A stretch of 62,943 nt of DNA, filler included, from Hausera hauseri (Eukaryota): assembly GCA_046269625.1 (NCBI GenBank). It is 11 parts of 11 records of this genome, joined end to end, with 100 filler letters (N's around TTAATTAATTAA, not from the genome) between each part and the next. Parts side by side here need not be neighbours in the genome. Positions count along the whole stretch, not along the records: positions 1 to 5,605 come from JBJURY010222410.1; 10 more parts are not named here. One strand, given 5' to 3'. Numbering within the stretch: position 1 is the stretch's first letter; each line of letters opens with the position of its first letter. Shown here piece after piece: positions 1 to 62,943 of this stretch. The notes under the pieces were generated by a model. The model saw only the letters and a program-made list of their open reading frames with translations, was not told where the DNA came from and ran no database searches. The position numbers were made by a program, and so were the translations under genes.

Positions 1-185
1 CGTATTGACATTAGAAAACACGTCGTAGCCTGCATAGTTTTCCGTAACACGTCTCGATACAGTAGCACTTTTATCTGTCAAAATAATCTTTACATCGTCC
101 ATTATCATTATTATAATACTAATATTAAAACTACGCGTATATTTATACTCGTTAATTGGGTTTTTAAAGAGAAACAGTAAAACAT

Positions 186-431
186 TTATTGATAATTAAA
201 ATATGCTTCGAATATACGCCAAACCGGGCTTTTGACATCGTCTTTTTCTCTATATCTTTGCAATTCAATATTAAGTCTATACTTTAAATCATCATCATTT
301 AGACATTTCTCGACCAATAAAATCAGTTTTGTTTTTACGGCCGGTAAAACGATAGATTGCTGTTGTAAGGCCGTTTCGTTCAACTTTAAATCGACGTTTA
401 ATTGACGCAAAGCATCAGTGCGTTTATCCAA
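186..431 (-). CDS. Hypothetical Polinton accessory protein (fragment)
   Basis: 81-aa ORF with protein-like composition inside the Polinton gene block; no motif recognised. Confidence 0.3.
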   Translation of the reverse strand: MDKRTDALRQLNVDLKLNETALQQQSIVLPAVKTKLILLVEKCLNDDDLKYRLNIELQRYREKDDVKSPVWRIFEAYFNYQ

Positions 432-833
432 ATTTTCACTTGACAGCCGTTTTGCATGATAAATGTAAATGACACCGGATCATTCAAGGAAAACTATACG
501 GGCGTTTCAGAAAATGCATTTCATACTTTCGAAAAAGTTATTTCGGTAAAAATGCAGGTTTTGACGTGCGGACTGCTTTAATTTTCATTTGCGTATTCTA
601 CTATCGGCCACTTGCCGTTTTAGTAACGTTTTTACTGATTGCTGGACAGGTTCTGTTTTCGGTTTTAGAACTTCAACATTGTCCTTCTCGCCAGCAAACA
701 ACCATGATCAATCTGAACTCTCATTGTCATTGTCACCACTGAGTAGTATCGTTTTATCGTCTTCTTCCATAGTAATAGTGTCTGAACGAACGTGGGAGTG
801 GTACCTATAGTTCGTTGTGCAGAGTACATTATT

Positions 834-1282
834 TTAATTCACTAAAACATTTATATGGTTTTTAATTTGATCAACAGTCGTTTCATAGTCCATTGTCGGA
901 ATACCGAGTATGACAATTGTTTTACTGCTAAACGCATTGACACAAAGTGGGCAAAATAATATCAGTCTCAGTGCAGGAAACAATTTGGGTTCATATGTAC
1001 ATTCAGTGGCCATTGCTAATTTGTACAGATTAATTAATGGACAGTCTAACTCAGTCATTACCGTTACACATTGAATTTGGTCAATGACAATTCCGAATGG
1101 TAGTTGTTGTTTACTGTTGTCAGTTGTGATTGGTCTGCGACAACCCATAGTACGACACTTTCCCGATTGAAATATTATGCACGTAAACTCCGGTGGACAT
1201 ATTGCCTCGGCTTCCATTGATTAAATGGTAATGCGTCGATACACTCGGTAGCAGGTCCGCGGTAGTTGATATTGGTTAACAT
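834..1282 (-). pseudogene. TATA-binding protein (TBP)-like protein, one frameshift near 1190-1215
   Basis: Two TBP pseudo-repeats: MLTNINYRG...FTCIIFQSGKCRTMG (cf. TALIFSSGKMVCTG) and IQCVTV...INLYKLA...YEPKLFPALRL...PLCVNAFSSKTIVILG (cf. IQNMVG...IRLEGL...YEPELFPGLIYRM..PRIVLLIFVSGKVVLTG). Confidence 0.8.
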
Positions 1283-1364
1283 TATGGAAACGGTGTTTAC
1301 ACTAAAAATATTTATATGTTGCTGGCGTGAATATAAACAAAACATGCGAGAAAGGTCCATTAAC
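1283..1364. promoter_or_regulatory. Putative bidirectional promoter with back-to-back TATA boxes
   Basis: TATAAA on the minus strand at 1311-1316 and on the plus strand at 1332-1337, each about 28 nt from the ATG of the TBP-like gene (1282) or the ATPase (1365). Confidence 0.55.
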
Positions 1365-1990
1365 ATGAAACTGCAGAATAGTGCAATCTTCAAGAGTGTA
1401 GACCTTAGTGGAAGTGGTAAAGCACACTTTGTAAATTATTGCACAACTACTGTGACGTATTCCATTCAGTGATTCAATTACATTTACTGGCATCAGGGTG
1501 CTAGTGGTGATGATGGAGTTCGGTCTGACAAATGAGGAATTTTGTCAATTAAAATCGACAACGGTAATAGATGGGTTTGATGAGAACTGGTCTGAGATTA
1601 CGCAGCGGTGACATTATTGTCATTGACGATTTATTCCCGGAAGCCGCGAAACAAACCGACTTCAACAACCTGTTACGAATATTGCACGACACCGTGGTGT
1701 GATGGTTATTTTCATTACGTAAAACATGTTCCATCAAGGCGGACAGCATAGAACACGAAATCTAAACATACACTATTTGGCACTGTTCAAAAATTCTCGT
1801 GATCAGACACAGATTATGTTTCACGACAAGCATTTCCTCATAACCGGGTCTACTTAATCGATGCATACCATGATGCCACGATCAAGCTGCACGGATACCG
1901 GCTTATCGACTTTACACAACAGTGTCCAGATGGCATGCGTGTACGAACAGAAAAGTGTATGTCTATAAACAAATTGGAAAATTGACATGA
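1365..1990 (+). pseudogene. Polinton DNA-packaging ATPase (A32/FtsK-like), frameshifted
   Basis: Degenerate Walker A LSGSGKAHFV, Walker B IIVIDD, then RNLNIHYLALFKNSRD and AYHDAT..HGYRLID...MRVRT, typical of Polinton ATPases. Confidence 0.85.
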
Positions 1991-2242
1991 TAGTACTGAT
2001 AAATGAAGAATTTCCGTAAAACTCTTAAGCGTAAACCTACCAGTGTCCAAAAAGAAACGTGCATCAACTACAGCAAAATGTAATGCTACAGTTAAGCGAT
2101 TAATCAATTTTGTGCTTCGAACAACATCAACAGCAGTGAGGCGCAAATTACCTTCAAAGCGGCAACGATTTTAAACAACTACGCCAACGCATCAATATTC
2201 ACCGATGAAACTTGCGTTTCAAACGTAGTCAACCATACTTTA

Positions 2243-2540
2243 TTGCTTTGCTTAAAGCACCTTCGAGACAAACGAATTATGCTACGATCATTCTCGCAAT
2301 TCGTAGTGGACAATTTAATGGAAATTTTGTACAATATTGTTGTGGGCCATGTAGACATTGGTAGCGGAAAGCGGAATTTGCTAAAGTATCGAAAACGACT
2401 CACTGGCGTTGCCTACGCTCGTAGTAAACGACTGAAACGAGGTCATGTACCAGCAAGATGGCGGATTTATTGGCGCAATTCTACCGGTTGCCATGTCATT
2501 ACTGGGTGCTATCATTGGTGGCAACAGCACCATAGTATAA
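2243..2540 (+). pseudogene. Small basic Polinton core/structural protein with C-terminal QxGGF + hydrophobic helix
   Basis: EILYNIVVGHVDI...KYRKRL followed, after a frameshift, by YQQDGGFIGAILPVAMSLLGAII*, matching the conserved small ORF next to the ATPase in Polintons. Confidence 0.7.
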
Positions 2541-2640
2541 ACAATGAATGTATGTTGTTTTGGCTGTATGGGTACATGGTTTTCATCATTTTGTCCCACT
2601 TTATCGAACACTTCATTGATTTTTCGTTCTAATTGTTGCA

Positions 2641-3696
2641 ATGCAAACAAAAACGACATCGGCAACACCGATAACGATGGACGTATGCTTCGATCCACCT
2701 TATCCCGTCGGGCATAGTCGCGTCTACAAACGGGCAAAGACTGTAGGACACAGTTGACGACAAACCCAACAGTGACTCGGGAAGCAGTTGGCATACAGCC
2801 TGAACAAATAGATAAGAAATCGGTTTCCAACTCGTGCATACCGTGCTGAAAGCGTAAATAATTTATGGCATATGGATCTGATCGGAATGATCCTGTACGC
2901 TAGCATTAATGATGGGTATCGGTACGTACTGACGCGTATTGATGTGTTTAGTCGTTTTTCACGTGCAATTGCCGTCAAATCAAAATCCGGTAAAGAAACT
3001 GCGGATTCCGTTCGCACAAATAAACCAACAACAACCGCTGAAGCATGTACAAACGAATGTGTAAAAAATTCTACAACTCTTACGTCGCATAGATCTCGAA
3101 CCGGTTTGGTGTAAACCACTACTCTATTTTCTCAATACGGTGCTGCACTCGTTGAACGATTTAATCGAACCCTACGCGGCCGACTGAACAAATTCTTTAC
3201 GAAACAATGCAATAAACGCTGGGTAGATGTACTGCCGGATATTATTCATGCAAACAATTATTCAACACATAGTGGAAACAACGAATTACGGTCGGTTGAT
3301 GTAATTGATGATTTGGATATTTGACTCCATTAAAACCGAACACGATAAGCCAAATTTAAACGTCCAAAATATAAAATTGGTGATTATGTACGTATTCCAA
3401 GGCTGAGTACAACACCATTCATCAAGAATTTCAATCAGAACTGGAACGATGACGTTTTTCGAATTTTTACAATTAACACAAAACAAACACCCGTTATGTA
3501 CGTTTTAGATGACAACGGTGAGGATATACGTGGTAAATTCTACGAACAGGAATTGCAGGTACTGTCTGAGAAACCCGATGTATATCGAATTCAGGAAGTT
3601 CTGCGTTTAAGTGGCAAAGGTTTGATTAAACAATATCTCGTCAAGTGGCACGGATACACCACATCAAGTTGGATATTTGCATCGAGGATTGAATGA
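2641..3696 (+). pseudogene. Polinton retroviral-type (rve/c-integrase) integrase with C-terminal chromodomain
   Basis: WHMDL...GYRYVLTRIDVFSRF, VERFNRTLR, KYKIGDYVRI, GKFYEQELQ, chromodomain YRIQEVL...YLVKWHGY..SSWI; several frameshifts. Confidence 0.92.
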
Positions 3697-4661
3697 GCGT
3701 TTATTTAATTCTTGACAGTAATAAAACATTATACCATAACAACAGCAGCAATACGGCCGAACGGTTTATCATGTACTTTGACCAGCCGCTCGATTTACGC
3801 CAGAGCGCGTGGGACGTGGCTTTGAAGGAATTCACATTTACATTTTCACCGATATCGATACGTGAGAACAGTGGTGTTTACTCTTGGCGGAAACTGCTTG
3901 AAGTCACAATTATACGCGGCAATATTTCCCAATTTATAATTTTTTAAACAATCGTTTGCTTCTAAAACACCGATACCTAATTGAATTGTAATTTAAATCA
4001 ATAGCAGATGCTCAGGCATTGGATTTTCAATCTGTCAATGTGCGCTCGAAGGGTCTGAATTTAGGTCGACATGTCATAGCTAGTGAAAGAAAATTGAACT
4101 TTTCCGAAAACATCAAAACCGACATTATGGGGAATTTGAAAATGACAAAATCAAGCTTTTACTCGCATACTACGGATACGGTTTACTGTTGGAATCGGAA
4201 ACAGAATGAGTGTATCCATCAGAGATGCGGCTAAATTGGCTCTAAAGACATTTGAATTAAACGTCGATGGTCGTAATTCGTTTACACTACATGATAATGT
4301 TACATATTTTGCCTTTGATGAACTATTGTCACGGAATCTGGGTTTTAAGAAACGAGAATTCGGTCAAACTGGCGGCGGGCAACCTATTCATCGAATCAAT
4401 ATTTTAACGCATCTAATTGAACCCCTATATGTTGGCGGATACCGTAAACAAATATTGGCTTCTATTGGACTGGATTCGGACACGTACAAAACACAGGGCA
4501 AAATTGCTCATGTACATATCATCCGGCCCATATATTTACTGTTGTCTCACAATGTTGTGCACAGTATTTCCGTGTATATAGTACACGAATTTGGGAAACC
4601 TATTAAATTTCTGTTTGGAGCCAAGACAAATTTGATACTACATTTTCGTCGTCGTCGCTAA
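3693..4661 (+). pseudogene. Polinton minor capsid (penton-like) protein, disrupted
   Basis: N-terminal YLILDSN...NTAERF...LDL...WDVALKE and C-terminal IEPLYVGG...PIYL...GKPIKF...LILHFRRRR. Confidence 0.8.
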
Positions 4662-4823
4662 TAAACAAACTGCGTCATCAGCATCATCATTATCATCGAG
4701 ATCATGAGTAAAAAGAAAAAACTCCACAAATAAATAGAAATCTATTCACAGAGTATAATGTACGTCTGAGTTCATGTCTTTGTACAATCATCAGTCAATA
4801 ATCATATTATATTTAGGATCAAA

Positions 4824-5300
4824 TTATCCATGAGCTCCAGTATATATGCCATCATGTATAATCAGTCTTTTGTCATCAAAGGGACTGAAGGATTTCTTGT
4901 ACTGATCAATTGTTGTGACAAAATGACGTTGGGACCGGATAGATTTCATGGCTGAAAGCAACACTGTTTCATTTTTCAAGGAGTCCACATAATCATCGAA
5001 TGTTATATGATAGGCCAATGTACACCTTTTTTACACTTTTGTACACCTTTTATTCTTTTTTAACATGTCCCTCTGCATCCACGGTGTACATTTTCGGTCC
5101 CAATCCAACAAATTTTGGTATTATTTTGCTACCGACCTCATCCTTGAATTTCCCCAATACTTTCTTATTTACCACTGAATAATTTATGTGGTCTTTTGGA
5201 TAATCCGAATTGTCTAAGTAACAAGCCAAATGAAGAAAATCCATGATTACGTCTTCCATCTGAATGTGTTAGATGAATGAATCTGTATCCATGTACATTA
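4824..5300 (-). pseudogene. Protein-primed DNA polymerase B, C-terminal fragment (family 2)
   Basis: [44 protein letters not shown]; truncated at the 5' end. Confidence 0.88.
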
Positions 5301-5605
5301 ATTGAATCTTTTGCTGATAACGTAAGTGCATTACACTCTAATTGAATTAGTACAGGAGCGTTTTTGATAAATCCAATATGCTCATGTCGACTCAAATTGG
5401 CTTGTCGAACTTGAGTGCCGTTCTTGCCATGCAAATACTCACAAGGTTTTGGTATAAATATCACTATGAAGGAAATGGGGCTTTGCAATTAATTTCTTTG
5501 CTCTCAAATTTTAAAGGTTAAAAAAATGGCGAAAACTTTGTTAAATCTGAAAATTATTATGGGAAATGACGTAATAATTGAAAGCTGTTATTGCGTAATT
5601 TTAGT

Positions 5606-5705
5606 NNNNNNNNNNNNNNNNNNNNNNNNNNNNNNNNNNNNNNNNNNNNTTAATTAATTAANNNNNNNNNNNNNNNNNNNNNNNNNNNNNNNNNNNNNNN
5701 NNNNN
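5606..5705. other. Artificial contig-joining linker (N44-TTAATTAATTAA-N44). Identical linkers at 10025-10124, 16294-16393, 25933-26032, 31606-31705, 36202-36301, 43641-43740, 49013-49112, 53769-53868, 58049-58148
   Basis: Ten identical 100-nt spacers containing a six-frame-stop 12-mer; the sequence on either side is unrelated. Confidence 0.98.
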
Positions 5706-5903
5706 ACGTTTTCTTAGTCATCATTTAATATGAAGTAAATTAAATAACTATATAAAACAGGACGAAACGTGTCGGTGAACAAATATATATTATTGTGACA
5801 TAACAACAATCAAAATCACAAGATTTCAGGAATTGTCACAGTGTACAAATGACTGTAACTGTCTGCCTCGAATCGTCGGAGCGCACAAGGAATCACGCGT
5901 GTG

Positions 5904-8900
5904 TTATATCAAACACCAATGCCCATACGTCCAACTTTTATTTCGACCCACCCACTTTCTGTTATCAACATTATATGACAAAGGGATTTTCGTGTTTGTT
6001 ATAATATACAGCTGATGCTCAATCAATCGTTTGGTCGTTTGACACACAGCCACTGATTGTCCTCATCCTCCTCCTTGTCGTCCTCCGTCTTCTTCTTCTT
6101 CTTCTGCTGCTTCATAGATATGGCGATAATCACCGTGGCTTATTTCCGTCTGAGACAGCTGAACACCTTTTGCGCGAATTTTTGATCCATAGTCCGTCAG
6201 TAGACTGTAGCACTTTGTGCGCAGTATATCCACTCTCGGTACTGAACGCGGCATTCGCTTTCATCCTTAAAGCAGCCGATTTTTTCGTGATGGCGTTGAT
6301 ATATAGCGGATGATTCTGCGGGTAATTGAGTGTGTCCAGTTGTCCATCTGCCATCATTTTCCTGAGCAGTTGGTCACGATTGACGTTTCTCAGCTCAGGG
6401 AAAAGCTGCCTGTGTCACTGGCAACGATACTGATCTTACAGCCGTCGAACATTTGCCGGTAACGTGGCAAGTCGCGATACTGGAGCTCGTACATTCGTAA
6501 ATTGCTCAGGTCCAGTACCACTTGTCCGATATAGCTTGGTTGGTCCAGTACAACTTCATCCCTGTTTAACAGCACGGCTATCAATCCATCGGCAATGTGC
6601 ATTGACCATCTGAACTGAGTCTTGCTGGTGTACGTTACTAGACGCTTTTCATTGTTACATAGAGGCACATTGAGTCGCTTTTTGAGGTTCTCTAACGTTT
6701 TGCCATAGAGAGAATTATTTTTCAACTTGCATTAGTCTTGTTCGAACTTTGTACAAGCTGTAGCTCGTTTTACTGAATTTCCGTCAATTTATGCTTGAAT
6801 ATCGGCACGTGATTGAATTTCATTGCGCGATGTAGCTGTGTGACGCGTACACCGAGCCGCATGTAGAACTGTAGCAGACGCCAATGGACAACGTAATTCA
6901 CCTTCAGTTCATGCTTCATGAGGAGTTTCTTCATCTTTGAGCCGTCGAGCGGATATTGGCTGATTGGTGGAACAGTTAATGGGTCCAAAGCGTCATGCAA
7001 CTCATCCGGTATAACGAGATCAACTTCCATCAGGTAGCCAAATGAGCTATTTTCTGCCGTGTCTGCTCTTGGTAAATTTTCCAATATTGCCTCCAGATCT
7101 TGCTTGTCCGTTAACCATTCAAACGAACCGTACGACAAGGGTTGAGAAAGCACCCAGCCGTACAGGTTATTAATGTCAATGTACAGCATTGATGTGGTGT
7201 TATCATCACTGGTTACGTGGTGCTTGTTGACAAATGTCATGCGGCCACGTATACCAACATCAAACATTCGGGACATTTTTGGGTCTTGCAACAGCTCAAT
7301 TTCCCTGTCCAGCGGCATTATTGCCGATGCCCAACTCATCCTTGATATGGAATAAAAGTTGAGCGGCTCCAGCCTATCTTCCACCAACGCCTTAGTCCGA
7401 AATATCTGAAACACGTCGGCCAGCAAGTACTCGTCCAGTTCCAGATACTGGAGCATGTAATCCAATAGGCTTCTGCATCCGAGCTCTGACCAATATTCCT
7501 GTGCTCTGCGATGTTCATCTTCTGTTATATTGAGCCACTGCGGCGGCAATTCCTCTGCTGTATGAAGCTGCTTGTACGATACAGCAAAGTCACACGGGAA
7601 TATGCCTTTGCTACGTGCAATATGCACCGGAAACGGCGTTGATGTTAACAGCACATCCGGCAAGGCATTTACCAGCTTTGCTAGAGACTCATTGAGGAAC
7701 TGTAATGAGTAAAGGAATCGCACCTAGAACCCTTTTATGTGTGCCGACAGAGACAGGTATTTCTCCATCGTTGTTGAGATTATGGACAGTTCCCACTGTG
7801 AAAATCCATTAATGGCCCATTTTAGAATATGGTGACAATCATAACCCCTGAAGTTATGAAATATCACCGGCAGGAATGGCCGAACATACTGTGCTAAACT
7901 GTATGAATTGCATGCTGCTCCCAGGTATCATCCGGTAAAGTGGTCGTGATCAGGCACTAGCCGTTCCTGTTTATCGAATGGTAATATTTTGTGGCACAGG
8001 TAGCATTTATCTGTGACTGCAAACGTAAGACGTTCGTCGTCTTTTGTCCAGATCAAAGGCTTAGTGCTGTTGTTACTGTATCACGGTGCGATTTTCGCTT
8101 CCACTATTGCCTCCAATTGGTGCAGAAAATCACATACACAGTTCCATCCGTGGAAAACGTAATACTGCGGTTGTCCGGTGGCTTTTATTGGTACTATCAA
8201 TATACCGACGGCGATTGGAATATGCTTTTGGTCATATACGTTGTGCCGCGGTAGAATTGCTTTAATATAGGCATAGACCACATATACTGGACTGTCCGTT
8301 TTCGACCAGTCACTGAATCTCAGCTCTTTTTTGACGGGCATAACGTACATTGTTGTTCCCGATACGTTTTGCCTGCATAGCGCAACGTGTTTGTCCTATG
8401 TCGCTTCTGATCTGAAGCCATGAAAACATATAGGGCACTATTTGAAGCGTATTTGTTTTTGGATGAACTGGTCATGGTCCATGTTCAGCAGTCTGTCCAA
8501 ATATGTTACGGCAACGTAATGAAAATTTTCTGCCTGCTCCAACAGCAACAGGTATATTGGACGTCGATTCGCGTTCCGACTTTGATATATTATGTCCACA
8601 TGAGGATTCTTGTACATTTTCTCATCTGCCGGTATTTCTATTACTGAGTTGTACCGGAAATCGTTGACTGACAGTGTCGGATTACGCCGTTCAAAAGCCG
8701 GAATGATTTTGACTTTCATCGGCATCCAGCTTTCATCAAAGTCCAGTTTGGAAAAATACTGACAATATTGTTTTGAACGATTTGCACGATTTCTTGGCAC
8801 TTTGTCATATTTTAATATGGCTAAAATACTGTAAAGAGAACAGTATTCGTCGCTATTATTTTTTACATTTACTACAATTATAGAGTAAGTAAATCATGTC

Positions 8901-9143
8901 ACTCCACTTTGTAATGACAAAGCCGAGAGTGACAATCTTTACAATTCGCCATCCACTACCCTTTTCCGTGTAGTTGGCGATTTTCTCCTCAAGCTTTTCG
9001 CCAATCTCAGCGATAAAATCCTCGGTATATAGTACACCTCGATGTGACAGGTACCATTGTTTCCTGTCGCCTTGCGAATTTTCGAATTCTGCAAGTGCAT
9101 AATATTGCACTTTGCAGTTGTGGTGGTGTTGAAATTTGTCCAC
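5904..9143 (-). pseudogene. Polinton protein-primed DNA polymerase B (family 1), multiple frameshifts and stops
   Basis: GSGW N-terminal region, exonuclease VVYAYIKA, DHDHFTG..CNS (EndoVII-like) block, motif A YIDINNLYGW, motif B KNNSLYGK, motif C SDTGSF, RAKGV. Confidence 0.93.
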
Positions 9144-9161
9144 TTCAGATTACAACCGGTT

Positions 9162-9854
9162 TTACACAATGGATGGAACATATCTCAATTGCGTTGTTGT
9201 TTTTGTTGTTGTTGTGGTCGCTGACATGTTCACTTCTATATCCACGTACGATTGTTTCAGATCGTACATGACAGTAATGCGTGGTTCCTCCTCCTGTTGC
9301 TCCCGTTCCTGCTGCTCCTTCTGCTGTTTTTGATTTCTGTTGTTTTGCAAGTATTTGTCAAGGCTTGTTAATGCCTGACATTTCCCACTTGTTGAGGGAA
9401 TACTGCTGCTGCTGTTTTTTGCTGCGTCCATTAATATTTGTTTTTTCGATCGATTAAACTGGTTTAAGTGGTCATGGTGCTGATTATAAAATTGTTCATA
9501 GTTGATTTGATCACCAGCTATAGAACAACCGGGACATACATAGGTCTGTTTATTGTGCAGCGTTGTTGTGATACCATAGTATTGCTTCATTGCACTATGG
9601 CAACCATCAACGTTGTGCACTTCACTGGTACAATAACGTGGGTATGTGGGGCAATGCGCAAGAATTATCTTCTTGGACCTCGTAAACGGCCCGAGATGAT
9701 GCTTGTGCATCTCGTAAAAGTCGGTGTACAGGCACTGGGTTGTTGAAGTATTGCATGTGGGACATAGAAATGTGTCCGTCCCCACAGCATAATACTTCGC
9801 CATCTGTTGATGGCACTGATCCTCATCCGCATGTATGCGATTGACGCAGTACAT
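9162..9854 (-). CDS. Cys/His-rich protein with two tandem copies of a putative zinc-binding domain; possibly the pPolB N-terminus
   Basis: Two repeats of YC-x4-H-x4/5-CH-x2-M-x2-YY...CP-x-C...FY-x2-H-x2-HL-x2-F-x-RSKK-x-IL. Confidence 0.65.
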   Translation of the reverse strand: MYCVNRIHADEDQCHQQMAKYYAVGTDTFLCPTCNTSTTQCLYTDFYEMHKHHLGPFTRSKKIILAHCPTYPRYCTSEVHNVDGCHSAMKQYYGITTTLHNKQTYVCPGCSIAGDQINYEQFYNQHHDHLNQFNRSKKQILMDAAKNSSSSIPSTSGKCQALTSLDKYLQNNRNQKQQKEQQEREQQEEEPRITVMYDLKQSYVDIEVNMSATTTTTKTTTQLRYVPSIV

Positions 9855-10003
9855 CGGGTATTGCGAACATTTCTGAATTCGAAATAATTTAAAGTAATGT
9901 TAAATTAAAAACAAATAAAAATATATTAATTATAAATAAACAAATTTAACTAAAACTCACACAGACGCTTGACTAAATCAGTTATAAACGTTTAGTAAAA
10001 CAT

Positions 10004-10024
10004 TACTAGTACTACTACTACTAC
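10004..10024. repeat. (ACT)n tract; possible Polinton terminus
   Basis: tactagtactactactactac at the contig end upstream of pPolB; Polinton TIRs often begin with (AGT)n. Confidence 0.4.
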
Positions 10025-10124
10025 NNNNNNNNNNNNNNNNNNNNNNNNNNNNNNNNNNNNNNNNNNNNTTAATTAATTAANNNNNNNNNNNNNNNNNNNN
10101 NNNNNNNNNNNNNNNNNNNNNNNN

Positions 10125-10990
10125 AGCCAGAGTATCAGCTTTCTCATTTCCTTGAATACCATAGTGGGATGGGATCCATTGTATAGTTACTCAATGATGA
10201 CTGCTAAGTCTTTCAGCTGTCAATTTTCTACTCTCAAGGGCTTCTAAGACCAATTTTTGCATCTGTGAGGAATATTACAGGATGTGAGCGAAACTCTGTT
10301 CTTGAGAGTTCCTCAGGTGCGACAATGATTGCTCTGACCTCGGAACTGTGTTTTCCTGTTTGAAGAAAGGAGGGCAGAATGTAGGACAGGCCTGTGTGCC
10401 CAATTCTTATCCCTTTGAAAATATAGTTGATTGTGATTTGAGTACTGACATTGGGGATTCTCGCATGATTCAGAAACGGTCTTGGTTAGTCCATTGCAGA
10501 TGTCAGTCACAAACGCAGCTCAAAAGACAAGATCCGCAGCGCCCATCAATGAAGAATATTGAGCACTGCGGATCTCAGGATATGCAATTTATATTTTGCA
10601 TGACGTGTGGACTACGTGCAAAAGTTGTTTTCAGGGATGATGTTCAGTTTCTTTGTATACACAAGGCCAGGCATATCTGGGAGAGCTGGTGATACTTCAG
10701 TCTCTTCATACTGTCTGTACCAACCTGTGATGCTGTTAACATCAGGAAGTTTTACGTGAGTCTTGAAATATTTTGTATTCGTTGAAATATTTTTCCACAG
10801 AATTAAAAGTACCCTTAGCAAACCGATACAAGTTTTACTAAATCAAATGAACCCTCATGTATACACTCTAAGAAGATCATCTATGATTTTCTTGCCCTTA
10901 GCCTATAAAATGAGAACCTCACAGGCCCAATTTTTGCCTATGGCTAATGGGAGTTATGCTGCTTATTATTGGTTTAAACTCCAGTGTCCT
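10125..10990 (-). mobile_element. Decayed non-LTR retrotransposon (RNase H-containing, I/Nimb-like) fragment
   Basis: Minus strand reads WIPSHYGIQGNEKADTLA at 10125-10180, the RNase H C-terminal motif of LINEs; upstream extent is approximate. Confidence 0.7.
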
Positions 10991-11736
10991 TAGCCCCCTT
11001 TTTTCTGCAGTGTACCAGATTCCTCCAGGCTAAAGCAATAAAGAGAGTAATTAGAATGCTAAAGACAGATGTCTAAGGCCAGGGTGCCCTTAACTGGTGC
11101 CCCGGCAGAATCAGATGGTAGTGCAATGCAAACCCGATCTAACAGCCGGGTGTTGTGTGAACCGACGTATCACTAGGAAAAGGTGCATCCTCACTGTGTC
11201 CAGACCGAACGCCGTGAAAAGATCAATCAGAAACATTCTAATGAATGTTTGAACGTATGGAATGAATAGATCAGGAAAATAATGCCATAGGGGAACGCGG
11301 ATTGTGCCATCACCAGATTTTGCCTTACAACATTTAACTTCCCCCAAAACAACTTATCGCCGGAATAAAGTGAAGAAATAGCTGAGAAGTCTATTTTGAA
11401 TGGGTGAACCCACTGTTTAACGAAGTGTGACAAGGCAGAGAAAAAAAGATTTCAAAAATTAGTCAAAAGTGTGGACGGCATTTCATTAATTTTGCAGTAT
11501 ACGCGAAAAATGAACAAAATCCAGTGATGGGGGTCCAACAACTTGATACTTTAGCCACCGCTTGTATGGAATTTTAACACTTATTTTCACATGGTTTTGT
11601 TTGTAATTTTGTACTTCGTGTAGCCCGTGTTATCAGGAACTTAGCACCATATTTTTGTGGTCCGTAGTTGAGAGTGGAAAGGGGGCAGAGTGGCGAATGC
11701 TGATGCCTCGCCGTTTGCACACGGTTAGCTCAAAAT

Positions 11737-12190
11737 CAGCCGTCCCCAACCTTCTTTGCGCCACGAACTGTTTATTGTCAGACATATTTTCACGGGCCGG
11801 CAAGGTATGAGAGATAAATACAACAAAATAAAATGATACAACCAACACAAGAACTGTTTTTTTGTAAATATAAACGTCGATCCACTCACTGTGTACTTGT
11901 ATGTAACCTTACTAGCAGCGTCTTCCTGACACATCCCGACAACTTTCCCCTTTGTAAAGAAACTTTCCAATAACGTCTGTTTTTACCAAGAGAAGCGTCT
12001 TGACATGCGTCAAGAGTCATAGATGGACGTAACAAATAGAATCCTGTCATTTTTCAAAATAAAACATTGTTCTGACTCAAATATTACATACAACAGAAAT
12101 AATGTTAGTTATATATTCTTTCTGTGAGGCCCGGTAGCGAACGACCCACGGACCGGTGCCGGGCCATGGCCCAGGGGTTGGGGACAGCTA
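11737..12190. mobile_element. hAT-Charlie-type MITE (teleost-like)
   Basis: TIRs CAGCCGTCCCCAACC / GGTTGGGGACAGCTA, MER1/Charlie-like subterminal CCACGGACCGGTGCCGG, degenerate 8-bp TSD (ctcaaaat / atcaacat). Confidence 0.8.
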
Positions 12191-13074
12191 ATCAACATTT
12201 GCCAACTCAAAAACACCTGTAATTCTGTTAATTTAGCAGATTCAGAGGTAAAACTTGATGAGGCAGTTGCTGAAAGTGTTTCACAACACATACTCTGAGT
12301 GCAACATCTGAGAATAATGCATGTCATTGCCATAATATTGTTATAAGGACTCACCAACAGGATTTCTGTTTAATGCTATGCCATAAAAGGGGGTGGGTGT
12401 TATGCATTCCTTCAAAGAACGCTACAGGCCTGTATTGGTTTTGTTTCAACGTGGGTAAAAATGGGTTCAACTTGACTGCATTCACTTTCATCTGCCTTTA
12501 ACATCTCATGTTGCCACTAAAGTTCAACGCTAAATTGCCAGAGTATTTTGTCTTTGAAGTGCCTTAAGTTCCTGAGACAGAGGAGGCCTATCTATCTTTA
12601 CCGCCTTGCAAGATTCCCCTTCTACTGAGGTAATTAATGTTTTATATCTTCGATTCCACTAATTGCTTTGTATTGTATGACTAGGTTTAACCCCCAACTT
12701 TTGCTTCATTTCATTTTAAGCTTAGCAAATATGATAGGCAACATCAGTGAGTTTTTTTGAATGTTTTTCAAAGGAAACAGAAAGGACTGTGCATCGAGAG
12801 AGAAGAGAGTGGGACAGAAGATCATCTCGCTCTTACCTGGCACTATCCATGATGGATTCCACGCCTCCGTCGTTTCCTGAGATGGCATACCTGGCTCCTG
12901 ATCTACCACCGTTAGAGGAACAGGTGACTCTTCCACACTTTCATGGTACAATAATCCTTCTCCGTAATACTCCTGTGGACAGAGTCAAAGCCAGGAGGGC
13001 CCTTTTTGACGAGGTCCTGAGAATCTGGATTTGCTTCCCTGAGCTCTTCTGTATGCCTGCTGACTGGGAGCTCC

Positions 13075-14586
13075 TTGCCTACGTCCAGAGGAAGAAGGCT
13101 GACATTGACCCCCACTGGGGTTCACGTGCCCTTTGACAAGGTTGAACCCACTGAACTTTCTGTTCCGCCACCAGTGGTCTTCACTGCTGCAGCCCCTGTG
13201 GTCGCTTCCAGGCCTGCCACAGTCTCCATAGATTTTACAGCTCCTGTAGCCCTTGATGAGTCCACGCTCTCGGAGGGTCCCACGTCTTCAATCGTTCCAG
13301 TGCCGGCGGCTACTCCTGCACCCCCCCAGATGGCGGTTGCTCCCATGGTTCCTGCTTCCGTCACTGCTACCGCTACTACCGTTCCTGCTTCCGCCACAGC
13401 TGCAGCCCTTACTCCTGAGGCCACCACGCCTATTGTTTCTGCTTCTCCTCAGGTTTCAGTTGCTACCGCTCCTGAGGTCACCGCGTCAGCTGCTTCTGGT
13501 CTTCGCCTGGTTCCTGCTTCTGTCGCCGCGGCCACTTCTGAGGTCACTATGTCAGCTGCTGCCACTGCCCCGGTGGACACCGCACTTACTGTTTCTGCTC
13601 CTCTGTTTTCAGCTGCAGCGTCTCCTGCTTCTCCTACGTTGGACAGCGCTGCTGCTTCTCCTGAGACTCCTGTGTCTACCAGTGCTGCCGCTTCTCCTGA
13701 GACTCCTGTGTCTACTGCCGCGACCACTTCTGAGGTCACTACGTCAGCTGCTGCCGCTGCCCCGGTGGACACCGCACTTACTGTTTCTGCTCCTCTGTTT
13801 TCAGCTGCAGCGTCTCCTGCTTCTCCTACGTCAGACAGCGCTGCTGCTTCTCCTATGACTCCTACGTCTACCAGCGCTGCCGCTTCTCCTGAGACTCCTG
13901 TGTCTACCAGCGCTGCCGCTTCTCCTGTGTCTACCAGCGCAGTCACGTCTCCTGCTTCTCCTGTGTCTACCAGCGCAGCCACGTCTCCTGCTTCTCCTGC
14001 GTCTGCCAGTGCTGCCGCTTCTCCTGCGACTCCCATGTCAGTCAGTGCGGCCACTTCTGTGACTCCTGTGTCTGCCTCTTCGCCTGTGACTCCTACGTCA
14101 GTCATCGCGGCCGCTTCTCCTGCGTCAGCCCACGCTGCCACTTCTTGTGTGGTTCCTGCGTCAGTCTCTGTGGCAGCTCCCCTAGTGGTCTTCACATCAT
14201 CTGCCTGCCTTGCACCTCGCCACCGTAGAGAAAAGGCTGATGAACCTGCCTCTTTTCCCACCGCTGATGAACCTGCCTCTGTCCTCACAGCTGATGAACC
14301 TGTCTTTGTCTCCTCTGCTGATGAATCTGTTTCTGACCCTGAAGCAGCAGAACTCCTGTCTGTCTCTGCAACTACCAATGTCCCGTCTGTTCCTGCTACT
14401 GCCGATGTCCCGTCCGGCCCGGCAACTGCCAATCCACCATCACTGGTCCCAGTCCGTCCTTCCCTGAACTCTGGTCCTGCTCTGGATGGTCCTCAGGACA
14501 CCCACCTGAACTTGACCTGTGGTATGTTTGGTCACAGGGACGTCCACCCGAACTCTTGTTATGTACGTTTTCAGGACTGCTCCTAG
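13075..14586 (+). CDS. Ala/Ser/Pro/Thr-rich repetitive ORF of the LTR element
   Basis: 503-aa open frame made of in-frame repeats (192-nt duplication at 13532/13724; SAAASPETPVST units). Confidence 0.4.
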   Translation: MPTSRGRRLTLTPTGVHVPFDKVEPTELSVPPPVVFTAAAPVVASRPATVSIDFTAPVALDESTLSEGPTSSIVPVPAATPAPPQMAVAPMVPASVTATATTVPASATAAALTPEATTPIVSASPQVSVATAPEVTASAASGLRLVPASVAAATSEVTMSAAATAPVDTALTVSAPLFSAAASPASPTLDSAAASPETPVSTSAAASPETPVSTAATTSEVTTSAAAAAPVDTALTVSAPLFSAAASPASPTSDSAAASPMTPTSTSAAASPETPVSTSAAASPVSTSAVTSPASPVSTSAATSPASPASASAAASPATPMSVSAATSVTPVSASSPVTPTSVIAAASPASAHAATSCVVPASVSVAAPLVVFTSSACLAPRHRREKADEPASFPTADEPASVLTADEPVFVSSADESVSDPEAAELLSVSATTNVPSVPATADVPSGPATANPPSLVPVRPSLNSGPALDGPQDTHLNLTCGMFGHRDVHPNSCYVRFQDCS

Positions 14587-14699
14587 GTTGTTTGTTTCTT
14601 GGTGCCCTCCAACCTTCAGTTTTTTCCTCCCACCACCCACCCGAGTTAGGGTATGGTGTTTTAGAATGTCAGGAGCCATTTAGAAGAGGGGGGGGATAC

Positions 14700-15359
14700 T
14701 GTAGTGATCGGTACCTGCCCTGCTTTATTCATTTAGTTATTATTTAGTATTCTGTATCAGCCCAGCTCTGACCTTAGTGATCTGCCCCTGCTCTATGCTT
14801 TAGTTTAATTATTCTTCATGTAACATGTTTTGTTTTATTGGTTCTCCAGTCCAGCTCCTGCTCTGTGCTTTAGTTTAATTCTTCAGTTATTGTGTTTTGG
14901 TTCTCCAGTCCTGCTCTGTGCTTTAGTTTAATTATTCTTCATGTAACATGTTTTGTTTTATTGGTTCTACAGTCCTGCTCTGTGCTTTAGTTTAATTATT
15001 CTTCATGTAACATGTTTTGTTTTAATTAGTTATCCTGTCCTGTCCTGATCTGTGCTCTTAGTTAATTACTCCCCAGGTGTTTTGTGTTCAGTTTGATTAT
15101 GACTTGCCTTTATATTCTGAGCTCTCCTGCATCTCAGGCAGGGGAGCATTAAGTGTAGATTCCTGCACCATCACGGTCAGCTCCTAGTTCCTGGTTTCCT
15201 AGAGTCCTGGTATTCCGAGTATTCCCTCGAGTCGTGAGTAACTATCTTGCGCTGTCAGCTTCCTATGTTTTGTTATTGCCTTTTTGTAATTAAAGACTTT
15301 TTGCTGCACTCTTGGAGTCTTGCTTGCATTTGGGTCTCAACCAACACCCGATCATGACA
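14700..15359 (+). repeat. LTR
   Basis: Follows PPT AGAAGAGGGGGGGGA; termini TGTAGTGATCGG...CCGATCATGACA are imperfectly inverted; internal tandem repeats of about 60-65 nt (14790-15060); ATTAAA near 15288. Confidence 0.8.
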
Positions 15360-16393
15360 GAATGTTCCCCTCACTAAGACCCAGCAAGCAGCCCTCACTG
15401 AGACGCAGCAAGCAGTCCTCAAAGACACCCAGCAAGAAGCTCCCTCTTTTTGAATGTTTTTCAAACAAAACTGAAAGGACTATGCGTCGTGAGAGAAAAG
15501 AGTGGGACAGGAGATTGCCTCGCTCTTACCTGGCACATTTCTTGAAGGCTTCCACGCCCTTGTGGTTTCCTGCTCCTGAGATGGCGAACCTGGCTCCTGA
15601 TTTACCACCATTGAGGATCAGGTGACTGTTCTACACTTTCGTGGTATAATAACCCTTCTCCGTATTACTCCTGCAGACAGGGTCAAAGCCAGGAGGGCCC
15701 TCTTCGATGAGGTACTGAGAAGTTCTTCTGTATGCCTACTGACTGGGAGATCCTTGTCTACACCCAGAGGAAGAAGGCTGAGATTGACCCCCCTGAGGTT
15801 CATGTGCACTCTGACAAGGTTGAACCCACTGAACCTCCTGCTCCGTCACCAGTGGTCTTCACTGCTACAGCCTTTACAACTCCTGCAGTACCTAATGAGT
15901 CCATGTCCTCGGAGGGTCCCACGTCCTCAGTCATTCTTGTGCTGGTGGTTACTCCTGCACTCCCCAAGATGGCAGTTGCTCCCATGGTCCCNNNNNNNNN
16001 NTGCTGACAACTCCCCTTTTGGTCTCTGTACCAACTGCTGCTGTACCTTTTCTGGTTTCTGCTTCCATCGCTCCTGCTGCTCCTGTCGCTCCTGCCGCAC
16101 CTGGGTTCATTGCATCAGCCGCTGCCACCGCTGCTCCTGAAGTCACTGTGCCTGCTGTCTCTGTTCTTCCTCTATTTTCAGCTGCAGACACCCCGTCTTT
16201 CCTCCGTCAGCCACCGCTGCCACCCCTTCTGAAGTTGCCATGTCTACAGCAGCTGCTACTATTCTTCTGGTTCCTGCTTCCGCCGCCGCTGCCNNNNNNN
16301 NNNNNNNNNNNNNNNNNNNNNNNNNNNNNNNNNNNNNTTAATTAATTAANNNNNNNNNNNNNNNNNNNNNNNNNNNNNNNNNNNNNNNNNNNN

Positions 16394-16810
16394 GCCCGGG
16401 TGGTCACCGAAATGCTGCTAATTTGATTAAAATTATTTCCGCTCTTTAAGGAACATCGTTTGCAGTCTACGAGTAAATTTTAGTGGGACAGAAAGTCTAA
16501 ACCCAATATAAGTGTGCGTGCATTGGCTACTGTAAATTTCCAAGTGAATGTGTTTTGGAAATTTGGAAGTGTAAAAGTTAATTTGTTAACACCAAAAATT
16601 TGTAAGGGTTCACCGGACGCAGTAGGCAATTGCTTATTTGAAGTGAAATTGTTTTTGATGTGTTGCGTTGGTGGTAGTAAAGAGATTGCTGCGCCGGTGT
16701 CTATAAGTAAGTTAATATTTTGCTTTATTGGAGTGACAATTGCTGATTCTAACGTGAATACGGAAAAAGAAATGTGTCCGCTATTTTTTGTAGGTTGTTG
16801 CCTTTGCTAG
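16394..16810 (-). pseudogene. Retroviral aspartic protease
   Basis: Minus strand LLIDTGAAISLLP...ILGLDFL. Confidence 0.85.
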
Positions 16811-16948
16811 AACTTTCCGTGTGTCCTAGCGGTGAAATCAGTTTTTTGTAGCTGGTAAGTTTAGCCTACTATTTTGTGTGGGTTTACTGGTGTTGATTTT
16901 ATTGTGCGTGTTGTAGTTACAGTCATTTAGGCATTTGTGTGCTTTTTG

Positions 16949-17980
16949 TCAAAATTTTGAGTAATAGATACAAACGATGTTGCTTGTATTAAAATCGGTG
17001 GAGTAAAATTTACAACTGATGCAGCATTTCTGAGCATTATTACCAAATTTGTTATGGTGGTAGCAAATAGACGACCGCATAGGCGAAGGCGATCGTCTTT
17101 GACGTTTATTAAACATATTAGGGGAAGCAGCCCTAGAAAAACCTCGTTGAGGCAGAGTCAACTCATTTAATTTCTCGTTTATATTGTTAATTATCTTTTG
17201 TAACATTTCATTTTTTGTGCGTAATTGCGCAATTTGTTGCTGCAGCATAGCATTTTGTTGTTGGTGGTTTGTTCTTACTGCCACAGAGACAGTTGGTGTC
17301 GTTTGTGAGTGCAGCACTTCGTAAGCTTTGTCCGCCAGTTCGGCTAGCTTGTCCAGTGCCGTGGATTCTTTTACCACAGTTAGCAAAGCCTTTATTTAAA
17401 GGGGCAATGCATTTAAAAAGTAGCGACGAAGAAGTTCTGAATTATGCTCAGATGTTACGCCAAGGGTATTAAGATGAGACAAAGATGTACGCAAGAATTC
17501 AGAAGGCCTTTTAAGGCCCATGGCGTTGTCGTTGAAGAATTTTTGAATGATAGAGTCGATTGGCGGCTCAGAGAGCTTAAGAACAGCATTGTAAAGTTGA
17601 GCATATGGATCGGTGTGCTGAAGGATGTCAATGATGTTTGTGATTTTTGTTTTGATGGAAGAAGGTAAATGAAAAAATAGACTGTTGGCTTTGTATAAGG
17701 AGTCAACGTTTTATGATTGGAGCCACAATTGATGCCGTTTTAACCATGTTTGGGTAGAATTGTGGCTGTCGAGGACGTATTCTGTGCAGGGTGAATGAGT
17801 GGGGAGTGTGTGCTGCGTCGAAGTGTTTGAGGCACTTTATTTGGGTAGGTAAGTGATGGAAATCGGTGGTTTGGTAAGTTTGTCCATGGTATCAATAGTG
17901 GGCGATGAATCCATGCCACCACGGATGCGGAAGTGAATGTGAAGACAAATGTGGGTTGTAGAGGGGTACTAGATTTCCAT
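16949..17980 (-). pseudogene. Gag with CHCC knuckle
   Basis: KRPSEFLR, LAELADK, coiled coil, ICYHHNKFGNNAQKCCISC (CsRn1-type CHCC motif); frameshifted. Confidence 0.8.
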
Positions 17981-18299
17981 TATGTGATATAGAAGTTAGA
18001 GGAATGAAGTAAGGTAGAGGCGAAGTTGCGAATAGCCGCAGTATGTAAGTGTGTTATTGTATGTGTGAATGTGTTGGTTATTTAAAAAAAGGAAAATGAA
18101 CTACGGAGAGGTCGTGTGTCCGGGGGCTTGCTGTGGAGCGGCAGCGAAAGGCGCCGTCTGACCCAGTGGTACAGGGTGGGCGGCAAGGACCTCAGCCTGG
18201 CCGTGGCGGGCCCAAAATTTCGGGTAAGCGAATTCCGCGCCCGAGGCGTGATAAAATACGACTGAGAATTGCCAACATCATCACAATAGATAATGTGCT

Positions 18300-18720
18300 T
18301 CTTAAACCGAATATTGGGAACATTATCATGCACCAGTGTTCAAAATTGAAAGAGAATGTATCTGCATCTTTTTGCGTCAGAATTTCAGATAGATTTTGTG
18401 TAGTGTGAAGACAAATCACCCTGTGTAGGTGGTTGTGACCGCGTGACGTATTGACTATCTTTGTTGAAACATACTGCTGATACGAGTTAGTACCAAATTT
18501 GTCAATTAAAATTCTTAAGTTATTGGAGGCAGCCTCTCTAAGAGCGTAGACTGGATCGGCAAGCCAACTTAGACATACCGTCGTTAATTAATCTTCAGAA
18601 AAAACTCGGCGGCCTATCAAACCAGCTAATAGAAGAAAGGTTTGCATGAATGCTAATCGGACACGCCATTTTGAATCATCGGCTGATGCAGTGATTGCAG
18701 GGATGAGATTTTGGTTGGGT
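18300..18720 (-). pseudogene. PPP2R1A: PP2A scaffold A subunit HEAT-repeat fragment
   Basis: LIPAITASADDSKWRVRLA...LAGLIG...VCLSWLADPVYALREAASNNL..LIDKFG...HLHRV...DNVPNIRF; contains a stop and frameshifts. Confidence 0.85.
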
Positions 18721-18945
18721 TTAAATTGCGTATTGAGTTGAGTTTTTATGTTCATTGACGAACATATATTATCACATGTTATTAGATTTATCGCAATACC
18801 GAGGTGCCGAAAACAACCCGATCGACCAATTCTGTGGCGATACATTTTGGCATGTGAGAAAATCAAACTTTATCACAACGGTGACTGACAGTATGTTAAA
18901 ACCTCATATAAATAAATCAGTACAAACCAAATTTCTGCAATTTTC
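18720..18945 (-). pseudogene. DDX6: DDX6/Dhh1/Me31B DEAD-box helicase C-terminal fragment
   Basis: CRNLVCTDLF..GFNILSVTVVIKFDF / YRHRIGRSGCFRHLGIAINLIT...IKTQLNTQFKP. Confidence 0.88.
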
Positions 18946-18949
18946 ATTA

Positions 18950-20312
18950 CTTGCTTGGTTTACTGGGTTAATAATTTCTTTCCTCGGTTTTCTGAAAGAT
19001 TTTAGAAGACTTGGAAAAATGACATCTACTGTATGTGCATCAAACTTAACTTTCTTCAGGGATTCTAACGAATCTTCAAGATTTGAAGTTTTCCAAGATA
19101 AATCAGACTCCAAATACTCGCAATAACTGTTGGATGACACCGAAGCACTTTTAACCAAATAATAAGGAATTCGTACAAAATTTTCGTGTTTGGCATATGA
19201 ACCGTACTTTGCCACGTTTCTAACTTGAAATTGAGGTTGTCTGTTATTCACCGAATTTAATTTTTTCATTTCAATTCCACGAGAAAAGACATTGTCACTA
19301 AAAGCGCTGATAAATCCAAATAATATTGGCCGACCAAAACATGTTTCAAGCATTTTAAATGAACTAAACTGTGCAGAAAACGTCCCTTCAAGTTTTCTAA
19401 TATTTTTAGAATAAACATTTTTCCCTATATGGCCATGATCAACAGAAGAAATCGACTGTTAATCGTTTATTATCACATATCAGCACTTGCGCAGTACCGC
19501 TTTTGGCCCAATTTATCGCGAGAATAACCAGCAACACATACCGTCCCCATTTTAGGAATTTCTTGGAATTTAAAAAAATCACTCAATGTATTATATAATA
19601 ACTTAAGTCTATCCTCTTGATCGAACTGACCAACTTCTGAAACAAAAAATAAAGATGGCGTTATGAATTCCCTAGCAGTTACTGCAAAAGTGTGATTCAA
19701 ACTGTACTTGTTGTAATTAATATATGTACCATGTAGATAATTTTTGACATTATCAGTGCCTTTGACAGAATATTTGTCCAGCATTGTTCTAAATAATGTT
19801 GCAAATTCGTGAAAGTTTAAAAGATTGAGTGGATGTTCACAAATTGACGCCCGCGGGAAATAATGTCTCTTAATTAAGTCATGAACCCTTCTTGGGGAAA
19901 CGATTATAATGAGTACAGTTTGTTGGAGTTGCTCATTGTCGTCCTATTTTGTAAAATTCACCATGTTATCAAAGTTAGAAAAAAATGTTATCTTGGTGGG
20001 GATATACGACTTTTTCTGACACCAATTAGTGGTACGAGCTAATCTACACCATTGATTTCTCTTTGATTTCTGTTGCAATATGATTGACAATAAATGGGAC
20101 ACAACGTCATAGGGAACGTCCGGGATTTTTTCTTGGGAAACCTCAAAAATACAACTTCTGTCGTTCATTCGGTGACGCCTTTCTTGTGGCTGCCTCCTGC
20201 GCAAAGGTTCATCGAGTATCGTCCAGGCAGAATTCAGAAACGAAAGAATCGCTTTATCTCTGTCAAGAGCAGGGTGCATAAAACAAATAAAAAATGTACG
20301 TACATAGATCAC
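18950..20312 (-). pseudogene. Unidentified interrupted coding region upstream of the DDX6 fragment
   Basis: Chain of same-strand ORFs (19944-20312, 19473-19784, 18904-19353) separated by stops; no family recognised. Confidence 0.35.
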
Positions 20313-20799
20313 AATGATTAAAATTAAATAAATTCCAGTTCACCGAATAACTACAGTAAACAAAAAAATTAAAGTGACGATAAAATTCCAATATGGAGAT
20401 AGCAGAAAATCAAAATTCGCCAAAATCTGTCTATTTAAACATAATTCAAACGCGAAAAACTAACAGTATTACGAATGCAAATGACTTGTTTTACAAACGC
20501 CGGAAACAGAAACACACGAAACACGCCAAACACGAACAAGTCAGCTAGATTTAATGTTGTAGAAAGTCAATAAAGACAAAAAGTAAAATATAACTGTATC
20601 AAAATAAACATGAATCTATGATATGACATTAAAAAAAATTTTTATTTATAAAACTCAATGATAAATGAGACAGACACATCCACACTCAGACCGAGATTCA
20701 TAGACCAAAATACACAGCAAGGATATTTTTTATTTGTATTTTAGCTAAGTTTTTATAATGATAGATAAGTAACTTAGGATTCAAAATGAGCGGATGTGT

Positions 20800-21950
20800 T
20801 AGTTTGTTTCAACTGTCAACGTTGTATCTGATAATTTCTCTAGTTTAATTTTGTTATCTTCGATCTGTACGTTTTTGGTTTTTACCTGAAAATTCGCATC
20901 TTGAATAATAAACGAATTCGATATTGAATTTTTGTTAGACAATTAGGAATTTAAGAGAAAATGATGTTCCTGGATCTGTTGGTAATTTGATAACTCCAGA
21001 TTATTGCAAATGGTTTTTGTATGTGTCCTGGGCTTTCTGTGCAGTTTATATCTGATCTTGATTGTGAATAGTAGTATAGCTCAAATTAAAGTAGGAATCA
21101 GTGCCAAAATGATAAAATCGATCTTAATATTAAAGCTGTTTGACGAAACATCGTTAATATGTATTACAAATGAAGGAGAAATATTGACTGTGTTATCATC
21201 AATTCAAAAATTGCCGTAGTGTTCCCACGAATAATTGCTTTCATTCTGACAATAGACATTCAGACGGTACTTATCCATATAGGTACTTTCTTCAGAACAA
21301 GCGATGAATTTACATCCACAAACACCAACAAGATAGGTGGAACATCTACATAAGTACCCTTTTCTTCAATTGATGCATTTTGCGTCTGATTGTAAATGGT
21401 TTTCGAATGTATGTAATTGTTTTCGGATGCCATTACTTACCTGACAGTATACGCCTGTTAGTAAAAAATCCAATAGCCAGACAAATATAAAACAGAATTG
21501 CAATGAGCAAAATGATGACCAATTTTAAATTAACATAGCCACTGTCGAAGGTAAAATTTGTTTGTAGTGGGATATTGGACCGATGTTGTAATTTTGTTCG
21601 ATTGAGTAGAATACATTCGTGTCACCACCTGACGTATCAATATTTTGCTGTTGATATATTTTTTTGTTATAGTACTTACTGATATTGACGATGGGGTTAT
21701 CGAGTTTGAAGTAGAAAATTGTGAGGGAGTAGAAAGAGTAGGTGTACTATATGCATTTATTGATGTTCTCGTGGTTGTAAACGTAGTAAGAGCGGTGGAA
21801 TCAGTCGTTGACGAAGTATTTTCTATCTTAAGATCTGATTGCCATGGGGCTAACAGACGACAATGATGTTGTAGATGCAGTTTCGGCCTTTGTAGATGGC
21901 ACCATTGAAGTTATTCTTGATGGTGGTGGTCTTGATGGCGTCGTTGGTTG
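20800..21950 (-). pseudogene. Decayed Ser/Thr-rich, Cys-containing single-pass membrane protein gene
   Basis: Minus strand has an S/T/P-rich stretch, YLCRCS..VCGC..C, a hydrophobic IDFIILALIPTLI*AILLFTI segment followed by basic residues, and a donor-like CAG|GTAAGT near 21440. Confidence 0.4.
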
Positions 21951-23099
21951 CATCGTTGAAGTCTCTTTTTAACGCCGTTGGCTAACTTCTTAAAATAGGC
22001 AACACGTCAAATTTGTAAAATTTTCAAGGCGAGGAATCCGGCCCAACTATGGGCCCGATGCGGCGACGACGAACGCCCGGCCGTGTCCAATCAAATGGGC
22101 CAGAGGGCACCGGCCGCTGTGGGCACCACATCACCCCCGTGGCAAAGTGAAAATTATGATAACGAAAATAGATAGAAAGAAACAAGCGCTAAGCAAAGCA
22201 GTGTATATATCAGTTGGTCTTAGTGTGAACAAGACGTTGGGTATCTTATACTGACTTTTCCCTCTATACTTGCTGAATGTTACTCTGCGTGTTTTGTCTT
22301 TATGCTGTGTGTTTGCCTGCAGAGGTTGAAGTTGGGGAAAAGTTGTCGAATTTTGTTGTGAGTGTTGTGTCGTGCGAAGCGAGTCAGAATAAAGAGAAGA
22401 AGGTGTAGGAGGAAGAGACATTGTTGAAGACGAATGGTTAAAGGTACTCAAGAGAGTTAGAAGACGAATGAATGATAAAAGGTGTAGTGGCGGATAAAGG
22501 GAGAAAAAAATGTAGGAGTAGAAGTTGGAATTGAATTGTGTGAAAGAGTGGAAGTGTAAGATGAAACAGAGGTAGTGGTAGAGAGAGAAAGAGAGATAGG
22601 GATAGAAGAAAAAAGAGGAGGAAGTTGCGAAGCGGAAATGAAAGGAATGAGAGACTATGTGCAAGGAGAAAGAGAGGAAGAAAGCGCCGAAGATGAGGAG
22701 GGTGTGGAAGGAAAAAAAGGAGAGAGAAGGGCGAAGAGGTACAAAACGGAAGAGAGCAAGAAGATGGAGAAGGCGAAGGAAAGTAGTTGGTAGGTGGTAT
22801 TCAAGAAGTTGGAATGATGAAAGGGGTGGATAGAGAGACTGGTAAAGTCGAAGTGGTGTTTGATGGAGAAAGTACTGTAAAAGGATAAAGCAGGTTGTTA
22901 TGAGTGGATGAAAGAGGTGTGAAAAGGATTGAAGGTGCAAAATCCGGTGGGGAGGAAGAAGCTAAATTGTCAGAAGAAATTGAAATAGAAGTCTCGGGAG
23001 AACGCGTAGGCAAAAGTGGATTAATAAATTGAACAGAGATGGAAGGTAAATTGTTGGATTTCTGCGCGTCGTGTAAAGATGTTGGTGGCAAGGTGGTTT

Positions 23100-25932
23100 C
23101 TATAGGAGACGTATCGTCTATGAAGAAAGTCGGTTTAGCGTTGTTGATGTGGACTGTTACTTTGTCGTCTTTGAGGATGATGATGTTGTGGGAGTGTAAT
23201 CGAATTACTTTGCAAGGGCTGAGGTTGAAAATCACACGGCGTCTGATTCTTTAACCAAACGTCGGGTATCTAAGGTTTATTTCCGTGTAATTGTCTACCA
23301 AATGAGTCTTTGCTGATCTCAATGAAGTGCTTCTGTGCCGATTGTATGGATTCGTCTGTGGGAATATTGTCCAGCTCAGCCAGCTCGAATAATGGTCTGA
23401 TAGAAGTGCCAAATAATTCTTCTGCAGGTGAAAAGCCTGTATAAGTAGATGGTGTGTTCTGCCAGCAAAGCAGAACGTACGGAAGGAGTGTAGTCCAACT
23501 GCGATTATACTCAGCGAGGATTTTTCGAGACGCTTTCATCGTTCAGTGAAAGCGTTCAAGAAGGCCACTCGACTGAGGATGATATGGTGACGTGTGAATG
23601 TGGTTAATTCCCAATCGATTGACAACAGCTTTAAACAGGTTGGATTCAAACTGTGGGCCTTGGTCCGAAGTGATGTGGCAAGGTGATCCAAACCTGCTAA
23701 TTCAAGTGCGGATGAAAACGTCTGAGATTGTTTCTGTGTTGGTGTTCCGAAGCGGGACAGCCTTTGATCATCGCGAGGAATGGTCCATCATTGTGAGGAT
23801 GAACTGATGGCCGTTGTCTAAGGGTAGTGGGCCTACAAGGTTAATGTGAACGGATTCGAAACGAGACGTGCAGGGAATATGATATAGTGGTGGATTTAAT
23901 TGCTTAATAACTTTGTATTTTTGGCATGTCACACACCTCCTAACTCATGCTTGCACGTTAGAGCGCATCGACGGCCATACTATTTGGCGCTGTAAGAGTC
24001 GAAAAGTGGCCTTGGCACCAAGATGATGCAATAAATGGATGCTGTTGAATGCTTCTTTTTTAAGCGATTCAGAAAGGATAACTTTAGGATTATTAGGTTT
24101 GGAGGTATCAAAGGCCACACCGTCAATGGTTTGCACGATTTAAAACATTTAAGGATGTCAGGAAGTGGCTGGTTTTGTTGAAGTTTGGATTGAGGAAAAA
24201 TTGGTATAAAATGAATCAAGCTGACCGATGGGGACAAAAAATCAGCTACTAAATTGTGGACTCCGTTTAAGTGCTTAATTTCAAAATTAAATGTGCACAA
24301 ATACGATATTTGCCTCTCCTGACGTGAAGAAGGCGATTTCATGGTGAGAATTTGAAGCAAGAGTTTGTGGTACGTTTGTATTGTAAAGGTTCATGCGGTT
24401 AACAGATGCTTAAAGTGTTTCACGGCAAGGACCATTGCAAGCAACTCTCTGGAAAAGGTGGAATATCAGTGCTCTCGTGCCGTGAATTTTCGAGAGAAGA
24501 ATTCCAATGGCTCATGGGATCCATTTTTGACTTGATGAAGGACAGCACCTGCAGCTGTTGCGGATGCATCCGTGGTTAAGAAGAGTTCTGTATGGGAGAC
24601 GGGATAGGCCAGGATTTCCACGGTTTTTAGATTATCTTTGAGGTAATCAAAAGCGTTGACTAGTTTGATGGTACATTGAATAGGCTGTATTTTCTTGCCA
24701 GAGCTTAGTGATGCAAATGGAGCGGTTAGAGTGGAGCAATGTGGAATATACTTGTGAATAAAGTGCAAGGTTCCCAGGAAAGAACGCATCTCTGTTAGTG
24801 TACATGGTAGCTGTATGTTTTTGAGCTGTGTGATGCGCTCTGGCTGAGGTGAATATACGGAGAAGCTAATAACATGTCCTAAGAAGTTGACCTTATGTTG
24901 AAAAAAAGCATTTGAAGAAATTAATTTGCAAGTTATTTTGGTGCAAGCACTTGAAGATTAAACGTAAGTGCTTGGAGTGTTGTTTCAAGGAAGATTATGC
25001 AATTAGGATATCATCGATATAGGGATAGGCAAAGTCTAAACCTGAGAGGACTGTATCAATATGCCTGTGGGAGGCCTGGGAAGCGCTACGGAGTCCAAAA
25101 GGCATGAAAATGTATTTGAAAAAGCCGAAAGGTGTAATGACAGCCGTTTTCGGAATGTCTGCTGGGGCCAGCGGAATTTGGTCGTATGCTTTGTGCAAAT
25201 CAATGCAGGAAAAATGGTCAAATTATGGAGCCTGTGAAGGTTATCGTTGATTAATGGTAGAGGGTAGGCATCCATTGTTATTATGATGTTGAGTTGACGG
25301 TAATCACCGCATGAGCAAAAGGTACCATCTTTTTTTGTAACCACATGCAGTGGTGAATACCACGGGAAATTGGATCTGCTGATTATTCCTGATCTTTCCA
25401 GTTCGAGAAACTCAGCCTCCAGTGCCTGTCTGCGGCGAGGCGATAGCGGGCGGATCTTTTAACGTATGGGTCTTTGATGTGTTGTCACTATGTGATGGAA
25501 GGTGGATTGAGGTGGTACAAATGATTTGTCCTTTTGCAACAGACGCGTGCAGGAAGACGAGAGATATTGCTGTAAGTCAGGGGACAACGATGAAAAGTTA
25601 TCAGGCGGTGTCGATGCATCGTGACTGGATGCAGTTAAAGTATGAGTTGTAGACAAGGTGTTGTGACAAGGTGGTATTTGGTGCAGGATGTTCGTGTTGA
25701 AGATGGTGTTGGCATCTGTAGTATCAGTAATAGGTGCCACGCAGTTTCGAATATCGTATTTGTTGCCGTAATAAAAATTTCTATATAATGAATGATTATA
25801 AAAATAGTTTAAATCGGAAGTCATTTTATTTAGTATAGACTTGCTGAAAGCGATAGCCCGGGTGGTCACCGAAATGCTGCTAATTTGATTAAAATTATTT
25901 CCGCTCTTTAAGGAACATCGTTTGCAGTCTAC
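23100..25932 (-). pseudogene. Gypsy pol (RT, RNase H, integrase), multiply frameshifted
   Basis: GDYRQLN, KAYDQIP...KTAVITPFG...MPFGLR, YIDD, LTTDAS, ADFLS, HITSDQGPQF; PPT (GCCACGGGGGTGA on minus) at 22131-22143. Confidence 0.93.
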
Positions 25933-26154
25933 NNNNNNNNNNNNNNNNNNNNNNNNNNNNNNNNNNNNNNNNNNNNTTAATTAATTAANNNNNNNNNNNN
26001 NNNNNNNNNNNNNNNNNNNNNNNNNNNNNNNNGCACTCGGAATCCGGTAACGACATATCCATATAAGCAATGGCTTATATCTTGGATCTCCAAAAAATCT
26101 TTTCTCTTTTCGAGCTGCGGCTTCGTGATTCCAGTAACGTCTGGAAAGTATTTT

Positions 26155-26929
26155 TTATCCTGCCCGAGGTGCGATTATTTTGTTTATGATTTCCTCTCCA
26201 TTAGTATTTGTGATAGAGACCTCAATCGGAAAGTACCATCCGTCATCCTTTTCTCCATAGTTTACGGCCAATATCCGGGTATTTTGGCCATCTGGGACTA
26301 ATCTGTAAGATTCTCCATTTTGTTCCATCTCGTCTTCCGATGGTTTCTGTACATGTAATAACGGTGGAAGATAATTCATTACCTCGGTTCGCCACGTCAT
26401 CTCGATCATGATTTTGGTCGGAAGGTCTGCGATCCTAAATTCCAGGGCATAATTCATGAGACTATAGCAACATAGCTCATAAGTACTAAACTTCCATTGT
26501 TGCCCTATTTGCGTAATCCAGGCTTGTCCTACGATCCTGTATTGAATTTCTCCATCAGCGACATGTACAATTGCTGATGTGTCGGTTCATATGGAATTAG
26601 ATCTCTTAAAAGGTATACCCGTGATCCTTCGGGTTTCGCATGGCATATAATCGAACCAGTCTATTTTCTTCTAAGCCCCATTTTAGTCCATTTGGTATTT
26701 TACTTTCTTGATTGAATTCTAGATAGTTTTTGGTTTTCAAATTTTCGCCAATTTGTCGATATAAACTTTTGGACAGTGGTTTAAGAACAGTGACATGCTG
26801 CTGGAAGAAATCATCGATATCGTGATTGGAACTGACTGCTGGATTCTTCATCTTCTCGGTCATACTTACTCTGCTGAAATAAAAATAAAAGTCAATCCTA
26901 AGATAGATCATCGTTTTGAAACAAAACAT
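26155..26929 (-). pseudogene. Unidentified accessory coding region downstream of the membrane-protein ORF
   Basis: ORFs 26606-26929 and 26155-26457 have globular-protein-like composition; acceptor-like TTTTTATTTCAG near 26875. Confidence 0.35.
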
Positions 26930-26968
26930 TTTCTCTGTCTGATGATAGGATAACCTGATCTGTAGTTG

Positions 26969-28321
26969 TCAGGTTATGCTATCATAGAGTCCGTCTTGGT
27001 TCCCTTTTTCCCATTTACCTCCTTTCCGATTTTTACAGCGCTTATTACAATTTTTGGACACTAAAAGAATCGTCGCTGTTATTATGACAAGAACGAAAAT
27101 TGACAAACTGAATATAGCTATTATCGGTAAGTTATTCGATTCAGTAAAACTTTTCGTGGTAAACACATTTTGCGTACTAAGATCTCTATACTGCATTACT
27201 TCGATCTTATTGTCTAGAGTCCGCACTGTATAAGTTTTAGGGTTCTTACCCTTTGCGGTGATTCTGACTATATAGTCATATTGTAGCCGTAATGACCTGC
27301 ACTCAACTTCCTGACTATTCTTTCTCAGGATCACAACTTGGTTGGTGTGCAGGGTGCGAATTCAATTTCGACGTCTTGATTTAACATCTCTTCAGCGTAA
27401 AATAGAATTTTATCGCTTTTTGCCAAAATCTTAACTGGTATGCTTCCTGGCATTTCGTCCGAAGTGACGATCGTAATAGCGAGAGTCGTTCTTGGAACAG
27501 TGGACGGTTTTCTCGTAGTGGTCGGGAATGAAAGTTTCCATATTCCGTTTTTCGGACGGTATCCTCTTAAATAAGTGCTTTGTTGTCCGGGGTACGTATT
27601 GTAACTGATAATCCTGTCCTGGTTGTATTGCACAGCATGTGGTAGATCGGCGTCTGGCCAGATAACAATACTCAGGAGTATGGATGGAAGCATTTAATAG
27701 TATAAATCGGACAGAAATTTGTCTGTCTCCAGGCAGTTCTACTTTAGTTTTGTTTCAAATACATTGGTTTTGAAAGTCTTTTGAAATCCCCATAATGTTA
27801 TAGTATAAGAGTCTTTTAAATTGGTCAGTGCTTCGGGTTATTTCGTCCGTCTTGGCTTGGTTTGCGTCCTTTCGTTGGGGCATTCTTATTACGAGTTCTG
27901 TAATTATATAAGCTTGAGCTCCAAACTGATTAGAATAAAACATGTGAAATCTGTATTCGTAGGCTTGTCCAAAATCCAAATCACAGCATCTTTTCTGATG
28001 TCCGTATGGAAATTCACATGTTCTCATCGTGTTTCTGGTTACAAATAATATTTGAAATTTTACGTGGCTCTGAATCGGTTCGCTTGCTTCAAACCATGCA
28101 TATGGTTTGCTCCAATCCATATCGTGTACTCTAAGTGATTGTATGTTCTGGATGTCCCTGCGTTTCATTACGTATCGTAGTTTTTCGGCTCTAGTTATGG
28201 ATGTCACCTTGGGTACATAGGATGCGATTAACGATAGGGCAAGAATTATTTGCACATATAATATTGGTCTGGTTGCGATTGACGATGTTTTCCTTTCCTT
28301 ATTAACCTTATTCGAACGCAA
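26969..28321 (-). pseudogene. Env-position type-I membrane protein with FN3-like segments (three pieces)
   Basis: Signal-like ILYVQIILALSLIASY; L.FGQAYEYRFHMFYSNQFG and LRLQYDYIVRITAK (FN3-like L-x4-Y-x3-I/F pattern); TM IIAIFSLSIFVLVIITATILLV; basic tail ending GLYDSI. Confidence 0.6.
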
Positions 28322-28329
28322 TTTATAGC

Positions 28330-29985
28330 GTTTATCCGGTCTTATTTTTGTTTTAACTACCCTCTGAATTTATATGACCTCTTCTTTGCCGTTTTTATTT
28401 ATATAAACCATGGTTGGCGTAATCTTAGTAACTTCATAAGGTCCTCTGCCTGTCCTAGTAAGTTTCAGAGATGTGCCTTTCTTTTCTACTGGATAGTGTA
28501 CATAAACCCAGTTTCCGAGTTCTAAATCGTGAGGTCTGGCTTTCTTATTTTATTGTTTCTTGAATTGTTCCTGGTATTCTTTAGACACTTCTTTGGCTAT
28601 CTTCCAACACTTGTGCAATCTTGATTGTAATACTTCGACAAAATTTTGTTCTAAATCCTCCTGAAATTAGTCATAGATCGGTAGGAAGTGCAGCTTCTCT
28701 TCCGTACATCATAAAAAATGGAATGAATCCTGTCGCAGGATGTGGAGTAGTATTAATGACAAACTGTGTACCTTCTAAGAACTCATCCCAATCTTTCTGG
28801 TCTTTTGCGACTACTGTCGATATGATTCATATAACTGTCGCGTTCATCCGTTCGACCATTCCATTACATTGGGGATGATAAACTGTGGTAGTTAATCGTT
28901 CAATCTCAAAAATTTTGGTAATTTTATCGAACAACTCGCTCACAAAGTTTCTTCCTCGGTATGTCAAGATTTGTTCGGGTGGCCCGTATCTGCAAATGAT
29001 TTTCCGGACTACGGCTTCTGCCAAGGTCTCGGCCTTTTGGTCTAATATCGCTATAAGCTCGACGAAATGAGTTAATCGATCTACACAGGTCAATATGTAT
29101 TTGTTGTTCTTATGAGTTGTAGGTAATGGCCCTACAATATCTATAGACATTGCTTGCATCGGTCTATCGGGCACGTCGATAGGTTTAAGCTCGGCGACGT
29201 AGTTTTTCACTTTCCTTTGTTTGGTTGCGCATACTTCTTAAGCATTTGTCCAATTTCTCACATCAATGTAAATACTCGGCAAATAATATTTATTCAAGAT
29301 TCTTTCTAGGGTCTTTTTCCACGACATGTGTCCGGCTAAATACGAATCGTGTTCAGCCATGAGCACTTCCGTTCGTAAACCCTTTGGTATGACGACTAAT
29401 TTCCGTCCTTTTCTTTTGTAATATAACACATTTTCGTGGTTCGAATCTCCAGCGACGCAGTATTTGTGACCATATCGTCGTAGGTGTTTCCGTAACTGAT
29501 GACCCTTGGATGTTACGTTGGAATCAACAAACTCGATAATTTGTTGTATAACCCTGTCTTTTCTCTGTTCGACAGCAATCTTTAATGCTTTATCCAACAC
29601 GAGAGTCCGCTGTCTTTCTACTAAGTCTTCAAGGTGTTCTTTCCTCATTACCGTAACTGCGCTTGTTTTGGTTTTAAATCTCGATAATGCGTCGGCATCG
29701 ACATGTTTACTTCCTGGTTTGTATTGAAATTCAATATTGTAAGGTGAAATTTCCTCTATCCATCTGTTTAGTCTACACGTTGGATTATTTGCTCTGCCTT
29801 TCAAAGTCGTGACTGCTTTATGATCAGTAACGATTATAATTTTTTGTCCATAGACGTATACGTTAAAATGTCGCAGTGCTTCTTTTACTGCCAACGTTTC
29901 CAACTCTGTTACGGAATAATTCTTCTCGGCTTTCTTTAGAGAACGCCCTCCATATGTGATTGGGTGTTCTGTCGTAATACCTCTG
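28330..29985 (-). pseudogene. Gypsy RNase H (partial) + integrase
   Basis: AEKNYSVTELETLAV, TDHK, ADALSR, H..AGH zinc finger, IDIVGPLP, YHPQCNGMVERMN, GPY. Confidence 0.93.
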
Positions 29986-30699
29986 GTTTTCGACAATTCA
30001 TCCTCATACTTTTTAATTTCTCTGCATTTTTCCACGAGCGTCGTATCTTCCATTCTTTAGGATCGAGTTTCTCCTCTTCGCTAGAATGTAAAGGGCATAT
30101 GTCGTTTATCTCATTTATAAATTTCGTCGGCTCACCCATTTCGCTTGGCGTAACTAAATTAATTTCTGGAACGTTAGAGGTGTACTCCGTGCCGATTTCT
30201 AACGCGATTTCGGTTTCTCTCTTTGTACTCGTGTTTTCCTTAATCATTGGGGATCTCGAACGATCCTTGCGTTTTCGTCTCAGTGATAAGCTACGGCCTC
30301 TATTCTTGGTAATTTTAAGTATAAGTGGTTCAAGAAATTCTTCTTTCTCGTCGACCTCTGCCTCCTTAGTTACCGTTTTTATAGTATATATGGGTTCTAC
30401 ATCCGAATCTGCTTCGCCTGGGGTCTCAGGCTTTTCTATTTCATCTAACTTTTTGTTTATTGTAGGAACGTTCTTTTTCCGTGCCATATCACTCAGCCTT
30501 GGTGGGGCAATGTAACGTTCATATTCCGTTTCTGGTTCACGTAGACCGTGATAAACTTCCATTAGTTGTAATTTGTGCTCATATTCGTTTCTAGCTACTA
30601 AAACTTTAGGGTCCTTAGTCTCCGGTTAAGCCTTTAAGAAGCGTCGTAAATCTTGTATCTCAATGATCATTCCTGTATCTCTACGAACACCGTAAATTG

Positions 30700-31605
30700 C
30701 TTCTAAATTTTCATTTTTAATTACGTTAGTCTTACTAGGTTCCACAAACGAGACACTTCGCGGATTCAAACAGGACCTCGCTATGTGTCCTTTTTTTCCA
30801 CATTTGAAACAGACTAAAATGCCATTTCTTCCAACTCTTTGCCGGCCATCTTCGTTTAACGGAGATTTAGATCTATTCGGATTTCTATTGTAGTTCGGTT
30901 GAAACAGAGCCTGTCTAGGGTATATATATTGGCGATTATCATAACTCCGGTTGTTATTATGTCGATTAATGTTTTTGGAGCCATCCAGGCGTTTATCTGT
31001 CTAATAACGTGATTTATTAGAAAAGCTATTTCGACTATTATCAAAATTTTTATTACTGTGTCGCTCGTTTCTCCTATCATAATTACTGTTCTTGTTACGA
31101 TCCCCATAATTCCTGTTAAATCGTCTATCATTCCTATTATTTCGATTTCTATCTCTTTGGTCGCTTTGATCATTATTTCTACAATTTCAGTCATTGTTTC
31201 TGGCATATCTGTCCAATGCCATTTCTAAGTCCTTGGCCAATTGCAATGTCCTATCAAAATTCTCCTGGCGTGCTAAAATCAGTTTCTTTACTATGTCTTT
31301 GGACCAAATACCATTTATTAACTGCGTCATCATCATGACGTCCAAATCTGGAGGGCTCGCCTTTTTTGAGCTTTACGTTCTGCTTCGTTTTTAACTTTGG
31401 CTATGTTTGCTATCCTTAAAGTGCTTACGTAACTGTTTGCCAATTTCTTTAAGACAAAAGCGAATTGGGTTATCGATTCACCCTTTTGTTGAACTCTATT
31501 CTGAAAAGCCATAAGCTTTTGTTGCGGAGTTACAGTCGGTAACAATTTTCGATTCAAGGCTCCTACCATGGAGGACCAAGTTTTCTTCTCATCATCGGTG
31601 AGTTC
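30700..31605 (-). pseudogene. Gag with CCHC zinc knuckle
   Basis: RVQQKGESITQFA, N/D/R-rich linker, CFKCGKKGHIARSC at about 30775-30815. Confidence 0.8.
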
Positions 31606-32118
31606 NNNNNNNNNNNNNNNNNNNNNNNNNNNNNNNNNNNNNNNNNNNNTTAATTAATTAANNNNNNNNNNNNNNNNNNNNNNNNNNNNNNNNNNNNNNN
31701 NNNNNATCATCAAATTTAAATGGACTTCCTTTCTAGAGAGACGAATCATCAGTTCTTTTGCAATGACCATATTCGGAATATAGTCAGAAAAGGAACCTGT
31801 CTATTAAATTAAAATCAACAACCAATTAATAGGTTAAATTAATTATTCTTTTACGCTTGATAAAACTTTTCAACTTAAAGTGGGCACTAATCAAAGAAAC
31901 ATGTTTCAACATAATTCCAGTGTACTTTTGTTTGCTCATTGATATCCTTCATGATGTCATGGCGGCGTAACAATTTCCAAACGTCTAAGTCGTGTGATAT
32001 TTGTGTAATAACTGTAATTTAAGGATGGTGATCCAACACATCTGCTAGAGAAGCATTATATTTTTCCATAACATATGGCGTAGAATTACAAAATTATAGG
32101 ATTTTAAAACATTAACGT

Positions 32119-35100
32119 TTGTGTGCTTGTCAAACTTTTTCACCTAAAAGTAGCTCAAACATAGTCTATCATGTAAAACGTCTCTCTAGTGTAGATAGAA
32201 ACAGAAAGTACAGTTGTGAAGTTGAACTATTCGATGAAAGAAAAATCTGTTCTTCGATTCCCAGGGTGGGAAATATGAACTGTATCAAAGAATTAAGAAA
32301 AAAGGGAATTTTTATTAGCGATGTTTTAGAAAAAGAGAACTCTATATTATTTGATGAAAATCCCCAAGAAGTCCATTTGTTGTTAGGAGCAGACGTAGTG
32401 GGAAGCTTATTTACAGGCAAAATCGAACATCTCTCATGGCGAGAGTTAGTGGCTATAGAAACAAAACTAGGATGGACTTTAATGGGTAAAATGGGAACTG
32501 GATCCACTAATACAGAAAATTCTCTCTCGACGCTATCCCTCTCTCTGCATGTAGCTGATGCTAAGCTTGCAGACCTCTGGCGCTTAGACACCTTAGGCAT
32601 TTTAGACAACGAAGAAAATAAAAATAAGAGTATGTTCGAAGATGAAGCAATTAAATATTTTTTGAACACAGTAAAAAGGGATAAAGAAGGTAGATATGAG
32701 GTATCACTACCGTGGGTTTTGGACAGCTGTATTTTACCTAGCAATCGAAACTTAGCGGAAAAATGCCTGCACAAGATTGATAAAAAACTTCTTAGTTCAA
32801 ATAAAAGAGAGGATTATGATAAAATCTTTAAACATTGGGAATCTAATGATATAATAGAACGGGTACCTGATAAATACACAATGAAAGAATCTGGTACTCA
32901 TTATTTACCTCATCGCCCAGTTATTAAAGAAACGAGCGAGACAACGAAAATACGTCCAGTCTACAATGCCTCGGCACGAATGAAAAACGCTCCTTCGCTG
33001 AATGACTGTTTGACCAAGGGTCCTAATTTGATAGAAATAATACCCAGTATATTGAACCGTTTTCGAAAATATCCTATTGGTATTTCATCAGACATTGAAA
33101 AAGCTTTCCTACAAATAAGTGTACAAGAAAATGATCGCGATTTCTTAAGGTTTTTATGGTTCGATGACGAAAATAATACGAAAGTTTACAGACACAAACG
33201 AGTAGTTTTTGGACTCACATCGAGTCCATTTCTTTTGGCAGCGACTCTCAATTACCATTTGGACCAAGTTCCAGAAGAATTAGCTGAGACAGCTCAACGT
33301 TTAAGAGACTCATTCTACGTTGATAATTCGGTCCTTAGTCTAAATTCCACTGAAGAAATTGAAAAATTCATTATGGAGTCTCAAATGATTTTATCGTCTG
33401 CGTGCTTCAACCTAAGATGTTGGAGATCAAATTTACCGAATGCATTGATCAGTCAGCCTGAAACCAAATCCAAAAACTGTCCTGTGTTAGGAATGATATG
33501 GAACCTAGAAAATGATACTCTAACGTGTAAGATCGAGGAAACATGCGAGGAAACTTCAGATTTTATGACCAAAAGAAAGGTGTTGTCAGTGGCACAAAGG
33601 ATCTTTGACCCCATCGGCGTCACAGCTCCTGTAGTACTCGTAGCGAAAGAAATTTTGCAAAAAACGTGGCTTCAGAAACTAAAATGGGATGAAGAATTGC
33701 CAGCATCTTTGAGAAAGAAATTTCAATCATGGTACAATCAATTGTATTTACTTTCTCAATTATCAGTGCCCCGTTGGTTGAACATTCACCGTTATAATGA
33801 AGATCGAAGTTCCCTACATGTCTTTTGCGATGCGAGTCAGAGAGCATACGCGACTTGTGTATACTTGAGAATTGAAACTGCCTCTGAAGTCAAAGTTCAG
33901 TTAATAAACGCTAGAAGTCGTGTAGCTCCACTAAAACCAATGACAATCCCTCGTTTGGAACTTTTATCCTGTGTGATTGGTGCGAGACTTGTTTCAACAG
34001 TTTCATCCGATTTAAACATACCTAATATAAAAATTGTACTCTGGAGCGATTCTACTACGGCTCTAGGCTGGATCAACCGAGACCAGCAGTGGGGAACATT
34101 TGTTCATAATAGAGTAAAGGAAATTAGGTCTTTGACAACTCCATCCTGTTGGAGACATATTCCTGGCAATATGAACGCTGCCGACCTTCCATCAAGAGGT
34201 TGTTCTGCTGAGCAACTAGTGAAATCGAAATGGTGGAAGGGACCTTCTTTGCTTTATTTACCAGAAAGTGAATGGCCGCAAACCGATGAAAAAGCTGATG
34301 AAGAGCTCCTAGCTGCAGAAAATAGGAAAACAGTCTTGACTGTTTTAGACAACGATAATCGGGATTCAAATTGGTATTATAAATATTTTTCCTCATATAA
34401 GAAAGTAATTAGAATGATAGCTTGGATCTTCCGTTTTTATAATAATGTAAAAGGGTCAGAGAGGAACATGTCTTCAAATTTGTCAGTCTGCGAAATTGAA
34501 AAGGCTGAAAAGTCAGTATGTCGTCTGATTCAAAAGGACTCATTTGAAGGTCTAACAGACAATTCAATTCGTTCTTTAAGACCGATAGTAGACAAAAATG
34601 GCATTTTACGGGCAAAGACTAACGTAGTATATCGAAAAGATTTTCGCTATCCAATAATTTTACCGTCTAAACATCCAGTTGTTCATTTACTAATTTTCGA
34701 AAGACATATAGAGCTGCAACATGCAGGCGTCACAACACTGATGGCAAATTTAAGAGAAAACTACTGGATCTTAAAATCAAGAAAAACTGTTCGGGGTGTC
34801 ATAAGCAAATGTATAAAATGCAAACGATTTAATGTGTCACACTCAGAGACAGAACCGGGAATTCCTCCTGAAGACAGAGTTCGAGATGCAGCTATATTCG
34901 AAGTTGTTGGTGTTGATCTAGCAGGCCCACTCTATTTGAAAGATAACAAGAAATCGTGGATAGTCTTATTCACATGCGCTAACTACCGTGCAGTACATTT
35001 AGAACTGGTTACCTCACTCTCATCTGAAGCTTTTATCCAATCTTTGAGAAGATTTATTGCTAGGAGAGGTAAACCACACATCGTATATTCCGATAATGGA

Positions 35101-35955
35101 ACAAACTTCGTAGGAACCCATCGAGCCCTCAGCAATGTTGATTGGGATGCTGTATTAGCCGTTGCCACCACCCAAAAAATCCGATGGAAGTTTAGCCCTC
35201 CATCCGCCGCCTGGTGGGGCGGGTGGTGGGAAAGATTAATTCGAATGCTCAAACAACTTTTAAGAAGGGTCTTAGGCCAAGCGTGTTTGACTTATGAGGA
35301 ACTCAACACGATTTTATGTGACTGTGAAGCAGTGATTAATTCACGACCTATCACCTATGTGTCAGAAGATGTAGAAGACCCCGCTCCTTTGACCCCTTCT
35401 ATGTTTCTACATGAGTTGCCTTCCTGTGGAATGCCGGATATTGACGCTGTAGATGGACAAGAGCTCAACAGACGAGCAAAGTACCTGCAACGAATTAGAG
35501 AAGTTCTGAGAAAGAGATTCCGAAATGAGTACCTTGGCCAATTACGCCAAAGCAGATTGAAGGGGAAAAATTGTAAACAGTATTATGTAGGTGATGTTGT
35601 ACTCCTAGAAGATGCTAGAAAGCAACGAATTCACTGGCCTTTGGCACGAGTGATCGAGATTTTTCCAGGCAAAGACAGTATTGTGAGAATAGCTAAAGTT
35701 AGAACACAATCTGGTATTCTACTACGTCCAGTACAGAAACTGTACCCACTTGAAATTCTTGACAAGGAATCAAGTAATTTTCAAGAAAGGACTGTTCCAG
35801 TGCCCAGCAGATCTGATCATGACCTTCCAGTCGTCCAGGACACTAAATTCCGCACAAAGAACCACACAGATATTCCTGTTGTGAAGCCTCCCGTAGTAAC
35901 CAGATCCGGTCGCACCGTAAGACCACCTGAGAGACTGAACCTGCTTCTAAATTGA
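32119..35955 (+). CDS. BEL/Pao LTR retrotransposon Pol (protease part, RT, RNase H, integrase, C-terminal DUF5641-like region); 5' truncated
   Basis: LLLGAD, ETKLGW, HYLPHRPV, SLNDCL.KGP, DIEKAFLQ, FYVDN, FDPIG, FCDAS, TIPRLEL, DLAGP, SDNGTNF, WWGGWWERL in one 1278-aa frame. Confidence 0.96.
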   Translation: MCACQTFSPKSSSNIVYHVKRLSSVDRNRKYSCEVELFDERKICSSIPRVGNMNCIKELRKKGIFISDVLEKENSILFDENPQEVHLLLGADVVGSLFTGKIEHLSWRELVAIETKLGWTLMGKMGTGSTNTENSLSTLSLSLHVADAKLADLWRLDTLGILDNEENKNKSMFEDEAIKYFLNTVKRDKEGRYEVSLPWVLDSCILPSNRNLAEKCLHKIDKKLLSSNKREDYDKIFKHWESNDIIERVPDKYTMKESGTHYLPHRPVIKETSETTKIRPVYNASARMKNAPSLNDCLTKGPNLIEIIPSILNRFRKYPIGISSDIEKAFLQISVQENDRDFLRFLWFDDENNTKVYRHKRVVFGLTSSPFLLAATLNYHLDQVPEELAETAQRLRDSFYVDNSVLSLNSTEEIEKFIMESQMILSSACFNLRCWRSNLPNALISQPETKSKNCPVLGMIWNLENDTLTCKIEETCEETSDFMTKRKVLSVAQRIFDPIGVTAPVVLVAKEILQKTWLQKLKWDEELPASLRKKFQSWYNQLYLLSQLSVPRWLNIHRYNEDRSSLHVFCDASQRAYATCVYLRIETASEVKVQLINARSRVAPLKPMTIPRLELLSCVIGARLVSTVSSDLNIPNIKIVLWSDSTTALGWINRDQQWGTFVHNRVKEIRSLTTPSCWRHIPGNMNAADLPSRGCSAEQLVKSKWWKGPSLLYLPESEWPQTDEKADEELLAAENRKTVLTVLDNDNRDSNWYYKYFSSYKKVIRMIAWIFRFYNNVKGSERNMSSNLSVCEIEKAEKSVCRLIQKDSFEGLTDNSIRSLRPIVDKNGILRAKTNVVYRKDFRYPIILPSKHPVVHLLIFERHIELQHAGVTTLMANLRENYWILKSRKTVRGVISKCIKCKRFNVSHSETEPGIPPEDRVRDAAIFEVVGVDLAGPLYLKDNKKSWIVLFTCANYRAVHLELVTSLSSEAFIQSLRRFIARRGKPHIVYSDNGTNFVGTHRALSNVDWDAVLAVATTQKIRWKFSPPSAAWWGGWWERLIRMLKQLLRRVLGQACLTYEELNTILCDCEAVINSRPITYVSEDVEDPAPLTPSMFLHELPSCGMPDIDAVDGQELNRRAKYLQRIREVLRKRFRNEYLGQLRQSRLKGKNCKQYYVGDVVLLEDARKQRIHWPLARVIEIFPGKDSIVRIAKVRTQSGILLRPVQKLYPLEILDKESSNFQERTVPVPSRSDHDLPVVQDTKFRTKNHTDIPVVKPPVVTRSGRTVRPPERLNLLLN

Positions 35956-35990
35956 GATCCTCCAAGATGTCGGACCTCAAGGTGGGAGGA

Positions 35991-36201
35991 TGTTACGTCT
36001 AGTAGCGCGGCCAATAGCCAATGCGGACGTCTACGCGAGACCAGCGCCACCTAGAAAAACAGAACTGTACACAATGAGTCGAGTATAAGAACGCGAGTAG
36101 ACAAGATGATATATTTGTAAGATTCAGTGTGAATATTTGATGTAAATCGTAATAAATGTTAATTTTTTATAATTTACAAAGGCTGTAGTGTCAACTGAGT
36201 C
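35991..36201 (+). repeat. 3' LTR of the BEL element (truncated by contig end)
   Basis: PPT GGTGGGAGGA immediately followed by TGTTAC; TATAAG and AATAAA inside. Confidence 0.75.
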
Positions 36202-36301
36202 NNNNNNNNNNNNNNNNNNNNNNNNNNNNNNNNNNNNNNNNNNNNTTAATTAATTAANNNNNNNNNNNNNNNNNNNNNNNNNNNNNNNNNNNNNNNNNNN
36301 N

Positions 36302-39472
<3,171 letters not shown>

Positions 39473-39620
39473 GTAATTGATCTGTTGATTTATGGGACTT
39501 AGGGGCGGGCGGGTGGGCAGGCGGACGAATTGAACAAGTGCTAATATTTGATATTTTCGTATTTTTTTTAATAATTAAAATTGTTAGAATTTGTCGAATA
39601 GAGATAACATAAAATATTTA

Positions 39621-40240
39621 CAGAGTGTCCCATAAGTTACGACTACATGCAAAAAATTGAAAATTCATCTTTCATTCTTTGCCAGAAAGTACAAAACATG
39701 TCAGACATTATAAGGATGAACTTGAAGTGCAGACGGGGAAAAGTGTGTCGAGTAATAGCAGCTCGATTTTTGGCTTAATGATTTCCCATAGGGCATTATC
39801 ACATGAGATGAGCGGGCCACGGAGATGTTTCGCTGAAATGGGGGATGTTGTTTGATTTGTAGCCTGAAGTATGGATTTTGCTTTTGCACAGCTCCTCTGC
39901 CTTCAGAATAAATAGCGGGTATTCATCTGACAAAACAGATTCTCGTACTTTGCCAAATCTGGTTTGGTGATCATCCTTGGAGACGTATATCAAGTTCGTT
40001 TGACCTCTGTCATGCTCATCACCTCGCTCATTTGGTCATCCTGATGAACACGTTCTCCTGTCAATTAACAATAACTCCAGAGTGAGGACGTTCCGCATTT
40101 CAATGGTCGGACTGAATTAATGGTCTTATCGCCTTCGTGATGCCAGCAGGCCACAAGACCGAATGTCACTCATACGAAATTTAGTGAATGAAAATATACA
40201 CAAAATGTGGTCGTAACTTATGGGGGGGGAGGACACTCTG
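39621..40240 (-). mobile_element. Internally deleted Tc1/mariner-superfamily element
   Basis: TIRs CAGAGTGTCC-CATAAGTTACGACYACAT at both ends, TA on both flanks, a WPA remnant on the minus strand. Confidence 0.85.
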
Positions 40241-41812
40241 TAGAGAATGGAAAACATTTCCTTTGTGACTTACCGTTCGACATCAACAAGTTCTGTAGTT
40301 GGTTGCCTTTTGCCAAAGTTTTCATGGGTTGATATCGAATCCCTGTCGATTACAATTATCTTTTGTTCGAACGAATCTTTACTTAAAATCTTTGGGCGCT
40401 TTCTGCTGAATAACATTGTCATGGAAACATTTGTCGAGAAATGCTTACGAATATTAAACAGAAAGTTGGTAATTCGACGAACACTGACTTTGAAATGCTG
40501 TTGGGCGAAAAATGCCTAAATTGTCTTTGTGTACGCACTTTCCCGGGGAATAGAGTAAAAATGCCGAATTTGTGGCGGCGGGGGGTATGAAACAAGTACC
40601 GAATGGAGACAACATTTTGTTTGAGTACTGTGAAATTTAACGGGTCGACATTTACCGAAAATATTTCGAGTTTTACGAAATTATCCTCGATATTCGATGG
40701 AATTTTTAATAAATCTGCTGTTTTATTTCGTTATTTGAATTTCCAAATGGTGTCTGGTTTCAATCGATGAGTTTACACGGTTAAAGTGTTCTATTTCATG
40801 AAGATATGTGCATTATTTCAAGGAGACATTCATAGGACATTTAAGAGACGCAATAAAATTTTCATTCGTACATAATCCATGAATCTGTAGGGAACTATTC
40901 GGTGAAGGTCTCAACTGGGCTGGATGTACCATTATTATTCTATTGGGACAACAAAAACGATTTGAAGCTCTGGACATAGGTGGCCATTTAATGCGCGTAC
41001 AGAAAAGTGACCAAAAGACAGACACGGCGGAAAATGTGGTTCGTTTGTTATCATCTGAATATCATCATCATTCGTCAATGTAATGTAGTCATTGGAAAGA
41101 TTGGCTAATCGTATCCGTCGATTTAACACACTCAACATGCAGATATTCTCCACTCTCAATCGCTACCTTTACCCTGTGGACCGTTACGCTGCCCTTTGTG
41201 AGGCAGTACGTCATTTCCCGACACCCATGTACCAGGTGTCCGGTGTACATCTCTAATTGATGTCATTGCCGAATGGCAACGCATATATGATACTTGCATT
41301 TGTTTGTTGAAATATGCCTTTTTTGTCTTTTCATTGGTGGGGGTTATCGGCATTTCTGGCATAAGTATGAGTAATTTTCCAAACTATGTAAACACCGCTT
41401 ATTCGTCACAAATTTTAATGTTTATCCATTGGTAACCAACTTGTGAGGAAATGTCGTAATATTAAGTAAATTATTTTATTTGATAAACATTTGTTTATAT
41501 GAATTAATGACTAGTTAAATTGATTCATTGATATTATTGATAAGAGATACAAATTTATAGCTCAGTCAAAAATTTTTGATAAAAATAATTAACTTAATAT
41601 TTGACAAAACTTGTTTCAATATCAAATGCTGTTGTCAAGTGTAATTATTGTAAAAATAGTGACGTGAGTAGCATTGTTGACTTTGACATGATATTTGCTG
41701 TATCATTTCTTCAGGCGCTTGAGGAGGGGGAGTACATGAAATGTCAATTTTCCATTTGTTGCCTTGGTAAACCATACTACCTCTCTATTGATCTGTAATT
41801 CAACATTATCTA

Positions 41813-43397
41813 CCTCTTCCTTGGCAATTCGCATCTTGTCATCCACATTTGCGAATACAGTTGGTTCGTAGAAAAACCCTTTCTGACCGAATCGTTTACC
41901 ACCAGTACAAAGTTTGGCACCTTCCGATTTACCACTTTCAACGAGATTGGCAATTTTTTTCAATTGACTTTCATCAATTTGAGCACCCTAAATGATCGAA
42001 ATGTAGATAGAAAACTATATATTAGAAAAATATTCAAATGAAACTATTGGCACTTATTCAGTATATGAGTTTCCAATATACATGTTTGTTTCTCCAATAG
42101 TAACAATCGCAATTTCGAAAAATAATCTTTTAATAAAATGCTCCTTTACTTTTTCGATCAATAATCGACTTGATTAAAAAACATTTCGGTAGTTTGTCAC
42201 TGTTCATGTGTAAACATTAACAACTCGAATATATAATTCGACAGAACATCCCCTGTACATTTACCTGATCCACGTCTCCAAATGGGTCCCCCAGAACTTT
42301 CGATTTCGCATACGCCACCATGGCTTCAACAAATTTGTCATAGATCTTCTCCTCCACAAACATTCGAGATCCAGCACAACAACATTGTCCTTGATTAAGA
42401 AACAGAGACACGTGACCTCCACGAATGGCATTATCAACTGAAATGAACAAATGATTTTTGTGTTGGGAATTCCATTTCTATTTTAAGTAACAAAATTTGA
42501 TACTATAAATAGACGGATATGAAATGATTTATAAAACGTGCAATTCAAACATGAACAGAATTACAATTAGCATCTGCAAAGACGATTACGGGACTTTTGC
42601 CACCCAATTCCAGAGACACCCGTTTTATGTTATTTTCGTTGGATACCTTGGCAACGCGTTGACCAATTTCTGTGCTACCTGTAAAAGCAATTTTGTCTAC
42701 CAATGGATGCAGGCACAGTGGTTCACCAGCTGTAGGTCCATATCTGATATATCATTTGTAGATTTTGCGTATGAAACTAAAATTATTTACCCTGGAACTA
42801 TATTTATGACACCAGGAGGAAATCCTGCCTCCACAGACAATTGTGCTACGTAATTCGCCGTCAATGGAGTCTGTTCAGCTGTTTTTAAAACAAGTGTATT
42901 GCCCATTGCCAATGCCGGTGCCAGTTTCCACGCCTGCATCAACAACGGGAAGTTCCATGGGATTATTTGGCCGCAAACTCCAACTGGTTCATGTCTTGTG
43001 ATTCCCCAATGATCTCCACAGATTGGTATTACTTTTCCATGGTGTTTGTCTGCCCAACCAGCGTAATATTCATAGCACTTGATTGTTAATGGTAAATCAA
43101 TATTTCTACATTCCTTGTACGTCTTTCCATTGTCCAGTATTTCTAGTGCCTAAATAATAATGAGATAATTATAACTCGTAATTCGATGGTTGTTCTAAAT
43201 AACCAATTATGTGTTATCAACTCATTCATTGGTTATTATAATTATTAAATTGGTACCGTTAAATATTCAACATCTCTCCGAATCAATTGGGCTAAATTGT
43301 AAATCAATCGACCTCTTTCAGATGCATCCATCCGTCGCCATGGAGAACCCAATTGGAAGGCATCATGCGCGGCTTGAACAGCATTATTAATATCATC
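41813..43397 (-). CDS. Aldehyde dehydrogenase (ALDH1A/ALDH2-like), five internal exons
   Basis: [76 protein letters not shown]. Confidence 0.95.
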
Positions 43398-43461
43398 CTG
43401 AAAATAATGTAATATGATTGTCGCGATCAGAATTTTATTATAAGGAATATAAAACGCCTAC

Positions 43462-43640
43462 ATTTTGGTACTTGTTCATAATGCTCCAAGTCTTATCCAC
43501 TCTATTGGTACTTGTGTATTATGTGATACATCTTATTGGTACTTGTGTATTATGTGGTACATTTTATTGGTACTTGTGTATTATGTGGTACATCTTATTG
43601 GTACTTGTGTATTATGTGGTACATCTTATTGGTACTTGTG
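43462..43640. repeat. 31-bp tandem minisatellite in an ALDH intron
   Basis: TATTGGTACTTGTGTATTATGTGGTACATCT at 43503, 43534, 43565, 43596, 43627; runs into the contig end. Confidence 0.92.
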
Positions 43641-44418
43641 NNNNNNNNNNNNNNNNNNNNNNNNNNNNNNNNNNNNNNNNNNNNTTAATTAATTAANNNN
43701 NNNNNNNNNNNNNNNNNNNNNNNNNNNNNNNNNNNNNNNNCTGTAGCCACTGTGCTCATCCTTAGACCAGATTGTATCTCTTTTGTTACAATAGATTCCA
43801 CATTTACCTGGTATCCATTGCCAAGTAACTGAACTTTCTTATTCACTGTCGTCTCGTTCGTTAGTCTGATGAAGTTTCTGCATTTGTTGTAGAGTTGGGC
43901 TACCTGTGACTGCCTGAGAGTCACTAACAATGGCAGCTTCCTATTGTTCATTTAGGCCATCCTTGAAGTCTTTCCAGATTTTTAAGAAGTTTCACTCAGT
44001 AGCTGTCATCTCTAAGGTGTAATCAGTACTCACCACGTGACATGTGTAGCCGGGTGCGGTTTTTTTTGGGCGGGAAGGGGCGGTAAGCTGTAATTGTTTC
44101 GTAAACAGCATTTACCTACAGAAGGTGCAAGTAACAACGTGAAGATAGGGCAGGGAAAGCTTCACGCAGGAAAGAGGAATGAAAAACGGACGATGTTGCG
44201 ACCACTGGGTCTTCATCAGAAACAAAAACACCCAACGAGGCAACTTATACGTGATAATCACATTCAGTTACATAGTTCATCAATGATGACTGCTAGTTTT
44301 GACAAAGAATTCTACCAAATATTTAAATTTAATAACAATATTGTTAACATTATCGGATTCATTAACTGTCATTAATAAATTCTACATAACCAATATAGCA
44401 TATTAAACAACAACGCAA

Positions 44419-47400
44419 TTGAATGATGTACTCGCTCAGGTGCGCAACCGATTGGTGGCCAAATTCCAACAATATCACTGCAAAGTGCAATATTATGCAC
44501 TTGCAGAATTTGAAAATTTGGAAGGCGACAGGAAACAATGGTACCTGTCACATCAAGTGATACCGTATTCTGAATGTTTTATTACCGACGTAGGTGAAAA
44601 GCTCCAGGAGAAAATCGTCAACTACACGGAAAAGGGTATTGGATGGCAAATTATACGAATTGTCACTCTCGGCTTTATCATAACAAAGTCAAGTGGTATA
44701 ATGTATTTATCTAAACGATCATTCATACCGACACCTGCAGCTCTGAAACAGTCTCTGGCGGTAGTGAATGTAAAAAATACTAACGATGAATACTGTTTTC
44801 TTTACAGTATTCTGGCGATATTGAAATATAACGAAGTGGACAGACAATGCGTATCGTCCAAAACAATATCAGAAATATTTTTCCGAATTGAATTTCGTTG
44901 ATAGCTGGATGTCGATGAAACTGAAATCCATTCCGAAATTTGAACGGCGTAATCCGACACTGACAATCAACGCGTTCCGGTACAACACAATCGTAGAATT
45001 ACCGGCGGATGAAGAAATTTACAGAAATCTTCATGTGGATATAATCTACCGTAGTCGGAAACCAAATGGCGGCCCAATAAATGTATTGCTATTGGAGCAA
45101 AAGGGAAAATTCCGTTACATTGCAATGACAAATCTGGACAGACTGTTCAACATGGAACATGACCAGTTCATCGAAAAGCGAATACGGTGTAAATGGTGTC
45201 CCGTGTGTCTGCACGGATTCAGATCAGAGACAACATGGGAGAAACACGTGACTCTGTGCAGACAAAATTCATTGGGAACCACAATGTATGTCATGCCCGT
45301 TAAAAAGGAACTCCGGTTCACTGACTGGTCAAAAACAGACAGTCCGGCATATGTGGTACATGCTGATATCGAAGCTATGTTACCACAGCACAACATATAT
45401 GACCAGAAATATGTTCCAATTGCTGTTGGTATGTTGTTTGTCCCAATAAAACTACGGTCAACCGCAGTATTACGTTTTTTATGGATGGAACTGCGTACGC
45501 GATTTCCTGCGTCAGTTGGAAGCAATAGTAGAAACGGAAGTCGCACCCTGGTACAGTAGACATAGCAATAGACATTTGATGTTGTCAAATGAAGATGAAC
45601 GCCTGTCGTTTGCAATCACGGATGAATTTTACATGTGCCACAAAATATTACCGCTCGATACAGAGGAACGGCTCGTACCGGATCACGATCATTTTACCGG
45701 TCGATATCTCGGAGCAGCATGCAATTCATGCAATTTGGCAAGGTGTGTGCGGCCATTCCTACCGGTGGTATTTCATAACTTTCTAGCTTATGACTGTCAC
45801 AATATTTTGAAATGGACCATAAATGGATTTCCGCACTGGGAGCTATCCTTAATCCCAACAAAGATGGAGAAGTACTTGTCCCTATCTGCACGCATAAACC
45901 GGTTTCAGGTACGGTTTTTTGACTCATTGCAGCTCCTCAATGAGTCTCTAGGAAAGCTTGTAAGTGCCTTGCCGGATGTGCCGATAACGCTGACGCAGTT
46001 CCCTGCGCATATTGCACGTAGCAAAGGCATATTCCCATATGACTTTGTTGTGTCATACGAGCGGCTTCAGACGACAGAGCAATTGCCTCCACAATGGGCC
46101 GGAATCACACAGCACGAGTACCACGGAGCACAGGAAGAGTGGACAGAGCTCGGCTGCAGAAACATGTTGGAATACATGTTCCAGTACCTGCAACTGGACG
46201 TGTACTTGTTAGCCTACGTATTCCAAGCGTTTCGGGCTAAAGAGTTGGCGGAAGATAGGTTGGAACCGCTCAACTTTTACTCAATACCGGGAATGAGTTG
46301 GGCATCAGCTCTAATGTCACTTAATCGAGACAGTGAGCTGCTGCAAGACCCGGAACTATACCGGTTCTTTGACGTTGGCATTCGTGGCGGAATGACGTTT
46401 GTCAACAAACATCACGTAACCAGTGATGATACAACGTCAATGTTGTACATTGATATTAATAACCTGTACGGATGGACGCTTTCACAACCCTTGCCGTACG
46501 GTTCATTCAAATGGATAGTCGACAAACAGTACCTGGATACAATACTTGAAAATCTATCGAGGGCGGCAGACACTACAACAGCAGAAAACAGCTCAATCGG
46601 ATACCTGATGGAGGTCGATCTCGTGGTACCAGATGAGCTGCATGACTTTCTGGATTAACTACCGGTCGCATCAATTAGCCAATGTCCGCCGGGCTCCACG
46701 TGAAGAAGCTGCTCATGACGCATGAATCCAAGCAAAATTACATAGTTTATTGGCGTTTGTTGCAATTTTTACATGCAGCTGGGTGTACACGTCACACGGC
46801 TACATCGCGCAATCCGATTTGCTTAGACTACCATATTCAAGGCGTACATAGATGGAAATTGGGAAAAACGTGCCGCAGCTGGTACAAAGTTCGAAAAGGA
46901 CTACTACGAGCTGAAAAACAATTCCATGTACGGAAAAAGAGTGGAGAATCTGAAAAAGCGGGTCAACGTGCGCCTATATAACTCGGAAAAGCGGCTGTTT
47001 ACGTATATGAGTAAGGCGCGATTTCGCCGGGCAATGCAAATTGCCGATGGATTGGTTGCCGTGCTGTTAAACGGAGATGAAGTCGTTCTGGACCGGTCAA
47101 GTTACATCGGAAAAGTGGTATTGGACCTGAGCAAGCTCCTATATCTCGACTTAAAACGTTACGACGGCTGTGAAATCAATATCGTTGCCTGTGACACAGA
47201 CAGCTTTTTCCTTGAGCTGGAAAACGTCAATCGCGACCAACTGCTCTGGCAAATTATGGCAGATAGACTACTGGACACGTCTATTTACTCGCAAAATTAT
47301 CTGCTGTATAGCAACGCCATCATGAACAAAATCGGTTGCTTCAAGGACGAAAGCGAAGGCCGTGTTCAGTGCCGAGAATGGATATTCATGCGCCCAAAGT

Positions 47401-47555
47401 GCTTCAGTCTCCTGACGGACTGTGGACCGAAAATGCGTGCAAAAGGAGTTCAACTGTCCCAGACGGAAATCAGCCACGGTGATTATCGCCGAATCTATGA
47501 AGAAAAAGAAGGACAATCAAAGGCTGTTGTGTCGCAAACGATCATCCAAGCGTAA
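44419..47555 (+). pseudogene. Polinton protein-primed DNA polymerase B (family 1), frameshifted; paralog of 5904-9143
   Basis: NVKNTNDEYCFLYS, CPVC..H zinc finger, HADIEA, DHDHFTG..CNSCN, FHNF..YD, YIDINNLYGW, NSMYGK, DTDSF, FKDE, RPKC, RAKGV. Confidence 0.95.
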
Positions 47556-48049
47556 ATTTCCCCAATTTTCATATTGGTGATTTAACGCTGTGCAGATCCT
47601 TGTATTCTTTCAACTTCAATGTTAAATGGCCTTTAGCTCCTTCCGGTAGAAAAACTGCTGCTGCTGTGCTGCTGTTTCTTTGCCATGTGAACTGACAATT
47701 TTCGCCATATTTCCTATGAGAAAAATCGACGATGTATCTCGGATATCGTTACTACAACGCTAAACGCGTTGCGCAGATAATGTAAGTTGTATCCATTATA
47801 CAACCGGGAATTTCTGATCGAATATTCGCTGTACCGTGGCTTTTTGAGAGACTGTCACCACCTGCTGAATTGTTTTCCAAAGATATTGTTTAAAAGAAGA
47901 CAAACGTGAACTGAAATTACATCCGTATTTATATTAAAGGTCTGTTTTCATTTTAAACAATAGATATTTACTTTTTGAGTATTGTCTCACATCACAATGA
48001 TACAAAGTACCCCAACATCATTGAAGCCCATGTTCCGTTATTGAAGAAG

Positions 48050-48316
48050 TCATTCGTAATAAATGTGTACAATTTCCATTATAGCACATTTACACTCAGG
48101 ACATTGGTTGGTTACTTTGTTGGAACACATTTGACAAACAACGAGATGGCTGCACATTAAGAATACCGTACCTACTTTTCTTTGTTTACATAGTACACAC
48201 AAAAACTGACAATCTCGTACTTTGTCCATTATTTTGTCTTTCAAGTTCGTTAATTCACCGCGTACCTTTTTAACAGTGTTAAAGTAATTTATATCATACA
48301 ATCGGTGAATGTACAT
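48050..48316 (-). CDS. IAP/MDM2-type C3HC4 RING-finger protein
   Basis: CVLC...VFLMCSHLVVCQMC....CPECK.AI...IY at the extreme C-terminus; probably joined to 48289-48552 by a frameshift. Confidence 0.8.
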   Translation of the reverse strand: MYIHRLYDINYFNTVKKVRGELTNLKDKIMDKVRDCQFLCVLCKQRKVGTVFLMCSHLVVCQMCSNKVTNQCPECKCAIMEIVHIYYE

Positions 48317-49509
48317 TTGATTAATACAATAATTAGATTTTCTATAGAGCTAAAATATGTTTTTGTTGTTGTAATCAATGCCATTGACGCTAAATCTTCT
48401 TTAAATCCAAAATAACCTGCTTCTGTCGCAACCAGCTCACTATCGAGTACTTGCCACCATCGTACCAAGTCTGAAATTGATAATCCATAAAAATTTTGCA
48501 ATTTTTTCAGTTGATTAACTATTTCCATGATGATTAATATTATTAGTGACAATATTCAACTGACCAATACGGCGGACCTTATTTACGGAAAGAAAAAAGA
48601 AACAGAGAAATACATTTATTTATTTGCATGTAATATAGTCAATACAAAGCCGTAGACATTTTCTGTAAGCACAATGCGGTCCATGGTCACGATATTGACA
48701 CCGGATATTGTCAGGCACCATTGCCAGCGAGCTATTCGAATAAGTAGTCATTCGCAACTCTGGAAAATGAGAATGGAGTTGTATAAACTTTTGGCCGTCA
48801 ATTTGATTTTTAATGAAAAATATTGTATTTTCAATGTCAAAACCATCACAAATCTCTCCCATAATACATGTCGCACAGAAAATTAAATTGCCTTCATACT
48901 AATGAAGTCCATGACGATGTCAAAAGATAAGTCCATTTGTAATTTTCGCTTTTTCCGTCAGGTCTTTCCACACAACACCAGGTTTGAATATGTAAACAAG
49001 CGGTCCTAAAATNNNNNNNNNNNNNNNNNNNNNNNNNNNNNNNNNNNNNNNNNNNNTTAATTAATTAANNNNNNNNNNNNNNNNNNNNNNNNNNNNNNNN
49101 NNNNNNNNNNNNCTTATTTTTATTATAATTAAGTAATATTCTTATAATAAGTCACTTCCTTTTTTATTTTGGATAATAAATAATTCGGTTGTTGAACAAA
49201 GTACTTACATAATTGTTCGCAAGCTCTAATTATTTTCGAAATTCACGAGAATTTTTTCCAGCAAAATCAATTTTATCAACCCAGAAAATACGAACTCAAA
49301 TTATACTTGACTTTAAAAATGGGAAGATAATATTTTTAGTTTAATGAAAATGTCAATGACCGACAACAGGCAACATGTAAAAAAATGAAGGAAACAAAGT
49401 AACAACTCATTAAGAAGCTAAATCTATTAACAGAGTATTTTACAAATATGAAGTAATTTTTTTTCAATCATCATAATCAGTCATCATTCAGTTCGTAATG
49501 AGGATCATG

Positions 49510-49910
49510 AGTATTCATGAGCTCGAGTAAATATGCCATCATGCAAAATCAGTCTTTTGTCATCAAAAGCATTAAGGCATTTTTTGTATTGGTCAATTGT
49601 CGTGACAAAATGATTTTGGGATCAGATGGATTTCATGGCTGAAAGTAGCAATGTTTCATTTCTAAGGCAATCTACATAATCGTCGAGTGTAATTTTCTTA
49701 TCCAATGTTGCCCTCTGTACACCTTTTGCTCTTTTTTAGCATGTTTCTCTACATCCAAGGTATAAATTTTCGGTCCCAATCCAACAAATTTTCTTAATTT
49801 TGCTACAAACCTCATCATTGAATTTACTCAATACTACCTTGTTAATTGCTGAATAAATGATATGGTCCTTAGGATAATCGGAATTATCAATATAATATGG
49901 CAAATAAATA
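49510..49910 (-). pseudogene. pPolB C-terminal fragment (family 2) just downstream of a PGM2 exon
   Basis: [33 protein letters not shown]; co-linear at nucleotide level with 4800-5230. Confidence 0.85.
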
Positions 49911-49936
49911 AAATCGTTGGATACGAAAATTAACTT

Positions 49937-52516
49937 CGAACGTTCCGCAGCCGCCAATCTATCGCCATCAGGGTCATTGGCAACGACAACTGAGATATTA
50001 TTCTTGTCTGCTGTTTTGATGGAGAGATTTAATGCACCTTTTTCTTCGGGATTTGGGAATGTAACTGTTGGGAAATCAGGATCCCGTTCTTCCTGAAGAT
50101 TTTAAACGGTATTGCGTGTGGATCAAATGCAGAAAATTATAAAAAAAAAACAATAATCAATGACTTCAAAATCAATGGATAATTAAATCTGCGTGTAGTT
50201 GGATTACGGATTAAGTTTACAGATTAATATTTTAGACAATGTATCAAACTATCAGGTTATTGACATTAACCAACAAGAGACTGTGTAAACGGCAACATCA
50301 ATTGTCCAAATGTCCATATGTATTAATAAATGTTTAAAAATTCTAGTTTAAGTTTAAATATAAACAATAAGTCACTTAAAAATTGGTTATAGTTATAAAA
50401 AAACCGCCTTTTTAAAAATTGAATAGATTTGCTTTAATCAGTTTTGAGGACATATTATTTTGACAAAAAGCTTATCTTGCAACGAAATTTAGGCTTATTG
50501 CTTCGTTGTATTTATCGTTTTTCTTGGTCCTCTTTAAAATGGTACATTTGAAACTTCTTCATTCCCGTTATTTTGCGGTTTCGCAGAGAGCCTACTAATA
50601 ATTGTAATTGTGGACAAGGGAACCCAGGGCGAATGAAAAAAAATTGTAGAGCTAATATAGTATTCCTGGACCCGGTGCATTCAATCGGAGCTCCCTGAGG
50701 TCGATGTTAAAAATTATGGACCTTGTATAGTATCCTCCGGACATGGTGTATTCAGTTGGAGCCGCTTCGGGTCAATGTCACTAATTTTGGGGACCTTATA
50801 TAGTATCCCCCGGACATGGTGCATTCAGTTGAAGCCCCTTCGAGTCAATGTCACTAATTTTGGGGACCTTATATAGTATCCCCCGGATATGGTGCATTCA
50901 GTTAAAGCCGCTTCGGGTCAATGTCACTAATTTTGGGGACCTTATATAGTATCCCCCGAACATGGTGCAATCTATCGTGGAACCCCAGGGTTAATGTCAC
51001 TAACTTTATGGATCTTATACAGTACGCCCCGAACCCATGTTTTCGGGTTCATCGACGTCGATTTGTACACATATGAGGTCATTAGTAAGCATTGGGCGGC
51101 TAATTCTTGCTCCATATGCTTGAAATTCAAAATTATAATATGTTGGTGTAACATACTTTCATGCATAATAAGCATGACGATCATAATGGAAATCATTAAA
51201 GGTACTCCATTTGTCTTAAACTGAAACCTACATTGTAGAAAAACTCGGCATTCCGTTGTATTTATGAGAACTTTGCCATTGTTCGTTCAATATATACATC
51301 AAATTCTAATTCATGACAGCCCGATACGAAATAATATTCCAATGATTATGTCGAGTTATTATGCAATACCAAACAACCGCCAACACACGCACACTTACCT
51401 GCTCCTTCACCGACACCATATTGCTAAATCCGAATGTACTCAAAATCTTCTTAGCATACGAATAACCAACACCATGCATTGCCGAATAAACAAACTGGAA
51501 TTTTTCTGTGTCCTTATTCGATCTGACAGACAAATTTAATACACTCCCAAGACCATTAAACACAAACATATTCCGACTCAACGATTGCAGCTGCTTGGAA
51601 TAGTAATTCTCCTGAATCTCATCCAATGGATCGTTGACATGGTGTTCAACATCATCGTAATCCCATGAATTATCCAATGGCTGTAGATTCTTCATGATGT
51701 TCTGTGATATTTCGACATCCAGCGGACTGACGATTTGACAACCGTTCTCCCAATACACCTATTCCATAATTTCAATCAATTTCCATTCGACAATCAACAG
51801 ACTAACTTTGTATCCGTTATCGTCTTTCGGATTGTGAGAGGCGGTTATCATTACTCCGCATAACGTATGGAAATGTCTCACACCGAACGCAACGAACGGA
51901 GTTGGAACTGTATCGGAATACAGATAAACTGGCATTCCAGCACGATGACAAATATTGGCGACAATTTTTGCCCATCTGAAACATTTACAGTAATTACTGT
52001 ATGACAATAATTCCAATTAACCAACTTCAAACTATTTCGTCGCGCGTCGTAGCCAATAATTATTCCTTTTTTCCAATCGTACGCTTTGCAAGTGGCCAGT
52101 AAACCCTAGCTATTCGATTAACCGAGTAAAATGAAACAGAAACAACTTGTGTTGTTTGAATTATTGTCAAGTCATTCATTTTGGAATATCCAGCCCCCAT
52201 GGATGAACGAAGTCCTAAAAGAATCGTGATCAATAATTTGTAAAGACATTCTCCACAACATTCATTTTTTACTTCCAAATAAATGTCGAAAATGTAGATA
52301 AAAAAACCAAACTTACCTGCGGTTCCGAATTTCAACCGGTCCAATAATCTTTTCCGTAGTTCCTGGGGTTGATCGATCAATTGTTCGATTTCCAGTCTTG
52401 TTACATCGTTCTGTGAACAAACAAAAATTGAGAAAAAAACGAATTAATCAAATAATTACCTTGTCCCAATTCATCCATTCATCAAATTTTGCTTTTAATT
52501 CGACGTCGTTATTCAT
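49937..52516 (-). CDS. PGM2: Phosphoglucomutase-2/phosphopentomutase, 5' multi-exon part
   Basis: [14 protein letters not shown]...[61 protein letters not shown]; short GT-AG introns. Confidence 0.93.
50645..51040. repeat. 73-bp tandem repeat (about 5.5 copies) in a PGM2 intron
   Basis: GGA(C/T)CTT anchor at 50718, 50791, 50864, 50937, 51010; outer copies degenerate. Confidence 0.9.
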
Positions 52517-52976
52517 GGAATTTTATCAAATGAGAAATGTTGCACATAAAATTTATGTTTTGAAAAATATTCATTTGTATGCATTTAATCGAAAATTGCT
52601 TAGAAAGTTCTTATGTAGATATTAATTTCTCATATTTTGGTAAGTAAGACACGCGCAGAATACCGAAATCGTAAAAAAGAAGTTAATTAATTTGCCTATG
52701 TATAAACAAAACCTTTTTAACGTGAGAAGGGAATTTACATGAGTCATTTATGCGTTAAAATTTTAATATCAATTCTGAAAAGTTTGTGCCATATCAAACT
52801 AAATGCATAAGTGTATTTTGTTACCGTTTTGCAATCGTTGTATATTTATGTAAGCGGTATAAATCTAAAATGGAACAACCCATAATGTTACCAGTTGGTA
52901 GAAATTTGTTAAGTGTTATTAAAAATATTAAAAGAGAAAATCTTAATTATTTTTCTACTGATGTACATAGCATATA

Positions 52977-53768
52977 CTGTGCTAGAAAAATTAATTGAGC
53001 CACAACCATTTTAACGAAAAATAATTAAAACACAAGGGTTTCGAATTAAAGACAAAACCAATTTATTCAAAATTATTAAAACCATTGATACATAGAATAA
53101 TTTGCCATCGTGTTATAGATACCATGGACCATAATTATCAAACCAATCTTCAGCTTGAGGAACTATTCTATCAGTGAAAATGACTTGTCTCCAATGCTGA
53201 AATATTGAATATTCTATGGTCCAATTTTTTTGGTTGTTGATGTGTATTAGAGTTAACAGCTGCTCCATGACAGGACGTCTAACTGGACAGTTATTTTGAG
53301 CAAAACGTTACTTATTATTCTTGTTGTAAGTTAGGAGAGACTTTGAAGATCTGGGATTTATCTAGAAGTAAAATATAGATTCATCTTGCTTTTCCTTGTT
53401 ACCATTATTTTGTCACACCCGCTCAGTTTTCCTTTCAACCACACTTGCCTCTACTATTTAAAACTATTGTGCCTTCATTTTTCAATTTGGCTATTAACCG
53501 TGTTACTGTTGCTTTGGGAATAGACAACCCTCTGGAAATGTCACCTCTAATCAATCAAAATTGATTTAACACTTTGATTTCAGCTTGTTTTTCATTTGAA
53601 GTATTCATTTTTCACAAGCAGAATAAGAATTACAAAAACTACAACATTTGAACACAAGTAATCTACTACTAGCACCAGGATAATGAATATTTAGTACACT
53701 TTACTTCAGTACATTTCAGTGTATTGCAATTTATTAAAAAAATGGTTGTGGTTTAATAAATTTTGTAG
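52977..53768 (-). mobile_element. Internally deleted Tc1-like transposon
   Basis: Inverted ends (CCACAACCATTTT / AAAATGGTTGTGG); minus-strand decayed HTH (ISRGLSIPKATVTR) through WRQVIFTD. Confidence 0.75.
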
Positions 53769-53868
53769 NNNNNNNNNNNNNNNNNNNNNNNNNNNNNNNN
53801 NNNNNNNNNNNNTTAATTAATTAANNNNNNNNNNNNNNNNNNNNNNNNNNNNNNNNNNNNNNNNNNNN

Positions 53869-56436
53869 ACATCCTGCACAGCCTTACCAACACTAACACG
53901 TACTCCACAATTGACTTGCATAAAGCATATCATCAAATTCCTGTTGCACCTGATGATATTCCAAAAACTGCTATCATCACTCCATTTGCCCTCTACGAAT
54001 ATATCTTTATGCTATTTGGTTTACGTAGTGCTTCTCAAACTTTCCAAAAGCACATTGATACCGTACTCTCAGGCCTAGATTTCGCTCATCCATATATTAT
54101 GACATACTAGTTGCCTCTGCGTCTGTCAAACAACATCAAGAACACCTTCGTATTATCTTACAGATTACATCATAGCAATTTGCAAGTCAACTTCGCCAAG
54201 TGTCATTTCTTTCAAAAGCGTGTAAGTTTCCTGGGTCACGTTATCACTCCTGAAGGCCACTCTCCACAACCGGATCGACTACAACAATTAAAGAACATAA
54301 CTCTACCAACAACTACCACGGACATAAGAAGTTTCTTAGGCACATCCCACTTCATCCACAAATACGTGCCTTATTGCTCTGAGCTCACGGCACCTTTCGC
54401 ACATTTATCCTCAGGAAAAAGGCAGTTGATCCACTGGACTCCTGATTTGGTAACCAAGTTTGATCACTTGCTCGAAGGTCTTAAAACCGTAGAAATACTG
54501 GCTTATCCAAAACCCAAGGCAAATTTTATTCTTACAACCGATGCCTCAACCACAGCCACTGGCGCTGTACTACACCAGATCTCTAATGGCGTCGACAAGC
54601 CATTAGAATTTTGTTCTAGGAAACTGACACAACCCGAGAGTCGTTACTCCACGTTTGACCGTGAGTTACTCGCCATAGTTCTGGCAGTAAAACACTTCAA
54701 TCACTTACTTCTCTCTCGTCCATTCGTCATTCAAACTGACCATAAGCCTCTGCTGCACATTATGTCGTTAAAAGAGCCATCACCGAGGCAAGAGAGACAT
54801 ATTTCATACCTTTCTACGCTCAGTTTTGCTTTGGAATATATCTCAGGCACGGATAACTTGGTAGCTGACTTTCTATCGAGGTCGGTTGGATCAATTACAG
54901 TTGAGCCGATTTTCTTATCTAGAGTCTTAAAGGTCAATCAACCATCTGCTGATTTCCTCAGTTCCTTCAAATCCTTCGAGATAATTGATGGAATAGCTTT
55001 TGATACGTCTAACACAGGTAATAAAAAGGTCATTCTAGAATTAGCTTTACAGAAGCCAGCTTTCGTTTATACGCATTCACTACATCATCCAGGTTCGAAA
55101 GTAACCTTTCGCCTGCTTAAACGTCATGTAGTATGGCCATCAATGCGCAAAGATGTACAGGACTGGGTTAAAGAATGCATAGCCTGTCAAAAATACAAAA
55201 TCAACAAACACCTTAAACCACCACTTTACCACTTTCTCTGTACATCACGCTTTCATACAGTTCATCTTGATTTAGTTGGTCCCTTACCTGCCGACAACGC
55301 ATATCAACACATACTTACTACGATGGATCGTACTTCCCGTGGGCCTGAAGCCATTCCTCTTAGTTCGACAAACACTGATTCAGTAGCAGACGCTTTTATT
55401 AAAATCTGGATCAGTCGCTTTGGTTTCCCACGTTACATAATAACGGATCAAGGTCCACAATTTGAGTTTGAGCTTTTCAAATCACTTGTCAAACGCTTGA
55501 GGATATCCCAATTTCGCACAACTCCATATCCTCCTCAAGCAAACGGCCTTCTTGAAAGGTTCCATCGTACGATGAAAGTCTCTCTAAAAATCTTGGCTGA
55601 CACTCATTGCAATTGGACGGCCATTCTACCTTTTGTTCTATTAGGATGGCGCAACACACCTTCGACCACTACCGGTTGTGCTCTTTGGGACTCCAATTTA
55701 AGCCTTATTTGAACTTTCTGATCTCGACGACAATCCTACAGACGAAAACATTCGTGCGGCACAATCTCACTTTGTCAAGGTCAGCTCAGATTCATTCTAC
55801 CGCCTCTTTAATAACAACAAATCCTACATCCCGAAGGATTTATACTCCACCAAGTTTGTGTGTAAAAGATTAATTTCCTTCTGGGTTTAGACCTCAATAT
55901 GTCGGCCCGTACAAACTGCTAAATCTTTCATCTCACACAGCAACAATCTTACGCCAAGAATAACCATACAACGTCCACATTTCAAATCTAAAGCCTGCCT
56001 TTTTCATTGACGACATTCCAGACAACAATTCTACATTCAATTCAAACTCAGCTAGCACTTCCACTGACTTTCTAAACGATTTTGCGCCGGTGCAGCAATC
56101 ACTACTCGATTACACTCAATCATCATCACTTTTTCCATCCGTCTCACTTCACTCTCCGTCATCATGCTCACAACCTTCATCTCCTTTCTTGTTTGACTCA
56201 TCTTCGCCATCATCGCCATCACATATATCACACAACAGCCCAGCGCAAATTTATCGAATAAGATACGTAGAGTGACATTCAATACGTACAGCAGAGAAAA
56301 GTTCTTTAATGGCACAAAACGCCTGACCGGTACTAAAACTGAATAGATACCGAACATTGTTTCTTTGCCACTAATCCATAATATTTTCATCATTCTTGTT
56401 CGCTTTTACATCGTTTCTTTTCTGCCACGGGGGTGA
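53869..56436 (+). mobile_element. Gypsy (CsRn1-like) pol RT-RH-IN and 3' region with PPT; same family as 16394-25932
   Basis: HKAYHQIP..KTAIITPF, LTTDAS, YSTFDRELLA, TDHKPL, HLDLVGP, TDQGPQF, LERFHRT; PPT GCCACGGGGGTGA then TGT at 56437. Confidence 0.93.
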
Positions 56437-58148
56437 TGTAATGCCGAGGCCGTTGGCGCTCTTTTCTTTTCTTCGCCGGGAGGCTCGTCGTCAGTCCTCC
56501 ACGCGTTTCATGTTTATTTGGAGTCGTCTCAATTTGGCAAATACAATGAGCCAATGTTGACGCTTTGCATGTCGCTCAAGTTAATTGGTAATCGTGATCT
56601 TCGTCATTAAGAAATCAGAGAAATGGCACACTAAAATCGCCGGTTCTTGTTTGTAAACTGATGTGACATAATTTTTACTTGGAATAAAATTTAATACTGA
56701 AAATGTGAATCTCAACCTCAATGAGTCAGAAAATTGGACCAAAAATCTATTCGATTTGTGTCGTCAAATTTCAAAGTCTGAGACTCTATGCTGAAGTCAA
56801 GTTTCCGAAATTTAATGTTTACCCTTAGATAAGAATGTTATTTAAGGTCAAACCATTTTACTAACAATCGAATGAACGTAAATTAATATCACGCAACTCT
56901 TTTACAAGTATATTCAAGACATGTTTTGGAAACAATCGAAGTGTTAACTATATTCAATTTATCGAAGATCTCTTGCAAAACAATATCTAAACGTCTGCAT
57001 CTATATTTTTACCCATAAAATCAGAATACACAGAGTATTGTAAAAAAAGAAATCAATAGTGCGTTCCTGTAATGATGGATATTCTTTGATGTTTTCATCA
57101 GATCCTCAACCATACAAACGAAAAAGGGAAGTATATGGTCGAATCGTGGAACAACAAGATTGGTCCAAACGTAATAGACTTGATTGTGAGATGAAAATTT
57201 GTTTGTATTGTTCGGATGGTGTGTGGGGATGGTGAATGTGTTAAACGGAATCCGGTGACATTAATGAATCCGGCTCTTTCATTCACTCAGTTGTCTTTAT
57301 ATCATATAAATACAGCAGTAATTGTAGTTAGATTTACAAGAACTTATATTGCTTTTGCAAAGATATTGATTCATGTCATTCAATAAAGGATATTTTCGAC
57401 TTAAATTTGTATATTGTTCAGAGAAAACTAGTTTATGCGAAAAGGATAGAATTTACTTATTCTTATTTCATAATTAATCCGGGAGAGTTGCAAAAGAATA
57501 GGCATAGGCTAAAGCACGTACAAATTAAACAGAAGTGATTTCCCGTTTAGGCTAGTGTAGTAAATTTCAAATCGTTATTTATATTTAACTAATTGATATT
57601 AAACCATACTCAATCATTAATTATTATTAGAAAGTATTTTCAGTGGAAATACTTTGCTTTAATATTGGATTAATGTTAAATACAAGTTTCCCGAATATAC
57701 GGTCTTTTGATGGACCTAGTAAATGCTCGTGGTGCGATACTTATTTGTAATAAAATGCTTTTGTAGTCATTTTCATTTGTAGCAGAGCAATATGAAATAA
57801 GAAACAAACAAATTTAACAGAGTTACTTAAGAAAAGCCTAACTTTCGGCTAGTAAAACGTTACATTGTTTCTCTAGTAAGCATCTTTATTTAAATAAGTG
57901 TTCTAGAATTTCTATGCTAATATTTTCTTAAATAAACCCAAATTCTCTAAGATTCGCAATTTCTCTGCAATTCATTTTCTGTGCACAAACCAAATGCAGA
58001 TGGATTATGGAAAACATTCTTGTGTAAATAAATTGTAAACACTGTTTCNNNNNNNNNNNNNNNNNNNNNNNNNNNNNNNNNNNNNNNNNNNNTTAATTAA
58101 TTAANNNNNNNNNNNNNNNNNNNNNNNNNNNNNNNNNNNNNNNNNNNN

Positions 58149-58594
58149 AGATCCATACAAAGGACATTTATGAGGACTTTGACCAGTTGGCTCAACACAT
58201 GGATACCTCGGATTATCCGAAGGATCATCCCAACTATTCAATTGCCAATAAGAAAGTCATTGGTAAATTCAAAGACGAGGTTAATGGAGCAATAATATCG
58301 AGATGTGTGGCTCTCAGATCTAAAATGTATGCTCTAGATGTATGTGGCCAGATCGAAAAGAGAGCCAAGGGCGTTCAAAGGGATACATTGGCCACGAAGA
58401 TCAGTTTTCTCCACTATGTGACAGTTCTGCAGGAGCAGACTCACATTATATCGGAAATGAAAAGGATTCAATCTAGGGATCATAACATCCAAACTGTTAC
58501 CTTACAGAAGAAAAGCCTAGATTAGATGGACGACAAAAGGCAGATTCTAAGCGATGGAATTCACACACTATATCATGGACATGTGGCATTGTAA
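58149..58594 (+). pseudogene. pPolB C-terminal portion (family 2-like)
   Basis: MDTSDYPKDHP..NKKVIGKFKDE..LRSKMY..RAKGV..DDKR..HGH; one premature stop. Confidence 0.9.
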
Positions 58595-58609
58595 ATATTG
58601 TTATTCAGA

Positions 58610-58770
58610 GAACAGACTCATATAGTCAGCGAGATGAAGAGGATCCAGTTCCGGGAATATCAGATTGCCAAGATTGCGCTGCGGAAAAAAATACTCGATT
58701 GGTTCGATGACAAAAAGCACATTCTTGAAGACGGAATCCAAACACTACTTCATGGATATGTGGAATTGTA
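58610..58770 (+). pseudogene. Second, diverged copy of the pPolB extreme C-terminus
   Basis: EQTHIVSEMKRIQ...KKILDWFDDKKHILEDGIQTLLHGY*, 177 nt after the first copy. Confidence 0.8.
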
Positions 58771-59579
58771 AATATTATTGTTATTCTTTTGTTTAATAAA
58801 TGTTGCATAGAAATATCGGGTTGTCTTCTTGATCAAGTAATGTGGGATATAGGATAAGGCCAATTGAAACTAAGTAACTACTATATAAGATAAGACCAAC
58901 TAATTTCATAACACATGAATGTATTAAGTAGGAAAAAGTGTGGGCTCCACCGCATTTCTCTCATTAACCAGTCGACCAGTTTTCCCCACCTGATTGGCTA
59001 TTTCGAGCATTTCGAAAATTTTTTCTCGACCCCACGTAGGAAAAAGCTTTGGACATCGGATCTACTTAAAGCAGTACAGCTCGACGAGCTGAGCAAAAGT
59101 TAATAGCGGTGCAGCTTACACAAATATAAGGGAAAGGCGTTGAAGAAGAAGAACCAAAACAGGAAATGCCTACGTGTAACGCACAACATGTTGCTAGCAC
59201 TGAGAAAATGTGTACAAAGGGTAAATCGATGTTGGCGAATGCAACAGACACGATTGCAACTCAATCAGACCATGCGAACATGGGGAAAAATCGATGAGAA
59301 AATTTCAAACGGGGAAAATTTCCCCCTACACAAGTTAAACGGCGGTGGAAATGGGTTCAGCTCATAGCCCATAAGTAGTTTAAGCATTTCATATTATAGC
59401 GGTCTCACGATCAGACGAAAGGATCCGGATGAAAATGGCAACGGAACGAACAAGCGAACCGAAAAAACGCATTGTTAAAAGTCTATGTCAAAATCATAAG
59501 TAGGGTAAAAAAGGGGTTTCTGGACCAAAGGGGGCCAATACACGCACAACTTGACCAATCACAAACGGTTCGCATGCTG

Positions 59580-60250
59580 CTTTGTCAATCCGACAACGGC
59601 GAGTTCAGTGGTGCGGTCGAATTTCCTGTGTCGCGAAGGACAAAGCCGGAAAATGCAAAAGAAAAAAACCAACTTTTTCCAGAAGCAAAATTTGAGCAGG
59701 GATGGATAGGAGAAAGTATAGAGTAGAGTACGGGTGTTCAAATGTTGTAGAAAACATGGGGTTCGCGTGTCTGGGAAAAGCGGGAAAGTCGGCCAAAGAG
59801 AGGAGAAGGTGGTGCCAATGGAAAAGCAGGTGAATTTCAATGGACCCATTGATGTTAGCTCCGGAAAATGAACGGTTTGTGATCAAATCGACAACGGCGA
59901 GTTCACTGATGCAGTCGGTTTTTGCGTGTAGCAAAAGGCAAAGCCGGGAAATGAAAAAGAACAAAACGAACTTTTAGTAGAAGCAAAATTTGAGCAGGTA
60001 TGGATAGGAAAAATGTAGAGTAGAGTATGCACGTTCGAATTATGTAGGAAACATGGGGTTCGCATGTTTAGGACAAGTGGGCAAGTCGGTCAAAGGGGGG
60101 AAAAGGTGGCGGCAATGGAAACGCAGGTGAAGTTCAATGTATCCTTTGATGTTAGCGCCGATAAATGAATGGTTTGTAATCAAATCAACAACGGCGCGTT
60201 TAGTGGTGCGGTCGGTTTTGCGTGTCGCAGAAGACAAAACCGGGATACGA
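59580..60250. repeat. About 298-bp diverged tandem repeat (about 2.2 copies)
   Basis: C(G/A)ACAACGGCG anchors at 59591, 59889 and 60186; units align over their full length. Confidence 0.9.
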
Positions 60251-60318
60251 CGAGTAGACACGTGCAATTGTAAGGCGTGACGTGAAACAAGTGTGCGTTA
60301 CGCACCAGACATGCCTGC

Positions 60319-60498
60319 ATGCAAAATGAAATAATGATTTGTGACGTGTGTGTCTGTGTGCGTGTAGCAAAGGACGTGGAAGTGATGGAAAAATAACACA
60401 TGTAAAACGAAATAGTGAGTTGTGGCGCGTGTGTGTGTGTGTGTGTAGAAAAGGGACGTCAAAGTAATGGCAATAATAAAACATGTGTAATAAAATAC
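60319..60498. repeat. About 81-bp duplicated unit containing (TG)n
   Basis: ATGYAAAAYGAAATA...TGTGTG...GGACGT...ATGG.AA at 60319 and 60400. Confidence 0.7.
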
Positions 60499-60537
60499 TG
60501 TATTTCTCTCAAAATGAACACAAAGTACAATCATTGT

Positions 60538-60915
60538 TCATCCAAGTGTCTGTAACGTTAGCCACAGTAAGCAATAACATCCATACAATACGGTCAGTGG
60601 TTGTTGATAATAAAATCGATTGTATTCAACACGATATAACGATGGTGATTGTTTTTCAATTTGAGAAACTAACGATGACGGGTAGTAAAATCCGAGCGAA
60701 TAGAATACTCTGACGACGTTGGTCGGATGGTGAACGTACACAGCAATCCAATGTTCGCACGGCAACGATGAAGTGTGTGTATTGACAATAAAGCCGCCGC
60801 CGCCAGTTTGTAGTAAATAACGCAGCACACGGTCCAGTGGAAACATGCCGCGGAATTTCACGCCCAAGAGCAGTTTTCTGTAGTGACTAAGCTCGATGGC
60901 GCTAAATATGAATTA
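60538..60915 (-). pseudogene. Adenain-like cysteine protease of a Polinton, catalytic residues apparently lost
   Basis: FRGMFP, IVNT....P.EHWIA, FYSLG (for FDSxG), Q...LYGCYC (for CGxYC). Confidence 0.85.
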
Positions 60916-60982
60916 AGTATAATAGTAATAGTAGTAATAAATTACTTTATAATACGAAGAAGTGAGACAGAGCGGATTTAAT

Positions 60983-62218
60983 TTATAAAATGACGGTTTC
61001 GTTTTTCGTTATTTCAACCTCAGCGTCAAATACACCGTAAATGTAATTCACGATAGACTGCTCCAACGCTTTAGCAAAGTGAACCTCCAGTCGTAGATTT
61101 CCCTGCTTATGTAGTTGAGTCTGTTTAACGTCATAATCAGGAGCCAGGACAAAAGTGAAGAATGGATAGGTGGACTTGAACAAATCTATTCATATGCCAT
61201 TGTTGACATTTTTGTTCATCAAACCTATGTTGCTTGCGATAGATTGCATATATGTGCAAACGTAATCATTAGACTCAAAGTCCTGTTTGTACATTTCAAC
61301 AAAATCCGCATTCCGGTACAAACTGACGTAATTCACATTGCTGTGGGTAAACGTTTCCGAATCGGTCTCATAACTGCCCGTTTGTTGAACAGTCGTTTTA
61401 AATGTAACGAGCACAAATTTCGGCAATTGCATGTCGCCAAACAGTGCATCTTTGTAAAACGTAGATGAACCTTTCGGTATGGTGTAAAAGACGAGTTCTG
61501 TGCGTTGTATTGGGTAACGGGCATTTTGCGTTTCCAAGCCCAATCGATGTCCAATGAGCACAGATAGTTCTACCTTTACACGACATACGTATAATTGCGC
61601 CTCGTTAATTTTTAGTATGGGTTTAAGCTGTGCAACGGCGGTTTTCAAACAAAAGATATTGTCGCTTCGCTCGAGCCGAATCATGGCTTTAACACCGGGT
61701 AGTAGGTATTTCGGCTGATCGAAAAAGTCAAACTACAGCAGTCCACACATGGTTAGCGGTTTTGATTCTGCCACCCATGCCTGACGGTTTGCCGCTGTGG
61801 CATCGTATCCAATGGTTTTGTCCAAATAAGTCGTTTTCGTGTCTGTGCTGTAATTCAGAGCCGTTTTAATGAGTGCTTTCATACTGTATAGACTGGTGTT
61901 TCCTTCGATTTTGACGCTGTTCAGAGTCAATGAAGCCTCCTGGAACAGTGTAAGGAAAAAGTAATTGGTCGGTGTGACAGTGTCTGTTGCAGCGAAAACC
62001 GTTTACGCGTTCTTTTTAACAATGATTTTTACATAGAGTAGCGTATCGTTCAAATCCGGTTATTCATTGTACGATGCCATAATGTTGAATTGAATGTCAA
62101 TATTATCGTCCGTTGAAACCGAATCAATGGGGTAGATTTCTTCAAATGCCGCATTGACAATAATAACTTGTGGCGCCGCTTTGTCAAATATACACAATTC
62201 CGATTTTGCAGATGCCAT
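60983..62218 (-). pseudogene. Polinton major capsid (hexon-like double jelly-roll) protein, disrupted
   Basis: KSELCIF...PQ, DLNDTLLYVK, FFDQPKYLLPGV, ARYPIQR, LPKFVLV, GNLRLEVHFAKAL. Confidence 0.88.
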
Positions 62219-62241
62219 TTGTCTGTCTGTCTATCAATCAA

Positions 62242-62601
62242 TCAATAGAAAATCGTACGAAGACGACGTTTGTTTATAGCTGTTGATACTCTACGTTTTC
62301 GTTTTTTCATCATCAAGCTACTACCAGCGAATTGTTTTTTGACCGATTCAACGCCTTCCGGTGCAGCACTTTTTATTTCGGACAAGGCGGGTTTCTTCAG
62401 TAATGGTAAAATCGATTTGTTTTCATATAGTACGTCCTGTACTATTTTTGCTGCCACGGCACCGATACGCTTCAACACCGGAAATATTAAACGTGCCAAT
62501 GTACGCAACCATCCAGAGCCATACTGTTTACCAACGAAATATGGCAGTTCATTGCCCTGCTGCGGTTTACTGTAAATAGAAACGATTTCAGAATCAATCA
62601 T
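62242..62601 (-). CDS. Small Polinton structural protein with a QxGxG + amphipathic helix and basic tail
   Basis: LPYFVGKQYGSGWLRTLARLIFPVLKRIG...DVL, KKRKRR; lies between the penton and MCP genes. Confidence 0.7.
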   Translation of the reverse strand: MIDSEIVSIYSKPQQGNELPYFVGKQYGSGWLRTLARLIFPVLKRIGAVAAKIVQDVLYENKSILPLLKKPALSEIKSAAPEGVESVKKQFAGSSLMMKKRKRRVSTAINKRRLRTIFY

Positions 62602-62623
62602 CTTGTTGGTGTTTTTGTTGTTG

Positions 62624-62943
62624 TTATTGTTGTTGTTGTTGGATTCGACGGAAATGAAGCGTTAGACTGGTTGTGGTACCGTACCTAAATTCGATAAAGT
62701 AGCCCGCATCACATCGGATATTCATTTCAACATTGTTTATAGATGTAGGTGCCACAGGTAGGTACATTGGATTATCGAGCTTGACAGTGACATTGTCGCC
62801 GGCAGTATACTTGCTGTTTTCCGGATAAATTGCTCGAAGTAGCAGTACATGTACTCCACCGAGCAGAATTGGTTCGGTGACGTTCACGTAAATGTACATT
62901 TGACTTAGTCCCGTTTTCAGTTTGGGTTTGAGTGTTGCAACAT
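62624..62943 (-). CDS. Polinton minor capsid (penton-like), C-terminal part
   Basis: MYIYVNVTEP..LGG...LLR...PMYLPV...IEF..G...LTLHFRR. Confidence 0.8.
   Translation of the reverse strand, partial: VATLKPKLKTGLSQMYIYVNVTEPILLGGVHVLLLRAIYPENSKYTAGDNVTVKLDNPMYLPVAPTSINNVEMNIRCDAGYFIEFRYGTTTSLTLHFRRIQQQQQ

Follow-up and report, generated by a model that had tools for sequence, protein, structure and literature searches.

Polintons carry a family of reduced TBP-like proteins whose intact members probably act as late-promoter specificity factors, reading the motif TATAAAC(A) and recruiting host TFIIB and Pol II. The window analysed here (62,943 nt from Hausera hauseri, assembly GCA_046269625.1) holds one member of this family. 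Judging from its sequence, this member is a decayed copy, a pseudogene, because it has a frame break and departs from the family at near-invariant positions. Being broken, it is unable to do the job of a late factor itself; it is a relic, and the interest lies in the family.

Results

A decayed TBP-like gene beside the packaging ATPase of a Polinton

The TBP-like gene of the window runs from an ATG at 1282-1280 to a stop at 836-834 (Table 1). A tblastn comparison with P0001, an intact natural homolog of 160 aa, aligned with it in two segments, at 1282-1190 (74% identity over 31 aa) and, in another frame, at 1193-852 (74% over 114 aa), which places one frame break near 1190. Both segments are free of internal stops, the gene has no intron, and overall it is 72-74% identical to P0001. 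Its 128-codon C-terminal frame (1220-837) matches the Pfam TBP family PF00352 (E 6e-8, 32.8 bits; cut-off 22.9), and the 24 PDB sequences that this frame retrieves at E <=10 are all TBPs or TBP fusions, with TBPs at E 1e-5. Three of the four intercalating phenylalanines are kept (the equivalents of yeast F116, F190, and F207), and the F99 position is Pro. At a few positions that are near-invariant elsewhere in the family, the copy has other residues; one of these positions belongs to the TFIIB stirrup, where only the first of two glutamates is kept.

The gene lies head-to-head with a packaging ATPase which probably starts with the ATG at 1365, so that 82 bp separate the two starts. This spacer holds a back-to-back pair of boxes, TATAAATA pointing toward TBP and TATAAACA toward the ATPase. 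A sequence-only reading of the locus had described an intronless, two-repeat TBP fold of about 150 aa directly beside the packaging ATPase, with three of four intercalating phenylalanines, a shortened first repeat and one frameshift, and all of these features were recovered, the fold and the shortening also in the modelled homolog described below.

Table 1. Features of the window, with the evidence for each
Feature	Position	Strand	Evidence or remark
Broken ORF directly downstream of TBP	188-770	-	No Pfam match in 189-479, no marker-gene match
Reduced TBP-like gene, ~150 codons	834..1282	-	Pseudogenised, one frame break; tblastn, Pfam and PDB matches
Canonical TATA box TATAAATA	1309..1316	-	34 nt before TBP ATG; likely early host-TBP promoter
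Variant box TATAAACA	1332..1339	+	33 nt before ATPase ATG; predicted late promoter
A32-like packaging ATPase, broken over several frames	1365..1985, end approximate	+	tblastn 1359-1952, E 6e-42; homologs match Pox_A32
TATAAAC box before small basic ORF and core-protein gene	1964..1970	+	Motif scan
Conserved small virion-module gene, broken	2221..2535	+	tblastn 2221-2443, E 1e-13; ends in GGF-hydrophobic motif; putatively core-protein-like
TATAAAC box upstream of integrase region	2536..2542	+	Motif scan
rve integrase with chromodomain-like tail, broken	2704..3702	+	tblastn E 2e-74
Minor-capsid-like gene, broken	3693..4661	+	Named for its position and its likeness to the gene that follows integrase in intact elements
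Further pPolB C-terminal fragment	5080-5451		
DNA polymerase B, protein-primed (pPolB), broken	5910..9113	-	Beyond the gap at 5606-5705
Gypsy-like element	26155-31224	-	Zinc knuckle, RNase H-like and integrase pieces, judged by eye
Intact BEL/Pao pol frame	32116-35955	+	1279 codons
Second, related Polinton	44482-62941 (~44.5-62.9 kb)		Interrupted by gaps and other DNA

The TBP, ATPase, core-protein, integrase, and minor-capsid genes all stand on one contig (1-5605), and the main pPolB lies past the first gap. This gap is one of ten in the window with a single layout (44 N, 12 bases, 44 N), and because the layout is identical in all ten, links across them are joins only. The window contains the Polintoviricetes gene set of pPolB, rve integrase and A32 ATPase, and these three, with capsid genes and an adenain-like protease, are shared by the window and the related loci described below with Polintons, Mavericks and adintoviruses. 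The first element is cut off by the left edge of the window and by gaps, and neither a major capsid nor a protease gene was detected in it (window 1-10,000). As for terminal inverted repeats and a target-site duplication, the long inverted repeats in the window are pPolB copies or gap padding, the element being incomplete at the edge and gaps. A candidate major-capsid start at 1-102 (minus strand) found no support in tblastn and Pfam searches.

The second Polinton comprises genes for pPolB (77-83% alike to that of the first), a DEDD-like protein, protease, major capsid, core protein and minor capsid, with the major capsid and protease at 60.5-62.2 kb; any TBP gene of this element would be past the window edge. 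TATAAAC precedes its major-capsid and core genes; in this part of the window boxes lie at 62272 and 62735. The flanking DNA includes the intact BEL/Pao element and pieces of CYFIP, aldehyde dehydrogenase and phosphoglucomutase, and the gypsy-like element is followed by ORFs that, by eye, may represent an envelope-like gene. BEL/Pao elements are mainly animal. From the flanking genes only, the host would be an animal. One sequencing run covered the window with 14,640 contigs across all 30 bins, mostly <95% alike, a coverage that is compatible with many diverged copies and is not a copy number.

The family keeps the TBP saddle with a reduced first lobe and a changed DNA face

An AlphaFold model of P0001 (12-row alignment; pLDDT 87.1, pTM 0.78) superposes on human TBP with Z 13.0 and an rmsd of 2.4 A over 145 of 179 residues. 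A Foldseek search with the model placed cellular TBPs at the top (best E 7e-9) and viral TBPs after them, and intact homologs match PF00352 at 40-65 bits. Lobe 1 of the model has strands and no helix of four or more residues before residue 85, and lobe 2 is normal. In a hand-selected set of 145 full-length short-form sequences, which we used for all conservation counts, the G49-Q71 segment, where TBP has its helix H2, is a median of 20 residues long, versus 33 in yeast numbering. The predicted structure and the alignment together show a family that keeps the saddle and lacks the lobe-1 helices H1 and H2.

In TBP, the contacts to TFIIA, TAF1, Mot1 and Brf are lobe-1 basic residues, mostly in H2, and those to TFIIB are two C-lobe glutamates (PMC7221094). 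The equivalents of these glutamates (E186 and E188; C.L3.2 and C.L3.4) are present in 139/145 and 145/145 family members, respectively. No match to the TFIIB family was found among the 119 longer, unspliced ORFs scanned, from elements that are incomplete.

The F116, F190 and F207 equivalents are Phe in 145, 144 and 145 of the 145 sequences, and the four-Phe trait of cellular TBP is absent from the family, the F99 position being Pro in 141. Considering the 16 canonical DNA-contact positions (PMC12529657, Table 1, with L189 set aside and the register taken from the alignment), seven are kept or conservatively changed (N69, L114, F116, F190, P191, F207 and V213) and nine are replaced (V71, F99, A101, V122, T124, N159, V161, L205 and T215), most of them nearly invariantly: besides the Pro at F99, the replacing residues include Asn at V71 (141), Arg at V122 (143), Met at T124 (145), Ser at N159 (142) and Asn at L205 (145). 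Arg at I194 (140) and Cys at V203 (144) are similarly prevalent. The altered-specificity mutant TBPm3 (PMC1636458) is changed at I194, V203 and L205, and in the family all three positions carry fixed non-canonical residues. The N-lobe L5.1 position, which is Trp in TBPL1 (PMC7221094), is Phe in 145/145.

A family under purifying selection, apart from the sampled cellular TBPs

A profile of 12 homologs retrieved 951 proteins at E <=1e-5 among 6,564 candidates; lengths range from 131 to 224 aa among the 120 matches listed of the 951, mostly 144-165 aa. An exhaustive search yielded 53 representatives (50% identity) at E <=1e-30 and 569 at E <=1e-10. The 143 new sequences include short forms like that of the window, longer forms keeping lobe-1 segments, and a few canonical TBPs.

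We built a tree of 83 chosen rows (LG+G4, quick search, SH-aLRT support only), comprising 40 short forms, 30 long forms and 13 canonical-type sequences; the last include four eukaryote-type and three archaea-type rows, labelled from sequence, and no animal TBP or TRF2/TBPL1. The 40 short and 30 long forms stand apart from the 13 canonical-type rows (SH-aLRT 99), and the C-terminal frame of the window's gene is sister to P0001, deep among the short forms. Of the outcomes that would have told against the sequence-only reading, none was seen: the fold is that of TBP, the family does not nest in this tree among the cellular TBPs sampled, and it is linked to Polinton genes at other loci. Selection was estimated for 30 genes from the loci described below, of which 19 pairs, not independent of one another, passed the filter (>62% identity, >5 differences). 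The dN/dS ratio is 0.12-0.34 in 17/19 pairs and saturated in two; the family is under purifying selection.

The ~30 longer clade members (P0203-P0278) retain the lobe-1 segments, but most of the changed residues of the DNA face are already in place in them. Since these forms combine the lobe-1 segments with the altered DNA face, the change in specificity seems to be older than the loss of the helices.

TBP genes recur in divergent Polintons

Searching metagenomes with the TBP profile gave 37 loci, 19 of which hold a Polinton core gene (ATPase, integrase, capsid, protease or pPolB), so that the co-localisation proposed from the window recurs at other loci. A further 14/37 have only a conserved SSB-like or DEDD-like neighbour, and 4/37, all <=2.1 kb, have neither; at lengths of >=3.3 kb, 11/12 loci hold a core gene. 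The position of the TBP gene varies, being near the ATPase in some loci and after the protease in others. Major-capsid and protease genes occur in the related TBP loci L006, L016, L022, L026, L029 and L038. Two tandem minor-capsid-like genes lie in one element (L016:5616-7684), and a ubiquitin-conjugating E2 gene and a RING-finger gene were seen within or beside TBP-bearing Polintons (L016:225-719, minus strand, and L028:1710-2168, plus strand). A conserved neighbour of ~116 aa (L006:1788-2135 and relatives), several copies of which have an apparent 5' exon and intron, was modelled as an Enc34/T7 gp2.5-type SSB (Z 8.5); it was rejected as a TFIIB-like partner since it models as an OB-fold single-strand binding protein.

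In the reverse test, the ATPase query gave four loci (L038-L041) from genome bins labelled bacteria, which are probably mis-binned; these Polinton contigs and one zf-AD zinc-finger contig inside bacteria-labelled bins look like probable eukaryotic contamination. Both of the ATPase-found elements of 12.7 kb carry a TBP gene. That of L038 is short and intact (10246-10695); that of L039, which has a PF03175-type pPolB, encodes a canonical-like protein of full length (185 aa) that is not a member of the family, so that TBPs of at least two types occur in Polintons. No TBP was seen in L041 (7.9 kb, of the L039 lineage, incomplete), and L040 is a fragment. The L039 TBP (11568-12122, minus strand) keeps the first Phe, and a homolog search with it returned only itself and no close homolog. 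It suggests a second capture of TBP by Polintons. Its neighbours at 10818-11573 and 12171-12713 may be PC4-like, judged by eye from a motif and with no Pfam support. Among IMG/VR viral contigs, no relative was confirmed for the TBP, ATPase or major-capsid queries.

TATAAAC marks virion-module genes

Alignment of upstream regions revealed a single motif, TATAAAC, with A as the usual next base (position 8: A in 62/80 sites, G in 13/80). Counted within 100 nt of the start, with near-identical contexts removed, TATAAAC precedes 42/53 virion-module starts versus 1/47 TBP, SSB or pPolB starts (TBP 0/27, so that its own start is without the motif) and 106/2,478 background windows; the loci are related, and these counts are not independent. 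By gene, the motif is found before 10/11 ATPase, 8/8 core, 3/6 integrase, 3/6 minor-capsid, 5/6 second-core, 5/6 major-capsid, 2/3 protease and 6/7 DEDD-like starts, the last being counted in the virion module by position; 11/53 virion-module starts are without the exact motif. For the ATPase, core and DEDD genes, most motifs stand at -29 to -52 from the ATG.

Because the genes are packed end to end, the motif often lies inside the preceding gene. Across 34 virion-module ORFs, 23 copies fall within the final 105 nt of an ORF (3,570 nt in all) and a single one in the 21,984 nt that remain. Ile-Asn codon pairs spell TATAAAC in 13/23 cases in gene tails versus 1/39 elsewhere, a codon choice that points to selection on the DNA. 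In most of the long loci the motif is strand-biased (11 copies on one strand and none on the other in L038 and L005, nine and none in L026 and L009). L006 fits weakly, with five plus and four minus copies and with xATAAACA at its ATPase and major-capsid starts. In the control lineage, L039 (with the full-length TBP) and L041 each have two TATAAAC copies per strand, at chance, and are rich in TATAAAA. Over the whole window, TATAAAC occurs 17 times versus 12.2 +/- 3.1 expected, a number reached by 7/100 shuffles and not above chance.

An unlikely alternative is that TATAAAC(A) is read by host factors, either a weakly binding host TBP or a forkhead protein, and that the element's TBP is only a general booster. 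The forkhead consensus is RYAAAYA, which we take ATAAACA to match; the prevalence of A at position 8 and the few starts with xATAAACA are in its favour. Host TBP can also accommodate the motif: it binds C(-25) boxes according to the title of PDB 1qn3, Hoogsteen pairs avoid a leucine clash when position 7 is C (PMC4402545, PMC8643651; a result of Patikoglou 1999), and TATAAACG gives 27% of the activity of TATAAATA with host TBP in plant cells (PMC10005294). However, the motif needs its leading T (the next base is C in 118/418 cases of TATAAA and in only 97/814 of [ACG]ATAAA), position 8 is G at some sites, the spacing to the ATG is TATA-like, and the DNA face of the protein is fixed in a non-canonical state that would be needless for a generic booster.

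Discussion

The sequence-only reading had proposed a promoter-specificity factor for late genes or a decoy of host TBP/TFIID. Of the two we favour the specificity factor, as the virion genes are marked by a non-canonical promoter motif that fits it, the function itself being a prediction from sequence. A specificity factor could work as follows. The TBP gene would be transcribed early by host TBP from its canonical box. The reduced protein would then work outside TFIID, free of the TAF1 hold, of Mot1/BTAF1 eviction and of the usual Brf1 complexes, an escape that we predict from the missing lobe-1 helices H1 and H2. The family-specific residues of the DNA face, several of them in lobe 1, would accept C at position 7, a base that host TBP handles poorly and through a strained Hoogsteen pair; lobe 1 is the half of cellular TBP that holds the 3' end of the box. 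Host TFIIB would be the adapter, in view of the two retained glutamates and the lack of any TFIIB-like ORF among those scanned. The outcome would be an early-to-late switch like the TATT system of herpesviruses, run by one 150-aa protein. The motif and the protein may also be shared by descent and not coupled, because the control consists of two related elements that also differ in polymerase type.

Among the closest counterparts is the herpesvirus vTBP (KSHV ORF24, EBV BcRF1, HCMV UL87), likewise a viral TBP fold with a rebuilt DNA face (PMC6541308, PMC12529657), changed at several of the same positions as the Polinton family (V122, T124, V161, L205 and T215). A variant TATA box at structural genes and the use of host Pol II, the latter presumed for Polintons, would extend the likeness, as a functional analogy only. 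ORF24 is a 752-aa protein that binds Pol II directly through an N-terminal domain, has an extra C-terminal DNA-binding domain, needs five more viral proteins, is without the TFIIB glutamates and reads TATTWAA (PMC6541308, PMC12529657). By contrast, the glutamates are kept in the Polinton protein of ~150 aa, from which F99 and the two lobe-1 helices have gone; no partner of it was detected, and it would read TATAAAC. With cellular TBP (PF00352; PDB 1cdw, 1ytb, 7egb), the family shares the saddle, N69, F116, F190, P191, F207, V213 and the acidic stirrup, but it is only ~21-26% identical in structural alignment, has no lobe-1 helices and nine of 16 contacts replaced, and forms a separate clade. 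The TBP-like proteins of Nucleocytoviricota share with it a TBP fold in a virus-encoded protein (matches in BFVD start at E 2e-7) and the loss of eukaryotic N-lobe regulatory signatures (PMC7221094), whereas they are longer and 7-20% identical to the Polinton proteins; the TFIIB glutamate is present in ~40% of them, almost all accompanied by a viral TFIIB (PMC7221094), as against 139/145 and no TFIIB-like ORF detected in the Polinton family.

The sequence-only reading knew of no description of a TBP in animal Polintons. The searched parts of Polinton surveys name no TBP among their genes, and TATA and TFII likewise go unmentioned there. The claim is softened by Starrett et al. 2021 (PMC8502044), whose Fig. 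5 legend, in the section on non-animal datasets, has the label 'TBP' for MELD viruses with adintovirus-like PolB. The label marks a TBP-similar gene in a Polinton-type element, which may be of this family, of the L039 type or another, and the text of that section gives no structure, conservation or promoter analysis of it. It was the only prior description of a Polinton TBP found in a search of openly readable papers.

A decoy or shut-off factor, which would bind host TFIIB or TATA boxes without initiation and so damp host or early element transcription, is quite unlikely. A protein that keeps the TFIIB stirrup and has lost the TFIIA/TAF surface could make a dominant-negative, yet this would leave unexplained both a private motif at virion-gene starts that is nearly absent from gene bodies and the invariant new residues of the DNA face. 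We consider it very unlikely that the protein is an architectural DNA-bending factor for replication, integration or packaging: the gene often adjoins one with the Enc34/T7 SSB-like predicted fold (rmsd 2.8 over 103 residues), and TBP-related folds occur in replication initiators (Z 6.2), but such a role does not account for near-invariant TFIIB-contact glutamates or for a motif at promoter distance from gene starts. A decayed host TBP/TRF retrocopy inside a Polinton, which an intronless, broken, TBP-like gene and a tree without animal TBP or TRF2/TBPL1 might recall, is scarcely credible and largely refuted by the identity to P0001, the 70-row clade apart from the sampled cellular TBPs, the purifying selection, the recurrence of the family in divergent Polintons at differing positions and the Phe, in place of the Trp of TBPL1, at L5.1.

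A wider claim, whose chances we put as evenly balanced, is that a large Polinton lineage runs an orthogonal, one-protein late system, in which a TBP without the TFIIA/TAF1/Mot1/Brf1 surface and specific for TATAAAC acts via host TFIIB. This would be a minimal, regulator-free pair of TBP and promoter serving a programmed early/late (lytic-type) cascade, in elements that captured TBP at least twice.

If the late-factor reading is true, the conserved TBP variant and its matching box would be the missing late switch for Polintons, and evidence of an early/late cascade in elements with virions as yet unseen. The family would then also be a natural experiment on whether a TBP without lobe-1 helices can initiate with TFIIB alone, and on which residues determine position 7 of the TATA box. 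With a single small protein and a motif of 7 bp, the question of a late switch becomes testable, and the pair points to where active elements may be sought.
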